From Candidatus Spongiisociaceae bacterium (GTDB lineage Bacteria > Actinomycetota > Acidimicrobiia > Spongiisociales > Spongiisociaceae): a stretch of DNA of 64,000 nt. The notes beneath the pieces are model-generated. The model saw nothing but the letters and a program-made list of their open reading frames with translations. It did no database searches and had not been told where the DNA came from. The position numbers were made by a program, and so were the translations under genes. The stretch covers positions 3,552,001 to 3,616,000 of the forward strand of contig CBDCOH010000002.1 in assembly GCA_965219685.1 (NCBI GenBank), given 5' to 3'. Within the stretch, counting starts at the first letter, position 1, and each line of letters starts with the position of its first letter. Below, piece after piece: positions 1 to 64,000 of this stretch.

Positions 1-1
1 G

Positions 2-232
2 GAGACCCACCCAGGAGAGGGAGGCGCCCGCCAGGATCAGGATGGCGCACCAGGCGACGGGCTCCCCCGACATGAGAAACCTCGGTAGGTTCGACCAGGT
101 CCATCCATGGCCGAACCACCAGGCGGACTGCAGCACGCCGGCAGCCAGAGCGACGACGAAGCCGGCGACCGGCACCAGGTCGATACGTGTGTGGATGCTT
201 CGGGTTAACGGTTCGAGCGTTCGGATGGTCAT
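2..232 (-). CDS. Partial membrane protein (runs off window start)
   Basis: ATG at 232 preceded by GGAGGTGTG. Open frame MTIRTLEPLTRSIHTRIDLVPVAGFVVALAAGVLQSAWW... is hydrophobic. Confidence 0.5.
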   Translation of the reverse strand, partial: MTIRTLEPLTRSIHTRIDLVPVAGFVVALAAGVLQSAWWFGHGWTWSNLPRFLMSGEPVAWCAILILAGASLSWVGL

Positions 233-401
233 CACACCTCCTTGGTCTCGGGCTCGACTGATCTTGTCGTGTTCTCCGCAACCAATGTATGGGATGGGTG
301 TGACACGGTCCGTTGTACCTTGATTGTTGCCGCCCACCGGCCGTAGGTCGGCGTCGGGCGGGGGATCCGGGAGTTCGGGAAAAAAGGTGGAAACATCCCT
401 C

Positions 402-430
402 TTGTCAAACGACAATCCGTAATATATCGT
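402..430 (+). promoter_or_regulatory. Putative sigma70-type promoter, leaderless transcript
   Basis: TTGTCA-17bp-TATCGT, with ATG (438) 7 nt after the -10. Palindrome TTGTC-AAAC-GACAA overlaps the -35. Confidence 0.5.
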
Positions 431-437
431 TGCTGAC

Positions 438-1313
438 ATGGAACTCGATGCCACGGCACTGACCTCCGGGGCCACCCTGGCCCTCGTGTTCATCTCCCTG
501 TTGGGGTTGACGATCCGGATGAACCGCCAGTTCGCCGATCTCCAGGCTGCGGTCGGTGCGCTTGATGCCAAGGTCGGAGCTCTCGCTGCCGACGTGGCCG
601 AAAACAGGTCACAGATCCAGCGGCTGCGTGCGGAGATGAGGCAGTTGCGTGGTGAGATGAATGAGGGATTCCGGCTGGTGCGGGAAGAGATGGGCGGAGA
701 GGTTGGGCAGTTGCGTGGTGAGATGAATGAGGGATTCCGGCTGGTGCGGGAAGAGTTCGGGCGGGTGCGTGCGGAGATGGGGCAGTTGCGTGTTGATATG
801 GGCGAAGAGTTCGGGCAGGTGCGTGCGGAGATGGGCGGAGAGTTCGGGCAGCTGCGTGGCGAGATGAGGGAAGAGTTCGGGCGGGTGCGTGGTGAGATGA
901 ATGAGGGATTCCGGCTGGTGCGGGAAGAGTTCGGGCAGTTGCGTGGTGATATGGGCGGAGAGTTCGGGCAGTTGCGTGGTGAGATGAGGGAAGAGTTCGG
1001 GCAGTTGCGTGGCGAGATGAGGGAAGAGTTCGGGCGGTTGCGTGGCGAGACGGCGGAAGAGTTCCGGCTGTTGCGCAGCGAGAACAGCAAGGAGTTCCGG
1101 CTGATCCGTACCGAGAGGCAGGAGAGCTTCAACGTCATTGAGCGCAAGATCGAGCGACTCGGGGACAAGATCGATGCCAACGCCGCCGCACACGACGCCA
1201 ACCTCAAGGAGGTGGGCAGACACGTAGCCGGACTCAATGCCCGGGTGTCCAGGGTCGAGGGCTACATCGAGGGGATCTCCGGTGGAGAGTGGCCGGTGGC
1301 CAGCGGGCAGTAG
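438..1313 (+). CDS. Membrane-anchored coiled-coil protein with 11-aa (33-bp) repeats (DUF1640/CCDC90-like)
   Basis: N-terminal hydrophobic helix, many EEFGQLRGEMR-type repeats, C-terminal RVSRVEG motif. Confidence 0.75.
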   Translation: MELDATALTSGATLALVFISLLGLTIRMNRQFADLQAAVGALDAKVGALAADVAENRSQIQRLRAEMRQLRGEMNEGFRLVREEMGGEVGQLRGEMNEGFRLVREEFGRVRAEMGQLRVDMGEEFGQVRAEMGGEFGQLRGEMREEFGRVRGEMNEGFRLVREEFGQLRGDMGGEFGQLRGEMREEFGQLRGEMREEFGRLRGETAEEFRLLRSENSKEFRLIRTERQESFNVIERKIERLGDKIDANAAAHDANLKEVGRHVAGLNARVSRVEGYIEGISGGEWPVASGQ

Positions 1314-1419
1314 ATCCGTTGTTCGTCGTCCGTGACAAGGAGCTTCAGGCCTGCGCCGGAAGGGACGGTCATACGGCGATCCCCCGGCAACTGACCCCTG
1401 ACCACCTATTCTCCCCCAT

Positions 1420-1860
1420 ATGAGCGATCCGGCCGCCACTCCCGCCTTTCAGCCCATCACGTATGACCGCAGGCTCCGGTTTTCCGACTGCGATGCCCAG
1501 GGGATCGTCTACAACCCCAACTATCTTGTCTACTGGGACGACGCCTTCACGGACTACATGGACGCAATCGGGTGTTCATGGGCCTTCATGGTGTCCATGG
1601 GGGACGATGTGGTACTGGCCCGCACCGAGATCGACTACCGGCGCTCGGCGGGGATGGGTCAGGTGGTTCGCACGACTGCCCGGGTGGTGAGGATCGGGCG
1701 GAGTTCCATCCTCTTCGAGTACCTGACCGTCGATGCCGACACGGGCGACACCTTGGTGGAGGGCAGTCAGGTGCAGGTGATTGTCGACCACGAGACCATG
1801 CGCCCCAAGCAGGTGCCCGAGTACCTCCGAGAGATGATCCGGGTCCAGGAAGGCTGGTGA
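1420..1860 (+). CDS. Acyl-CoA thioesterase (4HBT/YbgC family)
   Basis: RFSDCDAQGIVYNPNYLVYWD hotdog-fold motif. Confidence 0.9.
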   Translation: MSDPAATPAFQPITYDRRLRFSDCDAQGIVYNPNYLVYWDDAFTDYMDAIGCSWAFMVSMGDDVVLARTEIDYRRSAGMGQVVRTTARVVRIGRSSILFEYLTVDADTGDTLVEGSQVQVIVDHETMRPKQVPEYLREMIRVQEGW

Positions 1861-1912
1861 TCGGTGATCGGTGCCTGGTGGTTCAGGTCTTGGCTGGGGT
1901 TCGGTCGCGGTT

Positions 1913-4900
1913 TCAGGGATTGGAGGAGTCTGATCGTTTCGGGGTGTGCGTGATCGTGATCGTGGTGTCGGGTGTGGTGGACACGACGGTGATGGTGTAG
2001 CCGTGGATGGTGACGCTCTGTCCGCTGACCAGGATCGGGTAGTCATCGACTTGTCCGTTTCCTGAGTCGCCGACCACTTTCAGGGGCAAGTCTCCCGATT
2101 CGAGGGTCGCGTCGACCGTGTACACCAACACGCCCTCGGTCACAAGGGCCGGGTAGGTCGTCCGCACGCCGTCCGGGGATTCATAGGCTTGGCCTTTGTC
2201 GTAGCCGATCTTGCGTCTGGCTTCGACAACGATCACTTCGGACTCCGATATCGGTATCGCCACCATCGCTATGCCGTCGCCCGGGTCGGCAGCCGGGGTG
2301 AGGGTGACGGTTGCGTGCGGGTCGGTGACGCAGTGGATCTGGTCGGGTTCGAGCCATCCGAGTTGCCAGCGACTCCACGCCAACACTTCATCGGCCAACA
2401 GAGAATCCGCGTAGCCGGTGGAGGTGCCACCGTCGGGCCACCGCCAGGTATGTGCGAGGCGTGGGTCTTGTACGTCGGCGAGGAGATAGCTCCACATGGA
2501 CATGAGACCGAACCTGAGAGCTACCCATCTGCGGTTGTTCGGGGGATCGGGTTGCTGATGCCGGGCCTCGTCGTACGGATACAGATCCAGCAGTCCGAGC
2601 CCATGGACAAGTTCGTGAGCGGCGTCGCGGCCCCAATCGTGCGGGGCTGACCCCTCGTCGTGTCTGAACGCGTTGATCACGGCCGCCCGCCCGATCGGTC
2701 CTTCGTCGGTGTCGACCCCCACCGTGGCGATCCCGCCTCCGAAGTGTGAACTGGGCGCGATGACCATCACATGCTGGTAGCCGGCGAAGTCGAAGCCGTC
2801 GTCCGCTAGTCGCACAGCCTCACGCACGATCTCCTGCCACACCTTGTACTGGCGGTAGCTCTTCTCGGCCCGTAGCCACCCGTGCAGGACTCCGAACTCC
2901 AGGCTGAGTTTCCCGTAGCTGGAACGCTCGACGACCTCTCTCGCTCTTCGCAGGCTCGAGGCCGCTTCGCGCTGGGTGGAATGCTGCGCCGCAGCGTCGG
3001 GGAAGTCCACGAACAGCGCCGCCACCCTCAGGGTCCCGGTGGAGGGCACCGCCCAGCCTGGCAGGGGGAAACCGGCCGTGATGCCCTCGACACCCTTCGG
3101 GCGGCACATCCGCGGGTCTGGACCCCGGGTCCATGCTGCTTGCCGCACACCGGGCGGAGATGAGACCACCAACTCCTGCCCCCAACAGTCGAGGGTCCCG
3201 TTCGATCGGATGCCGCAGGTGTGTACCCATCCGGCGGTGACAGCGCTGAACTTCCCCTCGGGAGGGTCAGCCTGACCGTCGGTGTCGTCGCCCCAGCAGA
3301 CAACGGTCCAATCGGTGCGGATCGCACAAGAGTGGGAGTTCCCGGCCGAGATCGCGCTGAACCTCCCCCCCGGAGCGTCCGCCACGCCCTTCCAGTTGCT
3401 TCCCCAGCAGACGGCTGTCCCGTCGGTGCGGATCCCACACGAATGCGCATTGCCGGCGGACACGGCGCTGAACTGTCCCTCGGGATGATCGGCTTGGCCA
3501 TTGGAGTTGTTTCCCCAGCAGACGGCTGTCCCGTCGGTGCGGATCCCACACGAATGCGCATTGCCGGCGGACACGGCGCTGAACTGTCCCTCGGGATGAT
3601 CGGCTTGGCCATTGGAGTTGTTTCCCCAGCAGGCTACGGACCCGTCGTTGCGGACCCCACAGGAATGCGCCCACCCGGCAGCAACCGCGCTGAACTTCGC
3701 TTCGGGTGGGTCTGCTTCGCCTGCGGTGTTGTTTCCCCAGCAGGCGGCTGTCCCGTCGGCGCGGATCCCGCAGGAGTGCGCCCACCCGGCGGACACGGCG
3801 CTGAACTGTCCTTCGGGAGCATCAACTTGGCCATAGGTGTTGGCGCCCCAGCAGGCGACTGTCCCGTCGGCGTGGATCCCGCACGAATAGTCAATCCCGG
3901 CGGACACGGAAACGAACTTTGCATCCCGCGTGTCCGCTTCGCCGCTGGTGCGCTCCCCCCAGCAGGAAACCGACCCATCGGCGCGAACGCCACACGAGTG
4001 GGTTTCCCCAGCCGCGACGGCGATGAACTCCCCCTTGGGTGGGTCGGATCGACCGTCGGGGTTCTCTCCCCAGCAGGAAACCGTCCCGTCGGTCCGCAGT
4101 CCGCACGAGTGCCAGCCCCCAGCGGACACCGCGCTGAACTTCCCCCAGGGGGCGGAGGCCTGCCCCCACCAGTTGTTCCCCCAGCAGGAAACGGTCCCGT
4201 CGGTCCGGAGTCCGCACGTGTGCCGGTCCCTGGCGGACACCGCTCTGAACTTGCCGTCCGGGGTGTCGGCCTGACCATCGGAGTTGTCGCCCCAGCAGGC
4301 AACGCTCCAGTTGCTGCGGAGTCCGCACGTGTGCCGATGCCCGGCGGACACCGCTCTGAACTTGCCGTCCGGGGCATCCGTCTGACCATCGGAGTTGTCG
4401 CCCCAGCAGACGACGCTCCAGTTGCTGCGGACCCCGCACGTGTGCCGATGCCCGGCGGACACCGCTCTGAACCTGCCGTCCAGGGCGTCGGTCTGCCCGT
4501 CCCGGTTCGCACCCCAACAACCCACCGTCCTGTCAGCAAGCAGCCCACAGGAGTGATCGACTCCCGAAGACACGGTGCTGAACTCCCCCCTGGGCGCATC
4601 GGCCTGCCCCCACGCGTTTTTTCCCCAGCAGACAACCGTTCCGTCGCTGCGGATCCCGCATGAAAACCCTCTACCGGCCGAAACCGATGCGAACCCCCCA
4701 CCCTGGGTTCCGTCCTCGGGCGTGCCGACCGGCCCGGAAGAACCAAGCTGGAGAGTCGGGCTCAGGAAGGTTGCCATCTGAGCCCGGGTGCTGTCCCGGC
4801 CAGGGCAGTCCCGGAGGGGCTCCGTCGAGCAGTCCGACGCCACACCGGAAGCGGCCAACGCTTCCGCAGAGCCCCGATGAGACCCAGCCTCGTCAATATC

Positions 4901-5032
4901 CGAAGAGCCCGAACCAGAATCAGCAGCGACAGCCGGCGCGGCCACCCCCACCCCCAACACCACCCCGACGACAGCCGTCACAGCCGCCAACGCCACCCAC
5001 CGACCAGCAACCACGAACAGAGGGACCCTCAT
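1913..5032 (-). CDS. Secreted RCC1-repeat protein with degenerate SLH domain and C-terminal M6-like zinc metalloprotease
   Basis: Signal peptide after MRVPLFVV; degenerate SLH (TRAQMATFL); ~14 37-aa repeats (VSAGxxHSCGxRxDGTVxCWG); HELVHGLG motif. Start chosen at ATG 5032. Confidence 0.85.
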   Translation of the reverse strand: MRVPLFVVAGRWVALAAVTAVVGVVLGVGVAAPAVAADSGSGSSDIDEAGSHRGSAEALAASGVASDCSTEPLRDCPGRDSTRAQMATFLSPTLQLGSSGPVGTPEDGTQGGGFASVSAGRGFSCGIRSDGTVVCWGKNAWGQADAPRGEFSTVSSGVDHSCGLLADRTVGCWGANRDGQTDALDGRFRAVSAGHRHTCGVRSNWSVVCWGDNSDGQTDAPDGKFRAVSAGHRHTCGLRSNWSVACWGDNSDGQADTPDGKFRAVSARDRHTCGLRTDGTVSCWGNNWWGQASAPWGKFSAVSAGGWHSCGLRTDGTVSCWGENPDGRSDPPKGEFIAVAAGETHSCGVRADGSVSCWGERTSGEADTRDAKFVSVSAGIDYSCGIHADGTVACWGANTYGQVDAPEGQFSAVSAGWAHSCGIRADGTAACWGNNTAGEADPPEAKFSAVAAGWAHSCGVRNDGSVACWGNNSNGQADHPEGQFSAVSAGNAHSCGIRTDGTAVCWGNNSNGQADHPEGQFSAVSAGNAHSCGIRTDGTAVCWGSNWKGVADAPGGRFSAISAGNSHSCAIRTDWTVVCWGDDTDGQADPPEGKFSAVTAGWVHTCGIRSNGTLDCWGQELVVSSPPGVRQAAWTRGPDPRMCRPKGVEGITAGFPLPGWAVPSTGTLRVAALFVDFPDAAAQHSTQREAASSLRRAREVVERSSYGKLSLEFGVLHGWLRAEKSYRQYKVWQEIVREAVRLADDGFDFAGYQHVMVIAPSSHFGGGIATVGVDTDEGPIGRAAVINAFRHDEGSAPHDWGRDAAHELVHGLGLLDLYPYDEARHQQPDPPNNRRWVALRFGLMSMWSYLLADVQDPRLAHTWRWPDGGTSTGYADSLLADEVLAWSRWQLGWLEPDQIHCVTDPHATVTLTPAADPGDGIAMVAIPISESEVIVVEARRKIGYDKGQAYESPDGVRTTYPALVTEGVLVYTVDATLESGDLPLKVVGDSGNGQVDDYPILVSGQSVTIHGYTITVVSTTPDTTITITHTPKRSDSSNP

Positions 5033-5319
5033 CGAAACAGCGACAACACCGGGAGAGGGACGGCTGCTCGTATCGTCAGGCGCCGTGGCCGGAAGAAACG
5101 CGGCCTCGGGCCGCCCCCAGGACTGCCGCGGGCGCGTCTGGTGTTGTACGGGTCCGGGAGTGTCCGGACTTGGATACGTGCCTGCCTGGATGGGTGTTGC
5201 TGTGGCATCGTGAAGGCCCATCTTCGCGGGAGGCGGAGCTCGGACGGTACACCGAGAACGGGAAAGTCCCCGACCTAACGCCAACCACCGCTCACTACCG
5301 AAGCCCCAACACCCAACCC

Positions 5320-5575
5320 CTAGTCCAGCATCGGCGTAGGTGCCGGCACTTCGATCTCGCTGCTCCGCAGCCATGTTCCGACCGGTGCATCGGCCGGCAG
5401 GAAGCGCAACTCGGGAGTTGCCGGTGGGCCGTCGGCAGGCTGGAAGCCCAATTCCACACGGCCGTCGGCAAGTCGGCGGGTTCGGATCCTCCCGATCACG
5501 GTGCCGTCCGATTCCACGTCGCTGCTGACGCTCCAGCGGTCGGGGCGCGAGTCGCTCGGTAACTGGCGGGTCGGT
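5320..5575 (-). pseudogene. Orphan C-terminal domain fragment (IRTRRLADGRVELGF...WLRSSEIEVP)
   Basis: Protein-like frame with internal duplication LPxDxxxxxWxxSSxxE, truncated upstream by a stop. Confidence 0.4.
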
Positions 5576-5591
5576 CACCTGCTGGGGCGAC

Positions 5592-5789
5592 AACCGCTTC
5601 TTCCAGGCGGATGCGCCGTCGCTGGCCGGGGTGCACCAGCCCGCCATCGACGCTCTTGCCGCCTCCGGTGTAACCAAGGGATGCGACACCAACCCGCTGC
5701 GATACTGTCCGAACAAACCGGTCACCCGCGCTGAGATGGCTACCTTCCTGGCCCGGGCTCTCGACCTCCTCTTGAGTGGTGAGTGGTGA
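5592..5789 (+). pseudogene. Orphan single SLH-domain fragment
   Basis: Translates HQPAIDALAASGVTKGCDTNPLRYCPNKPVTRAEMATFLARALDLLLSGEW*, closely resembling SLH repeats at 33000-34900. No start codon or signal peptide. Confidence 0.7.
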
Positions 5790-5954
5790 GTGGTGGTCGG
5801 CGGCCTGTCGGTTAGAGCACTTGCCCTAACCGATTCGAGTACGAGCCGGAAGCGTCTACGAGGCGTCATCGACGCCTTGGCCGGACACCAGGTCCAGGTG
5901 GGTTGGGTGGGTTCCTGAAGGCCGGTGTGGCTGGGCCGTGACTGCCCGTATGGG

Positions 5955-6257
5955 TTATGGGAGGATGCTGTGGTCGCCGCAGCGGTGCCAAACGACGTGT
6001 CGGGTCCCGGTTCTGAGGGGTTGGCCCCATGAGAATGTTGCGCGTCCGTCGGGTGCCCAGGTCATCTCGTAGAGGCCCGTTACCCCGCGTACTCGTTTGA
6101 CGCGTAGCCCGGGTCGGAACCATGACTGTTCGCCTGCTTCCATTGACCGTAGGTCGGCGATGAAATCGGAAAGAGCTGCTTCGGGCCGCTTCTCCTGGGT
6201 GTTTGTGAGACGTTCGTAGTCACGCAGGAACGTAGGCGTTTCTTCATGTGTAGGCAT
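5955..6257 (-). CDS. RelE/ParE-superfamily toxin-like protein
   Basis: 100 aa with FLRDYERL...LRVKRVRG...YEMTWAPDGRATF...GDHSIL pattern. Confidence 0.6.
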   Translation of the reverse strand: MPTHEETPTFLRDYERLTNTQEKRPEAALSDFIADLRSMEAGEQSWFRPGLRVKRVRGVTGLYEMTWAPDGRATFSWGQPLRTGTRHVVWHRCGDHSILP

Positions 6258-6270
6258 TCGCGGAGGTCGG

Positions 6271-6459
6271 CTAGTCGCCGGCCTCAGCAGTTCTTCGCGA
6301 TTGGAGACACGCGAGGAACTCCTCGTCCGTTGCGTGTAGGTGGCGCTGGCTTGTCTCGGAGTTGTCGGTCGGGTAGTGGTATTTGCCTGTGTCTGCGTCT
6401 ATATCAGCGAGGGTCATCGTGGGTTCCTGGTCGATGCCGATGACAGGGGTAGGACTCAT
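6271..6459 (-). CDS. Putative small acidic antitoxin (possibly truncated)
   Basis: Directly upstream of the toxin-like gene; ADIDADTG...DEEFLACL. Confidence 0.4.
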   Translation of the reverse strand: MSPTPVIGIDQEPTMTLADIDADTGKYHYPTDNSETSQRHLHATDEEFLACLQSRRTAEAGD

Positions 6460-6549
6460 GAGTCGACCCTCCTCTCTTGCGGCGCCTTTCGAGAGTCTAC
6501 TACACAGCGGGAAGGTGGATGGTGAGCGGTGGTTGGTGGTTGAGGGTGG

Positions 6550-6909
6550 TGGATCTGGTTCGGAGTGATCGTTTGAGGCCGGTGATCATTCGCCCGATTC
6601 GGGTCTGTCTGTGATAGGAGGGGGCGGAGTTGTTCTTCTTGGGCGAGTCCGAGTCGTTGAGCGAGGACCAGGTGGGTCTCGGTCTCTGCGAGGGATCCGC
6701 TTGCGATTCCGAGGAACCGGAGGTATTCCTATGTGCTGCGCCGGGGCTCCTTCGGCGATGTTGGCTGCGACCGACGCTGCGGATCTGCGTAGTTGGCTGG
6801 TGATCCCGAACCTGTCCGAAGGCGGGAACCCGGTGGAGAGCCGATACGACATCTCGGCGAGATCGATCGATTGCTGCCAGACCTCGAGATCGCGATGACT
6901 ACTTACCAT
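6550..6909 (-). pseudogene. Four-helix-bundle protein (23S rRNA IVP/bAvd-like), disrupted
   Basis: HRDLEVWQ...QLRRSAASVAANIAEG, then a frameshift and TAG, EYLRFLGIASGSLAETETHL, then a second frameshift before RIGRMITGL. Confidence 0.8.
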
Positions 6910-7014
6910 GGCTTCCCCCTCCATGAATGGTAACCCACTCTATAAGTGGTTGGCAGTATGTAATGCTATGGAAGGGTTCACCGGTTGTCTACTGTCTTGT
7001 TCCAACCCGTGATC

Positions 7015-7120
7015 ACGAGCCACCATCCACCACCCAACCATTCACCACTCACTATTCACCATTCACCACCCAACCATTCACCATTCACCGTTCACCACTC
7101 ACTATTCACCATTCACCACT
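7015..7120. repeat. Heptamer tandem repeat (TCACCAT/TCACCAC)
   Basis: ~14 degenerate 7-bp units overlapping the stop of the CoA-transferase gene. Confidence 0.9.
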
Positions 7121-8208
7121 GTCCGGGTGGGGGGATCCTCGTGGCGGGACAGCTTCACGGGGTTTCCGGCCATCTGGAGCGTCGAGCCGTCCGGTAGTTC
7201 CACCTCCACGATCATGTTGCGGGCCTGCACCCCCGGGTCGGCCACCACCGCTCCGATGTCGTTGATCGGACCGCACGGAATCCCCGCCCGCAGCATGCGC
7301 TCCAGCCACACGGCGGCGACATCGCCCGAGAGGGCCTCTTCGAGCTCGGCGGCCAGTTCTTCCGCATTGCGGGTCCGATCGTCGTTGCTGGCGAACCTGG
7401 GGTCGTCCACCAGCGACGGTCGTCCCAATGTCTCGCACAACGTCGAGAACAGCCGGTCGTTGCCCGCCGCGATCACCAGGTGCGTGTCGGCCGCCCGGTA
7501 GGCGGCGAAGGGGGTGATCGACGGGTGGCGGCTGCCCAGCGGTCCCGGCACCACCCCGGTGGCGGAGTACCTGGCGATGGCGTTCTCGAGGATGGCCACC
7601 TGGCAGTCGAGCATGGCCACGTCCACGACCTGGCCCAGCCCGGTCCGTTCCCGGTCGTGGAGGGCCGACAGGATCCCGATCACCGCGAACATGCCGGCGG
7701 TGATGTCCCCCACCGAGGTCCCCACCCGGGTGGGGGCCCCTCCCGGATGGCCCGTGAGGCTCATCAGCCCGCCCATCGCCTGCACGACCATGTCGTAGGC
7801 GGGCCGCTCCGAATACGGCCCGGTCCGCCCGAAGCCGCTGACCGCCGCGTACACCAGCCTGGGCCACCGCTCGCGCAGCACGTCCCAGCCGTAGCCCATC
7901 CGCTCCAGGGCGCCGGGCCGGAAGTTCTCCACCAGCACGTCGGCCTCCTCCACCAGCGCCTCGAACATCGCTCGGTCGGCCGGTTCCGCCAGGTCGAGGG
8001 CCACAGACGACTTGCCCCGGTTCAGCGACTCGAAATACACCGACCGGTCCCCCAGGAAAGGACCGAAACCCCGCGCGTCGTCCCCCGTGCCCGGCCGTTC
8101 CACCTTTATGACCCGGGCCCCCAGGTCGGCCAGCACCATCGTGGCGTAAGGACCGGCCAGCACCCGCGTCAGGTCCACCACCGTTATATCGGAGAGAGGA
8201 CCGCCCAT
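7102..8208 (-). CDS. CaiB/BaiF family III CoA transferase
   Basis: VVDLTRVLAGPYATMVLADLGARVIKVE, NRGKSS, ENFRPG, AYDMVVQA. Confidence 0.95.
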   Translation of the reverse strand: MGGPLSDITVVDLTRVLAGPYATMVLADLGARVIKVERPGTGDDARGFGPFLGDRSVYFESLNRGKSSVALDLAEPADRAMFEALVEEADVLVENFRPGALERMGYGWDVLRERWPRLVYAAVSGFGRTGPYSERPAYDMVVQAMGGLMSLTGHPGGAPTRVGTSVGDITAGMFAVIGILSALHDRERTGLGQVVDVAMLDCQVAILENAIARYSATGVVPGPLGSRHPSITPFAAYRAADTHLVIAAGNDRLFSTLCETLGRPSLVDDPRFASNDDRTRNAEELAAELEEALSGDVAAVWLERMLRAGIPCGPINDIGAVVADPGVQARNMIVEVELPDGSTLQMAGNPVKLSRHEDPPTRTVVNGE

Positions 8209-8332
8209 CGCGGATCACAGTAGCCGGTTGATGTTCCTCGGGCTCTTCGATCGGTATCGCTCCCTGCCAGTCCCGTGTCGAAGCACCAGGCACCTTTCAA
8301 CATTCACCATCCCACCATTCACCATTCACCAT

Positions 8333-8845
8333 TCACCACTCACCATTCAGCCTGGTCCTGATCTGATCGAAGTTCTCGCGGGTCTCTATGCGGAACTCAC
8401 CGAAGCCGGTCGCTAAGGAACGGAGCCCGGAGGCCAAGGAATCGATCCTGGTTCTGTTGCCGTCGATCAGCTCGCGGTTGCCGTCGATCAGTGTGCGGTT
8501 GTGTTCGATCAGTTCGCGGTTGCGTCTGATCTGTGTGCTGTTGTGTTCGATCAGTTCGCGGTTGCGTCTGATCTGTGTGCGGTTGTGTTCGATCAGTTCG
8601 CGGTTGCGTCTGATCTGTGTGCTGTTGTTGTCGATCTTCTGGCCGTTGGCCTGGATCCGCTCGCGGTTGATCAAGATCTCCGCGTTGAGTTCTGCTGTCC
8701 TGGAGTCGATCTGCGCGGCCAGGGCGTGAGTCATTTCGCTGTTCCCGTCGAGCCTGCGCAGGATCTGGAGCATGAGGCCCATCAGCATGACGATGATGAC
8801 CAGCAGGCCGCTGATGAGAGTCAGGGTCGTAGCATCGACTTCCAT
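8333..8845 (-). CDS. Membrane-anchored coiled-coil protein with 14-aa (42-bp) IxxN repeats
   Basis: MEVDATT plus TM helix; NSTQIRRNRELIEH repeats; upstream TTGCAA-16-TACCAT, 7 nt before the ATG. Confidence 0.75.
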   Translation of the reverse strand: MEVDATTLTLISGLLVIIVMLMGLMLQILRRLDGNSEMTHALAAQIDSRTAELNAEILINRERIQANGQKIDNNSTQIRRNRELIEHNRTQIRRNRELIEHNSTQIRRNRELIEHNRTLIDGNRELIDGNRTRIDSLASGLRSLATGFGEFRIETRENFDQIRTRLNGEW

Positions 8846-8942
8846 AGACATAATGGTAGATAACGAATGATAGATTGCAAAAAGAGGGTGTTATCAGGTG
8901 TTTTGGTGTTAGATGCTAAGTGTTCGGGGGGTCGCGGGGCGT

Positions 8943-9310
8943 CGGTGTCCCCGGTTTTCTTCGATCGGTATCCCTCTCCTGCCCGTCCCATGGCGAAGCA
9001 CCATCCACGAGCCACCACTCACCATTCACCATTCACCATTCACCATTCAGGCGGTTGTCCCCGGTTTTCTTCGATCGGGCTGTCTCTCCTGCCCGTCCCA
9101 TGGCGAAGCACCATCCACGAGCCACCACTCACCATTCACTATTCACCATTCACCATCCCACCACTCACCATTCACCACTCAGCCGGTGTCCCCGGTTTCT
9201 TCGATCGGGCTGTCTCGCCTGCCCGTCCCATGGCGAAGCACCATCCACGAGCCACCACTCACCATCCCACCATTCACCACTCACCACCCCACCATTCACC
9301 ATTCACCACT
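8943..9310. repeat. Three tandem ~107-132 bp units (conserved ~70-bp core plus heptamer tract); fourth diverged copy at ~8225-8348
   Basis: Core GTCCCCGGTTT(T)CTTCGATCGG..CCTGCCCGTCCCATGGCGAAGCACCATCCACGAGCCACCAC near 8947, 9057 and 9188. Confidence 0.9.
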
Positions 9311-9394
9311 ACGGCCAGATCGTCGTCATCGGCTTCTGACACCAGCCCGCGAAAACAAACGTAACAAGGCTCGTCGAGGGTGAATCCTGCGCGC

Positions 9395-9590
9395 AGCCAC
9401 GAGCCACAAGCCACCATCCACGAGCCGCCATCCACCAGCCACAAGCCAACCAGCCACGGCATGAACAAGGATGCAGTTCACTGCTACGCGCCCAAACCGG
9501 TTACGGACCATTGATCACCTACCACGGGCTGCGAACCACAAGCCGCCAGCCACAAGCCGCCAGCCACAAGCCGCCAGCCACAAGCCATCT
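9395..9590. repeat. Heptamer repeats (AGCCACA/AGCCGCC type), two tracts
   Basis: e.g. (CACAAGCCGCCAGC)x3 at ~9537-9578. Confidence 0.8.
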
Positions 9591-9859
9591 CACTGCGGAA
9601 ATGTCCCGGTCTGGACGGCCTCAGCCGTAGTATTGGGGGCGATCAGGAGGTGAAGTGGCTTGCGTTCGCGGCTCCGCGTCGGTACCGTTACCCCCACATG
9701 GCTGATCAGGCCCGCCGCGAAGTTGCGTTAAGCGACGCTTCACATAACATGCGCGTGGGTGGGCGGCGTGTTATATTGCCAGGGCTGGCCGGGATACGGG
9801 TTGTAACCAATTCCCTCTCGGCGGCCGACTAAGCATACGAAGGAAGGAAGGGAGGGCAA

Positions 9860-12214
9860 ATGCCCCTGATAGCAAGGCAGCGTTCGCGGTTGGCTGTGCT
9901 GGCCGTGCTCGCCTTGGTGGGTTCGCTTCTTGCCGTTTCTGCGGTGCCTGCGGTCGCCGCCGAGGACGACAAAGCGGAAGAAACGGCTATGTACTCAGCT
10001 TGCGTGGGTGCCGCTGAAGATGACGCCGGGTTCGCCGACATGAGAGGCAACTTCGCCGAAGATGAGGCCAATTGCTTGGCTCACTATGGGATCACTCTGG
10101 GAACCGGAACCGATGAGGACGGCAACTCTGTGTACGGGCCGAGCAGTTCCGTTACCAGGTGGCAGATGGCTCTGTTCCTGAGCCGCGCGGCCGGTCCTGC
10201 GGGTATCGAGTTGCCGATGGCCTCGGATCAGATGCTGTCCGATATCGGCAGCTTGGACGATGCGACCCAGGACGCCATCAACCAGATGGCCGACTTGGGC
10301 ATCATGGCGCCGCGCTCGTCCGGGATGTTCGATCCCAACGGAGTAGTGTCCCGTAAGGATATGGCTGTCCATCTGGTCGGCTTCCTCTCCAAGGCCCTTC
10401 AGGGTCCCGGCAGCGTTTCCCTTGAAAAGCTTCAGAGCGACGACGGTCTCGGTAGCGGCAAGTCGCCGTTCACCGACATCGGTGATGTCTCGGTCAGCGC
10501 TCACGAGGCCATCAGGGATGTCTTCGAGTTGGGCGTGGCCGAAGGTACATCGGCTACGGAATTCTCGCCTGATGCTCCGGTGCGCCGGGACCAGATGGCG
10601 GCGTTCATCACCCGGGCTTTGGCCCACACCAATGCCCGCCCCGCCGGTCTCACTGCACAGGCCGACGCCGGTGGCGACACCGGGACCGAGGTCTCGATCT
10701 CTGTGTCGGTCCGTGACGACGACCACGGAGTGGTGCCTGACGCACTGGTCGGCAGGATCCATACCACCACCCCGGATACGGCGTTCGATGATGCCGGAGA
10801 GTGCGATGACGCAACCGGTGATTGCACGCTCAACACCGGCAACGAGGCCACGGATCCGGACGGCAACGCTGAGCTCCAGGTCACCCTTCCCGATGAGGCT
10901 GGTACCTTGACGGTATGGGTGTGGACCGGTGAGTCCGGTGACGAATTCGACGCCGACACCACCGACTCCGCGATGCTGGAGATTGACGCGGCTCTTCCGG
11001 CCACGACGGTGAAGGTCAGCAACGACAACAAGGCCGGGTCGCAGTTCCTCAAGTTCGGTGACACGGTTACCTACACCTTGCAGGTTGTCAACAGCGAGGG
11101 TGACCCTGTTGCCAAGGCCGGCGCCAAGGTGCAGGTCACGGCTGACGTCCAAACTGTCACTGTCGCAGCAGAAAATACTCCTGCTCTGAGTGACAATGTT
11201 GTCACCGTTACCCCAGGCGGTGTCTCGAGTAGAACCATTAAGACTCACGAGACGGACGCGGCTGGACAGATCGAACTCTCGTTCACCCACGACGATCCCG
11301 ATGGGGACACTGCAGGGAATCGGGTCCAGTTGAGCCTGGCGCTGGTTCTGACGGTTGATGGGGATCTCGAGACGGTGTCGACTGCGGATCTCAACGACCA
11401 TCTCGTTGCCACTGACACCCTTGCGAACACCCCCGACAACGGTGCGGACAACATCGGAGTCATCTGGTCGGACGCCTCTTCGAGGGCCACGACCATTACG
11501 CTCGGTCAAGCGATCAAGTATCACGAGACCAATGCCAACGGGGTTCGCAACACGATCACGGCCACGCTGGTTGACCAGTACGGTGATCCGGTCAGGGGCG
11601 TGAAGGTTGGACTCTGGTCCGGTGTGACCAATACCGATGCGACTACTACTGCCGCAGCGATTCTTCAGGGACTCGGTGGCGGTACTTCGGGCTCGCCGGG
11701 TGCATCAACCGACATCGCCGATAGTCGCACTACCAACAGGAATGGTGTAGCGACCAAGTCGTATACCCGCAATGTTGTGGATGCGGCTCGGGAGCAGGTC
11801 GGTGCTTCGTACAGCGCGGTTGTCGGCTGTGATGACACAGACACCGGCGGCACCCCTCCCTGCACCGATGTGGCTGATGCGATGGATATTGACATTGCCA
11901 TCACCAACGTGGAAACTGGCGACAATGGTCTCGATCACTACTGGGCTACGCGGCTCGGTGTGGGTACGGTGAACGACCAGGTTGTCCTGGTTGCAGATAC
12001 GGACAACAACACGGTTGTGGCCGGCACTGCGACTGCGCCGACGTTGGCGACCTACGATGCCAATGATCACTTCCAGGTCGACGGCGCCAATACCACCATG
12101 GAAGCCTTCGAGAAGGCTCTCGGTGGCGCCGATGACAACGACACGGTGGATATCACTATCACGAGTACTGCTGATAATGCGATCAACACGTTCAACTTCG
12201 AGAACGTGGCCTGA
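9860..12214 (+). CDS. SLH-domain surface protein, paralog 1 (candidate major S-layer protein)
   Basis: Strong purine-rich RBS, signal peptide, YSACVG, three SLH-like repeats, HTNARPAG, DQYGDPV, HYW, INTF; acidic and Thr-rich. Confidence 0.9.
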   Translation: MPLIARQRSRLAVLAVLALVGSLLAVSAVPAVAAEDDKAEETAMYSACVGAAEDDAGFADMRGNFAEDEANCLAHYGITLGTGTDEDGNSVYGPSSSVTRWQMALFLSRAAGPAGIELPMASDQMLSDIGSLDDATQDAINQMADLGIMAPRSSGMFDPNGVVSRKDMAVHLVGFLSKALQGPGSVSLEKLQSDDGLGSGKSPFTDIGDVSVSAHEAIRDVFELGVAEGTSATEFSPDAPVRRDQMAAFITRALAHTNARPAGLTAQADAGGDTGTEVSISVSVRDDDHGVVPDALVGRIHTTTPDTAFDDAGECDDATGDCTLNTGNEATDPDGNAELQVTLPDEAGTLTVWVWTGESGDEFDADTTDSAMLEIDAALPATTVKVSNDNKAGSQFLKFGDTVTYTLQVVNSEGDPVAKAGAKVQVTADVQTVTVAAENTPALSDNVVTVTPGGVSSRTIKTHETDAAGQIELSFTHDDPDGDTAGNRVQLSLALVLTVDGDLETVSTADLNDHLVATDTLANTPDNGADNIGVIWSDASSRATTITLGQAIKYHETNANGVRNTITATLVDQYGDPVRGVKVGLWSGVTNTDATTTAAAILQGLGGGTSGSPGASTDIADSRTTNRNGVATKSYTRNVVDAAREQVGASYSAVVGCDDTDTGGTPPCTDVADAMDIDIAITNVETGDNGLDHYWATRLGVGTVNDQVVLVADTDNNTVVAGTATAPTLATYDANDHFQVDGANTTMEAFEKALGGADDNDTVDITITSTADNAINTFNFENVA

Positions 12215-12236
12215 TCGATCAGAAGCTCTAGAACAC

Positions 12237-12266
12237 GGAGGGTCCCGGCGAGAGCCGGGACCCTCC
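12237..12266 (+). terminator. Strong hairpin after paralog 1
   Basis: GGAGGGTCCCGGC-GAGA-GCCGGGACCCTCC, perfect 13-bp stem. Confidence 0.8.
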
Positions 12267-12440
12267 CGCGTTCCGGCCCGCTCAACTGTTCACAACGCCT
12301 CGCTGACGGCCTTTTCGCCTCGAACCAAGGTCCGTCGCGCTGCTTACGCCTACCTAGTTCGGCGATGCTTTAGTTACCACGAATACGGCGGGTTTCCCGT
12401 TAGGCTGGGTGGCTAGACCACGGACAAGGAGCGAGACCTG

Positions 12441-14558
12441 ATGTTGAGGCGTTCACCGTTGGCCACGCTGGCCCTGCTCTCTCTGGTTGCGACGCTCCTG
12501 GCCCTGCCTGTGATTCCCGCCGCAGGCCGGAACGGGGAGGCGGACGACCTCCCCCTCTACACGGCATGCCCAGCGGCCGCGATCGAGTCCGCCGGATTCG
12601 AGGATGTCGCGGCGAGTAGCGTCGCCAGGGATGCAATCAACTGCATGGTCCACTTCGGGATCATGCCGGGTACCTCCTCCACGACCTTCGAGCCCGGCTT
12701 GGGGGTGACCCGCCAGGAGATGGCCCTGATCCTCATCCGGGCGGCAGGTCCCGCCGGGATCGACGTGCCCCGAGCGCGGGACCAAGGCTTCGATGACATC
12801 AGCCACCTGCCCCGTGAGGTTAGAGACTCCATCAACCAACTTGCCGAGCTGGGTATTACCAGGGGCACCACCGCGTCCACCTACGTTCCCGGCGGGGTGG
12901 TCAACCGCCGCGAGATGGCCCAGTTCTTCACCCGCTTCCTGCGGGAGGCGCCGGTAGGCGAAGGGGGCGTAGACGTCGATTCGGTCATACCGGACGACCG
13001 TGTGTTCACCGATATCGAACTTCTTCCCCACGATCCCTACGACGCCATCCGGCTTATATACGAGTTGGGGGTGACGAAGGGCACCACCGCCACCACCTAC
13101 GGTCCTGACGATCCGGTGACACGGGCGCAGATGGCCCTGTTCGTCAGCCGGATGCTGGCCCACACCAATGCGCGTCCGGCCGGTATCACGGTGCAGGTGG
13201 AGGACGCCTCCGTTACCGCTGAAGACACGGTCGACCTCGTGGTGTCCCTCCGGGACGATGACCACCTACCGATGGTCGACGAGCCGATCGACCTCTTCTA
13301 CGTGGCTGCGGGCGACGAGGGCTTCTCCTCTAGCGGCAGGTGCAGCAGCAAGGCGATCATCGAGGCGGGCAGCAGCCGGTGCGCCATCGACCTCGGTGAC
13401 GAGACCACTGACGGCGACGGGAACCTGTTCTACACGATGGAGATTCCCGAAAGCCTGGCGGTTTACGCCTGGACCGGCGACCGCAACGACCGCTTCGATA
13501 TTGACAGCACCGACCATGCCACCCTGAATATTGCCGCGTCCAAGAATCCCGACGGGTTCCTGCTCACCGACAACATGCGCGAAGGCGCGGAGCGACTTCC
13601 GTTCGGGACGACCGTTACCTTCACCTTCCAGGTGGTGGACGAGGACCTCAACCCGGTAGCCGTGGAAGACGCAGAGATCCGCATCCGGACCGAGGAGTGG
13701 AACGACGGCCGCCGGGGTCCGGACCGGACCAGGACCTACACCACCGACTCTTCGGGTCGGGTGCAACTCACCTTCCGTCTCAGCGACCCGGACCCGGACC
13801 GCAACGATCCCCACGGGGAACTCAACCTCGAGGTTCTACGGCATGACTACACGAGGCTGACGGACAAGAGCACGGTAGAGATCGACACCACGGCCAACCG
13901 GCTACGATGGTCGGACGACGACCCTGAACCCAGGACCCTGCTGCTTGAGCAGAGATCGGTGTACAGCAGGGCGACCGCCTCGGGAAGCGCCCACAACCGG
14001 GTGACCGCCACCCTGCTCGACCAGTATGGCGATCCGGTGCGGGGCGTGCGGATCCACTTCACCTCGGGCGACGCGAACGGTCTGTGGTCGAAAGACGGAA
14101 ACGGCACCGACGCTCAGAACGCCTACCGCAAGACCACCAGCAGGCGGGGAGTGGCCACGGTGAACTACACCCGCAACTCGGCCGCCTCGACGATAGAGAT
14201 GATCGATGCACGCGCCGAGAACTGCAGCACATGCAGCAGAACAATCGATCACTACTGGGTGAAGGACACGCCCACGAACCTGCAGGAAGACGGTGTCATG
14301 GTCCGTCACTACGACGCTGATGCGGATACGTTGGTGTTCGAAGTTACCAGCGGCGGGAACGCTGGCGTGTACGCGATCACCTTTGACTCGTTCGACCACT
14401 TCTACGAATTCGATAGCACCACCAGTACGGACGTGCCGATCAGCTACCAGGCGTTCAAAGAGGCGCTGGCCGAGTACACGACTACGGATGCGACCCTCGA
14501 CGTGAACATAATCGGCAGCGATGCCGACGACGTGAACCGGTTCGAGTTGCAGCCTTAA
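12441..14558 (+). CDS. SLH-domain surface protein, paralog 2
   Basis: Same architecture: YTACP, TRAQMALF, HTNARPAG, DQYGDPV, HYW, VNRF. Confidence 0.9.
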   Translation: MLRRSPLATLALLSLVATLLALPVIPAAGRNGEADDLPLYTACPAAAIESAGFEDVAASSVARDAINCMVHFGIMPGTSSTTFEPGLGVTRQEMALILIRAAGPAGIDVPRARDQGFDDISHLPREVRDSINQLAELGITRGTTASTYVPGGVVNRREMAQFFTRFLREAPVGEGGVDVDSVIPDDRVFTDIELLPHDPYDAIRLIYELGVTKGTTATTYGPDDPVTRAQMALFVSRMLAHTNARPAGITVQVEDASVTAEDTVDLVVSLRDDDHLPMVDEPIDLFYVAAGDEGFSSSGRCSSKAIIEAGSSRCAIDLGDETTDGDGNLFYTMEIPESLAVYAWTGDRNDRFDIDSTDHATLNIAASKNPDGFLLTDNMREGAERLPFGTTVTFTFQVVDEDLNPVAVEDAEIRIRTEEWNDGRRGPDRTRTYTTDSSGRVQLTFRLSDPDPDRNDPHGELNLEVLRHDYTRLTDKSTVEIDTTANRLRWSDDDPEPRTLLLEQRSVYSRATASGSAHNRVTATLLDQYGDPVRGVRIHFTSGDANGLWSKDGNGTDAQNAYRKTTSRRGVATVNYTRNSAASTIEMIDARAENCSTCSRTIDHYWVKDTPTNLQEDGVMVRHYDADADTLVFEVTSGGNAGVYAITFDSFDHFYEFDSTTSTDVPISYQAFKEALAEYTTTDATLDVNIIGSDADDVNRFELQP

Positions 14559-14575
14559 CACCACTCCACCCACCA

Positions 14576-14604
14576 GGTGCGGGGAGCCGACGCCTCCCCG
14601 CACC
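14576..14604 (+). terminator. Hairpin after paralog 2
   Basis: GGTGCGGGGAG-7nt-CTCCCCGCACC. Confidence 0.75.
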
Positions 14605-14734
14605 CTCTCCCCCGCTCAGAACGTGAGGCGCAGGTCGTCGCTCCGGTCGTTCCGAGACTCACGTTCGCACGAGACCGCCAGGTCGTGTTGTGGGTGGCCT
14701 AACATGTGTTCACACGAGGAGAGGAGGGACTCCC

Positions 14735-16870
14735 GTGAACTGTCAGGTTTTCATGTCCGTGCCGGCCGCTGGTCTTCGGTCGGCAGTAAGCCTCCCAGGA
14801 ACGGGAAGGGCAGGGTACCGTAAGCGGTGGATGCCGCTGGCTGTCCTGGCGCTTTCGGGTTCTCTACTGGTAGCCTCAGCCGCGCCGGTGCTAGGCGTGG
14901 TAGGTGTTACGGACCATACGGCCCGGCTCTCCGCTTGCGTGGGCGCGGCTCTTGATCCGGCTGGCTTCCACGACACGGAGGGCAGCTTCGCCGAGGAGGC
15001 GGCCGACTGCCTCGCCCACTACGGGATCACCTTGGGGACCAGCCCGGAGATGTTCTCGCCCGGGCAGGTGGTGACTCGCGAGCAGATGGCCCTGTTCCTG
15101 GCGCGGGCGGCGGGTCCGGCCGGGTTCGAGCTACCGGAGGTCTCCGATCAGGGATTCACCGACCTCGACGCCGGGTCCGTCGGCCATGATGCCATCAGCC
15201 AACTGGCCGAGCTCGGAATAGTGGAGGGAACCTCGACCACCGCCTTTGACCCGCAGGGCCCGGTTACCCGCGAGCTGATGGCGTTATGGCTGGCCCGGTT
15301 CCTCAGCGCCGCCCCCACCGGTCCGGGAGGTACGGACATCGATCATGTCGAACCCGATGACGACCACTTCACGGACATCTCCTCGGTCGACTTCAGGACC
15401 CGCGCCGCCATCCGCAAGATCTACGAGATGGGTGTGACCCAAGGGACGTCGGCCTTCACGTTCTCGCCCGCCAAGGAGGTAACACGGGGACAGATGGCCG
15501 TGTTCATCAGCCGCATGCTGGCTCACACCCACGCCCGCCCGGCCGGGTTGACCATCCAGGCAGCCGAGCCGGCACTCTCCGGGGATTCCGATGTCACGGT
15601 GTCGATCTCCTACCGGGACGAGCACCATCGACCCCGGGCGGCCCGGATGGTAGACGTTTTCGCGTCCACGAACCCCGGAATGGCCTTCGACGACGCCGGC
15701 CGATGCACCGGCCACGTCTTCTCGCTGATAGGGCCCGGACAGGCTTGCGTGATGGATAGCTCGGACCACATCACGAGCCCCTCCGGGTACCTGCGGACCG
15801 ATATGGATCTGGCGGATGTCGGCGCGCTGCGGGTCTGGGCCTGGCAAGGTCCCAATGGCACCCTGTACGACGACGACGCCGAAAGGGAGGCGGTCCTCGA
15901 CATCAGGACCCTCAGTTTCCCAATGGCCCTAGAAGTTAGCGACGACATGCGGCCCACCGCCCGCAAGCTCCGCCTGGGCGACACGGTGACGTTCACGTTC
16001 CGGCTGGTCGATGCTGACGGCGCCCCCGTAGCCAAGCCGGGCGTGAAGTTCAGCCTCGGTTTTGAGCAGTCAGTGAACGGGCACAGCCTCGGGCTCCGCA
16101 CCATCGTCAAAGAGACCGCCTCGGACGGCTCGTTCGAGATGGAGTTCCGTCGAGTGGATCAGAACCCCGAGCCCGAGGACCTGGGTGACATAGCGCAGTT
16201 GGACCTTGATGTTCTGGACAGCGGCATGCTGGGGGTGAAAGACAGGACGACCCTCGGGATGCTGGCGAACGACGGCACCAGCGATGACAGTCTGCTCGAC
16301 TGGTCGGACGAGGAGGGAGTGACCACATCCCTCACGCTGTCCCTGCCGGAGGATTACGTCGTAGCCTCCTCGGAGGGCAGCGGTGCGAGCAACAGGGCAC
16401 GGGCGAGCCTCACCGATCAGTACGGATCCGGAGTGGCTCGTGGCGGGGCGATAACCTTCACGTCCACCGACCCCTCGGTGGCGCCTAACAATGTCAACCG
16501 CGCCGCCAATGTGGGAGGGGTGGCCATCCTCGATTACCACCGGGACTCCGACTCCGGCGCCACGGAGTGGATCACTGCCCGGTCCGGCACGCTCACGGCC
16601 GGGGCCCGCCAATACTGGGCCGGCCGCATCCCCGCGGGCACCGGCGGTTCCGGAGAGGTAGTGGTGGTCGACCCCGGCAACAACCGGGCGGTGCTGTTGA
16701 GCGGCGACGATGTCTGGCTCGTGGAGTACAGCTTCGCCGACCGCTTCGAGATCGGCGGCGAACGCGTCCGGATCTCCACCTTCGAGGACACCTTGACGGT
16801 GGGGAACACCCTCGCCTTCGAGATCTCACCATCCGGCGCAGCCAACACCTACACCCTCACCAGCCGCTAA
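14735..16870 (+). CDS. SLH-domain surface protein, paralog 3 (start uncertain)
   Basis: LSACVG, SLH repeats, HTHARPAG, DQYG, QYW, ANTY. GTG follows GGAGAGGAGG. Confidence 0.88.
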   Translation: MNCQVFMSVPAAGLRSAVSLPGTGRAGYRKRWMPLAVLALSGSLLVASAAPVLGVVGVTDHTARLSACVGAALDPAGFHDTEGSFAEEAADCLAHYGITLGTSPEMFSPGQVVTREQMALFLARAAGPAGFELPEVSDQGFTDLDAGSVGHDAISQLAELGIVEGTSTTAFDPQGPVTRELMALWLARFLSAAPTGPGGTDIDHVEPDDDHFTDISSVDFRTRAAIRKIYEMGVTQGTSAFTFSPAKEVTRGQMAVFISRMLAHTHARPAGLTIQAAEPALSGDSDVTVSISYRDEHHRPRAARMVDVFASTNPGMAFDDAGRCTGHVFSLIGPGQACVMDSSDHITSPSGYLRTDMDLADVGALRVWAWQGPNGTLYDDDAEREAVLDIRTLSFPMALEVSDDMRPTARKLRLGDTVTFTFRLVDADGAPVAKPGVKFSLGFEQSVNGHSLGLRTIVKETASDGSFEMEFRRVDQNPEPEDLGDIAQLDLDVLDSGMLGVKDRTTLGMLANDGTSDDSLLDWSDEEGVTTSLTLSLPEDYVVASSEGSGASNRARASLTDQYGSGVARGGAITFTSTDPSVAPNNVNRAANVGGVAILDYHRDSDSGATEWITARSGTLTAGARQYWAGRIPAGTGGSGEVVVVDPGNNRAVLLSGDDVWLVEYSFADRFEIGGERVRISTFEDTLTVGNTLAFEISPSGAANTYTLTSR

Positions 16871-17247
16871 TCTCCCCAGGACGCGCGCCAGCCGCCACGC
16901 GCCGGAGGAAGGGGCTAGTCAAGGCCGCCGGTTAGTCCTTATAGTTCGGACGAGAGCCAGAGAGAAGAACTTGCGTGACCGCGATCACCGAACGGCTGGT
17001 CGATGCCACAGAGCAGGCCCGCGAAGCCGCGTCCCACACCAATCTCGCGCAAGCCACGCACTCCTTCGAGAAACGGGTCAATCCAGGTCGGCTTCCGTAT
17101 CATCGCGATCGTGATACACGCCAAGATCGCCTCGCAGCCCTAGTGTTAGCCTTCCTCAATCGACCAACGCCGCCGCTGGCGGCTTGTAGATTCTGATGCG
17201 ATAGTCTAACGTAGATAGCACTACATCATTGCGATGGAGAGGTAGAA

Positions 17248-18603
17248 GTGACAGCTGAGGTCGCCATCCTCAACCGTGAAGCCGTTGCCATGGCCGCCGA
17301 CAGTGCTCTCACGCTGGGCGGGCCTGTCGGCAAGGTCTACAACAGTGCCAACAAGCTCTTTGCCCTGTCGAGGCTGGAACCAGTGGCTGTCATGGTCTAC
17401 GGAGCGGGTTCGTTCGAGGGAATCCCCTGGGCGACGGTTGTCAAGGAGTATCGCCGTAAGTTGGCTGCAGGCACATTTGCAACGATCGAGGACTACGCGT
17501 CGGATTTCATCGGATACCTCTCATCCCTGGTACATCACATGCCGGCCGACTTCCGGCGACGAAGTGTTCTTCTGAGGGTGTCCTGGGAGCTCGACCAGCT
17601 ACGGGATGCGATTGACGCCAAGGTATCCGGCGATCTTTCCGATGACAACCAGGTGACTGATCACATACTGGATCGGATTGAGTCGAGGATCGGCCAGCTA
17701 GAAGCGGAGGGTGATGAGACCGGGCCCGATGAGTCGGCGGCTGTTCAAGAGTTCAACGAGGCCATTGACGACTGGGACGGTTTGATTATGACGTTCCTGA
17801 AGGATTTGCCAGCGACGGATACTGTCAAGGAGAGGGCCCGGGCCATGGTGTGTACCTCGCTGCGGGTCGCCACTTGGTCGCCGGCATCGTCCGGTGTCGT
17901 TGTCGCCGGCTTCGGGACTTCACAGCTGTTTCCGGCCCTTTCCCACCACTTGGTAGATGGCATCCTCGTGGACCGGGTCCGAGTTCGTCAGATTCAGGGG
18001 GTCCAGATTGGTTGGCAGCAGTCTGCTGTGATCTGTCCGTTCGCGCAGCAGGACATGGTGCAAACATTCATGGACGGTCTACATCCGGACTTTCCACACG
18101 CGCTTGGCGGGTTCATTGATGAAACGATGCGGCTGTACGCGAGTCACTTCGGCGAGCAGGTTCAGAATGCTCTTCCCTCCGACGAGTACGGGGGACTGAT
18201 GGAAAGGATGGCCACGGCGAGATCCGAGACTGTCAAATGGTTCCAGGAGCAGATGAGGGATCTGCTGGAGCAGCAACATTCAGGTCCGATCATGTCGATC
18301 GTTAGTATGTTGCCCAAGGAGGAACTGGCGGAGATGGCCGAAGCGCTCGTCAACCTCACGTCTCTTAAGAGGCGGGTCACTCCGGAGGACGAGACCGTAG
18401 GCGGTCCGGTCGATGTTGCGGTGATCTCGAAAGGTGATGGACTTATCTGGATCAAGCGCAAGCACTACTTCGCCCCAGAGCTGAACCACCGGTTTTTCGA
18501 CCGTGACCAAGATCTGTCAACAGGTAAGACAGGTAGCCTTTCTTGCCGAAGGGCTCCGGACGATCGGACTGAAGATCGGGACGGGACAGGAGGCAGGTTA
18601 TGA
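17248..18603 (+). CDS. Proteasome-beta-like Ntn-hydrolase-fold protein
   Basis: N-terminal (M)TAEVAILNREAVAMAADS, NKLF, C-terminal TVGGPVDVAVI; RBS GGAGAGG. Confidence 0.7.
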   Translation: MTAEVAILNREAVAMAADSALTLGGPVGKVYNSANKLFALSRLEPVAVMVYGAGSFEGIPWATVVKEYRRKLAAGTFATIEDYASDFIGYLSSLVHHMPADFRRRSVLLRVSWELDQLRDAIDAKVSGDLSDDNQVTDHILDRIESRIGQLEAEGDETGPDESAAVQEFNEAIDDWDGLIMTFLKDLPATDTVKERARAMVCTSLRVATWSPASSGVVVAGFGTSQLFPALSHHLVDGILVDRVRVRQIQGVQIGWQQSAVICPFAQQDMVQTFMDGLHPDFPHALGGFIDETMRLYASHFGEQVQNALPSDEYGGLMERMATARSETVKWFQEQMRDLLEQQHSGPIMSIVSMLPKEELAEMAEALVNLTSLKRRVTPEDETVGGPVDVAVISKGDGLIWIKRKHYFAPELNHRFFDRDQDLSTGKTGSLSCRRAPDDRTEDRDGTGGRL

Positions 18604-18782
18604 ATAGAAACATGGAAGAGGAGCTTCATCGAGTGATGGTCGAGAAGAACCGTCCTCCGCACCGCACGGTGTTCAATCCGGGTGATGACCCGGAGGAATT
18701 CGGGCGTCGTGCTGCCCGAGATCTGTTCGATCGGTACATCAGGCACGCGACCAGCACCCCCGCGCAGTCTAAGAAGGGCTGA
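18600..18782 (+). CDS. Small hypothetical protein translationally coupled to the Ntn hydrolase
   Basis: ATGA overlap at 18600-18603, GGAGG upstream. Confidence 0.5.
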   Translation: MNRNMEEELHRVMVEKNRPPHRTVFNPGDDPEEFGRRAARDLFDRYIRHATSTPAQSKKG

Positions 18783-18845
18783 ACGCACCCACCAAACCTG
18801 GTACTTCGCTGCAAGGCAGGAGTCACGTCCACCGACCCATCCGCA

Positions 18846-19236
18846 ATGTCGAACAACATCAACCGTTCCGCCAGTGTGGGCGGCGTGGCCAGCTTCGACT
18901 ACCGGCGAGACTCCGACTCCGGCGCCACCGAGACGATCACCGCCCGGCACGGCACCCTCACGGCCACGGCCCGCCAGTACTGGGCTGCCCGGATCCCCGC
19001 CGGCGCCAGCGGTTCGGGAGAGGTGGTGGTGGTCGACCCCGGTAACAACCGGGCGGTGGTTGTGACCGGCGATGACGTCTGGCTCGTGGAGTAACAGCTC
19101 CGCCGATCGCTTCGAGATCGACGGCGAACGCGTCCGCATCTCCATCTTCGAGGATGCCATGACCGTAGGGGATACGCTCAGCTACGAGATCTCACCCTCC
19201 GGCACAGCCAACACCTACACCCTCACCAGCCGCTGA
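18846..19236 (+). pseudogene. Duplicated 3' end of SLH paralog 3, frameshifted
   Basis: Closely matches ~16488-16870 (NNINR...QYWAARIP...NTYTLTSR*). 1-bp insertion makes TAA at 19092-19094. Confidence 0.85.
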
Positions 19237-19487
19237 TCCCCCAAGGCTCGCCCAGCCGACATGGGCTTCGAAAGGGGCTAGTCAAGGCCAGCGGTAGCTC
19301 TTATATTCCCAAGAAGAGGTCAGCGCGGGAGGGGTAGCCAGTGACCGCAGTCACCGGGGCCGTGGTCGATGTCGAAGACCAGGCTCGCTAAGCCGAGCCC
19401 CGTACGATCTTCGCATAGGCATTGAACGCCCGCAGATCGGCAACATCTGAGCGGTGATACAGTCCCTCGCGACAAAAGGAGCAGGAA

Positions 19488-19832
19488 GTGGCATCCACGA
19501 CTGTCACAACCAGAACACAGCCGACTGCTGGCGCGTCCACCGTAGGGAGTGCATCCCCGACCCTATCGGCGGACCGGTTACGGGATGTTGAGCAGCAGAT
19601 CCAGAGAATGGTTGTTCTGCTGGCGCCACATCGGCGTGATCTCGACCTACTAGGTCAAGTCTTGAGACGTTGGGCAGCAACGCAGCCACCCTCCCCTTAC
19701 GAGCACATAAGGGAGGCGTTCGCCGAGCAGGCTAACGATATCCGGTGCCATTGGGAACAGGTGGGCTTCTACCTTCAGAGAGCCCTAGACGACTTCGAGA
19801 CAAGACCGGAACGTCGACCTCCGTCGGGCTAG
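19488..19832 (+). CDS. Hypothetical protein
   Basis: 114-aa ORF with AAGGAG upstream; no family recognised. Confidence 0.45.
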   Translation: MASTTVTTRTQPTAGASTVGSASPTLSADRLRDVEQQIQRMVVLLAPHRRDLDLLGQVLRRWAATQPPSPYEHIREAFAEQANDIRCHWEQVGFYLQRALDDFETRPERRPPSG

Positions 19833-19908
19833 GGTGCTGGCCCGTTGAGCATCCACGGTAGGAGTTCGTCTTGCCGCTCGTGTAACACCCGCGGATAATT
19901 TCATCAGG

Positions 19909-20166
19909 GTGATTCCATCGGAGGGAGATGTGATGCAGGCAGAGGCTACGGCTGTACGTTCCCGGAAGGAAGAGGTGTTCGCGGTCTTCGAGCAACGCGA
20001 GAAGGCACAGAAGCCTCCATTCGACGACGTGCTCGTGTTGTTCCACCACATGAGGGATCGCGGCTCCGACATCGACGACGTCGGGCTGGCTGTAGCGATC
20101 AGTCGCCTCGTACGCGAAGGAAGACTCCGCTATGCCCTCGACGGCATCCGGGTGATTCATCGGTGA
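19909..20166 (+). CDS. Small hypothetical protein (possible winged helix); start may be ~19930
   Basis: GGAGGGAG upstream of an internal start; AISRLVREGRL motif. Confidence 0.45.
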   Translation: MIPSEGDVMQAEATAVRSRKEEVFAVFEQREKAQKPPFDDVLVLFHHMRDRGSDIDDVGLAVAISRLVREGRLRYALDGIRVIHR

Positions 20167-20414
20167 GCGGTCGGTAAGGCCGACTCCGCCGATCAAGTCT
20201 CGGTGATCCTCGAGAGAGCGTCCACGGGTATGGGAGTTCTTGACCGCTGAACGAACCAAGCTGACTCCGAGGCATCCCGGGACGGTCTCGTCGAACCGGA
20301 GATTGCGTTCTGACCCGGATTCGCCTGGAACCCTTCCCGGCACGGTCGGTCGCCCCACAAGGTTGATCGGCCGTTATCCTGGGAGGTAGAACGCGAAAAA
20401 CGTGGGAGGAACTG

Positions 20415-22508
20415 ATGTTCCCGTCGAGGAGAAGTACCTGGTCGGCGGTGGTCCTGGTCTCGGTCCTGCTGGGGATCTCGTTGGTTCCGGCCTCCGCCTG
20501 GAACGGGGAAGCCGACGAGCCGGCCCTCTACTCGGCCTGCGTGGGTCCGGCGTTGGAAGAGGCCCGGTTCTCGGATGTCCGCAGGTACCCGGCCGAGATG
20601 AGGCAGGCCATAAACTGCCTCTCCCATTACGGGATCACCTACGGCACCGGCGTCGACACCTTCTCACCGGACGCTCCGGTAAGCCGCGAGCACATGGCGC
20701 TGTTCCTGGTCCGGGCGGCCGGACCGGCCGGGATCGACGTGCCCAGGGCTTCCAGTCGGCCCGCTCGGGACTTCACGGATGTGGAGGGGCTGTCCGACGA
20801 GTCGCTGGAGGCAATCGACCAACTGCTCCGGATGGGCATCACGGTCGGCAAGACCCGCTCCACGTTCGCTCCCCACGAGACGGTCACCCGAGACCAGATG
20901 GCCCTCTTCCTGTACCGGTTCCTCGATCTGGCCCCGGTCGGTCCGGGAGGGGTCGATGTCGAAGACGCCTTCCCCGACGACAGGCACTTCGAGGATCTGA
21001 GGGACTTGCCGATCAGGACTTACGACGCGGTGCGTACCCTGTTCGAGATGGGGGTGGTGGAGGGCACCTCGAGAACCACCTTCAGCCCCCACCGGCCGGT
21101 GACCCGAGCCCAGATGGCGCTGCTGATCACCCGGATGCTCGGCCACACCAACGCCCGGCCCGCCGGCCTCACCATGCAAACGGACGGCGTGGTGGTGGAC
21201 GCCGAAGCCGACGCCGAGGTGGTGATCTCGATACGGGACCGGTGGCATCGCCCCGTACCCGATGAGCTGGTGGACGTGTTCGAGTGGACCGTGCCGGACT
21301 CCCGCCGGGTCGACCCCTTCGATACGCAAGGCCGGTGCGAGGAGGACCAGGTCCGGGTCGTGTTCGGGAACGATCCCTGCGAGATCGATCAGAGCGACGA
21401 CACCACGGACCCGGACGGGAACCTGGAGTTCGAGCTGTTCGTGGACGACGACCTGACCCTGTGGGCGTGGAGCGGGGACCTGCGAGATCGATTCGATCTG
21501 GACCGCACGAACTATGTCTCGATCGAGTTCACCGCCGTGGAGCCGCCAGACGCCTTCAAGGTGACCGACGACATGCATCCCGAAGCGGAGAAGATGCTGT
21601 ACGGGAACTCGGTCACCTTCACGTTCCAGCTGGTTGACGAGGACGGGAAGCCGGTGCGCCGGGGGGACGTGGAGATCGAGATCCAGACTGAGGAGATGAG
21701 CAACAACCAGCTGGCCAGGAGGGAGACCAAGACCTACTACACGGACTCGGGCGGGGAGGTCACCCTCTACTACCGCATCAACCGCGCCCGGTACGGCGAC
21801 ACCAACACCGAAAGCGAGTTGAATGTCATCGTGCTGGACTCAGCCGGTCTGGATGTGACCGACGAGACCACAGTGGACGTCCTGGGCACGGACGTGCTGG
21901 TGTGGTCCAGAGAGGAGCGCGAGCCCACCACCTTGGTGCTGTCCCAGACGCTCGAGTACCACACCGCCGAAGCCAGCGGAGGCCGCAACCGGGTGACCGC
22001 CACCCTCATAGACCAGTACGGCGACCCGGTGCGGGGCGAGATGGTCCACTTCAGGTCGAACGACAGTGCCGGCCTGGACGCCGATTCGACGGATCCGAGC
22101 CTGGCCAAGGAGAACTACCGGAAGCCGACCAGCAGGCGAGGAGAGGCCACGGTCACCTACATCCGCGACTCCGCCACCCCGGAAACCGAAGACTTCGCTA
22201 CCACCTTCGTTGAAGGCGAGACGGTGACCGTCGCTGGGATGACCAAGCATTACTGGGTGCTCCCCGCTCCAGCAGGACAGACCAGCGGCGTACTAGTTCT
22301 CCACGACACCAGGAGGAGCACCCTCGTGTACGACCCGACGAACGCCGGTCCCTACACGATCGCTTACGACTCCAGAGACTATTTCTACCTAGGAGCCAGC
22401 CCGGAAAGCTACGACAGTTTCCGCGCGAAGGTGATGGAAGGCCAGACCCTGACGGTAGACGTGACCTCTCACAGAGCGAGCGACGTCAACACCTTCACGC
22501 GCAGCTAG
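20415..22508 (+). CDS. SLH-domain surface protein, paralog 4
   Basis: YSACVG, HTNARPAG, DQYGDPV, HYW, VNTF; RBS GGAGGA. Confidence 0.9.
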   Translation: MFPSRRSTWSAVVLVSVLLGISLVPASAWNGEADEPALYSACVGPALEEARFSDVRRYPAEMRQAINCLSHYGITYGTGVDTFSPDAPVSREHMALFLVRAAGPAGIDVPRASSRPARDFTDVEGLSDESLEAIDQLLRMGITVGKTRSTFAPHETVTRDQMALFLYRFLDLAPVGPGGVDVEDAFPDDRHFEDLRDLPIRTYDAVRTLFEMGVVEGTSRTTFSPHRPVTRAQMALLITRMLGHTNARPAGLTMQTDGVVVDAEADAEVVISIRDRWHRPVPDELVDVFEWTVPDSRRVDPFDTQGRCEEDQVRVVFGNDPCEIDQSDDTTDPDGNLEFELFVDDDLTLWAWSGDLRDRFDLDRTNYVSIEFTAVEPPDAFKVTDDMHPEAEKMLYGNSVTFTFQLVDEDGKPVRRGDVEIEIQTEEMSNNQLARRETKTYYTDSGGEVTLYYRINRARYGDTNTESELNVIVLDSAGLDVTDETTVDVLGTDVLVWSREEREPTTLVLSQTLEYHTAEASGGRNRVTATLIDQYGDPVRGEMVHFRSNDSAGLDADSTDPSLAKENYRKPTSRRGEATVTYIRDSATPETEDFATTFVEGETVTVAGMTKHYWVLPAPAGQTSGVLVLHDTRRSTLVYDPTNAGPYTIAYDSRDYFYLGASPESYDSFRAKVMEGQTLTVDVTSHRASDVNTFTRS

Positions 22509-22529
22509 CCACTAACTAGCCGCCAGCCG

Positions 22530-24623
22530 TCAGGCCGCGTTGACGCTGATGGTGTGGTAGCCGGTTGCTCCGTCGGGTCGGGGCGGTTGGACCCTGGCGG
22601 TCTGGGTGGAACCGGTGCCGTCGGCTGCTCTGACCGCGATCGTGTGGGGACCGGGGGTGAAGTCGTGTTCCAGGTACCACTGGCGCCAGGTATCTATGGA
22701 CAGTTCCTGGGGAAGGGTCGCGTTCGTCCATGGGCCGTCATCGACCTGGACCTGTACCCTGATGATTCCCCGGTTCTGGGCCCACGCGACTCCGGCGATG
22801 ACGTTGGGGCCGGCTTTGATCTTTCCCTCCCTGGGGGTGTCGATCCGTGACTGGGTCTTGATGGGCGCCTCCTTGGCCCATCCTCTCGGGATCCAGTAGG
22901 CGTCGAAGTCGTTCCATCCGGTGAACTCCACCTCGGTCAGCCACTTGGTGGCCGACACGTATCCGTACAGGCCGGAGACGACCAGGCGGGCCGGGAACCC
23001 GTGTCGGAGCGGGAGCGGCTCACCGTTCATTCCTACCGCCACCAGGGCCTCGCGCCCGTCGAACACCGCGCTGGTGGGGAAGCCCACCGTGAACCTGTCG
23101 ACCGACCGGCCAACCAACTGGGTGCCTCCCCGCCGGACACCGGCCCGCTCGACGAGCTTCCAGAGTGGAACGCCCAGCCACTTGGCGTTGCCGACCAGAT
23201 TCCCGCCCACCTGGTTCGACACGCAGGCGAGCGTGATGTAGCGCTCCACCAGCGGCATGGCGATCAACTCGTCGTAGGTGATGCTGAAGGGGGTGTCCAC
23301 CTGGCCGGTGAAGGAGAGGGTCCAGGTCCGGAGGTCGACAGTGGGAGTGCCGATGGCGGTGTCGACCACGTAGAACTCGTGGTTGGGCGTGATCAGGTCC
23401 GAGACGCCGTCGACGGGTGCGATCTGGGCACGGGTCGGAGCCGCCACGCCGGAAACGGCCGGCTCGGTTGTGGTGGTCGTCTGGACTGGCTGGGTGGTTG
23501 TGGTGGTCGTCTGGACTGGCTGGGTGGTCGTGGTGGTCGTCTCGACTGGCTGGGTGGTTGTGGTGGTCGTCTGGGCCGGCTGGGTGGTTGTGGTGGTGGT
23601 CTGGACTGGCTGGGTGGTTGTGGTCTCGACCGGCTGTGCTGTGGTGGTGGCCCCCTGCGTCGTCTCGGTGGTTGCGGGCTGGGTGGTTGTGGTTTCGACC
23701 GGCTGTGCTGTGGTGGTGGCCCCCTGCGTCGTTTCGGTGGTTGCGGGCTGTGTGGTGGTGGCGTCGGACGGCTGGGTCGTTCCGGCGGTCTCGGCGGCGG
23801 CAGGGACGGTCTCGTTCGTGGCGGGTGCCTCCGGCGCCTGGGTGATCTCGGCGGCGGCGGCGGTGGAGGGCGCCTCGGCCGCCTGAACGGTGTCGGCGGA
23901 GGCCGATGTGGGTTCGGTGGCAGCCATCGTGTCGGCGGCGGCCGTCCCCGTCGTGGTCGCGGTGTCGTCCGCCGACGGAAATGCGGTGGGGAGTGTCACC
24001 TGCTCCCGTCCGATGACGGCCGACCGTACCCGGCTTCCGAGGTAGCGGCCGAGGAGAGTCTCGCCCACCGATACGGCCACCGTCGCGGCCGACGCGGTGA
24101 GGAAGACGCGCCGTGATCCGGCGGCGACGCCTCCCTCGGGAGAAACGGAACGCTGCAACAGGAAGCGGAGTCCCAACAGCACCCCTACGCCCATGGCCGT
24201 AGCAGCCGCCGCGGCGACCAAGGGAAGAAGGGCTCCGGCCAGCGGGTCGGTCCGCCCTGCCGCATAGCCGACCATGCCGAACACTACGAAGCCGGCCGCG
24301 GCCAGACCCGGACGGTCCCTGGCCAGGATGCCGAGAAAAGCGCCGATCACGAGGGAAACAACGACGATCCCGATCACCAGCACCAACTTGTCATTGGTGC
24401 CGAAGGTGGCGATGGCCCAATCCACGACAGGTACCGGGCTGTTGTCGATGACCCGTTGACCGATAGTGCGTATCAGAGACGGCGCGGACAGGAAGAGACC
24501 CGCCACCAGCTCGGAAACGGCGAGAGCGGCGCCCGCGGCGACCACACCCAGCAGAGCGAAGTCGAGCCGGGACCGCAAGGAGATGCGACGCCTGGGTTCC
24601 GGAGCCTGGTCTTCATGCTTCAT
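22530..24623 (-). CDS. Membrane-bound molybdopterin oxidoreductase (sulfite oxidase/MsrP-like) with long Thr-rich linker
   Basis: N-terminal TM helices, SRRVFL twin-Arg-like motif, TLACVSN, MNGEPLPLRHGFPARLVV, SATKW. Confidence 0.9.
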   Translation of the reverse strand: MKHEDQAPEPRRRISLRSRLDFALLGVVAAGAALAVSELVAGLFLSAPSLIRTIGQRVIDNSPVPVVDWAIATFGTNDKLVLVIGIVVVSLVIGAFLGILARDRPGLAAAGFVVFGMVGYAAGRTDPLAGALLPLVAAAAATAMGVGVLLGLRFLLQRSVSPEGGVAAGSRRVFLTASAATVAVSVGETLLGRYLGSRVRSAVIGREQVTLPTAFPSADDTATTTGTAAADTMAATEPTSASADTVQAAEAPSTAAAAEITQAPEAPATNETVPAAAETAGTTQPSDATTTQPATTETTQGATTTAQPVETTTTQPATTETTQGATTTAQPVETTTTQPVQTTTTTTQPAQTTTTTTQPVETTTTTTQPVQTTTTTTQPVQTTTTTEPAVSGVAAPTRAQIAPVDGVSDLITPNHEFYVVDTAIGTPTVDLRTWTLSFTGQVDTPFSITYDELIAMPLVERYITLACVSNQVGGNLVGNAKWLGVPLWKLVERAGVRRGGTQLVGRSVDRFTVGFPTSAVFDGREALVAVGMNGEPLPLRHGFPARLVVSGLYGYVSATKWLTEVEFTGWNDFDAYWIPRGWAKEAPIKTQSRIDTPREGKIKAGPNVIAGVAWAQNRGIIRVQVQVDDGPWTNATLPQELSIDTWRQWYLEHDFTPGPHTIAVRAADGTGSTQTARVQPPRPDGATGYHTISVNAA
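23465..23780 (-). repeat. Coding Thr-rich repeats (QPVQTTTTTT)
   Basis: 30-bp units plus a 63-bp duplication inside the molybdoenzyme linker. Confidence 0.85.
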
Positions 24624-25133
24624 CCATCCAAGAGTAGAGGGATCTGGTGGATTGTGGATGGTGGAATTAGTGGCTTGTGGCGAGCCCCGAGTCTTCATCG
24701 ATCGGGGTTTGTAGGGGTTGACGGAGCGGGAGTTCTGGAATCCTGACCTGGCATTACGGCTACCGATAGCCTTGTCCTGGAGACGGTGCGAGTTCACCCG
24801 CCGCGTGAAGGCGGCCTCTACGGAGTCCATAGGGTTCAACTGGCCTGATGTACATCGGTGTGCCGGGGACATGAAGATGCTTCTATGACGCTCCCATATT
24901 GTGGAAGTCGGTTGTCGGTATCTATCCACTATTGAGATCGGGTGGAGAGATGATGTTTGTGGCCCGGCGCGCTCGAGTGCTGGGATAAGGCTGTGTTGTG
25001 TCCGGAGGCTCCGGCGGCCCGCATGGTGGTGACGCCTGCACCACCCACGATGCACCGCCAGAGGCCCCGGATCCCGATCCGATCCCAGGTCGCCCCACCA
25101 GCCACAAACCACAAGTCACAAGCCACCGTTACT

Positions 25134-27236
25134 ATGTCTCCAGGCAAGCAGACGGAGGTAGTGCGGGTGTTGCAGGAGGCTAAAGGCCGTTGGCGGTGGA
25201 TCGGGCCGATCCTCCTAGCGGTGGTCGGTTCCCTTCTGGCTGTTCCAGCGGTTCCCGTAGCCGCGCGGTCCGGGCATGCGGACCATCCCGCCCGGTATTC
25301 GGCCTGCGTGGGGGCCGCGACCAAGCCGTTCGGGTTCGATGACACGGAAGGCAACTTTGCAGCGGCGGCCATAGATTGCCTGGCGCACTACCGGATCACC
25401 AAGGGGACCTCGGCGACCTCATACAGCCCCGGCGAGGTGATACCACGGTGGCAGATGGCTCTCTTCCTCGCTCGGGCGACCGGCCCGACCGGCATCACGC
25501 TACCGCCTCCCGTCGCGCGGGGATACACCGACATCGCCCGGTTGAGTCCCGCTGCCCGCGATGCCATCCACCAGCTGGCGCAGTTGGGGATCATGCTCGG
25601 CACGTCCGCCACAACCTTCGACCCGTACGCGCCGGTGACCCGCGTGCAGATGGCGGTGCTGCTTGCCCGGTTCCTGGACGCCGCCCCTACGGGTCCGGGA
25701 GGAACGGACATCAAGGACGTGGAACCCGACGACAATGTCTTCCGTGATCTCAGCGGGGTGCCGTTCAGCACGTACCAGGCGATCCGCCGTCTCTACGAAC
25801 TGGACGTCACCGAGGGCACATCGGCCAGCACCTTCTCGCCTGCCGCGCCGGTGAGCCGGGCCCAGATGGCCGCTTTCATCACCCGGATGCTGGCCCACAC
25901 CAACGCCCGCCCGTCCGGCGTGTCCGTGCAGACTCCCGAGGAAGATGTATTCGCGAACTCTGACGCCCTCGTGCTGGTCTCGGTGCGTGACCCCAATCAC
26001 CAGCCGTTCTTCGAAGCGAGCGTGGACATCTTCATGGCCGCCGATCCCACCAAGGCCTTCGACAAGGACGGCCGCTGCACGGAGAAAGCCCTGGCTGCGG
26101 CGGGTGCGCTGGCGTGTGTCATGGACAACTCCGACCCGGAGACCGATGCCGCGGGCAACGCGTCGGTCCCGGTGGAGGTCGGCGATGACGACTCCCTGCG
26201 TATATGGGCGTGGAGAGGGGAAGACGGCGCGGCTTTCGACGAGAATACCTCCGAGGCGGCGACCGTCGACATCGAGCTTCTCAGCGACGCCACCGCCTTG
26301 GAGGTCACCGACGACCTCGCACCCACCGCCCGCAAACTCCGCTTCGGCGGCTCAGTGACGTTCACGTTCCAGTTGATCGACAGGGACGGCGACCCGGTGT
26401 CGAAGCCGGGCGTCAGCTTCAGCATCAACGTGGCGGAGTCGAGGGACAACGGCCGCACCTTCGACCGGAGCGTCATCACCAAGGAGACCGGTGTCGACGG
26501 CGCCGCCCAGGTGACCTTCCTCCACTCGGACCCCACCGCCCAGCCGGGTGACGTGGCCAGCCTCGACCTCGATGTCAGGATCGGCAACAACCTGGGCGTC
26601 GTGGACGCCACCACCATCGGGATGGTGGACGACGACGGCACCAACGACGATCCCCTGCTCGACTGGGTCGACGAACGCGCCGAGCCCACTTCGCTCGTGC
26701 TGACGGTGCCCAGGGAATACCGGGTCGCCTCCTCGGAGGACACCGGCGCGGGCGGCGCCGTGAGGGCTACCCTCACCGACCAGTTCGGCGGACCGGTGGT
26801 TCGCGAGCAGATCTCCTTCAGGTCGAGCGATCCCATGGGGGTTCCCAGCGGGGTGCGGCGCGCCACCAACTCGAGCGGCGTGGCCACCCTCCACTACCTG
26901 CGGGACTCCGCGGCGGGCGGCGTCGAGAGGATCACCGGCCAGTACGAGCGGGTGGTGGCCACCGTCCGCCAGTTCTGGGCGGGCCGGGTGACCGGCGCCG
27001 CCACCGGCTCCGGTGAGGTGAGGGTCGTGAACACGGACGACAACACGGTGATCGTGGTGGCGGGCCGCGACGTCCGGCTGGTCGCGTACGACGCCAACGA
27101 CCACCTCTACATCGGCACGGAGACGGTTCACATAGACGGATTCGAGGAAGCCCTGAGCGTCGGCGACACCCTCGCCTACGAGATCAGCAGCACGGCCGAG
27201 AACGCGATCAACACCTTCACGCTCACCGACAGTTGA
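25134..27236 (+). CDS. SLH-domain surface protein, paralog 5 (start 25134 or 25161)
   Basis: YSACVG, HTNARPSG, DQFGGPV, QFW, INTF. Confidence 0.9.
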   Translation: MSPGKQTEVVRVLQEAKGRWRWIGPILLAVVGSLLAVPAVPVAARSGHADHPARYSACVGAATKPFGFDDTEGNFAAAAIDCLAHYRITKGTSATSYSPGEVIPRWQMALFLARATGPTGITLPPPVARGYTDIARLSPAARDAIHQLAQLGIMLGTSATTFDPYAPVTRVQMAVLLARFLDAAPTGPGGTDIKDVEPDDNVFRDLSGVPFSTYQAIRRLYELDVTEGTSASTFSPAAPVSRAQMAAFITRMLAHTNARPSGVSVQTPEEDVFANSDALVLVSVRDPNHQPFFEASVDIFMAADPTKAFDKDGRCTEKALAAAGALACVMDNSDPETDAAGNASVPVEVGDDDSLRIWAWRGEDGAAFDENTSEAATVDIELLSDATALEVTDDLAPTARKLRFGGSVTFTFQLIDRDGDPVSKPGVSFSINVAESRDNGRTFDRSVITKETGVDGAAQVTFLHSDPTAQPGDVASLDLDVRIGNNLGVVDATTIGMVDDDGTNDDPLLDWVDERAEPTSLVLTVPREYRVASSEDTGAGGAVRATLTDQFGGPVVREQISFRSSDPMGVPSGVRRATNSSGVATLHYLRDSAAGGVERITGQYERVVATVRQFWAGRVTGAATGSGEVRVVNTDDNTVIVVAGRDVRLVAYDANDHLYIGTETVHIDGFEEALSVGDTLAYEISSTAENAINTFTLTDS

Positions 27237-27564
27237 GTTCCTCGGCAAAGGGGTGGACAGTGGTCGGTGGTCGGCTCCCCAGGTACGAGCACGGTCGGCG
27301 CCGGGTCGTGACCCGCAGGGCGTACCCCACGCGCTCAGCGGCCATCGTCGGAGGCGCCGCCCGATCGGATAACGGAGAGGGCCGGCTCTCGCAGCCCGAG
27401 TGAAGGAACTCACCCGAACCGGTGTTCCGGCTGATCCGGATAGATCGGGTTAGGACGACCTTTCCACTAGCCTTCACCGGTGGGACCGCCATGATCCGAG
27501 GGACCGGACATCCCGGCGGGGATTGGCTCGAAGAAACCGCAAGAGGCCGGCACATGACAGGCAC

Positions 27565-29661
27565 ATGACAGTTTTCTCGAATCGTACGGGTGCGATCCTG
27601 GCGACGACCATGGTCGCTTCCCTGCTCGTGCTGGCACCCGGACCGCTGAAGGCGGTCGACGGCAGGTCCGACAACGTGGCGGCCTACTCCGCCTGCGTGG
27701 GTCCTGCAACTGTATCGGCGGATTTCGCCGATACAGTTGATCACTTCGCCGAGAAGGCCATCGACTGCCTCGCGTACTACGGGATAACGCTGGGCACCGC
27801 CGCGGGCCAGTTCTCCCCCGACCAGTTCATCACCCGCGCGCAGATGGCCCTATTCCTCGTCCGGGCGGCCGGTCCGGCGGGGGTGAGCCTGCCCACGCCG
27901 GCGAGCCGGGGGTTCTTGGACATCTTGGGCGAGGCGCAATTCGTCCGGGATGCGATCAACCAGATCGCGGCGCTCGGAATCACGGCGGGCACGTCAGCCA
28001 CCACATTCCACCCTGACGTCCACATGGACCGCCGGACGATGGCCCTCTTCCTCTACCGGTTCCTCCTGCTGACCCAGCAGGGACCGGGCGGGACCGGCGC
28101 GGCCCTGGTGACGCCCGACGACACATTGTTCGAAGATTTGGGCAACGAGGACGATGCGGTTGTCAACGCAGTCGGCGTGCTCTACGAGATGGGCGTGACC
28201 CACGGCAAGACGGCTACGACCTTCGCTCCTTCCGACCTGGTGACTCGGGCGCAGATGGCGCTGTTCATGACCCGGGCCCTGGCGCACTCCAACACCCGGC
28301 CGGCCCGCGTGACCATCCAGAGCCGGGCCGACGTCGTTCCCAGCGGGGACACACTCGAGGTGAGTATCTCCGTCAGGGACACCAGGTTCCGCCCGAGGTC
28401 AGGGTCGCTGGTCGACGTGTTCTCCACCCCTTCCCGAGACCCGTACGCCTCGTTCGGTCAGGACGGGGACTGCCTCCGAAGGGTGGAGGTGGCCTTCGGA
28501 AGCCGAGTCTGCGTGATCGATCAATCGGACCGGCGCCTGGACCAGATGGGCAACCTGGTAGTCGTCCTCGAACCCACCGACAACCTGCTGCTATGGGCAT
28601 GGACGGGTTCTTCGGGCGAGGAGTTCCGCACCAACGCCACCGAGTACGGTTCCATCCGGATCGAGGTGCTCAAGCCTGCCACGGCGGTGAGGGTCCGTGA
28701 CGACATGAAACCTGCGGCCGCCATCCTGAAGTTGGGCGAAACCGTGGAGATGACGTTCGAACTGGTCGACGAAGACGGTCGCCCGGTCGCCGAGTCCGGG
28801 GTACGGATCCAGCTGGCCACGACCTACGAGACGAACGGCGTGATCGGCCGGACCAACATCAGGACGCACCGGACCGACGGGGATGGGCGGGTGGTGGTTC
28901 CGCTCTCGGCGGCGGACCCCGACCTCACATCCGGTGGCGACTCGGTGAAGGTCGACATCGATGTGCTGGTGCAGGCGCTCGAGGTGGTGGATCGGAGCAG
29001 CCTGCGGGTGGTGGAGAACGATGACGACGACAGCACCGACACCCTGATCACCTGGTCCGAGGCGGCCCCGGTGGCCTGGACCCTCCGGTTGCGCCAAGCC
29101 TCCACGTACAACCAGCTGGACGATTCCATCCTCGGTCCGGTGAACGTGGTCCGGGCGACGCTCAGGGACCAGTACGGCGATCCGGTGGAGGCCGCCATGA
29201 TCCAGTTCTCCTCGGATCAGCCCTTGGGCCTTGGTACGACCGGTGTGACCAGGACCGCAGGGGTCGACGGGGTGGCCACCCTGCGGTATATGTGGAACGG
29301 TTCCGGGTCGGCGTCCGAACTCATCTCCGCCGAGGCCACAGGCTTGGACGTCGAGGCTGTGTCCGTTCACCACTACTGGGCGGTTCTCCAGGCGGGAGGC
29401 AGGTCCGCCCTGGCGGTCCCCATCCTGGCGAGCGACATCTACAGGAACGTCATCCTCCACGACGCCAGGTCGCCGCGGCTGCTCCGTTACGACGCCAACG
29501 ACCGTTTCTCGATCCGGGACACCGTCGTCAGCATGACCGCCTTCGAGGAGGCCCTTACCAGCGGCGACTACAGCCGGATCACCTACACCAAGTACTTCGA
29601 CGAGCCCGAAGATGTCAGCTTCTTCGACCTCACCAACACCAGGATTTTCGACGACGCCTAG
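27565..29661 (+). CDS. SLH-domain surface protein, paralog 6
   Basis: YSACVG, HSNTRPAR, DQYGDPV, HYW. Confidence 0.9.
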   Translation: MTVFSNRTGAILATTMVASLLVLAPGPLKAVDGRSDNVAAYSACVGPATVSADFADTVDHFAEKAIDCLAYYGITLGTAAGQFSPDQFITRAQMALFLVRAAGPAGVSLPTPASRGFLDILGEAQFVRDAINQIAALGITAGTSATTFHPDVHMDRRTMALFLYRFLLLTQQGPGGTGAALVTPDDTLFEDLGNEDDAVVNAVGVLYEMGVTHGKTATTFAPSDLVTRAQMALFMTRALAHSNTRPARVTIQSRADVVPSGDTLEVSISVRDTRFRPRSGSLVDVFSTPSRDPYASFGQDGDCLRRVEVAFGSRVCVIDQSDRRLDQMGNLVVVLEPTDNLLLWAWTGSSGEEFRTNATEYGSIRIEVLKPATAVRVRDDMKPAAAILKLGETVEMTFELVDEDGRPVAESGVRIQLATTYETNGVIGRTNIRTHRTDGDGRVVVPLSAADPDLTSGGDSVKVDIDVLVQALEVVDRSSLRVVENDDDDSTDTLITWSEAAPVAWTLRLRQASTYNQLDDSILGPVNVVRATLRDQYGDPVEAAMIQFSSDQPLGLGTTGVTRTAGVDGVATLRYMWNGSGSASELISAEATGLDVEAVSVHHYWAVLQAGGRSALAVPILASDIYRNVILHDARSPRLLRYDANDRFSIRDTVVSMTAFEEALTSGDYSRITYTKYFDEPEDVSFFDLTNTRIFDDA

Positions 29662-30019
29662 CCCCAGCGGCAACGGCGGCATCGACTCGAGCGAGGCGAG
29701 CCGTCGGCGGACCGGTGGCCGGTGCCCGGCCGTTCGCCTGCCCCTGACCCCCCGAAATCGCACCGAACCGCCGGGTTTGCCGTATGAAAATGATTATCAA
29801 GGAATGTCTTGTCCGATTTGCCACCGTTCGGCGCTCTGGTCTGGTATTTTTGCGCCACCCGTAGTTCGCGCTCTTGTCTGCCGGAAAGCCCCTGAGGCCG
29901 TCCGGATCGGGCAGGAAGCCGGTTGGCGGACTGCACAGAAGATCCGGTTAAGGGGTCGGTTTGAGAAGTTCGGTACAGGCTGGTCCGCTGTCCCAGCGGC
30001 TTAGATTCACATTTCAGTT

Positions 30020-30880
30020 GTGAAAGGAGTTGACCAACTGCTCTCAGACACAATGAAGAAGCGCTACGAGCGGGAGTGGGCCCGGTGGGAGACCTGGGCT
30101 TCGTCGCACGGGTATTCGTCGCTTCCCGCCGAGACGGCCCACATCGCCGAGTACGCGATGGGCCTGCTGGCGTTGGGGGCTGCGCCCTCGGGTGTGGGGA
30201 TGGTGCTGTCCTCCATCCGGTGGCGCCACCATATCGCGAACGCCGACCCTCCTCCCGACAATGAGCTAATACCGGCAACCTCGAGCGCTCCCTCCGAAGG
30301 GGAGCCCATCACCCGGGCCGACGCCGCCGCCCTGATCGAGGTCACCAGCCTGCGAAGGTCCTACCGCGTGGGGAGGGGCGTCAGGCGGGAGCGGCAGTCG
30401 CGCACCAACAAGCGCGCCGTCATCGACTCGGTCATCATCGGGCTGGTGTGGGAGACGCTGGCCACGGCCAGCGAGATCGCCGGCCTGGAGTGGGCCGACG
30501 TGGATCTGGCCGGACGCAGGGTGCGGTACGCGGAGCGGGACGGCTGGTCCCCGGTCTCGGAGGGGCTCGCCCACCGGCTCACGCTGCTGGCCGAGTTCCA
30601 GAACGCCACCACGAGTGTGGTGGGACTCTCGCCCGCCTCCGTCAGGCGCCGGGTACGCGAGGCTGCCGAGTACGGAGACCTCGGCTCCGGCTGGTCGCTG
30701 CGCCGGCTCCGGACCGGAGCGGTCCAGGCCATCGCCGAGCGCGGGGCGTCGATGGCGGATGTCACCCGAGCCGGCCTGTCGCTGCCCGGCACGGCCGGAC
30801 AGGCCGAGAGCGAGGCCATCGGAGTTGGTGAAGGCCTCGCCGCCCACCTGCAGGACTCGCCGGTACCGAAACCCGACTGA
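30020..30880 (+). CDS. Cre-like tyrosine recombinase homolog with degenerate catalytic residues
   Basis: N-terminal YxxxWxxWxxW...LPA...LSSIRWRH core-binding pattern; LATASEIAGLEWADVD; SLRRLRTG. Confidence 0.7.
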   Translation: MKGVDQLLSDTMKKRYEREWARWETWASSHGYSSLPAETAHIAEYAMGLLALGAAPSGVGMVLSSIRWRHHIANADPPPDNELIPATSSAPSEGEPITRADAAALIEVTSLRRSYRVGRGVRRERQSRTNKRAVIDSVIIGLVWETLATASEIAGLEWADVDLAGRRVRYAERDGWSPVSEGLAHRLTLLAEFQNATTSVVGLSPASVRRRVREAAEYGDLGSGWSLRRLRTGAVQAIAERGASMADVTRAGLSLPGTAGQAESEAIGVGEGLAAHLQDSPVPKPD

Positions 30881-30896
30881 TCGGTCACCGACCGGG

Positions 30897-31223
30897 CGGA
30901 TCCCGTTCGGTGCGGGGACTCCCGGAGATTCGGAGCAGGCGATCGGGTCTGCACGATCGACACGTCCGACCTGCGTCTCGACGGGTCCTTTACGGCGACA
31001 CCATGCGCAACGTCATCCTGCACGACGAAGTGGCCCCGTTGCTGCTGCGCTAGGACGCCAACGACCGCTTCTCGATCCGGGACGCCGTCGTGACCATGGA
31101 CGTCTTCGAGGAGGCACTGGCGTCCGGGAGCTACGGGCGGGTCAGCTACAGCCGGTACTCCTCGGACCCGCCGAGGTCAGTAACTTCGACCTCACCAACA
31201 CCAGGATCTTCGACACCGCCTAG
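30897..31223 (+). pseudogene. Collapsed remnant of an SLH paralog 6-like gene
   Basis: RVCTIDTSDLRLD (cf. RVCVIDQSDRRLD) joined to RNVILHD...LLR*DANDRFSIRD...FDLTNTRIFD, with a stop and a frameshift. Confidence 0.8.
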
Positions 31224-31603
31224 ATGGGTTAGGTCTTAGGTAGTGAGCGGTGGTTAGCGTTAGATCGGATAAGTTGCTGGTCTCGGTGTGTGCTGTCCGA
31301 GCTTCCACCCCCGCTAAGCGGGACCTTCACGAAAGAGAAGTATGGGAGACCCGTGGCGAGAGACACTGATGCAAACGAGTGGCGGCTGCGTTGTGCATCG
31401 ATAGTTCAGTGCGATCCTCCAGATCGGATGGCTTGGAACTCCTGATCAAACCGGCCGCATTCGCTTTCGAACAGCCGATCATGGATCGCCGGATCCGGAT
31501 CTCCGGCCCGCCCGCACCGCCGGTGGTCACCCCCGCCTGACAAGGAGAACCGCCAGATCCGGTTCGTAGACAATGCAGTCGTGATGCGGCATGCTGCATG
31601 ACG

Positions 31604-32245
31604 CTACCGCCCGAAGAACTTGTCGAACAGTTCAATCTGGCCGTCTCGAAGGCTGGCAACTTCCGTCTTGACGCCGGCGACGTCGTTTTGGAGACCGCCG
31701 ATGTCCTCTCGAATGCTGGCGACCTCGGTTTTGACGCCGGCGACGTCGTTTTGGAGACCGCCGATGTCCTCTCGAATGCTGGCGACCTCGGTTTTGACGC
31801 CGGCGACGTCGTTTTGGAGACCGCCGATGTCCTCTCGAATGCTGGCGACCTCGGTTTTGACGCCGGCGACGTCGTTTTGGAGACCGCCGATGTCCTCTCG
31901 AATGCTGGCGACCTCGGTTTTGACGCCGGCGACGTCGTTTTGGAGACCGCCGATGTCCTCTCGAATGCTGGCGACCTCGGTTTTGACGCCGGCGACGTCG
32001 TTTTGGAGACCGCCGATGTCCTCTCGAATGCTGGCGACCTCGGTTTTGACGCCGGCGACGTCGTTGCGGATGGTGGCCACGTCCTGTTGGAGGTCGGTGA
32101 TGTCCTTGCGGATGGTTTGCTGCCCGGTCTCGATGTTGTCCAGCCGGTCGAGGATCTGTGTGAGAATGCCAGCTAGCGCCTCGAAGGCCGCGTCTGTCCT
32201 GGCATTGCCCGTTGTGGGGAACCGAACGACTGCGGATTGGGCCAT
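31604..32245 (-). CDS. Coiled-coil protein with six perfect 21-aa repeats
   Basis: NDVAGVKTEVASIREDIGGLQ x6; RBS AAGGGGA. Confidence 0.75.
   Translation of the reverse strand: MAQSAVVRFPTTGNARTDAAFEALAGILTQILDRLDNIETGQQTIRKDITDLQQDVATIRNDVAGVKTEVASIREDIGGLQNDVAGVKTEVASIREDIGGLQNDVAGVKTEVASIREDIGGLQNDVAGVKTEVASIREDIGGLQNDVAGVKTEVASIREDIGGLQNDVAGVKTEVASIREDIGGLQNDVAGVKTEVASLRDGQIELFDKFFGR
31670..32065. repeat. Perfect 63-bp tandem repeat, 6.3 copies
   Basis: Unit GACGCCGGCGACGTCGTTTTGGAGACC...CCTCGGTTTT. Confidence 0.95.
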
Positions 32246-32585
32246 GAACGTTCCCCCTTACCTGTGATCGCTTATAGGGTAACTATACCACCCGACCGTT
32301 AGATACCGTCAACAAGGTTGGACATCTAACTGGTTCAAGTTTTTCGACTCCAACGAAAAGTGGAAATACCAGGCGCTTTGCGTGGGGCGGATCAATACGG
32401 ATGGGACGAGGATGATCGCCGTGTCCGGACCGGCGGCGATGTTTGTGCTCGCGGCACCCTTGACTATGCACGATGGGTGTGACAGCGGCAACCCCTACTC
32501 GCACTCGAACGGGACTAACCGGTGGGCACACAGGATCCGCCGCTCGAGACCCCGCCTAGGTGCCGGCGGGGCTGCCAGTGGGTCC

Positions 32586-33701
32586 CTACTCCAGCCTGTC
32601 GACCAATCTCTGGAACTTGCCGGCGGAGAAGGACACGGGAGTGTCCTCCACCCGGTTGCCGGTCTTGTCGATCAGCAGGGCCCGGGATGTGTACGGGCCG
32701 CCGTAATGTCTCCACACCGCGTTGGAGCCGTCCCAGAGGTTGGTGAAGGTCAGCCCGTAACGTCGAACGAAGCCCTCGCCGGAACTCCGGGGATTCCAAT
32801 GATCCGGGTTGATACCCACCACTGTGACCTTGTCTGTGTTCTTGCGAGCGAACTGCTCGACCTCCGGAGCATGCCTCCGGCAAGTCGGTCACCATTCCGC
32901 CCAGAACCAGAACAGCACCCCCTTGTCGCCCGTGAACAGCGAGCGGAGGTTGACGGTCTCGCCGCTGGAGAGGTCGGTCAGGTCGACATCGGGGACGTCG
33001 TCGGAGATGGTGACCGGTTCGGGCTCGGTCGTCTGGTCGTCCTGTTTGAGCAGCGCCCGGTGCAGGAAGGTGGCCATCTCGGCTCGGGTGACCGAATCGT
33101 GGGGGCAGTAGCGGAGCGGGCCGGTCGCGCATCCGGTGGTGATCCCGGCTGTGGCCAGGGCGTCGATGTTCGGCGCGTGGGTGTTGCCTGCGGTGTCCGT
33201 GAAGCCGGCCGGGCCGGCGGGTTCGAGAGCGAAGGCACGGGTGAGGAAGGTGGCCATCTCGGCTCGGGTGACGGCCTGGTCGGGGCAGTAGCGGAGCGGG
33301 CCGGTGGCGCATCCTTTGGTGATCTCACGGTCGGCGAGTTCCTCCGCGTAGCGCGACCACCACTCTGAGGCGTCCACGTCGTCGAAGCGGGAGGTCCCTC
33401 CGGCGGTGACGTCGCCGCCGAGGACCCGGATCAGCCATACGGCCATGACCCATCGCTCGATCTTCTCCTGCGGGCAGAATTCGCCTTCCCCGCACTCGGT
33501 GCCCTCGAACACGCCCGACTCGGCCAGGGCATTGATCGCCGGCTCGTGGAAGTCGCCCGCACCGACATCGGAGAACCCGTCCGCGCCCCCGGCCGGCGGG
33601 GAGGCCAGAAGCGACGCCAGCAGTACCACGACCAGCGCCAACGGGGCGGCCCGACGGCGCCCGGGCGATGCTGTGTGCTCACGGGTTGTCACGGCTGCCA
33701 C
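32586..33701 (-). CDS. Predicted selenoprotein: signal peptide + 3 SLH + TlpA/thioredoxin-like domain (U-P-T-C)
   Basis: In-frame TGA at 32889-32891 in WFWAEW-U-PTCRRHAPEVEQF; frame stays open to stop at 32586 and completes the redoxin fold. Confidence 0.85.
32845..32859 (-). promoter_or_regulatory. Candidate SECIS hairpin 1
   Basis: CGAGC-AGUUC-GCUCG at +30 to +44 from UGA. Confidence 0.6.
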
Positions 33702-33868
33702 CCCCCTGTCGGGTCGGGCCTCATGATAGTTCTCCGGATGGGTCCGGTGTCGGATACCACCCGGCGCCCGTGGACGGGATGCCGGCCAGCCGTGTCGACG
33801 AGGCCGGAGGATTCAGGACCGGGTCCGGGGCGATCCCCCACGTGCGCAGTCGGTCGTCACGAACCGGA

Positions 33869-34978
33869 CTACTCCAACGCCGCCAGCAACCTGTCGATCA
33901 GGTCCGGGTCGAAGTACGAGTATTGAGGCGAGGGCACCGGGTTGCCCTCCCGGTCGACGAAGCGGAACCTCACCCGGTCGCCCTGCTTGCGCAGCAGCCG
34001 GAACTCGGACCAGGACCCGATCCCGTAGTGCGCTGTCGTTGCCCAGGGCTGATCGTCGCGAAGGATCGGAAAGGTCAAGCCGTGGGTGGCCACGAAGTTC
34101 GTGATCGCGTTAGGAGAATCCTCGGAGTTGATCCCTATGACCTTGACCCTATGGGTGTTGTCACGAGCGAACTGCTCGACCGCGGCCGCTTCCCGCCGGC
34201 ATCTCGGTCAGCCAGGCGAGAAGAACCAGAGCAGGAGGGGCTTGTCGCCGGTGACGAACGAGCGGAGGCTCACGGTGTCTCCCGTGGAGACGTCGGTCAG
34301 GTCTGTGTCGGGGACATCGTCGGAGATGGCGACCGGTTCGGGTCCGGTCATCCGGTCGTTCTGTTTGAGCAGGGCCTGGTGGAGAAAGGTGGCCATCTGG
34401 GCTCGGGTGACCGCCTCGTTAGGGCAGTAGCGGAGGGGGTCGGTCGCGCATTCGCGGGTGATCCCGGCTGCGGCTAGGGCGTCGATGTCCGGCGCGTGGT
34501 GGTCGCCTTCGGTGTCCGTGAAGCCAGCCGGGCTGGCGGCTTCGAGGGCGAAGGCCCGGGTGAGGAAGCTGCCCATCTGGGCTCGGGTGACGTCCTGGTC
34601 GGGGCAGTAGCGGAGGGGGCCGGTGTCGCATCCTTTGGTGATCTCGCGGTCGGCGAGTTCCTCCGCGTGGCGCGACCACCATTCGGAGGCGTCCACGTCG
34701 GCGAAGCGGGAGGTCCCTCCGGCGGTGACGTCGCCGCCGAGGACTCGGATCAGCCATACGGCCATGACCCATCGCTCGATCGGGTCCTGGGGGCAGAATT
34801 CGCCTTCCCCGCACTCGGTGCCCTCGAACACGCCCGACTCGGCCAGGGCGTTAATCGCCGGTTCATGGATGCCGCCCGCACCGACGTCGGAGAACCCGTC
34901 CGCGGCCCCGGCGGGGAGCGGACCCAGCACCGAGGCCACCAACACCACGGCTACCAGGACGGTCGGCCAACCCGTCAT
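33869..34978 (-). CDS. Predicted selenoprotein: signal peptide + 3 SLH + TlpA/thioredoxin-like domain (U-P-R-C)
   Basis: In-frame TGA at 34208-34210 in WFFSPG-U-PRCRREAAAVEQF; frame open to 33869. Confidence 0.85.
34164..34178 (-). promoter_or_regulatory. Candidate SECIS hairpin 2
   Basis: Identical 15-mer at +30 to +44 from UGA. Confidence 0.6.
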
Positions 34979-35055
34979 GCGGCGGAGGCGTCAACCTATT
35001 GGGGCGGCGAATACCGGACCAGGTCCGATAGACCTGGTCGGCAGTGGACGCGGCG

Positions 35056-36090
35056 TCATACCAACTCGTCCAATAGGTTCTCGACGCGGGTCCGGTCGTA
35101 GGGTTCGGTCCTCTCCATCAGCCGGTTGCCGAACGGATCCAGGAGCAGGAAGTCGGACGTGGCGTCCATCTCGTAGTGTTCCCATGCCTCACGGGAGTCG
35201 CTCCAGAGCACAGTGAAGGTGGTGCCCTTGTCAGCTACGAACTCCTGGGCTATCTCCAGGGTTCCTATGCCGCCGACGCCTATGACGATGAGGCGGTGGG
35301 AGTTGTCCCGAGCGAACTGCTCGATGGCCGGAGCCTCTTCGTTGCACGTCTCTCAGAACGGCGACCAGAACCAGAACATGAGCGGCTTCTCGCCCTTGAC
35401 CACCGACCGCAGGCTCACCAACTCGCCGGTAGCCGTGTCGAACATCCGGACGTCGGGCACGTCGTCGGAGATCTCGATCGTGAGCGGCGCCTCGGTGGTG
35501 GTCGGCGTGGGTGCCTGGGTGGTGGTAGGCGCCTGGGTGGTGGTGGTCGGTGGCTCGGTGGTGGTGGTCGGCGCTTGGGTGGTCGTGGTGGGCGCGTCGG
35601 TCGTGCTGGTCGTCGGCGCCTGGGTGGTGGATGTCGCCGGTGGTTCCTCGACGGTCGTGGAAGTCACGCCGGTCCCGGCCGTGTCGACGGTGGTGGAGGT
35701 GACTGCGGCGACCGTCGTGGCTGCGGCGGCCGTGGTGGTGGTGCTGTCCGGGACGGCCGATGTCGTCGTGGCGGCCCGGGCCGCGGTGGTGCTGGTTTCC
35801 GGCGCCGTCCCGTCCTCGGAGGGGTCGCGGTCAGCCACGCTGGTCCCGGGGTCGGGCATGGTGGTCCCGGTCGTGGTGGAGGCGCCGGCATCCACGGCGT
35901 CGGCTGCCACCGTGGTGGTGGTTCCGCTCCCGCAGGCGGCGACCATCAGGGCCGCTGCCACCACCCCGGCGTACCAGCCGGGCAACGGACGGGTCGGCCG
36001 TCGCTCCCGTGGCCGACGAGACCGCCTCGGACCCGCGCCCCGGTCCGGATCGACCGTGGCGCTCCCGCCTTCGTCGGCGTGCTGGCCCAT
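35056..36090 (-). CDS. Predicted seleno-lipoprotein: lipobox + Thr-rich stalk + TlpA/thioredoxin-like domain (U-E-T-C)
   Basis: VAAC lipobox; in-frame TGA at 35353-35355 in WFWSPF-U-ETCNEEAPAIEQF; frame open to 35056. Start uncertain. Confidence 0.85.
35309..35323 (-). promoter_or_regulatory. Candidate SECIS hairpin 3
   Basis: Identical 15-mer at +30 to +44 from UGA. Confidence 0.6.
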
Positions 36091-36340
36091 GGAACAACGG
36101 CTCGGGCTGCGACGAACCGCGCGGGTGTCGCCTGTCACCCACCTTCTCGCTGTCACCGGCTAAGCATAGAGGCTGGTGAGAGTTGCCGATCGGGCAGTGC
36201 AGGGCCACCCGAGGGCCGCAGACGCCGGCTGCGCCGCCGCCGCCGAGGCTCGACCGCCCGCGGAGGGGTCGCGCAAGGGCAACCCGGCCGGATGGCGGTC
36301 GTATCCTCCCGCTACGATCCGGTTGGCCGATCAGGTACCG

Positions 36341-38869
36341 GTGTTGAGAGAAATCCTCAGAAGGGAGGGCGGCGCCCTCCGAGCCTCGTGGCTTGTCCTC
36401 GCGGGCGTCTCCGCAGCGCTGCTGCTGCTTGCCACGCCCGCGCGGGCGGAGTCGCCCTGCGGCTCCCCGACGGTGATTCCCGACGGCTCGGAAGCTCTGC
36501 GGTCCGACTGCGAGGTGCTGTGGGAGTTCTACACCGGTCTCGAAGACCCGGGCGTACTGGACGATGCCGACAACCCCAACGCCTGGCTACCTACCATCCC
36601 GTTCGTCGAGTGGCAGGGACTCGAGGTCCGGAACGACCGGGTCGTAATCCTCTCCCTGTCCGGAGCCGAGTTGAAGGGACCCGTCTCCCCCGGCCTCGGT
36701 GGCCTGGCCGGCCTGCGGGCCCTCTACCTGAACTCCAACCAACTGACCGGTCCGATCCCCCCCGAACTGGGTGACCTCTCGGAGCTCGTCCTGCTGCAAC
36801 TGGACGACAACGGGTTCACGGGACCGATACCCCCGGAGATAGGGCAACTGGCGGAGCTGGTCTACCTTCTCCTGAACAGCAATGACCTCACGGGACCGAT
36901 CCCGCCACAGTTAGGCGACCCCACCAAGCTGAAGTGGCTGTACCTGTTCGGCAACGAGCTGAGCGGGCCGATACCCGAGGAGCTGTCGCGCCTGGACGAC
37001 CTCGAGAAACTCGCCCTGGGCGACAACCAGCTCACCGGGTCCATCCCGCCGGAGCTGGGGAGGCTCGTGAACCTGACCCTGCTGGCGCTCAACGACAACC
37101 AACTCAGCGGGTCCATCCCGCCGGAACTGGAGTCCCTGACCAAGCTGGAACAGCTGTATCTCCGCGGCAACCGGCTGACCGGTCCCATCCCTCCCGGCCT
37201 CGATCAGGTGCTCGAGCCCGCCGACAAGGACGAGATCGATCCCTTCTGGGCGGATCCGCTGGGTCTCATCGCCCACGCGGCCTACTACCGCCAGTACAGC
37301 CTCGGCTCGACTGTCTGGCACGTGTGGTTCTGCGATGTGCCGCTGGGCGACGCGCCCGTCGTGGCGAACGAGGTGGTGAGGCGCCTGAACCGGGAGGTGG
37401 TCTCCTACTTCGAGTGGGTGTCGGGCGACCGGTACCGGCCGAGCTTCCAAGCGGAGGGTTGGCTGGCCGGTGACAGCCGGTCGGACTGTGAGGCCGCGCT
37501 GGAGGCCGAGGACCCCGAGATGCCCATGCTCCTGGTCGAGAACAGCCCCGCCAACGACGGCTACGCGGCGGGCCGGGGACTGGTGGTGCTAGGAGGCGGC
37601 ACGGTCGTCCCGACACCGGGGTTCCGCCAGGCGCGCCTGTCGACCGTGGTCCACGAGATGGGCCATGCGTTGGGCTTCCCGCACTCCTTCGGCGGCAGGA
37701 TCAGATGGTCGCCCGAGGGCCAGCTCAGCGGGGTCTACGAGTACGACAACCCGATGGACATGATGAGCGGCGACCTCGCCCTGGGGCTCGACACCGGGAC
37801 GATCGCCGCCAACCGGTACGCGGCGGGCTGGATCGAACCGGACGAGGTGGCGGTCCACGGGGCGGGAACGACAGCCGTCTACGAGCTCCGCCCGCCTGGT
37901 GCGGGCGGCACCCAGATGCTGGTCCTGCCGGGGAGGAGGCAGGGCGTGTTCACGGTGCTGGGAGCCAGGGTCGCCCTGGGTCATGATGTGGCCATCCCGC
38001 GAGCGGGGGTCGAGGCCTACCGCATCGACCAGAGGGAAGCGGCGTGCACCTACCCCTGGCGGGGCGCTTGCTCGGGAACCGAGCGGCGTACCCAGCCCTA
38101 CCCGCCCGCCGAGCCGGGAGCAGGTTACGGCGACGATCTGGGCAGCCGCGGCCGGCGCCGCCTGGTCGATCACGTGTACCGCCCGGGCGACGTGTTCGAG
38201 ATCGGCACGACCACGATCGAGGTGGTCGAGAAGGTCGGCAACAACTACCGGGTGCGGGTGGCGGACTCCTCTGCGCCGCCGCCCCCGCCGGAGCCCGCCC
38301 CCGGTCCGTCGTTCGACGGGCGCTTCTCCGACGACGACGGCAGCGTCCACGAAGCCGACATCGAAACGATCGCCGCGCTGGGCATCACCGTCGGCTGCAA
38401 CCCGCCCGACAACAACCGTTACTGCCCCGGCGACGTCGTGACCCGGGCGCAGATGATGGCCTTCCTGGCCCGCGCCCTCGGCGAGGAGGGCGACCCCGAG
38501 GTGACTACCGGCCGGTTCTCCGACGTGCCCGACAACGCCTGGTACCTGCCGTACCTGGAGCGGCTGGCCGACCTCGGGGTGGTCGAACCCTACGAGGACG
38601 GCACCTTCCGCCCTGACGAGCCCATCACCCGGATCGACATGGCCGTGCTCCTAATGCGAGCATTCCCGGGCATCGACGAGGTGACCGAACCCGAGGGAGT
38701 CTTCGTCGATGTGCCCGCAGACGCTCCGCACGCGGGGGCGGTCGAGGGCATCCTGGCGGCGGGGGTCACCAAAGGATGCTCCGAGGACCCACTCTCCTAC
38801 TGTCCCGGCGGGGCCGTGCCCCGCGACCAGATGGCGTCCTTCCTGGCGCGAGCCCTGAAAGCCGGCTAG
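36341..38869 (+). CDS. Secreted plant-type LRR + zinc metalloprotease + 3 SLH protein (start uncertain)
   Basis: LxxLxLxxNQLTGxIPPELG repeats; HEMGHALGFPH; C-terminal SLH repeats. Confidence 0.88.
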   Translation: MLREILRREGGALRASWLVLAGVSAALLLLATPARAESPCGSPTVIPDGSEALRSDCEVLWEFYTGLEDPGVLDDADNPNAWLPTIPFVEWQGLEVRNDRVVILSLSGAELKGPVSPGLGGLAGLRALYLNSNQLTGPIPPELGDLSELVLLQLDDNGFTGPIPPEIGQLAELVYLLLNSNDLTGPIPPQLGDPTKLKWLYLFGNELSGPIPEELSRLDDLEKLALGDNQLTGSIPPELGRLVNLTLLALNDNQLSGSIPPELESLTKLEQLYLRGNRLTGPIPPGLDQVLEPADKDEIDPFWADPLGLIAHAAYYRQYSLGSTVWHVWFCDVPLGDAPVVANEVVRRLNREVVSYFEWVSGDRYRPSFQAEGWLAGDSRSDCEAALEAEDPEMPMLLVENSPANDGYAAGRGLVVLGGGTVVPTPGFRQARLSTVVHEMGHALGFPHSFGGRIRWSPEGQLSGVYEYDNPMDMMSGDLALGLDTGTIAANRYAAGWIEPDEVAVHGAGTTAVYELRPPGAGGTQMLVLPGRRQGVFTVLGARVALGHDVAIPRAGVEAYRIDQREAACTYPWRGACSGTERRTQPYPPAEPGAGYGDDLGSRGRRRLVDHVYRPGDVFEIGTTTIEVVEKVGNNYRVRVADSSAPPPPPEPAPGPSFDGRFSDDDGSVHEADIETIAALGITVGCNPPDNNRYCPGDVVTRAQMMAFLARALGEEGDPEVTTGRFSDVPDNAWYLPYLERLADLGVVEPYEDGTFRPDEPITRIDMAVLLMRAFPGIDEVTEPEGVFVDVPADAPHAGAVEGILAAGVTKGCSEDPLSYCPGGAVPRDQMASFLARALKAG

Positions 38870-38917
38870 ACGAGTGGCTGGTGCTTGGTGGACAGTATTG
38901 CTGTTTTAATGCACCGG

Positions 38918-38958
38918 ACCATTCACCATTCACCACTCACCATTCACCATTCACCACC
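38918..38958. repeat. Heptamer tandem repeat (TCACCAT)
   Basis: ~6 units between two convergent LRR genes. Confidence 0.85.
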
Positions 38959-39063
38959 TGGCTGGGTGCGGTCGCTTCCGGTCAGATCCTTTGGAACCAC
39001 TCGGCTAGGACCCGGAGCACCGGCGAGACGTTGCGGCAGCGCCTCAGCGGTTGGGCGATCCTG

Positions 39064-40620
39064 TCAGCAGAAGGGGAGGTCCATCAAGCTGAAGTCGTTG
39101 CTGGTGTCCATCAGTCCCTGCGGTATGCATCCCTGAAACTGGTTCCCGCCGTAGAACCGCACGTAGTTGATCTCGGGAAGGTCACCCAGGGAGGCGGGGA
39201 TGCGACCCTGCAACCTGTTGTTGGCCACATCCAGGAGGCGAAGTTTGGTGAGATTCCCCAGCTCGTCGGGAATCTCACCCGTGAGTCGGTTTTCGTTTAG
39301 CCACAGGTTGGCGAGGCGCGACAGTCTTCCAAGCTCCGGGGGGATGGGGCCTGTCAGTTGGTTCCTGGAAAGGATCAGCACCTCGAATTCCTCCAGGTCG
39401 CCCAACTCCGAAGGTATGGGACCGCTCAATCGGTTCCCCCCAAGGGACATCCACCAGAGCGACTTCACCGTCCCGAGTTCGGCCGGGATGGCCCCTGTCA
39501 GCACGTTGTCGCGCAGGGACAGGACACCCAGGTTGGCGAACTCGCCGAATTCAGGTGGGATGCCTCCACTCAGCGCGTTGCCTCCCAGGGACAGCTGTTC
39601 CAGGCGGGTGAGTCCGGTCAACTCAACCGGGATGGGTCCGTCGAGCAGGTTGTCGGCGAGGATGAGGGTCCTGAGTTGCTGGAGAGAGCCCAATTCGGAG
39701 GGCACCGACCCGGTGAGCCCATTCTCGCTCAGGTCAAGGGTCTCGAGCGCGGAGAGATCGGCCAGGATCGGCGGGAAGGGTCCCTCCAGCCCGTTGCCCT
39801 TCAGTTCCAGCTTCTTGACACGGTCGTCATCGTCGGTGGTGACACCGCCCCAAGCTTCCAGTTGGCCCCCTGTCAACCAGTTCTTCCTGCTGGTCCAGTT
39901 GTTGCCACTCGTCGTGTTGTAGAGGACCGCGAGGATGGCCCGGTCCGAGGTGCGGATGGCTCGGTGCAGGAACGTCGCCATCTCGGCGCGGGCCACGGGT
40001 CTGTCCGGGCAGTACTTCAGAGGGTCGGTGCTGCAGCCCGCGGTGATCCCGGCCGCGGCCAGCGCGTCGATGGCGGCTTCGTGGGTGTCGCCTCCGGTGT
40101 CGACGAACCCGGCGGAGGGCGCTTCTTCTATCTTCAGGGTGCGCACTAGGAACGTCGCCATCTCTCCCCTCGTCACCGCCCGATCGGGGCAGTAGCTCGG
40201 AGGGTCCGTCTTGCATCCGATCGTGATCTCGAGCCGGGCGATGCGCTCGGCGTAGGGTGACCACCACTCATCGGCGGAGACATCGGCGAATCGGGAGGTG
40301 TCGGTGTTGTAAGGCTTGTAGCCGAACGCCCGCACCAGCCAGACCGCCATCACCCAGCGGTCGACCGGATCCCAGGGGCAGAACATGTCCGTGTCGCACT
40401 CGGTGTCCTCGAAGTAGCCCCACTCGGCGAGGGTGTCGACCGCGGCCTGGAGTCCACCCGCCTCGGCCGAATCCGTGAAGAAGCCTTCCTCCTCGGTCGC
40501 CGCCGCGTCCGGGGCGAGCACCGTGCCGACCAGCGCCGCGACCAGGAGGAGGATCGTGCCGACGAGGAGGCGGTGCGGGACTGATGAAGACTGCCGGAGA
40601 TCGGTCTGCGGGATGCTCAT
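39064..40620 (-). CDS. Secreted 3 SLH + plant-type LRR protein
   Basis: Signal peptide, SLH (GC...YCP...TRGEMATFL), LYNTTSGNNW...WGGVT cap, 24-aa LRRs. Confidence 0.88.
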   Translation of the reverse strand: MSIPQTDLRQSSSVPHRLLVGTILLLVAALVGTVLAPDAAATEEEGFFTDSAEAGGLQAAVDTLAEWGYFEDTECDTDMFCPWDPVDRWVMAVWLVRAFGYKPYNTDTSRFADVSADEWWSPYAERIARLEITIGCKTDPPSYCPDRAVTRGEMATFLVRTLKIEEAPSAGFVDTGGDTHEAAIDALAAAGITAGCSTDPLKYCPDRPVARAEMATFLHRAIRTSDRAILAVLYNTTSGNNWTSRKNWLTGGQLEAWGGVTTDDDDRVKKLELKGNGLEGPFPPILADLSALETLDLSENGLTGSVPSELGSLQQLRTLILADNLLDGPIPVELTGLTRLEQLSLGGNALSGGIPPEFGEFANLGVLSLRDNVLTGAIPAELGTVKSLWWMSLGGNRLSGPIPSELGDLEEFEVLILSRNQLTGPIPPELGRLSRLANLWLNENRLTGEIPDELGNLTKLRLLDVANNRLQGRIPASLGDLPEINYVRFYGGNQFQGCIPQGLMDTSNDFSLMDLPFC

Positions 40621-40759
40621 GGAAGGCCTCAACTGTGGTGCTCGGGTGCTTCCGGACGCTACCACTTGTCTCCAGGATCGGGCATTCCCGCAATGGTGGG
40701 GATGGCTTGCTCGGGACGCCGACGTACGTTCGGACCCGGACGGGTATAGGGTTCCCATC

Positions 40760-42163
40760 ATGCGACCGGTACTCACCTCCGAGCAGTCCCGCCGCCAGGA
40801 CGCTCTCGCCGATGTGGACCCGCGGACGCTGCTGGACCGGGCCGGGCTGGCGGTGGCCCTGCAGGCGGCTGCACTCGGGGCCGGCTACGGATGCCGGGTG
40901 GCGGTGCTCGCCGGTCCCGGTAACAACGGCGGGGACGGATACGTGGCCGCCCGTCACCTCTACGGGCGGGGAGCGGCCGTCGACATCTATCCGCTGACCG
41001 CGCCGAGGAGCGGTCCGGCACGATGGGCACACCGGCTGGCCTCTAGGGAAGGAGTGGCCGTCCGGGACTGGGACGACCCTCGACCGGCGGATCTGGTGAT
41101 CGACGCCCTGTTCGGGGCTGGGTTCCGGGGAACGTTGCCCGACCTCTCCCCGTGGCGGGAGGCCCCGGCATGCATGGCCGTGGACGTCCCGTCGGGACTG
41201 GACGCCTCTACCGGCGAGGCCGTGGACGGCGCCCTGGTAGCCGACGCGACCGTGACCTTCCACGGGTACCGGGTGGGCCACCTCGTGGGTCAGGGTCCGG
41301 ACCTCTGCGGGGAGGTGGTGGTGGCGGACATCTGGCTGCCCGACGTGGAGCCCGAGATGTGGCTGTGCGAGGAGGCGGACGCCCCCCTCCCGGCGCGGAG
41401 CCGCACCGGCCACAAGTGGTCGGCCGGGTCGGTCCTGGTGATCGGCGGCTCCGACGGCCTGGACGGGGCGGCCACCCTCACCGCCCGGGCGGCGCTGCGG
41501 GCCGGGGCGGGGGCGGTGATGATCGCCTGCCCGCCCACCGTCGAGGAGAAGGTGCGGGCGCCCGAGATCATGACCAGGGCGATCGGCGAGAGCCGCTCGT
41601 TCTCGGCCGCCGACCTTCCCCAGGTGCTGGCCCTGGCGGACCGTTTCGACCTGGTGATCATCGGGCCCGGCCTCGGATCGGCCGCCGACCTGGGAGGCTT
41701 CGTCAGCGGGTTCTTGGAGGGCTGCGGCGGTCCGGTGGTGGCCGACGCCGACGCCCTCAACGCCTTGGACGGGCCTCGGGACCTGGTCAGGGAAGGGGAG
41801 ACCGTGATCACCCCCCACACCGGAGAGTTCTCCCGCCTGACCGGCCGGGCCGCCTCCTACCAGGAAGCCGCCTCGCTCTCGGCCTCCACGGGGGTGACCG
41901 TCCTGCTGAAGGGCGCTCCCACCTTCGTCATGGGAGCGGCGCGCTGGGTGGTGAACTCCGGAGGTCCCGAACTCTCGACCATCGGGACCGGGGACGTGCT
42001 GGCGGGGATGATCGGCGCCTTCTGGGCCTCGGGGCTGGACGGTCCGGCGGCGGCCCGGTCAGGGGCGTACTGGCACGGCCGGGCCGGGGCCGACCTGCAA
42101 CAGACCCGCACGGTCACCGCGGACGTGCTCGCCGATCACATCGCCGAGACCACTCGCCGGTGA
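40760..42163 (+). CDS. nnr: Bifunctional NAD(P)H-hydrate epimerase/dehydratase
   Basis: GPGNNGGDG, DALFGAG, AVDVPSG, GPGLG, DADAL, TPHTGEF, GTGDVLAG. Confidence 0.95.
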   Translation: MRPVLTSEQSRRQDALADVDPRTLLDRAGLAVALQAAALGAGYGCRVAVLAGPGNNGGDGYVAARHLYGRGAAVDIYPLTAPRSGPARWAHRLASREGVAVRDWDDPRPADLVIDALFGAGFRGTLPDLSPWREAPACMAVDVPSGLDASTGEAVDGALVADATVTFHGYRVGHLVGQGPDLCGEVVVADIWLPDVEPEMWLCEEADAPLPARSRTGHKWSAGSVLVIGGSDGLDGAATLTARAALRAGAGAVMIACPPTVEEKVRAPEIMTRAIGESRSFSAADLPQVLALADRFDLVIIGPGLGSAADLGGFVSGFLEGCGGPVVADADALNALDGPRDLVREGETVITPHTGEFSRLTGRAASYQEAASLSASTGVTVLLKGAPTFVMGAARWVVNSGGPELSTIGTGDVLAGMIGAFWASGLDGPAAARSGAYWHGRAGADLQQTRTVTADVLADHIAETTRR

Positions 42164-42220
42164 CCCGCCTGGCGCGAGTCCGACAAGCGCCGATTAACCA
42201 TTCGTTCGCAACTAACTAGG

Positions 42221-42248
42221 TTGCGTATCGGTTGCACATGCGTACAAT
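42221..42248 (+). promoter_or_regulatory. Leaderless promoter of TA operon with possible operator
   Basis: TTGCGT-16-TACAAT, ATG 6 nt later; inverted repeat GCAAC-N7-GTTGC overlapping the -35. Confidence 0.5.
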
Positions 42249-42254
42249 GCTTGC

Positions 42255-43016
42255 ATGACCTCGATTGACCACCTTCTGGAAAGCGATCTCGACACAGCTT
42301 CTGCCATCGCCGCTGGCATCCTTCCCGATGTGGTCGTTTCGCTGGATCTCCTCATGCCCCTGTTGGCGGCCGGGGCGGACCGTGCCGCATTGCGCCGCTA
42401 CTACCTAGCTGTCGATGCCGCGGCACAGACTCTGGCATCGCTGCCTGCCGGCAATACGAAGGCCCACGTTCCTCCCGCCGTGGTGTACCGGCTGCTGCGG
42501 AGAGACATTGCTGAGTTGGCGTGGGTCGCCCCGTCGGCTGACGGAACCGGTGTTCTTACCGCGTTGGTCGACCGGATCCGGGGGCTGGTCGGTGGCGTGC
42601 CCCGGCAGTGCGTCAAAGCGCGGCCCGACATCGACGAGCACCGCTTCGGATGGTTCCTCGAGTCAATAGTCGACCTGGAGTTCGAGCAACGGTGCGGTTC
42701 GCCGCTGCGGCGCGCTATGAGGACTCTGGAACTGTCGAGCACTGAGATGGCTGGCTTGATGGGGGTGACCCGCCAAGCGGTGGACAAGTGGTTAGCCGGC
42801 GCGCCACCGATCGAGCGGATGGCGAAAATCGGAGCGATAGCCGAGATCTCCGACATGCTGCGACACCGGCTGCGCGACGGCATGCCCCCCGTGGTGGCGC
42901 GGCGTCCCGCAGAGGCATACGGAGGACGCTGCATGCTTGAGGTGATTGCTGACGACGACCACGAGTGGCTGCGCCGTTCCGTCAGGGACAGCTTCGACTT
43001 CGCAGCCGTCGCGTGA
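42255..43016 (+). CDS. Xre/MbcA/ParS-like antitoxin with HTH and N-terminal extension
   Basis: HTH EMAGLMGVTRQAVDKW; C-terminal RRPAEAYGG; precedes a RES gene. Confidence 0.7.
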   Translation: MTSIDHLLESDLDTASAIAAGILPDVVVSLDLLMPLLAAGADRAALRRYYLAVDAAAQTLASLPAGNTKAHVPPAVVYRLLRRDIAELAWVAPSADGTGVLTALVDRIRGLVGGVPRQCVKARPDIDEHRFGWFLESIVDLEFEQRCGSPLRRAMRTLELSSTEMAGLMGVTRQAVDKWLAGAPPIERMAKIGAIAEISDMLRHRLRDGMPPVVARRPAEAYGGRCMLEVIADDDHEWLRRSVRDSFDFAAVA

Positions 43017-43528
43017 GAATGCTGACCGTACCGATCGGCGGCCTGTACTACCGGGTCGCTGACCCGGACTGGGCCGACCCGCTCGACACGTCCTTCGCCG
43101 CGGCACCGCCAGGCCAGCGATGGAACCCCACCGGGCTGGCATGTCTGTACCTGAACCACGACAAGACAACAGCCCGAGCCAATGTCATGAAACGATTCGT
43201 AGGCCTCCCCTACGGCCCCGAGGACCTCAACCCCGCAACAGCCCCCCTGCTGCTCGGCGTCGACGTTCCCGAAGGAGCCGCAGCCGACGCCTACACCGAA
43301 GCCGGCCTCTCCGCCATGGGACTACCCGGCACCTACCCCCACGACACAGCCGGTGACGTGATCCCACACCAGACATGCCAGCCAATCGGTCGGGCAGCGC
43401 ACGACGCAGGACTGGACGGTACCGACTGCCGATCCGCCGCCGGCGACAGCTGCCGCGAGCTCGCATGGTTCCCCGGACCCAGAACAGCATCCGAGAAATC
43501 ACGGCTGGCCTTCGACCACTGGTGGTGA
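43013..43528 (+). CDS. RES-domain toxin
   Basis: YYRV, GQRWNP...LYL, CQPIGRAAHDAGLDG..RSA; GTGA overlap with the antitoxin. Confidence 0.8.
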   Translation: MRMLTVPIGGLYYRVADPDWADPLDTSFAAAPPGQRWNPTGLACLYLNHDKTTARANVMKRFVGLPYGPEDLNPATAPLLLGVDVPEGAAADAYTEAGLSAMGLPGTYPHDTAGDVIPHQTCQPIGRAAHDAGLDGTDCRSAAGDSCRELAWFPGPRTASEKSRLAFDHWW

Positions 43529-43700
43529 TCAGGCACCATTCGACCCCACGGAGTTCGCGCTCGACAAGACGAGTAGTTCCAAGGGATCTGGCTGGACGCG
43601 CCTGGACTCGACGATGTAAGCACAACGATCCAATCTAACGTTAATCACTAGTGCCAACTAACAACTATAGACTAACGACTAGATACTAGTCATCCAGATG

Positions 43701-43994
43701 TCAGGCGATGCGGGTCATCCGGCTGATGACGATTCCCTCGATGTGGTCGGCAATGGCGGCCAGCCCGTCGGCGATGTGAGGTTCGTCCAGGTGGAGGTCG
43801 AGGTCGGCTTCGCTCCGCCACAGGGCGACGAAGTAGAAGAGGCCCGGGTCGTCGTCGACCACGTGCAACCGGTAGTCGAGGCATCCCTCCTCCTCACGGG
43901 TGGGAGCGACCATGGCGACGAGAGCCCTCCGGACCGTGTCCTCCGATCCGGCCACGGCCCGTACACGGGCCACGGCTGTGAGGGTTTCTGCCAT
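43701..43994 (-). CDS. Putative quinol monooxygenase (ABM family)
   Basis: PTREEEGCLDYRLH...W.SEADLDLHL. Confidence 0.85.
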   Translation of the reverse strand: MAETLTAVARVRAVAGSEDTVRRALVAMVAPTREEEGCLDYRLHVVDDDPGLFYFVALWRSEADLDLHLDEPHIADGLAAIADHIEGIVISRMTRIA

Positions 43995-44072
43995 GGAGGC
44001 CACTGTACCGGCTCCTTCCACCGCCAGGAGTGCGGTAAGGGGCCGGTCGGGGGGCCGTTCTACGGATCCCCG

Positions 44073-44372
44073 TCAGGCGATGCGGGTCATCCGCTTGATG
44101 TCGATCTGCTCGATCTTGCCCTCCACGGCATCGATGGACTCCCGCACGTGGGCGGAGGCCAGGTGGATGTCCAGGTCCTCCCCGCTCCGCCACTGCTCGA
44201 CGAAGTAGAAGAGCCCCGGGTCGTCGTCGACGGCGTGCAGGTTGTACTCGATGCAGCCCTCCTCCTCGCGAGTGGGGGGGACGATGGACAGGAGGGCCTC
44301 ACGGACAGCGTCCTCCGAGCCGGACGCGGCCCGGACCCAGGCAACAACAGTCAGTACGTCGGTCATGGACAC
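44073..44372 (-). CDS. Putative quinol monooxygenase (ABM family), tandem paralog
   Basis: PTREEEGCIEYNLH...FVEQWRS.EDLDIHL. Confidence 0.88.
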   Translation of the reverse strand: MSMTDVLTVVAWVRAASGSEDAVREALLSIVPPTREEEGCIEYNLHAVDDDPGLFYFVEQWRSGEDLDIHLASAHVRESIDAVEGKIEQIDIKRMTRIA

Positions 44373-44500
44373 GACTGTAGTAGCCGCAGCCGGTCAGTGT
44401 CCGCCCAGGGCAGGGCGTAGGCGGACCCGCGCTCTCCGTATCCCCGTGTTGGGTCGGCAGAGCCGCCTTGGTAGGTTGGTCCGGTCGGAGAGGGAGGTCG

Positions 44501-45487
44501 ATGGCACGGGCCAGGTACGGGCTCACGCTGTCCAACCGCAGCGTGCTGCTCGGGATGTCCACGGTGGGCGAGATGCTCGACCTGGCGGTGGAGGCCGACC
44601 GGGCCGGGGTATGGGATTCGGTGTGGGTGGGGGATTCGATCTTCGCCAAGCCCCGCCTTGACGCCATGGTGGCGCTCGGGGCGCTGGCGGCCTGCACGGA
44701 GCGGGTCGGCCTCGGGGTCGGGTGCATGGCGAGCATGCCGTTGCGCGACGCCCTGCTGCTCGCCTACCAGTGGCTCAGCTTCGACGCCCTGTCGGGCGGC
44801 CGGTCCATCTTCGTGGCGTGCCAGGGTCAGCGGGAGGCGGGGGGCGGGAAGTTCGCGGAGGAGTTCGCCGCATTCGGGGTCGACCCGGGGACCAGGAGCC
44901 GGCGGATGGAGGAGGCGATCGAGGTCATGCGCCTCGTCTCCGAGACCGAGAACGCTTCGTACGAGGGCCTCTACAACCGGTTCGAGGACGTGACGGTACT
45001 GCCCCGGCCTGTCCAGCAGCCGCTGCCGATCTGGGTGACCGCCAACCCGAACCCGGCGTTCCCGAAGCTGTCGGAGAGGGCCCTGCGGCGGGTGGCCCGG
45101 ATGGGTGACGGCTGGATGACCACCGCCAACACGCCGCAGACCTTCGCCACCAACCTGGCGGCGATCCGGACGTACGCGGACGAGGAGGGGCGTCCCCTCG
45201 ACGAGCGCTTCGAGGCCTGCCTCTACTACAACATCCATGTGAGCGCCGACCGGGAGCGGGGGATGGAGGAGGTGGCCTCCTACCTGAAGGACTACTACGG
45301 GGTGGACTACGACCGTGCCTTCCTGGACCGGTGGGTGGCCGTCGGCGACCCGCAGCGCTGCGCCGACCTGATCGGGGAGTTCGTCGACGCCGGGGCGACC
45401 ACCGTCACCCTGCGGCTGGTGGGCCACGACGAGGCCGGCCAGTTCCGGCGGGTCACCGAAGAGGTGCTGCCCGCCCTGGTGGGATGA
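44501..45487 (+). CDS. LLM-class flavin/F420-dependent oxidoreductase
   Basis: DSVWVGDS, DALSGGR, PRPVQQPLPIWV, RVARMGDGW. Confidence 0.9.
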   Translation: MARARYGLTLSNRSVLLGMSTVGEMLDLAVEADRAGVWDSVWVGDSIFAKPRLDAMVALGALAACTERVGLGVGCMASMPLRDALLLAYQWLSFDALSGGRSIFVACQGQREAGGGKFAEEFAAFGVDPGTRSRRMEEAIEVMRLVSETENASYEGLYNRFEDVTVLPRPVQQPLPIWVTANPNPAFPKLSERALRRVARMGDGWMTTANTPQTFATNLAAIRTYADEEGRPLDERFEACLYYNIHVSADRERGMEEVASYLKDYYGVDYDRAFLDRWVAVGDPQRCADLIGEFVDAGATTVTLRLVGHDEAGQFRRVTEEVLPALVG

Positions 45488-45494
45488 GCGCGCC

Positions 45495-46358
45495 GTGATC
45501 GAGAGGTTCGACCATGCGGTCATCGGCGTCCCCGACCTCGACGCCGGGATGGACGCCTTCCGCAGGCTGGGATTCGAGGTGGCGGTGGGGGGAAGGCACC
45601 CGTCGCTGGGAACGCGCAACGCCATAGTCCGGTTCGGTCTCGACTACCTGGAGTTGCTCACGGTCGAGTTTCCGGACACGGCCCGGGCGAGGGGCACATT
45701 CGGGACCGACTTGATGTCCTTCCTGGCGGACCATTCCGGCCTGGTGGGCTACGTGCTGGCCGGGACCGGCCTCGAAGACGAGGTGGACGCCTTGCAGGAC
45801 TTCGGTCTCGCCGTCGAGGGGCCGTTCGAGATGGACCGGGTCCACCCGAAGGGCGGCCGGCTGGAGTGGAAGCTGGTGCTCCCAGGGGGATCCCCCTGGC
45901 GCAAGCCGTGGCCCTACCTGATCGACTGGATCACCGACGAGGACGAGTTGCTGGCCTGGGACCCTCCCGGCGACCACGCCAACCGGGTGAGCGGCGTGGC
46001 CGGGATCGACCTGGTGGTCGAGAACCTGGAGGAGGCCGGCGGCCTCTATGAACGGGCGCTCGGACTCCGGGCTGCGGACGGCGGGCAACAGTCGCCTGGA
46101 GCATCGAGCCGCGACTACCGGCTGGGCTCGTTCCGGCTCGCACTCCACCGGCCCGATGGGGCGGGACCCGTCGCCGGCGAACTGGATCGGAGGGGACCGG
46201 GCCCCTACCGCCTGGTGCTGGCCTCCGCCGACCTCGGTGCCACCGGGGCGGTCCTATCCCGCAACGGCGTCCGCTACGACGAGTCGGCCTCCGGCATCAA
46301 CATCGATCCGGCAGATGCGGCCGGTACCCGCCTGAGAGTGGTGAGTGGTGAGTGGTGA
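45495..46358 (+). CDS. VOC/glyoxalase-like protein
   Basis: FDHAVIGV...GGRH...GTRNA...YLELL, PYLIDW. Confidence 0.85.
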   Translation: MIERFDHAVIGVPDLDAGMDAFRRLGFEVAVGGRHPSLGTRNAIVRFGLDYLELLTVEFPDTARARGTFGTDLMSFLADHSGLVGYVLAGTGLEDEVDALQDFGLAVEGPFEMDRVHPKGGRLEWKLVLPGGSPWRKPWPYLIDWITDEDELLAWDPPGDHANRVSGVAGIDLVVENLEEAGGLYERALGLRAADGGQQSPGASSRDYRLGSFRLALHRPDGAGPVAGELDRRGPGPYRLVLASADLGATGAVLSRNGVRYDESASGINIDPADAAGTRLRVVSGEW

Positions 46359-46397
46359 GTCGATCCACTATTCACTATTCACTATTCACCATTCACC
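46338..46397. repeat. Head-to-head heptamer tracts at a convergent gene junction
   Basis: (GTGGTGA)3 on + followed by (TCACTAT/TCACCAT)4. Confidence 0.85.
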
Positions 46398-47710
46398 AAC
46401 TGCCCGCCCTTGTACACGGCGGAGATCCGCTGCGTGTTGTTGATGTCGTCCAGAGGGTCGCCGTCGAGCACCACCAGGTCGGCCAGCTTACGCTTCTCGA
46501 CGCTGCCCAGCTCGTCGGCCTGCCCGAGCAACTGGGCGGCCCGGCTGGTGCCCGCGACGATCGCCTCCATCGGCGTGAAACCGCACCCGTCGACCAGCAG
46601 CCGCAGCTCCTCGTGCATGCTGTGGCCGGGGACCACGAACGGGTTGGTCAGGTCGGTTCCCGCCGTGACGTTGACGCCGCCCCGCTGGGCACGCCCGATG
46701 AACGCCATCTGGTTGCGCAGCTCCGTCGGGGCCGCCTCCCAGTCGGAGTCGCTGTAGTCGAACGGGTAGGCGTACTGGCTCCACTGCTCGGCTACCGCCG
46801 CGGGCATCTCGTCGAGTCCGGCCGGGCAGGTCGCCGCTTCGGTGTTGCCGGCCAGGATGCTCTGCGAGAGGGTGAGGGTGGGCGTGATGAACGTGCCCCG
46901 CTCGGCCATCAGGGCGATCAGCCCGTCGGCGAGGTCCGACTCCGGATCGATGTAGCGCCACGCCTGGAAGCCGACCAGGGGATCCAGGATCCGGCCGGTC
47001 AGGGAGGCCAGTTCGTCCGCCAGGTCGTCGGGGACCAGCTCGCGGCCTATCCGCACGTGCTCGAGGGCGTCCACGCCGACGTTTACCGCCTCCTCGACGG
47101 TGACCATGTGCCCGACGTGGGCGGCGACCCGCACGCCTCGCCGGTGGGCTTCCGACACCACCGCCCGGAGCACCGGGAGCCGGGCCCACACGTATACCTT
47201 GATGAAGTCCATCCCGGCCTCGACCAGCCGCGCCGTCTCCTCGCGTGCGGAGGCCTCGTCGTCGATGATGGCCAGCCACCGCCACGGGGCGGGAGGATCG
47301 GCCGGTCCGTCCAGGATCGTTCCGGCGCCGAAGAAGCGGGGCCAGTCGTCCCGGCCCTCCTTGAAGGTACGGAAAATCTCGTCGGGATTGAAGTTGCCGG
47401 TGTCCCTGACGGTGGTCACGCCGTGGCCCAGCAGGGTGGTCATGAACAGGTCGGCCAGCGAGGTCGGGTCCTCCACCTGCAGGAAGGAGTTGTCCGCCAG
47501 CACGCCCACGTGGACGTGGCAGTCGATCAGGCCCGGGATCACGGTCGACCCGGAGATGTCCACCACCTCGGCGCCTTCGGGTATCTCCATGTCGCCCCGG
47601 CGGAAGACCGAATCGATCCGCTCGCCGTCGACGAGAACCACCGCGTCGTTGATCGGGTCCCTTCCGGTACCGTCGATCACCCTTGCTCCAACCAGGGCAG
47701 TAACAGCCAT
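46382..47710 (-). CDS. Amidohydrolase family protein
   Basis: PGLIDCHVH, GVTTVRD, IKVY, AHVGH, LEH, AGTD. Confidence 0.92.
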   Translation of the reverse strand: MAVTALVGARVIDGTGRDPINDAVVLVDGERIDSVFRRGDMEIPEGAEVVDISGSTVIPGLIDCHVHVGVLADNSFLQVEDPTSLADLFMTTLLGHGVTTVRDTGNFNPDEIFRTFKEGRDDWPRFFGAGTILDGPADPPAPWRWLAIIDDEASAREETARLVEAGMDFIKVYVWARLPVLRAVVSEAHRRGVRVAAHVGHMVTVEEAVNVGVDALEHVRIGRELVPDDLADELASLTGRILDPLVGFQAWRYIDPESDLADGLIALMAERGTFITPTLTLSQSILAGNTEAATCPAGLDEMPAAVAEQWSQYAYPFDYSDSDWEAAPTELRNQMAFIGRAQRGGVNVTAGTDLTNPFVVPGHSMHEELRLLVDGCGFTPMEAIVAGTSRAAQLLGQADELGSVEKRKLADLVVLDGDPLDDINNTQRISAVYKGGQLVNGE

Positions 47711-48119
47711 CTCCTCCGCTCCTTCTCCGTGTGCGGTTGCGCGATCCAATCTAGTGAGGGAACCGCCCGGTGGCCCTCCGATGGCGTGCCGTGGTAGCCC
47801 GCCGAGGGGTCCGCACCCGCAGCTTGCACGAGGGTTCCGGCTGGTTGGAAGCACCGATCCCCGGAGCCCTGGCAGCGCGTTCGCAACGGAGTTCTGTATT
47901 CGCCCGAACTCCGTTGGCTGTGAGGGATGACGCAAGTTGCATCGCCGATAGGGAGACATCGGCAATAGCCCACTGTCAGATGTTGCCGAGGTCCGGTACA
48001 GTAGCTTCATAACATCGCCGTGGATGGGAGGTTCTCCCATTCACGAATGAAATCGCCGGTGGCACACCAAGTGCTACCGCAATTCGTCGCCGGGGGCCCG
48101 CATCGCGGGCTCCCGCATT

Positions 48120-48331
48120 TTGTTGCCCACGGATGGCAAGGCAGCATGGACGTCGCCTTGGTGTTATCGAGCGATGCCGACCTGGTGCCGGCAGTCCGGG
48201 CGTTGCGCGACCACGGACTTCGCACGGTAAACGCATCATGGCGTGGTCACGGCCACGAGTTGGCCAAGGCATGCTGGGGATCATTTGACCTCGACGACAT
48301 CGCAGGGAAGGTCATCCGCCCCGGTTCGTAA
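48120..48331 (+). pseudogene. NYN-domain protein C-terminal fragment
   Basis: DVALVLSSDADLVPAVRALRDHG...HELAKAC. Confidence 0.6.
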
Positions 48332-48512
48332 CTAGCCGAGCCTTGATCAGAAGGACCGGGGAGGTGCCTGTCGCACCGCGTCCCGGCGACGGAACGGCGG
48401 CGGGTGCGGGAGGGAGACCCTATCGGGCACCGGCGAATGACGGTCGTCCGGCGACCTGGCACTGGGGGACCGTTGCCGGATTGGCGCAGGCGCCGCTAGC
48501 TTCGCCGGAGGG

Positions 48513-49595
48513 ATGCATGAACGTGACGTAGCGCCGGAGCCGACTCGGAGCGGTAGCCGGTGGCGCCCCCGTGACCGGGCGGCAGCTGCTACGGGCTCGG
48601 CCTGGGTGGCGGTCCTGGCCATGTCGGTCGTGCCGGTGTGGGTGCATCTGACGGTCGCCGGCCGCGGCGGGAACCCGTTCTGGTGGGTCGCGGCCATGAA
48701 CGTGGGGCAGGGCTGCGTCCTCGTGCCATTCCTGGTTGCCACCCGGCGGGCGGCCGGGCTGAGGGGGGCGAGGGGCCTGTCAGCCGCCGAGGTGATGGGT
48801 GCATCGCCAGGGGCGGGCGGTCGGGTCTGGACGTACGTCACGGCGGTCGGTTTCTGGATGGTGCCTGCCCGGATGAGCTTCGCGTTTATGGTGTGGGCGA
48901 CCGAGTGGGTGGGGACGGCCGCGGCTGCCGTCGTCGGCCAGTACCTGGTTCCCCTGGCCGTTGCGGCGCTCCTGGCGGCATCGGGTCGGTCCGTTCTACC
49001 CCGCCACTGGCCGCTGATGGGATCCGTCGCAGTGGTGGGGGTGTGGCTCGTGGCTGCGGGGGAGTCCGGCGGTGTTGCCCCTCTGCTCGCGTACCGGACG
49101 GGATGGCCGGTGCTGATCGGTCTCTCCCTGGCGATGGTGTCCACACTCGGTGCGGCGGCTTCGGTGGCACTCAACCTGGTTTACGGCGACCGGCTGTCGG
49201 TGGCGGCGGCCGGACGCGGTGGGGGCGATCCTCCGGCCGCCGGCGTGTGGTGGGCGATGGCGGCGATGGCGGGATCGTGCTTCGCCGTGGCCCCGCTGAA
49301 CCTCGCGGTCGGGTGGTGGCTGTTCGGCCCGGCGCCGCTCAGCGACATGTGGTCCGGGCTGGTGTTCGGCGCCACGGCGGTGGCTGTAGGGGGTACCGCC
49401 CTGCGGTTGGCCAACGCGCTGAGCCGCTCGGCGGCTGTCAACGCCCCGATGCTCCTGGCGATGCCCCTCGCGGTGCTATGGCTCCTCCTCGCCGGGGCCG
49501 CTCCACCGAGGCTCGACCTCTACCTGGCGGGAGTAGCCCTCCTGCTGCTGGTCGTCTGGCACACGTCGGGCAAGACCCACAGACGAGGCGGGTAG
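48513..49595 (+). CDS. Polytopic membrane protein (DMT/EamA-like)
   Basis: ~10 hydrophobic segments. Confidence 0.55.
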   Translation: MHERDVAPEPTRSGSRWRPRDRAAAATGSAWVAVLAMSVVPVWVHLTVAGRGGNPFWWVAAMNVGQGCVLVPFLVATRRAAGLRGARGLSAAEVMGASPGAGGRVWTYVTAVGFWMVPARMSFAFMVWATEWVGTAAAAVVGQYLVPLAVAALLAASGRSVLPRHWPLMGSVAVVGVWLVAAGESGGVAPLLAYRTGWPVLIGLSLAMVSTLGAAASVALNLVYGDRLSVAAAGRGGGDPPAAGVWWAMAAMAGSCFAVAPLNLAVGWWLFGPAPLSDMWSGLVFGATAVAVGGTALRLANALSRSAAVNAPMLLAMPLAVLWLLLAGAAPPRLDLYLAGVALLLLVVWHTSGKTHRRGG

Positions 49596-49750
49596 ACGGT
49601 CCTGTCATGTGTTGGGGACGGAACCAACACGGCCAACTGGACGCACCGTCGCGTTCGTTCACGGCGGTTGCCGCTGGTGCTGGCCATTCGTGTGGGCTGC
49701 GGGCCGATGGTTCGATCGTTTGCCGGGGTGGCCGCCTACCTAGACCCTGA
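49596..49750 (+). pseudogene. Orphan RCC1-repeat fragment
   Basis: DGPVMCWGRNQHGQLDAP..FTAVAAGAGHSCGLRADGSIVC. Confidence 0.7.
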
Positions 49751-50067
49751 CGCTGGGCGAACCGCCGACTTGTATGCGGGGTGCCGCTCGCTGTGGTCGT
49801 GAAGGTCGTAGCGTCTGGTAGGTCATCGGCTGGGTTGGCTCGTGAACCGTCTGCCACTTCCTTGGGCTGGCTCTCCTGAGGTTGACCGGCTGTGGTGGGA
49901 CGCCTCAGGTGATTCCCCGGTTTTCGGGAGTGGACCGCCCCGGGTTCACCCGCCAACCCATGACGAACAGGGCACCACCCAGTATGAGTGAATCAGGGCT
50001 AGCACCCAACCGCTGGCACCCGCCCGGTACTATCGGCCTCCGTCGTAGAAGAGACACGGGGGCGGGC

Positions 50068-51621
50068 ATGCTCGATTGGTTGCTGACCGGCGGCACGGTG
50101 GTCGACGGGACCGGGAGTCCCGGCTTCCGGGCCGATGTGGGCCTGGAGGGGGACCGGATCGCAGCCGTCGGGTCGCTGGACGGTTGCGAGGCGCGCCGGA
50201 CTCTGGACGTGGCCGGCTCCGTGGTCTGCCCCGGGTTCATCGACGTCCATTCCCATTCCGAGTTCTCCCTGCTGAGAGGGGCTGATGTCGATGCGCGCCT
50301 CCGCCAGGGGATCACTACCGACCTGCTGTCGCCGGACGGTTTCGCCTACGCGCCCCTGTCACCGGACCGCCTCGGCGAGATGAAGGCCTACCTCGAGGTG
50401 TTCAACGGGGCACCCGAGGAAGGCTGGGAATGGTCGGGCAACGAGGAGTACCTGGCGATGTTCGACGGTCAGGCCGGCATCAACGTCGTGCCCCAGGTGG
50501 GGTTCAACGCGGTGCGGGCCGAAGCGGTCGGCTGGGATCCCCGCCCGGCCGAACCATCCGAGATCGACCGCATGCGGGAACTCACCCGCCAGGGCATGGA
50601 GGAGGGCGCCCCCGGCATCCAGGTGGGCCTCGACTACTTCCCGTCCGGCCATGCCACCACCGAGGAGTTGATCGCCGTCGCGAGGGTGGTCGCCGAGTAC
50701 GGGGGCGTGTACACATCCCACGTCAGGGGCATCCGGGGCGACACCGAGGGCGGGGTCAAGGAGGCCCTCGTGGTCGGGCGGGAGAGCGGCGTGGCGGTCC
50801 ACATCTCCCATCTGTTCGGCTCGGACGACCTCTACCAACTGCTCACCGACGCCCGCGACGAGGGCTTCGACGTGACCTTCGACGCCTACCCCTACATGGC
50901 TGCCAGCAGCCACCTGGCCTTCTGCCTGCCCAAGTGGGTCGACCGCGGCCCCCCTGCCACCGTCGTGGAGATGCTGGGCGATGCGAATGTCCGATCCCGG
51001 CTGGCTGCCCACATCGACGAGTTCTTCGAGGCCTACGTGGCCCGACCCGAGAACGCCTTCTTCTCGTCCCTCCCGCCCGGTCCCTACCAGTTCCTGGAGG
51101 GTCGCCCGCTCACCGATGCGGTGGGCACGGTGGGCCCCACCCTGGCCGAAGCGGTCTGCACCCTGCTGGCCGAGTGCCGGATGCGGGTGCTGATGGTGTA
51201 CCGGTGGTACGACGAGGCCAAGCTGCGCCGGGCCATGACCCACCCTCGCGGGATGGTCGGCTCCGACGGGCTGTTCCGCGGCAGCTACCCCCACCCTCGG
51301 GGGTTCGGAGCCCACGCCCGGGTGCTCGCGCATCTGGTGCGGGAGAAGGGTTGGCTGGAGCTACCCGACGCCATCCGCCGGATGACCTCCATGCCCGCCG
51401 CCCGCTACAGCCTGGCCGACCGGGGAGTGATCCGCGCAGGAGCCGCCGCCGACGTGGCCGTGTTCGACCCGGACCGCATCCAGGACCGGGCCACCTTCGA
51501 GAACCCCCGCCGAAGGGCCGTCGGGATGGACTACGTCTTCGTCAACGGCCGCCCGGCCATCGAAGCCGGGCACATTGCAGAAACCGTCGCCGGCCGGGTC
51601 CTGCGAAGATCCACGGCCTGA
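50068..51621 (+). CDS. N-acyl-D-amino-acid deacylase family amidohydrolase
   Basis: VVDGTG, PGFIDVHSHS, SHVR, HISH, FDAYPY, GSDG, HPRGFG. Confidence 0.92.
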   Translation: MLDWLLTGGTVVDGTGSPGFRADVGLEGDRIAAVGSLDGCEARRTLDVAGSVVCPGFIDVHSHSEFSLLRGADVDARLRQGITTDLLSPDGFAYAPLSPDRLGEMKAYLEVFNGAPEEGWEWSGNEEYLAMFDGQAGINVVPQVGFNAVRAEAVGWDPRPAEPSEIDRMRELTRQGMEEGAPGIQVGLDYFPSGHATTEELIAVARVVAEYGGVYTSHVRGIRGDTEGGVKEALVVGRESGVAVHISHLFGSDDLYQLLTDARDEGFDVTFDAYPYMAASSHLAFCLPKWVDRGPPATVVEMLGDANVRSRLAAHIDEFFEAYVARPENAFFSSLPPGPYQFLEGRPLTDAVGTVGPTLAEAVCTLLAECRMRVLMVYRWYDEAKLRRAMTHPRGMVGSDGLFRGSYPHPRGFGAHARVLAHLVREKGWLELPDAIRRMTSMPAARYSLADRGVIRAGAAADVAVFDPDRIQDRATFENPRRRAVGMDYVFVNGRPAIEAGHIAETVAGRVLRRSTA

Positions 51622-51770
51622 CCTGAGCCTCTCTGCCTGTATAAGGGTCCTACCTCTGGTCACCGTGGCGACCGGCTGTTATCCCAATCTTTTTTTGTAT
51701 CTCGTAGGTACTCGCCAATCTCCCGAAACTAGTCTGGTCGGGACATGCCGGGTAGAGAGGGAGGTCACTT

Positions 51771-53102
51771 GTGAGCAGTATGCGTGTTTTGACCGGCCGT
51801 CCGATGAGCCGTCGGGCTTTCGTACAAAAGGCCGCGGCAGCCGGGGTAGGGCTCAGCGCCCTAGGTGCGCTCATGGCCTCCTGCGCCGACGACGACGGAC
51901 CCGACCGACCCCTCACACCTGCCTTCTACGACTGGATCCTGTCCCTGTTCCCGACCCAGGCGGTTAGCGACAGTTGGGACCAGGAAGTCAACGTGCAGAC
52001 CGCTCCCGTGGAGGGCTTCGGCATCGAGCGTTTCGTGGCGGAGGGCGAGGAAGGCGAGAGCACCTGGGACATCTACGTCGGGATGACCCCCTTCGTGGAG
52101 ATGGCCGCCCTGATCGATGCAGGCGTCATCGAGCCCTGGGATCCCTACCTGGCCGACGGCGTCGCAGACACATGGGTTCCGTCGGTCAGGGCGGAAGCCA
52201 CCTACGACGGCCAGATATACAGCCATCCATTCGACAGCAGCATCGTGGCGGCCGGGTGGCACGGCGGTCTGGTGGCGGCGGCGGGCCTCGATCCCGACTA
52301 CGCCCCGCCCACCTGGGACGACTGGCTCGCTTCGGCGCGCCAGGTGATGGACAGCGGGGCGGCTCCGTTCGGCGCCACGTTCGACGCCAACGGATGGCGC
52401 TCTCTGGCGCCGATCGCCCACTCCATCGACATCAACGTCTACACCGACGAGGGCCGCTTCGACTTCACCCACGACGCGGTGATCGAGGCTCTCGAGATCA
52501 TGAGGCGGCTCATGGAGGTGTCGAACCCGGACGTGCTCGGCCAGGGAGCCACCGACGCCGGGGCCAACGTCACCCCCGACGAGGGCGCCTTCGCGGGCGA
52601 GAAGGCCGCCTACTACTTCAAGCACGCCTTCGGGCCGATCAACATGTCGTCCAAGTGGACGGACCCCAGCCAGCTGCGGCTAGGGGCCATCCCGACCGTG
52701 CCGGGCGGGTCCGGCGGAACGGTGTTCTGGTCGACCGGCGCCGGTCTGTTCACCTACGGCGGCAACAAGGAGCAGGCGGCCGAGTACATGCACTACCTCA
52801 CCTCCCACGAGGACATCCACCGGGCGGATGTCGGCAACCAGGGCGGGGTGGTAGGCCAGCTCCAGCCCTACCAGACGATCTGGAACGAGTGGCGGGCGAA
52901 TCCGCCGTCCTGGCTGGCGAGCTGGGCGTTCGCGCTGCAGGACCAGTTGGGAAGGGCGAGCGCGATCCACACTCATACGGCCGGAGTCACCCAGTTCCAG
53001 ATCGGTCGGCCCCACTGGGAGACCTACCTCACGGGCGAGGTGTCGACCGCCCGCGAGGCCCTGCAGGCCGCCAAGGACGCGGTGCTCGCCGAAACGGCCT
53101 AG
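51771..53102 (+). CDS. ABC transporter substrate-binding lipoprotein (carbohydrate family, Tat signal)
   Basis: SRRAFVQ twin-Arg, MASC lipobox, PPTWDDW. Confidence 0.85.
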   Translation: MSSMRVLTGRPMSRRAFVQKAAAAGVGLSALGALMASCADDDGPDRPLTPAFYDWILSLFPTQAVSDSWDQEVNVQTAPVEGFGIERFVAEGEEGESTWDIYVGMTPFVEMAALIDAGVIEPWDPYLADGVADTWVPSVRAEATYDGQIYSHPFDSSIVAAGWHGGLVAAAGLDPDYAPPTWDDWLASARQVMDSGAAPFGATFDANGWRSLAPIAHSIDINVYTDEGRFDFTHDAVIEALEIMRRLMEVSNPDVLGQGATDAGANVTPDEGAFAGEKAAYYFKHAFGPINMSSKWTDPSQLRLGAIPTVPGGSGGTVFWSTGAGLFTYGGNKEQAAEYMHYLTSHEDIHRADVGNQGGVVGQLQPYQTIWNEWRANPPSWLASWAFALQDQLGRASAIHTHTAGVTQFQIGRPHWETYLTGEVSTAREALQAAKDAVLAETA

Positions 53103-53139
53103 TCGTGGTCCGTCTGCTCACAGACGGACCACCGTCGAG

Positions 53140-54087
53140 TTGATTGTCACCGGTCGGGACAGCCTGAAGAGGTTGTCCCGACCCAGGACGAGACAGAGCG
53201 GCAGGCGGTCCGAGGTCATCCCGTTCTTGGTGCCGGCGCTGATCCTGTTCGGCATCTGGCAGCTGTACCCGATGCTGCGGGTGGTGGCGCTGGCCTTCAC
53301 GGACTACGTAGTGATCGGCTCCGCCCCCACCTCGTTCGTGGGGTTCGGCAACTTCATCGAAGCGTTCGGCGATCCGTTGGTGCGGAGCGGGCTGGCCCGC
53401 TCGCTGGTATTCACGCTGATCTTCCTGCCGGGGGCGATCATCCTCCCCCTGCTGGCGGCGGTGGCGCTGACCCGGGTCCGCTCTACCCGCCTGGCCGGTT
53501 TCTACCGGGTGGTCCTCCTAGTCCCGGCGCTGCTGCCCGGCCCGCTGATCTTCATCATGTGGCGGTGGTTGTACAGCCCGGCCATCGGACCCATCAACTA
53601 CCTGCTGGTCGACGTGCTGGGGTGGTTCACCATCCATACGGTTCCCAACTGGGCCGGGGATCCGACCCTGGTACTCCCCTCGATCGTGGTGATGGAATGG
53701 TGGTGGGGGATCGGGTACCACACCATCTTCTTCCTGGCCGGCCTGGCCGCCATACCGATGAGCACGCTGGAGTCGGCAAGGGTCGACGGCGCCCACGAGG
53801 GGAGGGTGTTCTGGCACATCCTGCTACCCGGCCTGAGGCCGATCATCGCCGTGCTGGTGATCCTGCGGCTCGGATCGGCCTTCGCCGTAATCGAGGAGTT
53901 CCTCATCTACGGCGGTGTCAACCGGGCACTGCCGACCTATACATGGACCGTCTACATGTGGGACACCGCGTTCAAGGTCGGCAGATGGGAGCAGGGCTAC
54001 GCCTCGGCGGTGGGCCTGATTGGCACGCTGGCGGTGCTGGCCCTGATCCTGCTGATGCTGCGGTTGGGAAGGCTGACACGCTCATGA
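53140..54087 (+). CDS. Carbohydrate ABC permease 1
   Basis: FVGFGNF, ESARVDGA EAA loop. Confidence 0.92.
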   Translation: MIVTGRDSLKRLSRPRTRQSGRRSEVIPFLVPALILFGIWQLYPMLRVVALAFTDYVVIGSAPTSFVGFGNFIEAFGDPLVRSGLARSLVFTLIFLPGAIILPLLAAVALTRVRSTRLAGFYRVVLLVPALLPGPLIFIMWRWLYSPAIGPINYLLVDVLGWFTIHTVPNWAGDPTLVLPSIVVMEWWWGIGYHTIFFLAGLAAIPMSTLESARVDGAHEGRVFWHILLPGLRPIIAVLVILRLGSAFAVIEEFLIYGGVNRALPTYTWTVYMWDTAFKVGRWEQGYASAVGLIGTLAVLALILLMLRLGRLTRS

Positions 54088-54956
54088 CGACGGCCGGCAT
54101 GCGGGAGGTGGGGCTCCGGGACCTGCGCGCACTGCTCGGTCGGGTGGCGACGCACGCGTACCTGGTCCTGCTGGTGCTGTTCGTGGCGCTCCCGCTGCTC
54201 TGGGTGCTGCTGCTGTCCGTCAAGACCCTCCCGGACGCCTACACCAACCAGATCATTCCCCGGTTCGGCCTGACGCTGGAGCACTACTGGCAGACGTGGG
54301 GAACGATCGGCTCCCTTCGGCGTAACTTCCTCAACAGCGCCGTAGTGGCGGTGGGGAGCATCACTCTTACCGTGGCGGCGGCGAGCCTGGTGGCCTACGC
54401 GGTGGTGCATCTCCGCTTCCGCGCCAAGGCGGTGGTGATCGTCACCGCCTTCGCAGCACTGCTGATCCCGGTCCGGGTCTCCGGAATCATCGGCGTGTGG
54501 GCGGTCCAGCGCCAGCTCGACCTGCTGGACTCGGTCCTCGGGCTGATCCCGCCCTATTCGACCTTCGGGCTGGCGGTGGGCTTCTTTATCATGAAGAGCA
54601 CGTTCGAGCTGATACCGAGGGAACTGATGGAAGCCGCGGAAGTGGACGGCGCGTCGCCTCTCTGGCGGTTCTGGCATGTAGCTGTCCCGCTGGCCCGCAA
54701 CGGGCTGATCGTGGCCGGCCTCACACAGTTCATCCTGTCGTGGGGCGACTACCTGCTGGCGGTGACCCTCACCACATCGTTGGAGTCCCGCACCCTGCCG
54801 GTGCTGCTCGCCACCGCCACGGGAGGGATGGGCGCTTGGAACTGGCCTTCGATCTCGGCGGTGTTCGTGATGGCCTCCCTGCCGGTGCTGATCGTGTTCA
54901 TCCTCGTGTACCGGCGGTTCATGCAAGGGGTTCTCGAAGGTGGATTGCGGGGATAG
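54084..54956 (+). CDS. Carbohydrate ABC permease 2
   Basis: FLNS, IPRELMEAAEVDGAS; ATGA overlap. Confidence 0.92.
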   Translation: MTTAGMREVGLRDLRALLGRVATHAYLVLLVLFVALPLLWVLLLSVKTLPDAYTNQIIPRFGLTLEHYWQTWGTIGSLRRNFLNSAVVAVGSITLTVAAASLVAYAVVHLRFRAKAVVIVTAFAALLIPVRVSGIIGVWAVQRQLDLLDSVLGLIPPYSTFGLAVGFFIMKSTFELIPRELMEAAEVDGASPLWRFWHVAVPLARNGLIVAGLTQFILSWGDYLLAVTLTTSLESRTLPVLLATATGGMGAWNWPSISAVFVMASLPVLIVFILVYRRFMQGVLEGGLRG

Positions 54957-54973
54957 AAACGGAGGGAAGAAAC

Positions 54974-55843
54974 ATGGATGTACCGGCCGGCCCCAAAATG
55001 CTCATCGGATACGACGTCGAGTCCTGCGCGATCGGCGAAAGCCTGAGCCGCATCAAGGACCCGGCGAACCAGCTCTACGAGGCGATGGATTCGGCATCGA
55101 TCGAGGAAGGCTGCCGGCGGATCGTGTCCCTGCACCGGGATCTGGGAGTGGCGGGCACGGTGTTCGCCTGCGGGAAGACCGTGCTCCACGCCCTTCCGAC
55201 CTTCGAGGGGCTGGTCGATGAAGAACTGATCGATATCCAGCAACACACCTACAGCCACGTGCTGTTCAAGGAGGACGTTCAACTGGGGGCGACCTTCCCC
55301 GCCTCCCCTACCCCGGCCCTACGGTTCGAGGTGCGGATGGCGTCGACGGTGCTCCGGGAGTACCTGGGCATCGAATGCGTCGGGCTCCGCACTCCCCACG
55401 GCTACGCCTCCGGCCTGGCAGACCGCCCCGACTTGGTGGATGTGATCCGATCCGAAGGTATACGCTTCGTCAGTTCCTGGGCGCGGGATCCCGAGGGGAA
55501 CTCGCCGGCTCCGCTTACCAACCAGCCTCACTGGTACGACGGGGGCGGGGTACTGGAGACTCCCTTCCAGCATTGGATGGACGTGGCGTGGTTCGAGCTG
55601 AAAGGACTCGGCGCTCACGACGAGTTCACCAAGGTGCTGCGGGAGGCGGTGGACTGGATCGTCGACAACGAGGCGGTATACGGGACCTGCTTCCATGACT
55701 GGGGGTTGCTGCGCTACCAGTCGGAGGAGTCCGGCTGGCTGCGTAACCTGGTCGAATACGCGTTGGAGAGCGGGGTGGAGGTGATGAGCTACACGGACTA
55801 CTACCGGCAGGCAGAGGCTCTCGCGGGGGGTGATGGCCCATGA
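54974..55843 (+). CDS. Polysaccharide deacetylase family protein
   Basis: GYDVE, QHTYSH, GLRTPHG, FHDW. Confidence 0.85.
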   Translation: MDVPAGPKMLIGYDVESCAIGESLSRIKDPANQLYEAMDSASIEEGCRRIVSLHRDLGVAGTVFACGKTVLHALPTFEGLVDEELIDIQQHTYSHVLFKEDVQLGATFPASPTPALRFEVRMASTVLREYLGIECVGLRTPHGYASGLADRPDLVDVIRSEGIRFVSSWARDPEGNSPAPLTNQPHWYDGGGVLETPFQHWMDVAWFELKGLGAHDEFTKVLREAVDWIVDNEAVYGTCFHDWGLLRYQSEESGWLRNLVEYALESGVEVMSYTDYYRQAEALAGGDGP

Positions 55844-56763
55844 CGATGCTGATGGAAGGGATCATCACGCCGGTGATCACCCCGTTCCACGCCGACGGGA
55901 GCATCGACCGGCCCTCCTTCGGCGAGATGCTGGAACACCTCATCAGCGCCGGCGTGCACAGCGTCATCGTCGGGGGCAGCACCGGCGAGTTCTACGCCCA
56001 GACCCTCGCCGAGCGGATCGAGATGATGGAGTTCGGGGTCGACGTGGTCCGGCGGCGGATACCGGTCATGGCGGGTGTATCCGCCAGCCGCACCGAGGAC
56101 TCCATCACCCTCGCCGCGGCCGCCCGGGAGCTCGGATGCGACGGCCTGCTGGTGGGGTCGCCCCCGTACGCGGCGCCCACCGAGAAGGAGAACGCCCTCC
56201 ATGCCCTGCGGATCGACCGGGCGGCCCGCCTCCCGATCATGCTCTACAACTATCCGGCCCGGACCGGCTCGGACATGGGACCGGAGTACCTGAGCAGGGT
56301 TAGCCGATCCCCCCGGTTCCGGGCCATGAAGGAGAGTTCCGGCGACATAGACCGCCTCCACCTGCTGGCCCGCGAGTTCCCGCACCTCTCGATCGCCTGC
56401 GGGGCCGACGACCAAGCGCTGGAGTTCTTCGTGTGGGGCGCCCGGTCGTGGGTGTGCGCCGGGTCCAACTTCCTGCCGGCGGAGCACATCGCCCTCTACG
56501 AGACGTGCGCCGTCAAGGGCGACTACGAGCTGGGACGGCGGGTCATGAAAGCCATGCTCCCCCTGATGTCCACCCTCGAGAGGGGTGGCAAGTTCGTCCA
56601 AGGCGTCAAGTTCGGCGCCCGGCTGGCGGGTTTGCCCGCCGGGGTGCCCCGCCAGCCGCTCCGGTCGCTGACCAAGGAGGAGAAGCGGGAACTTGAGCGG
56701 GTCATCCGCACGCTGAAGACCTCGGTGCGCAGCGCCCTGGACGCGGGGTCCGCCCATGCTTGA
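55840..56763 (+). CDS. Dihydrodipicolinate synthase family (DapA-like) lyase
   Basis: ITPF, GSTGEF, LYNYP, MKESSGD. Confidence 0.92.
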   Translation: MTMLMEGIITPVITPFHADGSIDRPSFGEMLEHLISAGVHSVIVGGSTGEFYAQTLAERIEMMEFGVDVVRRRIPVMAGVSASRTEDSITLAAAARELGCDGLLVGSPPYAAPTEKENALHALRIDRAARLPIMLYNYPARTGSDMGPEYLSRVSRSPRFRAMKESSGDIDRLHLLAREFPHLSIACGADDQALEFFVWGARSWVCAGSNFLPAEHIALYETCAVKGDYELGRRVMKAMLPLMSTLERGGKFVQGVKFGARLAGLPAGVPRQPLRSLTKEEKRELERVIRTLKTSVRSALDAGSAHA

Positions 56764-58273
56764 TCTGCTGACCAGGGACGAGTACGCGGCGCTGTCGTCG
56801 GCGATGATCCTGCCCGCCAACGCGTTCGTCGACGGCAAGTTCCGCCCCGCCCTCTCCGGCGCGACCTTCATGTCCGCCAACCCGGCGACGGGAGAGCCCC
56901 TTGCCGAGGTCGCCGCCTGCGGAGCCGAGGATGTCGACTTGGCGGTCCGCAAGGCGCGGGAGGCCTTCGACGACGGTCGTTGGGCCAAGCGGGCGCCGGC
57001 CGACCGCAAGGAGGTCCTCATCCGGCTGGTGAAGCTGATGACCCGCAACCGACGGGAACTGGCCGTGATGGAGAGCATCGAATCCGGGAAGCCGATCCGG
57101 GACTGCGACGCGATCGATGTCCCGGAGGCCATCGACACCATCAAATGGCACGCCGAGCTCATCGACAAGGTCTACGACAAATCGGCTCCGGTGGGCGACG
57201 ATGCCATGGCGATCATCGTGCGAGAGCCCGTCGGGGTGGTGGGTGCGGTCCTCCCCTGGAACTTCCCGCTGCTGATAGCCGCCTGGAAGATCGGCCCGGC
57301 CCTGGCCGCCGGGAACTCCGTCGTGCTGAAGCCCTCCAAGCAGACCTCGCTCACCGCCCTGCGCCTGGCCGAACTGGCGATGGAGGCAGGCCTCCCGGAC
57401 GGTGTCCTCAACGTGGTCACCGGCACCGGGACCGGGGTCGGGGAGCCGATCGGGCTGCACATGGACATCGACATGGTGACCTTCACCGGGTCGACCGGGA
57501 CCGGTCGCAGGTTTCTGCGTTACTCGGCGGATTCCAACCTCAAGAAGGTCACCCTCGAGTGCGGCGGCAAGAACCCCTTCGTGGTGCTGGAAGGAGCGGA
57601 GGACCTGGACATGGTGGCCGAGCACTTCGTGACCGGCGCCTTCTGGAACATGGGGGAGAACTGCTCGGCCTCGTCTCGCCTGATCGTCCACCGAGCCGTG
57701 CGTGACGAACTGCTCGACCGGGTTCTGGCCCGGGCGGCGGACTGGCGGACCGGGGATCCGCTCGATCCCGTCAACCAGCTCGGGCCGCTGGTCGACGAGG
57801 CCCACCACGACAAGGTGTGCTCCTACCTACGGGCAGGTGCTGACGATGGGGCCGACGTCCTGCTGGGAGGCGAGTCGCTGGGCGGCCTGTACGTGGCGCC
57901 GACACTATTCGACGTCCCGAACCCGACGTCGGTCCTCATAACCGAGGAAATTTTCGGCCCGGTGGCGGCGGTTAGCACAGTGAACAGCAACGAGGCCGCG
58001 GTGCGGATGGCCAACGACACGCCCTACGGCTTGGCCGCCTCGGTGTTCTCCGGGAACATGCGGGAGGCCCTGCGCGGGGCGAGGGCCATCCGGGCCGGCA
58101 CCGTCACCGTCAACTGCTATGGGGAGGGGGATATCTCCACCCCGTTCGGCGGCTACAAGCAGTCCGGCTTCGGCGGCCGGGACAACTCGGTATACGCCCA
58201 CGAGCAGTACACCGAGCTGAAGACCATCTGGATCGACCTCAGCGACCGAGACCTGGAGGAGACGATCGACTAA
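56756..58273 (+). CDS. Aldehyde dehydrogenase (PuuC-like)
   Basis: PWNFP, FTGST, LECGGKNP, GENCSA, EEIFGPV, PFGGYKQSG. Confidence 0.95.
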   Translation: MLDLLTRDEYAALSSAMILPANAFVDGKFRPALSGATFMSANPATGEPLAEVAACGAEDVDLAVRKAREAFDDGRWAKRAPADRKEVLIRLVKLMTRNRRELAVMESIESGKPIRDCDAIDVPEAIDTIKWHAELIDKVYDKSAPVGDDAMAIIVREPVGVVGAVLPWNFPLLIAAWKIGPALAAGNSVVLKPSKQTSLTALRLAELAMEAGLPDGVLNVVTGTGTGVGEPIGLHMDIDMVTFTGSTGTGRRFLRYSADSNLKKVTLECGGKNPFVVLEGAEDLDMVAEHFVTGAFWNMGENCSASSRLIVHRAVRDELLDRVLARAADWRTGDPLDPVNQLGPLVDEAHHDKVCSYLRAGADDGADVLLGGESLGGLYVAPTLFDVPNPTSVLITEEIFGPVAAVSTVNSNEAAVRMANDTPYGLAASVFSGNMREALRGARAIRAGTVTVNCYGEGDISTPFGGYKQSGFGGRDNSVYAHEQYTELKTIWIDLSDRDLEETID

Positions 58274-58318
58274 GGCTGGTGGCTGGTGGCTGGTGGCTGG
58301 TGGCTGGTGGCTGGTGGC
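58274..58318. repeat. Perfect heptamer repeat (GGCTGGT)x6
   Basis: Begins immediately after the ALDH stop codon. Confidence 0.95.
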
Positions 58319-58365
58319 GCCATCAATGTGACTAAGGGCGATTGCGCTGATCGGGGGCAAGTGAC

Positions 58366-58548
58366 CTAACGAAGGCCTGCGGCGAAGCGGCAAACCCACG
58401 GCCCCGCCAGGAAGGCCGCCATGGTGGCGCCGATGGTGTCGAGGAACAGGGGCAGGTTCAAGGTCTGCGTGAAGAACCTCCCGATGAGGTTGATCCCGAT
58501 TGCCACCGGAAGCCTATTTGACGTGTTTGTCTTTTCTTCACCATCCAC
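58366..58548 (-). pseudogene. ECF transporter S-component fragment
   Basis: PVAIGINLIG...LPLFLDTIG...LAGPW. Confidence 0.6.
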
Positions 58549-58575
58549 TTGGCCCTGAGTGACGACAAGCGGGGG

Positions 58576-58611
58576 AAAAACGCCCTGCCGCCATCGGATG
58601 GCGGCAGGGCG
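58576..58611 (-). terminator. Intrinsic terminator
   Basis: CGCCCTGCCGCCATC-G-GATGGCGGCAGGGCG inverted repeat with T5 tail on the minus strand. Confidence 0.85.
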
Positions 58612-58657
58612 TAAGACGGAAGCCGAGTCTCTGGCCGGACATCGGCGTACCGGCCGG

Positions 58658-60751
58658 TCAGGGTCGTGTCAGCCTGCTCGTCTGCCGGTAACTGCCGTCC
58701 TCTTCCAATCTGGTCAGGATCACTTCATCCGAGCCCTGATTGTCGCCGGGGCCGTAGCTGAGCGTGATGTCGCTGATCCTGATCGTCCCGGCTTGCTGGA
58801 AGACATCAACGAAGCACTCCCGGGTTAGATCGGGACAGGCCCGGAGACCCTCGATGGCCACGCGGCCTGCCAGGTAACCCTCAAGGGAGATGAACCCGGG
58901 ATCTGCGTCCGGATTGAACGCCGACAGAGCGGTCTGATACTCGCGGACCACCTGTCGGGTCGTGTCATCCGGCAAGGGCGTCACTTGGGTCACGTACACG
59001 CCGGCGCCGCTCTCGCCGAGTCTGCCGAGTTCAGCTGCCAGAGCCTCGGTGCCCACGAACGACACCGCCATGAAGACGGGATCCTGTTCCAGGCGATCTC
59101 GTAGCAGCTCGATAGCCGCCGCCGCCGGTTTGTGGGCGCCGATGATGATGACCGCTTCCGGCCGCGCTTCCGAGATTTGGAATGACGCGCGCCTTATAGC
59201 AGTGGTGTTTCTCCGGTAGAACTCCGTTGCCACCGGTTCCAAGCCGCGGCGGTCAAGAGCCTGGCGCACACCCTCCAGCCCGTCCACGCCGTAGGTGTCG
59301 TTCTGGTAGAGCACGGCGACGCGCCGGACGTTCAAGTCCTTGGTGAGGCGTTCCACCATCTGCTCGGTTTCCTGGTGGTATGAGGCTCGGAAGTTGATTG
59401 TATTGCTCAGTTCGGGATCCTCGCGCAGGAAGCGGGCACCCGTGAACGGGGCGATGAAGGGAGCGCCATCAGCCCTCGCCAGCGGAGCCGATGTCTTGGA
59501 GGTGGGCGTACCCACCGCACCGATCAGCCCGAACACGTTCCCACTCTCCAGCAGCCGCTGGGTGTTGACAAAGGCCCTTTGGGCGTCGTAGCCGTCATCC
59601 TGCGTCGGGAGGAGGGTCAAACTGCGCCCGTGGACGCCGCCGCCACGGTTGGCCTCTGCGAACGCGGCCCTGATGCCCAATTCCATCCCCTGGCCCAATA
59701 CCGCCGATGGCCCGCTCAGGGCGGCGGACTGTCCGAAGTGGATCGCCGTGTCGGTAACGCCCGGAACGCCAACGGCTTCCTCCGGGGGCATCGATCCTGT
59801 GGGCGCCGGAGTGCCCAGCACGGCGGCGGCCAGGCTATCGACTTCGAATAGGAGCCGGTGCAGGATTGCGTCGTTCTCCTCGATGAGGTCCCGTTCGCCG
59901 GCGACCAGGTTGAGCCGTTGTTCCAGCACACCGGAGAATGCTCCTTGACCTGTCTCCAGGATCCGGCGAGCTCCTGGAACTATCCGCGGATCCAATAAGC
60001 GCCCATGGTTTGCCGTCAGAAACTCAAGGTTCGACTGCAACCGATCTGAGGCTGCCACGTAATTTTCTTCGGTCAATCCGATGTATGACGGGTCCGCCCC
60101 GAGGAGCGACGAGACCAGGAACGTCCCTGCGGCGCCGATATCAGCGGCGAGTCCCTCCATGTGAGTGTATCGGAACATGTCATCCCGTAAGGACCACCTG
60201 ATTTCATCGCTGGTGAGATCGTAGAAGTGCTCATCCGCACTCTCGCTGCCGGCGACTGCCATGACACGGGCAAGACTGATGATTTCGGCAACTGTCTCGG
60301 CGTTCTGTCCCAACGCTGCCAACACTCGGGGCCTTCCTGCGGTAATTTGGCTCGTGTTCGCAACCAGGCGGTCCGCCTGAACTCTGATGCGACCAACCTG
60401 TTCGTCGTAGCCTTTCCCGGCCAGGCTGTCCAGTTGTCGGTATAGCCCAGCCCGATGAACGGCCGCCTCTCGGGCAGCCTCGGCAAGGCTCTCCCGGGTC
60501 ATGCCAAGGTGGCTGGTGGTAGATGCGACGGCAGCCAACTCGCTGGCGTGCCTGGTTATCCACAGCGTGGCCGCAAGCACCTCCGCGTCGTTGTTGGCGA
60601 CATCGCCGGTATCGACAGTGTCTTGCGCGCTCAAACTGCCCATCGATAGCCCCCCGATGGTCAGGGCCAGCGCTACGCCCAAGGCTGCAATCACGCCAAG
60701 GCGTCCTCGTCTCGCTGTACTAGTCGCGTTCACTGCGGTTCTCCTCCTCAT
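58658..60751 (-). CDS. Exported protein: helical N-terminal domain fused to LivJ-like (type 1) substrate-binding domain
   Basis: Signal peptide; GVTDTAIHFGQSAALSGP, GGVHGR, DDGYD, GAVGTPT, NFRASY. Confidence 0.85.
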   Translation of the reverse strand: MRRRTAVNATSTARRGRLGVIAALGVALALTIGGLSMGSLSAQDTVDTGDVANNDAEVLAATLWITRHASELAAVASTTSHLGMTRESLAEAAREAAVHRAGLYRQLDSLAGKGYDEQVGRIRVQADRLVANTSQITAGRPRVLAALGQNAETVAEIISLARVMAVAGSESADEHFYDLTSDEIRWSLRDDMFRYTHMEGLAADIGAAGTFLVSSLLGADPSYIGLTEENYVAASDRLQSNLEFLTANHGRLLDPRIVPGARRILETGQGAFSGVLEQRLNLVAGERDLIEENDAILHRLLFEVDSLAAAVLGTPAPTGSMPPEEAVGVPGVTDTAIHFGQSAALSGPSAVLGQGMELGIRAAFAEANRGGGVHGRSLTLLPTQDDGYDAQRAFVNTQRLLESGNVFGLIGAVGTPTSKTSAPLARADGAPFIAPFTGARFLREDPELSNTINFRASYHQETEQMVERLTKDLNVRRVAVLYQNDTYGVDGLEGVRQALDRRGLEPVATEFYRRNTTAIRRASFQISEARPEAVIIIGAHKPAAAAIELLRDRLEQDPVFMAVSFVGTEALAAELGRLGESGAGVYVTQVTPLPDDTTRQVVREYQTALSAFNPDADPGFISLEGYLAGRVAIEGLRACPDLTRECFVDVFQQAGTIRISDITLSYGPGDNQGSDEVILTRLEEDGSYRQTSRLTRP

Positions 60752-61001
60752 GTCTGGGAAGGCTCTCACACCAGGATTCTGGTCCTCGAGTTCTATTGGG
60801 TCGAGCCTAGCCCGCAGCTGTCGGCGCTGTAGTGGCCGTGGCGGTACTGATCGCATCGTCAGTGGCCGGTTGGCAGGCCCTCGGGGACCTGAATGATCAG
60901 TGCGACGTTGAGTGACGAAACTCCATTCCGGCTCCGGCTGATCTCATCGAGCAAACAGGTTCTAGTAGTTCTTGAGGCGGAGATTGCAGGCTCATCGCGT
61001 A

Positions 61002-61280
61002 TTAGTGGGGAGTGACGGCCGTTAGCAGGGTCCAGTTCGGTTTCCCCGCGTACAGGAGGGCCCGGATTCGGTAGTTCGCGAAGTTGCGGAACCCGAATGC
61101 TGCTCGCTTGATTCTCTTGATGAGGTTGTTGAGGGCTTCGGTTGGTCCGTTGGTCACCTTGGAAATGTGCCAGTTGGTGATCTGGGGGGTCCAGCGGGCG
61201 ATCGTTCGGCCCAGCTTGTGGATCTCCGGTGGGCAGGATTCGTCTTGGAGGTCGTCGGCGAGTTGGAGGATGTGGTTCGG
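61002..61280 (-). mobile_element. ISL3-family transposase C-terminal remnant
   Basis: TNGPTEALNNLIKRIKRAAFGFRNFANYRIRALL. Confidence 0.85.
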
Positions 61281-61360
61281 AGGGCAACGGCTGGGCTGTC
61301 GATCCCATAGCGTTGGCCATCGACGAGTTCCCTCCTCGGCCTGACACGCCATCGTACCAT

Positions 61361-61484
61361 GTGGTGAGTGGTGAGTGGTGAGTGGTGAGTGGTGAGTGGT
61401 GAGTGGTGAGTGGTGAGTGGTGAATGGTGAGTGGTGAATGGTGAATGGTGAATGGTGAATGGTGAATGGTGAATGGTGAATGGT
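61361..61484. repeat. Long heptamer repeat (GTGGTGA)n then (ATGGTGA)n, ~17 units
   Basis: Near-perfect array. Confidence 0.95.
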
Positions 61485-61575
61485 GTAACTCTGGACGTTA
61501 CTCGACTACCGGGCCAGGACCGACCACGATGAGCTAGCTAGGTGTGGTAGCCGTTCACGGTTAACGGGCAACGGG

Positions 61576-62883
61576 TCAAAAGATCGTTGTCGCGGCGCCT
61601 ACGACGTTGTAGTCGTCGTCAATGATGAGCAGGACCCGCCACTTGTCGAGGGTGGTGCAGGGATGGGAAATCCCGACCCGGACCGGGGTGCCTACGGGGA
61701 GGAACGTGGGATCGTCGGGGCGCACGAATGCGTGCTGGTCGTTGAGTTCGACTATGGGAAGCGGACCGCCTCCCTCGGTGGGGAGTGGGTCGATCACCGA
61801 GGGGGAGCCCTCGTCGAAGCCGATGTCCCGGCGCCCGACGTTGAGCAGGGACAGGTCGGTCTGCGGTCTCGACACGACGGTGGCGCCCACCTCGAGTGCT
61901 CCCCGGAAGGGCGTGTAGGCCCAGCCGGGCTGGACGCTGGGTCCGACCGCGGCGTAGTGCCCGTGGTCGTGGACCAGGTAGCAGCCCGACCGGATGACCA
62001 GGCGGTAGGAGTCGATGGCGGCGAGTTCGCCGTGTATGTACTCGCTGACGATCTCGAAGATCTCCGAGCCTCCGATGCTCAGGACCGGCGGGTGGTCGGT
62101 GGCGAAGACTCCCATTCGGTGGAAGTCGCGGAAGGTGCTGGTGACCGTGCCGAGGTATGAGTTGACCGACGCCAGGCTCTCCGATGAGCGGTCCTCGCCG
62201 GCGGGTCCCTCGTATGCTCCTATGCCGCCGACGACCCCGGTTCCTGTCCTGCCGATCTCGCGTGCCACGGCCTCGGCCTCGGCCCGGCTGCGGCAGCCGG
62301 TGCGCCCGTTCGGCACGCCGATGTCGATCAGGAACCGGAGACCGGTGGGGTCCACCCCGGTAGCGTCGATGGCTGCCCGGTAGGCCCTCACCACTGCCAC
62401 CGAGTCGACGAAGCTGTAGATCACCGTGCCGGGCTCCGCCGCTAGGCGGACCAGGGTCTCCAGCGCCACGGGGTCGGCGGCTTCGTTGGCCAGGAGGATC
62501 CGGCGTATCCCGAAGCGGTGGGCGGTGACCGCCTGGTGCGGCAGGGCCACCGTCATGGCCCACGTCCCGTTCTCGAACTGGAGATTCCACAGGGCCGGGG
62601 CCATGGTCGTCTTGCCGTGGGGGGCGAGGAGGACAGCGTTGTCGGCGCACCACCGGCCCATCACCTCGGCGTTGTGATGCAGGGCCCTCTGCCGGAGCAT
62701 GGCGAAGGGGGTGGGGAGGTCCCGGAGAGCGTTCAGGCCCGCCGAGGATAGCCGTGCCGGGGTCCAGGGCCTGCCGCCGGCTTCGGGAGGTAGGCCCTTC
62801 AATCCGGGTGGCAGGGGGATGCGGTCCAGTGATCGGAGCGCCTCCTGCATCACGTCGTAGTCGATTCCGGCTGGTTGTGCCAT
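61576..62883 (-). CDS. PLP-dependent D-amino acid deaminase/aldolase (DSD1/alanine racemase fold)
   Basis: LAPHGKTTMAP, AYEG, RSGCYLVHDHG, LNDQHAF, GISHPCTTLDKWR. Confidence 0.9.
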   Translation of the reverse strand: MAQPAGIDYDVMQEALRSLDRIPLPPGLKGLPPEAGGRPWTPARLSSAGLNALRDLPTPFAMLRQRALHHNAEVMGRWCADNAVLLAPHGKTTMAPALWNLQFENGTWAMTVALPHQAVTAHRFGIRRILLANEAADPVALETLVRLAAEPGTVIYSFVDSVAVVRAYRAAIDATGVDPTGLRFLIDIGVPNGRTGCRSRAEAEAVAREIGRTGTGVVGGIGAYEGPAGEDRSSESLASVNSYLGTVTSTFRDFHRMGVFATDHPPVLSIGGSEIFEIVSEYIHGELAAIDSYRLVIRSGCYLVHDHGHYAAVGPSVQPGWAYTPFRGALEVGATVVSRPQTDLSLLNVGRRDIGFDEGSPSVIDPLPTEGGGPLPIVELNDQHAFVRPDDPTFLPVGTPVRVGISHPCTTLDKWRVLLIIDDDYNVVGAATTIF

Positions 62884-63010
62884 CTTTGCTCCACGGCGAT
62901 GGTCCGGGTGCCCGTGCTACGGTCATGCTACATCGTCGACGCGACGGGTCCTCGACGCAGCGGCTGACGGGACATGGTTCTGGCCACCGACACGCAGGGA
63001 CTCGATCGAA

Positions 63011-63949
63011 ATGCTCACCATCCAACCGGACGACCTCAAGTTCGACTACAGCCCGCACCACAAGCCGGTGGCGACCATCCGTCCCGGCGAGCGGGCCCTG
63101 GTCCGCACCGTTGACTGCTTCACGGGAAGATTCCAGACCCCCGAAGGGTTCACCGAGGAGAACGTGCGCTGGACGCACGAGTACCTCGACGGTGTGACCG
63201 GCCCGATCGCCGTGGAGGGTGTCCAGGCCGGCGACACGGTCGCGGTCACTCTCCACTCGGTCAAACCGAACAGTGTCGGCTCCGTGGTGCTCAGCCGCTG
63301 CGAGGCGCATTCGGTATACGACTGGTGGGAGGAGGAGTTCGCCTGCGACGGGCTGGTGATCGAAGGCGACACCATCGACGTCTTCGGGATCAGCCTGCCG
63401 ATCGACCCGGTGGTGGGTTGCATCGCCGTGGCCCCGGCACGGGAGTCGGTGCTCAGCATCAAGCAGGGCCGCTACGGGGGCAACCTCGACTGCGATCTCA
63501 TCAGGGAAGGAGCGACCGTCCTACTCGGCGCGGAGGTGGACGGCGCCAACCTGTACCTCGGTGACAGCAAGGCCGTGCTGGGGCGGGGCGAGGTGTGCCA
63601 GCCGCCGGAGATCGGCACCGACGTCGAGATCAGCGTCGAGGTCGTGGAAGGAATGGTCGGTGCCGACCTGGTCGGCCCCCGGCTGGTGTCGGAAGACACC
63701 ATCGCATCGGTCGTCTCGCATCCCAGCCTGGTGGAAGCGGGCCGGATGGCCTTCAAGGACCTCCTCAACTGGCTGGACGGAGCCACCGAGATGTCCCGCC
63801 CCGAGTTGGGCGTCTTCATGGCCTCCGTCGCCGACGTCGGGGTTTGCCAGGTTTCCAACAGCCTGCCCACGGCCCTCTGCGAGATCCCGCGCAAGTACGT
63901 GGAGTTGCTGGATCCGGCGTCCGGGCATGCTCTGACCGACGCGGGGTAG
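63011..63949 (+). CDS. Acetamidase/formamidase family protein
   Basis: TVDCF, TGPIAVEG.QAGD, GGNLD, LYLGD...GRGE. Confidence 0.88.
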   Translation: MLTIQPDDLKFDYSPHHKPVATIRPGERALVRTVDCFTGRFQTPEGFTEENVRWTHEYLDGVTGPIAVEGVQAGDTVAVTLHSVKPNSVGSVVLSRCEAHSVYDWWEEEFACDGLVIEGDTIDVFGISLPIDPVVGCIAVAPARESVLSIKQGRYGGNLDCDLIREGATVLLGAEVDGANLYLGDSKAVLGRGEVCQPPEIGTDVEISVEVVEGMVGADLVGPRLVSEDTIASVVSHPSLVEAGRMAFKDLLNWLDGATEMSRPELGVFMASVADVGVCQVSNSLPTALCEIPRKYVELLDPASGHALTDAG

Positions 63950-64000
63950 CCTCCGCCGGTACGCTCCGGGGCATGATGGAGGCGCAGACGGTTCTGGGGC

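What the first reader, a model, noticed from the sequence alone, without database searches (positions are those of the whole stretch)
32586..36090. Three tandem cell-surface selenoprotein genes hidden by in-frame UGA (SLH- or lipid-anchored UxxC thioredoxin/TlpA domains)
Seen: each gene has a TGA (32889, 34208, 35353) exactly where the first Cys of a TlpA-type WxxWCxxC motif belongs: WAEW-U-PTC, FSPG-U-PRC and WSPF-U-ETC. Each frame stays open for another 98-112 codons that complete the fold. The flanking codons have diverged while the TGA is kept, which argues against three independent nonsense mutations. Known: UxxC thioredoxin-fold proteins are a major class of bacterial selenoproteins. Inference: this is an expanded set of exported Sec oxidoreductases, two tethered to the wall by SLH domains and one lipoprotein on a Thr-rich stalk. 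I do not know a described SLH-selenoprotein fusion. Standard gene callers would truncate all three.
Basis: partly seen in the sequence, partly recalled or inferred. Interest (0 to 1): 0.93.

Follow-up and report, generated by a model that had tools for sequence, protein, structure and literature searches.

The report
Wall-anchored selenocysteine oxidoreductase gene trio
Three neighbouring genes in an Acidimicrobiia bacterium encode cell-surface redox enzymes whose catalytic residue is selenocysteine written as UGA, so public annotations cut each gene into a truncated S-layer-type protein and an orphan fragment.

Summary
The observation and the interpretation both hold. Three minus-strand genes each carry one in-frame TGA (32889, 34208, 35353) at the first Cys position of a thioredoxin-fold CxxC site. 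The frames run on for 100, 112 and 98 codons.

- **Sec machinery:** tRNA-Sec, selA, selB and a Sec-containing selD all lie on the window's own 4.39-Mb contig.
- **TGA is otherwise a stop:** it ends 885 of 1349 long ORFs, and RF2 is present.
- **Conservation:** in related Acidimicrobiia, 33 of 39 distinct homologues read have TGA at this column and 6 have Cys. One of the Cys forms is nested inside the Sec clade.
- **Selection:** dN/dS downstream of the TGA is 0.17-0.55.
- **SECIS candidate:** a hairpin core (CGAGC-AGUUY-GCUCG) lies 32 nt after each TGA. Its synonymous sites are frozen, and it shows one compensatory C-G to U-A change. The motif occurs only four times in the genome, always at this spot.
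- **Products:** signal peptide plus three SLH repeats plus a UxxC domain (g1, g2), or a lipoprotein with a Thr-rich stalk plus a UxxC domain (g3). The closest solved structures are M. tuberculosis DsbE/DsbF and ResA.
- **Further paralogues:** two lie elsewhere in the genome, one fused to 12 RCC1 repeats.
- **Public annotation:** all 62 public homologues found are fragments.

UxxC TlpA-like/redoxin selenoproteins are a known kind. The SLH anchoring, the canonical cis-Pro replaced by Ser, and the distal frozen hairpin are new variants.

The parts
32586..33701 (-). g1: signal peptide + 3 SLH repeats + UxxC redoxin domain, 371 aa, stop TAG
   Evidence: ORFs; Pfam SLH 56.6 bits and Redoxin 58 bits spanning the TGA; 17 SLH-bearing homologues of this type read from relatives' loci
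32889..32891 (-). g1 Sec codon (TGA), residue 271, WAEW-U-PTC
   Evidence: same column is TGA in 33 and Cys in 6 of 39 distinct homologues
32844..32860 (-). g1 conserved hairpin (U)CGAGC-AGUUC-GCUCG(C), best SECIS candidate; loop starts 34 nt after UGA
   Evidence: Alignments A1/A3; RNAalifold; pair counts; genome-wide motif scan; frozen synonymous sites
32864..32880 (-). g1 proximal GC-rich hairpin CCGGAG-GCAUG-CUCCGG (possible lower or alternative SECIS stem)
   Evidence: z -2.95 for the 60-nt stretch. The register slides between homologues, and stability is not clearly beyond a synonymous-recoding null
33048..33578 (-). g1 three SLH repeats (33411-33578, 33228-33389, 33048-33206)
   Evidence: Scanned singly against Pfam SLH: 19.8, 33.2 and 21.5 bits, gathering score 20.8
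32655..33002 (-). g1 thioredoxin-fold (Redoxin) domain
   Evidence: AlphaFold2 pLDDT 96, pTM 0.91; Foldseek top hits 1LU4, 3IOS and ResA, TM 0.78-0.83
33869..34978 (-). g2: signal peptide + 3 SLH repeats + UxxC redoxin domain, 369 aa, stop TAG
   Evidence: groups with an SPY-U/C-PTC pair from two other genomes (support 98/91)
34208..34210 (-). g2 Sec codon (TGA), residue 257, FSPG-U-PRC
34163..34179 (-). g2 conserved hairpin (SECIS candidate)
34367..34897 (-). g2 three SLH repeats (34730-34897, 34547-34708, 34367-34525)
   Evidence: 20.9, 25.4 and 24.9 bits singly
35056..36156 (-). g3: lipoprotein + Thr/Pro-rich stalk + UxxC redoxin domain. 366 aa from GTG 36156 or 344 aa from ATG 36090 (start unresolved). 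Stop TGA at 35056-35058
   Evidence: g3-type clade of 10 rows, support 100/99
35353..35355 (-). g3 Sec codon (TGA), residue 268, WSPF-U-ETC
35308..35324 (-). g3 conserved hairpin (SECIS candidate)
   Evidence: more stable than 98% of synonymous recodings
35932..35934 (-). g3 lipobox cysteine (…LMVAA-C-GSG)
   Evidence: Read by eye. Similar lipobox-like Cys sites (LLSC, LTAC, AAAC) can be read in g3-type and f11-type homologues. No signal-peptide predictor was available
35491..35931 (-). g3 Thr/Pro/Ala-rich low-complexity stalk
   Evidence: Translation

Best explanation
g1, g2 and g3 are intact genes for exported selenoproteins.

**Decoding.** In each gene one UGA is recoded to selenocysteine by the organism's own SelA/SelB/SelC/SelD system. 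The recoding signal is inferred to be an mRNA stem-loop inside the coding sequence. The best candidate is the invariant hairpin CGAGC-AGUUY-GCUCG, whose loop starts 34 nt after the UGA. A GC-rich proximal hairpin may help as spacer or lower stem.

**Products.** Each is secreted and then held at the cell surface. g1 and g2 are held by three SLH repeats, which in other bacteria bind wall polysaccharide. g3 is held by an N-terminal lipid anchor and a Thr-rich stalk. Each displays a DsbE/DsbF/TlpA-like thioredoxin-fold domain whose attacking residue is Sec (U-x-x-C).

**Inferred function.** They carry out fast thiol-disulfide exchange on extracytoplasmic proteins. The SLH surface proteins of this organism are unusually Cys-rich: there is a Cys pair in each SLH repeat read here (g1, g2, the fourth paralogue and the neighbouring LRR protein), and two Cys per RCC1 repeat. 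The direction of electron flow is not resolved. They could be oxidases like M. tuberculosis DsbE/DsbF, or reductases fed by CcdA like ResA and Etrx.

**Shown versus inferred.** Shown: gene structure, conservation, machinery, fold. Inferred: which hairpin binds SelB, export, anchoring, substrates.
For: **Machinery on the window's own contig C2.**
- tRNA-Sec: 77 bits against a cut-off of 47, anticodon TCA.
- selA: 435.7 bits; adjacent selB: 322.7 bits.
- selD: 366.9 bits, itself with an in-frame TGA at GAG-U.

**TGA is not reassigned.**
- It ends 885 of 1349 long ORFs, and prfB scores 462.6 bits.
- g1-type homologues end with TAG, TAA or TGA at the same place.

**Sec/Cys column.**
- 33 U and 6 C among 39 distinct homologues.
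- 51 of 57 places and 29 of 33 places have exactly one TGA.
- The Cys form L057 is sister to the Sec form L058 (support 99/90) inside a clade of 33 Sec rows plus that one Cys row (support 99/93).

**Translation downstream of the TGA.**
- dN/dS is 0.24-0.55 for 13 g1 pairs and 0.17-0.41 for 6 g3 pairs, with dS 0.3-1.4 and no frame breaks.
- Pfam matches span the TGA.
- The AF2 model has pLDDT 96.
- Top structural hits are 1LU4 and 3IOS, then ResA chains; Etrx1 ranks 20th.

**RNA element.**
- Columns 32-47 are invariant in 33 sequences that are only about 40% identical as proteins.
- Ala at +14 is GCT in 33 of 33, against 8.1% genome usage. Glu at +11 is GAG in 33 of 33, while other Glu sites are mixed.
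- The motif occurs 4 times in 4.42 Mb, each time 32 nt after one of these TGAs.
- 97.3% of cells pair, against 18-44% when the partner is slid. There is one compensatory C-G to U-A change, made by a synonymous GTC to GTT plus CGA to CAA.

**Anchors.**
- SLH repeats.
- 45 SLH matches across the genome.
- Two pyruvyl-transferase-family genes.
Against: - **No protein or selenium data.** Nothing here shows the full-length products exist.
- **Hairpin stability is weak evidence.** In this GC-rich sequence the z-score for g2 is only -0.74. Against synonymous recodings, only g3's distal hairpin (0.02) and g1's whole stretch (0.014) fall below 0.05.
- **Spacing differs from other candidates.** The distal hairpin's loop lies 34 nt from the UGA. 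Other candidate selenoprotein genes of this genome have GGUCU-type loops about 20-25 nt from the UGA. Which hairpin is the SECIS is therefore open.
- **Little covariation.** Four of the six pairs never vary, so there is only one compensatory event.
- **cis-Pro is missing.** The canonical cis-Pro of thioredoxin-fold oxidoreductases is Ser in g1-g3.
- **Export is read by eye.** g2's signal peptide has no basic n-region, and g3's start codon is unresolved.
- **One relative lacks a selA hit.** G026 (96% complete, 160 contigs) has a TGA form but no selA match at E <= 1e-30.
- **Assembly quality.** The genome is rated 5.9% contaminated, but all pieces used lie on one contig.
Confidence: 0.87

Rival explanations
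1. These are true selenoproteins, but they act as peroxide-using enzymes. They would be either surface Sec peroxidases (Prx/GPx-like) or peroxide-driven disulfide-forming enzymes, not classical disulfide reductases or oxidases that depend on a membrane partner.
For: - Pfam AhpC-TSA scores about as well as Redoxin. Sec sits where the peroxidatic Cys of peroxiredoxins lies (recalled).
- g2 and g3 have Ser at -3 (S-P-x-U), where Prx has Thr.
- The cis-Pro that substrate-binding oxidoreductases keep is lost.
- Bcp and thiol-peroxidase structures appear among the fold hits at TM 0.73-0.77.
- No VKOR was found, and only one CcdA, which is unlinked.
Against: - The resolving Cys of a CxxC pair is invariant.
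- The motif W-x-x-W-U-x-x-C and the best sequence and fold matches are DsbE/DsbF/ResA, not Prx.
- A DsbB homologue with an adjacent thioredoxin-like gene and a CcdA both exist, so classical partners are available.
- The Prx catalytic Arg was not examined.
Confidence: 0.2
2. The UGA works mainly as a stop. The functional products would be the roughly 256-270-aa SLH (or stalk) proteins, and the downstream thioredoxin half would be an untranslated relic or a separately started small ORF.
For: - Public gene calls show exactly this split: 206-350-aa SLH proteins and 78-aa downstream ORFs.
- Termination competes with Sec insertion in known systems (recalled).
Against: - The truncated product would end four residues before the second active-site Cys and would lack most of the fold.
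- The downstream frame is under purifying selection at dS up to 1.4 with no breaks in any of the 19 pairs compared.
- Cys-coding homologues are continuous.
- The 78-aa ORF starts mid-strand at an internal GTG.
Confidence: 0.03
3. The three TGAs are inactivating nonsense mutations, making these pseudogenes, or they are assembly errors.
For: None beyond the stop codons themselves.
Against: - The same codon sits at the same column in 33 distinct sequences read from 28 genomes of 5 families. '1 TGA' matches occur in still more families of the class.
- There is a frozen downstream RNA motif.
- dN/dS is below 1 downstream of the TGA.
Confidence: 0.01
4. The UGA is read by something other than Sec, for example Trp, Cys or Gly through a changed code or a suppressor tRNA.
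For: The frames are open under any sense reading of TGA.
Against: - TGA is the commonest stop in the genome, ending 885 of 1349 long ORFs, and RF2 is present.
- g3 and the fourth paralogue end in TGA.
- Reading TGA as sense fuses unrelated frames.
- A dedicated tRNA-Sec and SelB exist.
- The aligned residue in homologues is Cys at a redox site, which is the classic Sec/Cys pair.
Confidence: 0.02

Closest known systems
Mycobacterium tuberculosis DsbE (MPT53, PDB 1LU4) and DsbF (PDB 3IOS)
   Same: These are the best sequence and fold matches: phmmer E 1.4e-13 and 1.5e-12, Foldseek TM 0.80 and 0.83 at 29-31% identity. Both are actinobacterial, secreted CcmG/TlpA-like domains with the motif WFW-x-x-W-C-P-x-C, and DsbF is reported as a lipoprotein-type form (recalled).
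   Different: They use Cys where these genes use Sec. They keep the cis-Pro (QP in the alignment), where g1-g3 have Ser. They have no SLH repeats, stalk or RCC1 fusion. Their reported oxidase activity is recalled, not tested here.
[quoted passage not shown]
   Same: Same Pfam and CDD superfamily and the same UxxC motif with one Sec (passages seen).
   Different: The review passages I searched contain no mention of S-layer, lipoprotein, periplasm, secreted or signal peptide. I could not compare the example accessions it lists, and its supplements were closed. No full-length annotated relative of g1 turned up in two searches of the 5.8-billion-cluster protein set.
NCBIfam selenoprotein models NF041054 (ResA-like WAxxUGC) and NF053656 (TUGYCR redoxin)
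   Same: ResA/redoxin-like selenoproteins with Sec in the active-site turn.
   Different: Scores are far below the cut-offs: 21 bits against 300, and 16.2 against 100. The motif is U-x-x-C rather than UGC or TUGYC. A separate WSSW-U-GC candidate exists elsewhere in this genome.
Bacillus subtilis ResA, Bradyrhizobium TlpA, E. coli CcmG
   Same: Membrane-tethered extracytoplasmic thioredoxin fold with an N-terminal beta-hairpin and a W-x-x-W-C-x-x-C motif. TM scores are 0.77-0.80, and ResA NF002854 gives E 1.3e-12.
   Different: The NF002854 score of 48 bits is below the family cut-off of 170. These genes are not next to ccdA or resBC. They use Sec, have lost the cis-Pro, and use SLH or lipid anchors instead of a transmembrane helix.
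Streptococcus pneumoniae Etrx1 (PDB 4HQS), a surface-exposed thioredoxin lipoprotein
   Same: A lipoprotein-anchored surface TlpA-like domain of a bacterium with a single membrane. Foldseek TM 0.76. It is the closest analogue for g3's architecture.
   Different: It uses Cys. Its role in feeding a surface methionine sulfoxide reductase via CcdA is recalled, and no such link was tested here.

Membership tests
Bacterial selenoprotein gene (SelB/SECIS-dependent UGA recoding) | In-frame UGA that aligns with Cys in homologues | tested here: met
   33 U and 6 C at one column among 39 distinct sequences. The Cys form L057 is nested in the Sec clade.
Bacterial selenoprotein gene (SelB/SECIS-dependent UGA recoding) | Genome encodes tRNA-Sec, SelA, SelB and SelD | tested here: met
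   all four score over their curated cut-offs, and all lie on contig C2 with the window.
Bacterial selenoprotein gene (SelB/SECIS-dependent UGA recoding) | Stem-loop just downstream of the UGA, with the apical loop about 16-37 nt away (range recalled) | tested here: met
   A conserved hairpin whose loop starts 34 nt after the UGA, with frozen synonymous sites. A proximal hairpin with its loop at about +18-23 is also present in most sequences. Which one is functional is open.
Bacterial selenoprotein gene (SelB/SECIS-dependent UGA recoding) | The coding sequence continues under selection after the UGA | tested here: met
   dN/dS 0.17-0.55 over 97-100 codons in 19 pairs. The fold is completed.
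Bacterial selenoprotein gene (SelB/SECIS-dependent UGA recoding) | Selenium actually incorporated; SelB binds the element | not testable with these tools
   Needs 75Se labelling, MS or a binding assay.
TlpA/ResA/DsbE-like thioredoxin-fold oxidoreductases (Pfam Redoxin PF08534 / AhpC-TSA PF00578) | Pfam domain above the gathering score | tested here: met
   Redoxin scores 58, 46.5 and 37.1 bits against 26.6. AhpC-TSA scores 55.9, 51.8 and 36.2 against 26.
TlpA/ResA/DsbE-like thioredoxin-fold oxidoreductases (Pfam Redoxin PF08534 / AhpC-TSA PF00578) | Active-site W-x-x-W-C-x-x-C at the start of helix 1 | tested here: met
   g1 has FWAEW-U-PTC. g2 (FFSPG-U-PRC) and g3 (FWSPF-U-ETC) keep U-x-x-C but not the second Trp. 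Helix 45-60 starts right after U44 in the model.
TlpA/ResA/DsbE-like thioredoxin-fold oxidoreductases (Pfam Redoxin PF08534 / AhpC-TSA PF00578) | Fold: thioredoxin core plus N-terminal beta-hairpin and central insert | tested here: met
   AF2 pLDDT 96. Top Foldseek hits are DsbE, DsbF, ResA, Etrx1 and CcmG at TM 0.76-0.83.
TlpA/ResA/DsbE-like thioredoxin-fold oxidoreductases (Pfam Redoxin PF08534 / AhpC-TSA PF00578) | Conserved cis-Pro loop facing the active site | tested here: not met
   By alignment the column is Ser in g1 (YTS), g2 (SWS), g3 (ATS) and all members read from the two nearest genera. It is Pro in the f11 relatives, the Cys homologues, DsbE/DsbF and, as I read its sequence unaligned, the fifth paralogue. 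Placement rests on alignment only; model coordinates were not inspected. I therefore file these genes under the Pfam superfamily, as a divergent DsbE/DsbF-like branch, not as ResA or TlpA orthologues.
SLH-anchored cell-wall proteins | Three tandem SLH repeats | tested here: met
   g1 scores 19.8, 33.2 and 21.5 bits; g2 scores 20.9, 25.4 and 24.9. The gathering score is 20.8, so one repeat is just below it.
SLH-anchored cell-wall proteins | Pyruvylated wall polymer made by a CsaB-type enzyme (requirement recalled) | tested here: inconclusive
   Two PF04230 matches at 99.2 and 83.8 bits. The family is broad, ringing in 9 of 14 control genomes, so this shows only compatibility.
Bacterial lipoproteins (g3) | Signal peptide ending in a lipobox [LVI][ASTVI][GAS]-C (pattern recalled) | tested here: inconclusive
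   V-A-A-C at residues 72-75, read by eye. Similar sites can be read in g3-type and f11-type homologues. No predictor was available, and the start codon is unresolved.

The most novel reading that the evidence does not exclude
These genes would define a wall-resident selenoenzyme layer. SLH-tethered and lipid-tethered U-x-x-C domains, whose cis-Pro has become Ser, would use peroxide or other host-derived oxidants to form or repair disulfides in the organism's Cys-rich SLH/RCC1/LRR surface proteome. That would be extracellular, GPx7/8-style oxidative folding with no membrane partner. Their UGA would be recoded through an unusually distal, sequence-frozen SECIS that is specific to this Acidimicrobiia family.
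Probability: 0.12. Interest if true: 0.8.

Novelty: new variant of a known kind. Interest (0 to 1): 0.6.

Why it matters
- **Annotation.** A whole family is mis-annotated in public data. All 62 database relatives found are fragments, named 'S-layer homology domain-containing protein', 'hypothetical protein' or left unnamed. NCBI's selenoprotein models do not catch the family. The surface redox capacity and the selenium demand of these Acidimicrobiia are therefore invisible. One database relative is named Candidatus Spongiisocius sp.
- **Selenoprotein biology.** As far as two literature searches and a 2026 review show, this adds the first selenoproteins tethered by SLH repeats, including an RCC1-SLH-Sec fusion. 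It places Sec chemistry outside the cell, in the wall zone.
- **Recoding.** The family offers a clean natural test of SECIS geometry. It has two adjacent hairpins, one frozen in sequence 34 nt from the UGA and one variable at the usual distance. The Sec, Cys and cis-Pro/Ser variants needed for comparison are already provided by nature.

Tried and rejected
- **Rfam.** A scan of 32400-36300 at E <= 1 gave only a chance hit (P5 sRNA, E 0.61, plus strand), so no described RNA family covers the hairpins.
- **Hairpin stability.** Dinucleotide shuffles and 500 synonymous recodings per gene gave weak or non-significant results for g2, for the fourth paralogue, and for the proximal hairpin. I therefore do not rest the SECIS call on free energy.
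- **Proximal hairpin.** It could not be written as one consensus structure because its register slides (pair sums 40-44 by my reading). RNAalifold kept only the distal hairpin.
- **Promoter and terminator scan.** It found nothing on the minus strand, so operon structure is unresolved.
- **Co-occurrence of the family with selA.** This was uninformative, because 58 of 61 relatives have selA.
- **Redox partners.** One unlinked CcdA, no VKOR, one DsbB next to a thioredoxin-like gene and a weak DSBA match. This leaves oxidase versus reductase open.
- **Genome-wide screen for other selenoprotein genes.** It was crude: 51 candidates, mostly neighbouring genes in the same frame, and its thresholds missed g1-g3 themselves. 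I used it only for context.
- **Literature.**
  - 'selenoprotein' + 'S-layer homology': 2 papers, judged unrelated from their titles and the start of their abstracts in the listing.
  - 'selenoprotein' + 'Acidimicrobiia': 2 papers. One is a 2026 preprint on Actinomarina, whose passages I read; they report Sec machinery and about 5 predicted selenoproteins per genome and do not mention this family.
  - 'Spongiisocius': 0 papers.
  - Sponge, symbiont and selenocysteine terms: nothing relevant by listing. A further search gave nothing relevant by listing.
- **Not run.** Supplements were closed; the review's example accessions and the preprint's selenoprotein tables may bear on whether single-domain relatives are already listed.

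Full report
**What is in the sequence.** Between 32586 and 36156, three genes lie head to tail on the minus strand.

| Gene | Coordinates | Stop | In-frame TGA | Active-site motif | Codons after TGA | Product |
|---|---|---|---|---|---|---|
| g1 | 32586-33701 | TAG | 32889-32891 | FWAEW-U-PTC | 100 | 371 aa |
| g2 | 33869-34978 | TAG | 34208-34210 | FFSPG-U-PRC | 112 | 369 aa |
| g3 | 35056-36156 | TGA | 35353-35355 | FWSPF-U-ETC | 98 | 366 aa (344 from ATG 36090) |

Pfam Redoxin and AhpC-TSA matches run straight across each TGA.

**Can the organism read UGA as Sec?** Yes. The window lies on a 4.39-Mb contig that also carries:
- a tRNA-Sec (77 bits, anticodon TCA);
- selA (435.7 bits) immediately next to selB (322.7 bits);
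- selD (366.9 bits), which itself has an in-frame TGA at the GAG-U active site.

UGA is not reassigned genome-wide. It ends 885 of 1349 long, high-GC3 ORFs, and RF2 is present. g3 and a fourth paralogue end in TGA. g1-type homologues end in TAG, TAA or TGA at the same position.

**Is the TGA conserved, and what do homologues have there?**
- With the g1 domain as query, 27 of 61 related genomes have a match at E <= 1e-10. That includes 7 of 7 other genomes of the same genus, 12 of 12 of a second genus and 3 of 3 of another family. Of the 57 matching places, 51 contain exactly one TGA.
- In an even sample of 301 genomes of the class, 24 have a match at E <= 1e-15, and 29 of 33 places have one TGA.
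- I read out the fetched loci. The TGA is always at the first Cys column of CxxC: 33 distinct sequences have U and 6 have Cys.
- A maximum-likelihood tree puts 33 Sec rows and one Cys row in one clade (support 99/93). The Cys row (L057) is sister to a Sec row (L058, 99/90). The three most distant Cys rows fall outside. The root is at the midpoint, and the long outgroup branches make deep placements unsure.
- g1-, g2- and g3-type genes form separate groups, and the g1- and g3-type groups both hold rows from the two genera, so the paralogues are old.
- By the coordinates, a g3-type and a g1-type gene are neighbours in 7 of the 8 genomes of this genus and in 2 genomes of the second genus. The g2 copy between them is seen here and in G002.

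**Is the part after the TGA translated?**
- For g1 against 13 homologues of its type, dN/dS over the 99-100 codons after the TGA is 0.24-0.55. For the 43 codons before it, the range is 0.17-0.52.
- For g3 against 6 homologues of its type, dN/dS after the TGA is 0.17-0.41.
- dS is 0.3-1.4 with no frame breaks in any pair.
- With a 37-sequence alignment, AlphaFold2 folds the g1 domain at pLDDT 96 and pTM 0.91.
- Foldseek ranks M. tuberculosis DsbE (1LU4, TM 0.80) and DsbF (3IOS, TM 0.83, rmsd 1.8) first. ResA, Etrx1, a C. diphtheriae DsbF homologue and CcmG follow. A sequence search of the PDB gives the same top two.

**The recoding signal.**
- An alignment of the 57 nt from each TGA (33 Sec sequences) shows columns 32-47, TCGAGC[A/G]GTT[C/T]GCTCG, invariant. 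The proteins in that alignment are only about 40% identical.
- The constraint is on the RNA. Ala at +14 is GCT in 33 of 33, whereas other Ala columns mostly use GCC or GCG and the genome uses GCT for 8.1% of Ala codons. Glu at +11 is GAG in 33 of 33, while Glu at +6 and +9 is mixed. Val at +10 is GTC in 21 of 21.
- The stretch folds as a 5-6-bp stem with loop AGUUY. RNAalifold keeps only this helix.
- With six more distant sequences added, 97.3% of cells pair, against 18-44% when the partner is slid. Two sequences carry a compensatory C-G to U-A change, made by a synonymous GTC to GTT together with CGA to CAA. This is probably a single evolutionary event.
- The 16-nt motif occurs four times in the 4.42-Mb genome. 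Each occurrence is 32 nt after the TGA of g1, g2, g3 or a fourth paralogue.
- A second, GC-rich hairpin lies between the TGA and this element in most sequences. Its register slides, and its stability is not clearly beyond a synonymous-recoding null.
- Other candidate selenoprotein genes of the genome have hairpins with GGUCU-type loops about 20-25 nt from the UGA. The fifth paralogue has an AGUUG loop at about that distance.
- I therefore treat the distal hairpin as the best SECIS candidate, at roughly 60:40 over the proximal one or a composite of the two. That choice is inference.
- Rfam has no matching family.

**Architecture and context.**
- g1 and g2 have an N-terminal hydrophobic signal sequence (read by eye) and three SLH repeats each.
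- g3 has a lipobox-like V-A-A-C followed by about 150 residues rich in Thr, Pro and Ala. Similar Cys sites can be read in g3-type and f11-type homologues.
- The genome has two more members. One is a 1015-aa protein with 12 RCC1 repeats, SLH and the same U-x-x-C domain and hairpin. The other is a 250-aa lipoprotein, LFWAEW-U-PAC.
- The neighbourhood is an island of SLH surface proteins. It holds three SLH+Big_1 genes at 20415-29661, an SLH-LRR protein with an HEMGH motif at 36176-38869, and an LRR-SLH gene at 39064-40776. The genome has 45 SLH matches in all.
- Two polysaccharide pyruvyl-transferase-family genes are present.
- Named relatives are Acidimicrobiia MAGs. One database homologue is named Candidatus Spongiisocius sp., a genus of that class.

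**How it most likely works.**
- Shown: intact, conserved Sec-coding genes for DsbE/DsbF/TlpA-like domains.
- Inferred: SelB brings Sec-tRNA to the UGA through the in-frame hairpin. The products are exported and held in the wall zone by SLH repeats or a lipid anchor. The selenolate at the attacking position of U-x-x-C speeds thiol-disulfide exchange on surface proteins.
- Likely clients are the organism's own Cys-rich surface proteins. Each SLH repeat read here carries a G-C...Y-C-P pair, and each RCC1 repeat has two Cys.
- The direction of the reaction is open. The closest relatives, DsbE and DsbF, are reported as oxidases (recalled). A DsbB with an adjacent thioredoxin-like gene exists. So does a single CcdA that could feed a reductive route. 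No VKOR was found.
- An unexpected feature is that the cis-Pro column is Ser in g1-g3 and in all members read from the two nearest genera. It remains Pro in the more distant Sec relatives, in the Cys homologues and, by my reading of its sequence, in the fifth paralogue. This keeps a peroxide-linked chemistry on the table as a rival function.

**Comparison with what is known, and novelty.**
- UxxC thiol-disulfide isomerase-like (cd02966), redoxin-family (PF08534) and Prx-like selenoproteins are listed as predicted prokaryotic selenoprotein families in a 2026 review (passages seen). The kind is therefore known.
- NCBI's selenoprotein-specific models do not reach this family: 21 and 16.2 bits against cut-offs of 300 and 100.
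- In the 5.8-billion-cluster protein set, all 35 'near' length hits are 206-350-aa proteins that stop at the TGA. The 27 'shorter' hits are pieces of 56-200 aa, most of them 60-80-aa ORFs from downstream of the TGA; none covers more than 53% of the query region. None of the 62 is full length.
- I found no paper that joins selenoproteins with SLH anchoring (listing only). The review passages do not mention S-layer, lipoprotein or secretion.
- I rate this a new variant of a known kind. What is new is the SLH and RCC1 fusions, the cis-Pro loss, and a frozen distal hairpin.

**Limits.**
- There is no protein-level or selenium evidence.
- Signal peptides and the lipobox were read by eye.
- g3's start codon is unresolved.
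- The Ser-for-Pro placement rests on alignment only.
- One relative with a TGA form lacks a selA match (G026).
- Related genomes are not independent, so the counts overstate the number of evolutionary events.

Noticed in passing
G000:C2:236733-240359 (locus L070:472-3516, minus strand): A fourth paralogue of 1015 aa. It has 12 RCC1 repeats (348.6 bits), SLH, and the same FWASW-U-PLC redoxin domain and hairpin motif. It ends in TGA. Its public counterpart appears only as a 350-aa fragment.
   Followed up: partly
G000:C2:638118-638867 (locus L071:219-968, plus strand): A fifth paralogue: a 250-aa lipoprotein (signal KFRR...VLAAC) with a Thr/Ala/Pro stalk and LFWAEW-U-PAC. By my reading of its sequence it keeps the cis-Pro (YQPVG). 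Its hairpin has an AGUUG loop about 20 nt after the UGA and lacks the frozen distal motif.
   Followed up: partly
G000:C2:2564589-2565512 (locus L019): selD is itself a selenoprotein here (FSPGAG-U-ASKLG).
   Followed up: partly
G000 contig C2, positions 437446, 2675030, 2289075, 4055349, 4242156 (plus strand) and 3483659, 1715895 (minus strand): A crude screen suggests a sizeable selenoproteome. Candidates include an FdhA-like SCNRT-U-HAPSV, a WSSW-U-GC TlpA-type, U-GSC, NPH-U-SSS and several C-x-x-U sites. Some have GGUCU-loop hairpins about 20 nt after the UGA. None was verified against homologues.
   Followed up: partly
window 31604-32245 (minus strand): A 213-aa ORF made of seven near-identical 21-residue repeats (NDVAGVKTEVASIREDIGGLQ). 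It gives only coiled-coil-type Pfam matches.
   Followed up: no
window 20415-29661, 36176-38869 and 39064-40776: An island of SLH surface proteins: three SLH+Big_1 genes, an SLH-LRR protein with an HEMGHALGF zinc-protease-like motif, and an LRR-SLH gene. More SLH matches lie upstream, at about window 10238-15499.
   Followed up: partly
window 33048-33578, 34367-34897 and 38400-38869: The SLH repeats read here (g1, g2, the fourth paralogue, the LRR neighbour) each carry a Cys pair (G-C...R-Y-C-P) inserted in the repeat. I do not recall this from classical SLH domains. They are candidate disulfide clients of the Sec enzymes.
   Followed up: no
window 32655-32720, 33950-34030 and 35130-35200 (the cis-Pro region of the three domains): By alignment the canonical cis-Pro column is Ser in g1-g3 and in all members read from the two nearest genera. 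It is Pro in the more distant Sec relatives and in the Cys homologues.
   Followed up: partly
window 35017-35039 (minus strand): A perfect 9-bp inverted repeat, GACCAGGTC-TATCG-GACCTGGTC, lies 17 nt after g3's stop in the 75-nt gap before g2. It could be a terminator or attenuator without a T-run.
   Followed up: no
genome G026 (locus L048): This genome carries a g3-type TGA gene but gave no selA match at E <= 1e-30. It is rated 96% complete in 160 contigs. This is probably an assembly gap, but it is the one exception seen.
   Followed up: no

What the first reader, a model, noticed from the sequence alone, without database searches (positions are those of the whole stretch)
32845..35323. Identical 15-nt hairpin at +30 after each UGA: candidate lineage-specific SECIS
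Seen: CGAGC-AGUUC-GCUCG occurs at 32845-32859, 34164-34178 and 35309-35323, always starting 30 nt after the UGA, while the intervening codons differ. It uses GCU for Ala, against the usual GC3 preference here, and that U is needed for pairing. Known: bacterial SECIS elements lie just 3' of UGA and carry a G, often followed by U, near the start of the apical loop. Genes 1 and 2 can also form a UGA-proximal stem (gene 1: CGACUU-G-CCGGAG-GCAUG-CUCCGG-AGGUCG), so the true SECIS could be either stem.
Basis: partly seen in the sequence, partly recalled or inferred. Interest (0 to 1): 0.82.

Follow-up and report, generated by a model that had tools for sequence, protein, structure and literature searches.

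The report
Selenocysteine insertion hairpin in redoxin genes
Three neighbouring genes for cell-surface thiol-redox enzymes each read a UGA stop codon as selenocysteine, and the identical small RNA hairpin 30 bases further on is very probably the ordinary bacterial signal that tells the ribosome to do so.

Summary
CGAGC-AGUUC-GCUCG lies on the minus strand at 32845-32859, 34164-34178 and 35309-35323, each time 30 nt after an in-frame UGA. The UGA sits in the UxxC active site of a TlpA/ResA-like redoxin gene. A fourth exact copy elsewhere in the genome follows a fourth UGA in a paralogue.

The genome (Acidimicrobiia; named relatives are Ca. Spongiisociaceae MAGs) has selA, selB, selD and tRNA-Sec, and at least eight further selenoprotein genes.

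In 44 distinct homologues the hairpin is kept at the nucleotide level. The rare Ala codon GCU is used in 44 of 44, and GAG in 44 of 44. Neighbouring synonymous sites vary freely. One outer pair changed C-G to U-A.

All 49 Sec forms seen as DNA carry the hairpin. Of 19 Cys rows from wider collections, none has the hairpin or the EQFAR peptide. One recent Sec-to-Cys derivative still has it.

The hairpin meets the published bacterial SECIS model: 5-nt loop, G then U at loop positions 2-3, and 34 nt spacing against an allowed 16-37. An AGUUG loop also occurs behind UGA in two other selenoprotein families here. SelD has its hairpin at 33 nt.

Verdict: a genuine, conventional bacterial SECIS of one redoxin family, not a new or lineage-specific type. 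The UGA-proximal stem is variable and fails the model.

The parts
32583..33701 (-). Gene 1: SLH-domain + redoxin selenoprotein. 371 aa when read through; Sec at residue 271 in W-U-PTC. The stop codon is included.
   Evidence: Pfam SLH 56.6 bits, Redoxin 58 bits, AhpC-TSA 55.9 bits. The domain spans the TGA.
32889..32891 (-). In-frame UGA (Sec codon) of gene 1.
32845..32859 (-). Gene 1 SECIS hairpin CGAGC-AGUUC-GCUCG. It encodes (V)EQFAR, and the loop lies 34 nt after UGA.
32859..32886 (-). Gene 1 UGA-proximal stem-loop in the spacer (CGACUU-G-CCGGAG-GCAUG-CUCCGG-AGGUCG). It is variable across the family, and its 3' end overlaps the first base of the SECIS hairpin.
   Evidence: spacer -16.2 kcal/mol against -7.7 for synonymous-randomised versions (p 0.005). 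Not conserved in register.
33866..34978 (-). Gene 2: SLH-domain + redoxin selenoprotein. 369 aa; Sec at residue 257 in G-U-PRC.
34208..34210 (-). In-frame UGA (Sec codon) of gene 2.
34164..34178 (-). Gene 2 SECIS hairpin, the identical 15-mer.
35056..36156 (-). Gene 3: redoxin selenoprotein with a Thr/Pro-rich linker and a lipoprotein-like N-terminus. Sec at residue 268 in F-U-ETC. It ends at a second TGA. The true start codon is uncertain.
35353..35355 (-). In-frame UGA (Sec codon) of gene 3.
35308..35324 (-). Gene 3 SECIS hairpin: the same 15-mer (35309-35323) plus a sixth U-G pair.
   Evidence: -7.1 kcal/mol, 6 bp.

Best explanation
The 15-nt hairpin is the SelB-binding apical stem-loop of a conventional bacterial SECIS. 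It serves one family of secreted or cell-wall-anchored TlpA/ResA-like redoxins whose active site is UxxC.

Proposed mechanism: when the ribosome reaches the UGA, SelB carrying GTP and Sec-tRNA(Sec) is held on the mRNA by this minihelix. The minihelix has 5-6 bp and a loop N-G-U-U-N. Its loop starts 34 nt after the UGA, and selenocysteine is inserted instead of termination.

The hairpin lies inside the coding sequence, so it fixes both the peptide (V/I/F)-E-(Q/R)-F-A-R and its codons, including the rare GCU.

Shown here: the Sec machinery is present, the hairpin is under nucleotide-level purifying selection, it is coupled to Sec forms, it fits the published model, and other selenoprotein genes of the genome share the loop motif.

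Inferred, not shown: that SelB binds this hairpin and that UGA is actually read as Sec.
For: 1. Machinery. SelB scores 322.7 bits. SelA scores 435.7 bits and lies next to it. SelD scores 366.9 bits and itself has one in-frame TGA. tRNA-Sec scores 77 bits.

2. All 4 exact copies of the 15-mer in the 4.4-Mb genome lie 30 nt behind an in-frame TGA of a redoxin paralogue.

3. Codon use in 44 distinct homologues. These were chosen by protein similarity, not by the hairpin.
- Ala codon 14 is GCT in 44 of 44. The genome uses GCT for 9.6% of Ala.
- Glu codon 11 is GAG in 44 of 44.
- Codon 10 is NTC in 43 of 44.
- The loop G is present in 44 of 44.
- Equally conserved residues nearby vary at synonymous sites: Ala7 GCC 18, GCG 12, GCT 6; Val23 GTC 19, GTG 14, GTA 6, GTT 4; Gly25 18/11/7/5.
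- Mean pairwise identity at third codon positions is 0.93 in the hairpin, 0.50 in the spacer and 0.46 downstream.

4. Base pairing. All five pairs form in 43 of 43 sequences. The single exception to the sequence is a double change, C-G to U-A, in L063.

5. A sixth pair, U38 with N54, forms in 35 of 43 (UA 22, UG 13). This fits the Arg codon skew at the wobble position: 22 CGA and 13 CGG out of 43 CGN codons (44 sequences), against 11.6% and 41% in the genome.

6. Loop variation. Loop positions 1 and 5 vary (A or G; C, U or A), even at the cost of Q to R or F to L. The central G-U-U never varies.

7. Sec against Cys. Every Sec form seen as DNA carries the hairpin: 43 of 43, 5 of 5 and 1 of 1. 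Cys rows lack both hairpin and EQFAR: 0 of 11 and 0 of 8. One of the 11 is an unrelated thioredoxin. In the same place, Cys proteins P0008, P0010, P0011, P0015, P0019 and P0022 read AKFAE, EELAR, EQLSQ, QRFAQ, EAFSE and EAFAG.

8. Fit to the bSECIS model quoted in PMC13188914 (passages read). The model asks for a loop of 3-9 nt, a stem of 4-16 bp, a G in the first two loop positions followed by G or U, and 16-37 nt spacing. In all four genes of this genome, this hairpin is the best perfect hairpin that meets those rules.

9. Other selenoprotein genes of the same genome.
- The second redoxin family (AEW-U-PxCRRELPV) keeps CGGG-AGUU(G/A)-CCCG in 23 of 23 orthologues. Its Leu codon is UUG in 21 and UUA in 2, never CUN. 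The genome uses UUG for 9.5% and UUA for 0.6% of Leu.
- A GRDB-like gene has an AGUUG loop at 17 nt.
- SelD keeps GCGCAG-GUN-CUGCGC at 33 nt in 20 of 20 Sec forms shown, and in 0 of 3 Cys forms.
Against: 1. No experiment. SelB binding and Sec insertion are inferred.

2. The minimal hairpin is weak. It gives -6.1 kcal/mol in genes 1 and 2, -7.1 in gene 3 and -8.0 in the fourth paralogue. The model asks for -7.5 or lower. The other selenoprotein genes of this genome with a strong hairpin give -9.4 to -14.

3. Its spacing (34 nt) is near the upper limit of the model. It is about twice the 16-20 nt seen in six other selenoprotein genes here.

4. Almost no covariation, because the stem is invariant. 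There is one double change in 43 sequences.

5. Sec and Cys forms are phylogenetically clustered. The tree needs only 3 changes of state. It gives 2 independent contrasts on well-supported branches; in one the hairpin changes with Sec and in the other (L046) it does not. The Sec/hairpin association therefore cannot be tested statistically.

6. One Cys form (L046) keeps the hairpin. One Cys protein (P0012) has LEQFAR, and its DNA could not be found.

7. No Rfam family matches here. This is expected, since bacterial SECIS elements are poorly represented in Rfam.
Confidence: 0.85

Rival explanations
1. The UGA-proximal stem-loop in the 30-nt spacer is the real SelB-binding SECIS. On this view the +30 hairpin is an accessory or unrelated element.
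For: Gene 1 has a strong proximal hairpin. The spacer folds better than synonymous-codon-randomised versions in 42 of 43 sequences (mean z -1.39; 10 of 43 at p<=0.05). It lies close to where the E. coli upper stem-loop sits, 11 nt from UGA (review passage).
Against: RNAalifold does not recover it. In a fixed register only 70% of cells pair. Its sequence, register and loop differ between subfamilies. Gene 3 and its orthologue L017 have only a 3-bp stem, and gene 2 is no better than random. In gene 1 the loop starts 14 nt after UGA, below the model's 16. In the F-U-ETC subfamily the loop AAGAAGC has no G in its first two positions. Part of the pairing follows from the conserved Arg (CGG) and Pro (CCG) codons.
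Confidence: 0.05
2. There is no RNA function. The 15-mer is identical because the peptide EQFAR is needed by the protein, or because gene conversion homogenises the paralogues.
For: The hairpin encodes part of helix 1 after the CxxC motif of a thioredoxin fold. The genes are paralogues and three of them are in tandem. One Cys form keeps the 15-mer.
Against: The rare GCT is used in 44 of 44, GAG in 44 of 44 and NTC in 43 of 44, while flanking synonymous sites are near saturation. Conservation holds across genera and across paralogue groups that are only about 46-63% identical over 180 nt. A conversion tract of exactly 15 nt in every lineage is implausible. Cys homologues do not conserve the peptide. 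The only stem change is compensatory and alters the protein, R to Q.
Confidence: 0.03
3. The palindrome is another kind of element, for example a DNA-binding site, an RNase or sRNA target, or a translational pause site unrelated to SelB.
For: CGAGC-N5-GCUCG is a perfect inverted repeat. In principle it could be read as DNA.
Against: It always lies in frame at a fixed distance from a Sec codon, about 800 nt inside the coding region. The asymmetric loop G-U-U is invariant on the mRNA strand. The relaxed motif GAGCNGTTNGCTC occurs 9 times in the genome, 4 of them in these genes; none of the other 5 lies behind a TGA at the equivalent place, as chance matches would look. The same loop motif recurs behind UGA in unrelated selenoprotein genes.
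Confidence: 0.03

Closest known systems
Consensus bacterial SECIS model (bSECISearch model of Zhang and Gladyshev, as quoted in the review PMC13188914)
   Same: It lies in the coding region just 3' of the Sec UGA. It has a small apical loop (5 nt), an upper stem of 5-6 bp, a G at loop position 2 followed by U, and 34 nt between UGA and loop, within the allowed 16-37.
   Different: It is at the far end of the spacing range. The minimal hairpin alone (-6.1 to -8.0 kcal/mol) sits around the -7.5 threshold. [quoted passage not shown]
E. coli fdhF SECIS
   Same: A SelB-type hairpin with an essential G-U in the apical loop, G23 and U24 (review passage). Here G-U-U is the invariant part of the loop.
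   Different: In E. coli the 17-nt upper stem-loop lies 11 nt from UGA and has a bulged U17. Here the stem begins 29-30 nt from UGA, has no bulge, and is preceded by a variable spacer that often forms its own hairpin.
SECIS of the second redoxin selenoprotein family (AEW-U-PxCRRELPV) and of SelD in the same lineage
   Same: Family 2 has a pentaloop AGUU(G/A) that is likewise fixed by a rare codon (UUG or UUA Leu). SelD has its hairpin at 33 nt spacing, and it is lost in the Cys forms.
   Different: The family 2 loop starts 16 nt after UGA, exactly 18 nt (six codons) closer, on a 7-bp G+C-rich stem (-11.6 kcal/mol). The SelD loop is a triloop, GUN.
TlpA/ResA/DsbE-type thiol-disulfide oxidoreductases, and the NCBIfam ResA-like WAxxUGC selenoprotein family
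   Same: Same thioredoxin-like Redoxin/AhpC-TSA fold, with the redox motif at the N-terminus of helix 1.
   Different: No NCBIfam model is reached above its cut-off. The best is ResA at 48 bits against 170; WAxxUGC_long scores 21 against 300. The motif here is UxxC. Genes 1 and 2 carry N-terminal SLH cell-wall anchors.

Membership tests
Bacterial SECIS (bSECIS consensus model) | Located in the coding region directly downstream of an in-frame UGA that aligns with Cys in homologues | tested here: met
   (the domain spans the TGA). (Cys forms align at the U position).
Bacterial SECIS (bSECIS consensus model) | Apical loop of 3-9 nt on an upper stem of 4-16 bp | tested here: met
   5-nt loop and 5 bp in 43 of 43 sequences; a sixth pair in 35 of 43.
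Bacterial SECIS (bSECIS consensus model) | G in one of the first two loop positions, usually followed by G or U | tested here: met
   The loop is N-G-U-U-N. G-U-U is present in 44 of 44. Model text.
Bacterial SECIS (bSECIS consensus model) | 16-37 nt between UGA and the apical loop | tested here: met
   34 nt in all four genes of this genome and in all 44 homologues, whose alignment has no gaps.
Bacterial SECIS (bSECIS consensus model) | Minimum free energy of -7.5 kcal/mol or lower | tested here: inconclusive
   The minimal hairpin alone gives -6.1 (genes 1, 2), -7.1 (gene 3) and -8.0 (fourth paralogue). The RNAalifold consensus gives -8.26. The 75-nt region gives -22 to -31. It is unclear which stretch the threshold is meant for.
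Bacterial SECIS (bSECIS consensus model) | The organism has selA, selB, selC and selD | tested here: met
   All are above the curated cut-offs.
Bacterial SECIS (bSECIS consensus model) | Binds SelB and directs Sec insertion at the UGA | not testable with these tools
   Needs a binding assay, a readthrough reporter, 75Se labelling or mass spectrometry.
Thioredoxin-fold redoxin (Pfam Redoxin PF08534 / AhpC-TSA PF00578), TlpA/ResA-like | Pfam domain above the gathering score, with the CxxC-type motif (here UxxC) at the expected place | tested here: met
   Redoxin 58, 46.5 and 37.1 bits (cut-off 26.6); AhpC-TSA 55.9, 51.8 and 36.2 bits (cut-off 26).
ResA / DsbE / TlpA equivalogs (NCBIfam) | Score above the curated cut-off of the model | tested here: not met
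   the best is ResA subfamily NF002854 at 48 bits against a cut-off of 170. No model is reached, so the genes belong to the fold but to no named orthologous group.
Rfam SECIS families | Match to a covariance model | tested here: not met
   no SECIS family matches, even at E<=10.

The most novel reading that the evidence does not exclude
SelB of this lineage may work at two discrete registers. Perfect hairpins that meet the model have loops 16-20 nt after UGA in six selenoprotein genes of the genome, and 33-34 nt after UGA in five (the four redoxins and SelD). GrdA has only a weak candidate, at 24 nt.

The redoxin hairpin sits exactly 18 nt (six codons) further out than the AGUU-loop hairpin of the sister redoxin family. 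The extra stretch usually folds into its own variable hairpin of about 17-19 nt.

The boldest reading not excluded is a bipartite SECIS. A sequence-free spacer hairpin loops out the extra six codons, so that the invariant SelB-binding minihelix ends up at the canonical distance of about 11 nt from the UGA. This would let the protein place the RNA signal on a tolerant stretch of helix 1.
Probability: 0.2. Interest if true: 0.55.

Novelty: new member of a known kind. Interest (0 to 1): 0.35.

Why it matters
The three window genes, and dozens of homologues in relatives, are cut in two by standard gene callers. In the 5.8-billion-protein collection the family appears only as fragments. Recognising the SECIS lets them be annotated as full-length, surface-anchored selenoenzymes.

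It is also a clean natural example of an RNA signal dictating a peptide. EQFAR and its codons are frozen in Sec forms, and the same positions are free in Cys forms.

The invariant 15-17-mer plus the UxxC context is a simple, specific search key for this selenoprotein family in metagenomes.

The genome carries at least 12 selenoprotein genes, which marks this group as a heavy user of selenium.

None of this changes what is known about how bacterial SECIS elements work.

Tried and rejected
1. One search used a pattern with the wrong spacer length (18 N instead of 21). It found only chance matches (6 of 401 genomes, 0 in the window's own genome). It cost 401 genomes of the budget and says nothing. 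One search used the corrected pattern.

2. My first de-novo scan for selenoprotein genes by coding potential recovered 1 of the 4 known redoxin genes at strict thresholds. At looser ones it recovered 2 of 4, among 208 candidates. It is therefore not a complete selenoproteome. Only candidates that Pfam confirmed are counted.

3. A search of the 5.8-billion-protein collection with the redoxin domain gave only 6 fragments and no full-length Cys form. Those came from the HMMER search of representatives.

4. The DNA of the one Cys protein with LEQFAR (P0012) was sought in genome contigs and metagenome contigs. It was not found; the best matches were 58% and 47% identical.

5. I tried to test the Sec/hairpin association by independent contrasts on a tree. 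Only 2 contrasts lie on supported branches, so no test is possible. The first tree had lost 24 rows to an over-narrow regular expression, and one search replaced it.

6. Rfam gave nothing relevant at gathering thresholds or at E<=10.

7. A look-up of earlier findings of this scan returned nothing.

8. Liu et al. 1998 (PMC147357) is not held. Its content is cited only through the review passage.

9. A fixed-register count of the proximal stem understates it, because the register shifts between subfamilies. The per-sequence fold test was used instead.
Full report
**What is there.** The window is G000:C2:3552001-3616000, in a genome of 4.4 Mb and 65% G+C. The named relatives that carry the same genes are Acidimicrobiia MAGs. 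Two of them are labelled Candidatus Spongiisocius or Spongiisociaceae.

On the minus strand lie three tandem genes. Each standard ORF ends at a TGA, but the reading frame stays open and coding beyond it.

Read through, each gene gives a protein of about 365-371 aa with a C-terminal Redoxin/AhpC-TSA domain that spans the TGA. The TGA occupies the first position of the redox motif: W-U-PTC, G-U-PRC and F-U-ETC.

Genes 1 and 2 carry N-terminal SLH cell-wall-binding domains. Gene 3 has a Thr/Pro-rich linker. No NCBIfam model is reached above its cut-off; the nearest names are ResA, DsbE and TlpA.

**The observation.** The 15-mer CGAGCAGTTCGCTCG occurs exactly three times in the window, at the stated coordinates on the minus strand. 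At up to 2 mismatches 0.37 matches are expected, and 0 of 100 shuffles reached three.

In each gene the first hairpin base is the 30th after the A of UGA. The whole genome holds four exact copies. The fourth also lies 30 nt after an in-frame TGA of a redoxin paralogue.

Between the three window genes the 29-nt spacer is 13-20 of 29 identical, the 37 nt after the hairpin are 18-25 of 37 identical, and the hairpin is 15 of 15 identical.

**The Sec machinery and other selenoproteins.** All four components are found above the curated cut-offs:
- selB, 322.7 bits.
- selA, 435.7 bits, adjacent to selB.
- selD, 366.9 bits, itself with one in-frame TGA.
- tRNA-Sec, 77 bits.

Pfam confirms seven further genes in which a domain spans an in-frame TGA: an AhpC-like SW-U-GC protein, a second redoxin (W-U-PAC), a UGSC-family protein, two CMD/AhpD-like proteins, GrdA and a GRDB-like protein. 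With SelD and the four redoxins this makes at least 12. My scan was not exhaustive.

**Is the conservation more than protein constraint?** A protein search of 41 related genomes reads through stop codons and is blind to the hairpin. It found dozens of homologues with one TGA.

From these and the window I extracted every frame that had [U/C]xxC preceded by the family's LRS-type motif. Thioredoxins, the second redoxin family and spurious frames were dropped at this step. This left 44 distinct sequences, 43 with TGA and 1 with TGC. Their mean pairwise identity over 180 nt is 63%, with a minimum of 46%.

In all of them the block reads NTC GAG CRG TTY GCT CGN:

| Codon | Observed | Genome usage |
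|---|---|---|
| Ala 14 | GCT 44 of 44 | GCT 9.6% of Ala |
| Glu 11 | GAG 44 of 44 | GAG 75% of Glu |
| Codon 10 | NTC 43 of 44 | not applicable |
| Codon 12 | third base G 44 of 44 | CAG 82% of Gln |

Equally conserved residues nearby use their synonymous codons freely:
- Ala7: GCC 18, GCG 12, GCT 6.
- Pro8: CCG 30, CCC 13.
- Val23: GTC 19, GTG 14, GTA 6, GTT 4.
- Gly25: 18, 11, 7, 5.

Mean pairwise identity at third codon positions is 0.93 inside the hairpin, 0.50 before it and 0.46 after it.

The one sequence that departs in the stem (L063) has GTT...CAA. That turns the outer C-G pair into U-A, at the price of an R to Q change.

RNAalifold on the gap-free 43-sequence alignment predicts exactly one structure, this hairpin. 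It extends it by a sixth pair, U38-N54, which forms in 35 of 43 (UA 22, UG 13, UU 5, UC 3). That accounts for the skew of the Arg codon: 22 CGA and 13 CGG out of 43 CGN codons, against 11.6% and 41% genome-wide.

Loop positions 1 and 5 vary, with coding consequences: A or G gives Q or R, and C, U or A gives F or L. The central G-U-U is invariant.

A pattern search of all 29 genomes of the family found 52 matches. Of these, 48 are TGA redoxin genes, all with GCT. They occur in 7 of 7 other genomes of genus g1 (the window's own genome also matches) and in 12 of 12 genomes of genus g7. This pattern required the EQFAR-type peptide, so it cannot show members that lack it.

**Sec forms against Cys forms.** The HMMER search of 1.84 billion representatives found full-length Cys forms. 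At the hairpin position they read AKFAE, EELAR, EQLSQ, QRFAQ, EAFSE and EAFAG. One, P0012, reads LEQFAR.

I searched genome and metagenome collections with P0012.
- Six more Sec forms from other Acidimicrobiales MAGs all have NTC GAG CAG TTY GCT CGN: 5 of 5 and 1 of 1.
- Of the Cys rows, none has the peptide or the hairpin: 0 of 11 and 0 of 8. One of the 11 is an unrelated thioredoxin. Their Ala codons at that place, where there is an Ala, are GCC, GCG or GCA.
- The DNA of P0012 itself was not found.

The single Cys form with the hairpin (L046) differs from its nearest Sec relative at only 18 of 141 same-residue codons. About half of such sequences would still keep five unconstrained codons unchanged.

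A caveat applies. On a tree of 64 domains, with the trait columns masked, the Sec/Cys label needs only three changes. Only two independent contrasts lie on well-supported branches, and the hairpin goes with Sec in one and is unchanged in the other, L046. The association is therefore descriptive. The strength of the case lies in long-term purifying selection on synonymous sites within the deeply branched Sec forms.

**Comparison with the known model.** The 2026 review PMC13188914 (passages read) gives the consensus bacterial SECIS: a loop of 3-9 nt, a stem of 4-16 bp, a G in the first two loop positions mostly followed by G or U, 16-37 nt from UGA to the loop, and an MFE of -7.5 kcal/mol or lower.

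The hairpin has a 5-nt loop, 5-6 bp, G-U at loop positions 2-3, and 34 nt spacing. Its energy alone is -6.1 to -8.0 kcal/mol, so it is borderline on that point.

I enumerated all perfect hairpins that obey the model in 12 selenoprotein genes of the genome:

| Gene | Spacing (nt) | Loop | Energy (kcal/mol) |
|---|---|---|---|
| Redoxin family 1 (four genes) | 34 | AGUUC | -6.1 to -8.0 |
| Redoxin family 2 | 16 | AGUUG | -11.6 |
| CMD a | 18 | GGUCU | -14.0 |
| UGSC | 19 | GUG | -10.9 |
| CMD b | 20 | GGC | -9.4 |
| AhpC-like | 20 | GGACU | -10.0 |
| GRDB-like | 17 or 20 | AGUUG or UGG | -3.9 or -4.1 (weak) |
| GrdA | 24 | GAGGAU | -3.6 (weak) |
| SelD | 33 | GUC | -11.3 |

For all four family-1 redoxin genes the +30 hairpin is the best hairpin that obeys the model.

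Two of these comparators were checked across relatives.
- Family 2 keeps CGG GAG TTR CCC in 23 of 23 orthologues. Leu is UUG in 21 and UUA in 2, never CUN. The genome uses UUG for 9.5% and UUA for 0.6% of Leu. The codon signature and the loop motif are the same as in the finding.
- SelD keeps GCGCAG-GUN-CUGCGC in the 20 Sec forms shown and in none of the 3 Cys forms. One locus from an unpublished genome was left out, and one locus was not matched by my expression.

So the AGUU-type loop is shared by unrelated selenoprotein genes of this lineage, and a spacing of 33-34 nt is not peculiar to the redoxins.

In E. coli fdhF the 17-nt upper stem-loop lies 11 nt from UGA, and U17, G23 and U24 are the critical bases (review PMC8659212, passages read).

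**The proximal stem.** Gene 1 has a strong stem. Over the family, the 30-nt spacer folds more stably than versions with randomised synonymous codons in 42 of 43 sequences. The mean z is only -1.39, and 10 of 43 reach p<=0.05. The sequences are related, so these are not independent trials.

The register and loop differ between subfamilies. In a fixed register only 70% of cells pair. Gene 2 is no better than random, and gene 3 has a 3-bp stem. Part of the pairing comes for free from the conserved Arg CGG and Pro CCG codons. The stem does not meet the model's rules.

I read it as at most an auxiliary, spacer-compacting structure. That idea is kept as the novel case.

**Mechanism proposed.** The steps shown are the presence of the machinery, the RNA-level selection, the link to Sec forms and the fit to the model.

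The steps inferred are these. SelB, with GTP and Sec-tRNA(Sec), binds the N-G-U-U-N minihelix through its C-terminal domains while the ribosome has the UGA in its A site, and Sec is inserted. The full-length proteins are exported, and those of genes 1 and 2 are held on the cell wall by their SLH domains. There they act as selenol-based thiol-disulfide oxidoreductases.

**Novelty.** Two literature searches were made. 'Bacterial SECIS + apical loop + SelB' gave 8 papers. 'Selenoprotein + Acidimicrobiia + SECIS' gave 1.

The one paper, a bioRxiv preprint on Actinomarina (passages read), reports Sec machinery and predicted selenoproteins in another order of the class. It describes no SECIS. Of PMC1794560 I saw only the search listing.

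I found no description of this family's SECIS in these searches, but supplementary tables were closed. The element is a new, well-supported member of a known kind.

Noticed in passing
G000:C2:638565 (+), locus L081; orthologues L041, L044, L087-L106: A second redoxin selenoprotein family (AEW-U-PxCRRELPV) occurs across the order. It keeps an invariant hairpin CGGG-AGUU(G/A)-CCCG whose loop starts 16 nt after UGA. The Leu codon is UUG or UUA in 23 of 23 and never CUN.
   Followed up: yes
G000:C2:2564589-2565512 (-), locus L159; relatives L135-L158: SelD is itself a selenoprotein here. It has a conserved 7-bp hairpin with a GUN triloop 33 nt after UGA. The hairpin is present in the 20 Sec forms shown and absent in the 3 Cys forms.
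   Followed up: yes
G000:C2:1715895 (-), 2667460 (-), 2289075 (+), 4055349 (+), 4242156 (+), 2675030 (+): Further selenoprotein genes confirmed by Pfam domains that span the TGA: GrdA, a GRDB-like protein (V-U-PVC), a UGSC-family protein, two CMD/AhpD-like proteins (CxxU) and an AhpC-like SW-U-GC protein. GrdA and GRDB suggest a glycine/betaine-type reductase in this Acidimicrobiia genome.
   Followed up: partly
G000:C2:813800 (+), locus L134: In-frame TGA in 'LLQRYSP-U-GISFVGQ', near the start of a predicted multi-pass membrane protein. A hairpin GGGCC-AGUUC-GGCCC follows 19 nt downstream. There is no Pfam match. It may be an undescribed selenoprotein, or two adjacent genes in one frame.
   Followed up: partly
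G000:C2:237240-237638 (-), locus L086: The fourth redoxin paralogue with the identical 15-mer lies in an open frame of 1019 aa when read through its TGA, much longer than the window's genes. Its N-terminal part was not analysed.
   Followed up: no
window 27523-29661 (+), 36176-38869 (+), 39064-40776 (-): The three selenoprotein genes sit among genes for surface proteins: an SLH + Ig-like protein, a leucine-rich-repeat + SLH protein and a further leucine-rich-repeat protein. This looks like a cell-envelope locus.
   Followed up: partly
window 35056-35058 (-): Gene 3 terminates at a TGA. The same codon therefore serves as the Sec codon at 35353-35355 and as the stop 99 codons later. No hairpin of the conserved type follows the second one.
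   Followed up: no
L046 = G006:C1:1770331-1771356: This is the only Cys form inside the sponge-associated clade (Y-C-PTC). It is a TGA to TGC change and still carries the intact hairpin, so it is a recent Sec-to-Cys replacement. Its orthologues in G001, G002 and G024 have TGA.
   Followed up: yes
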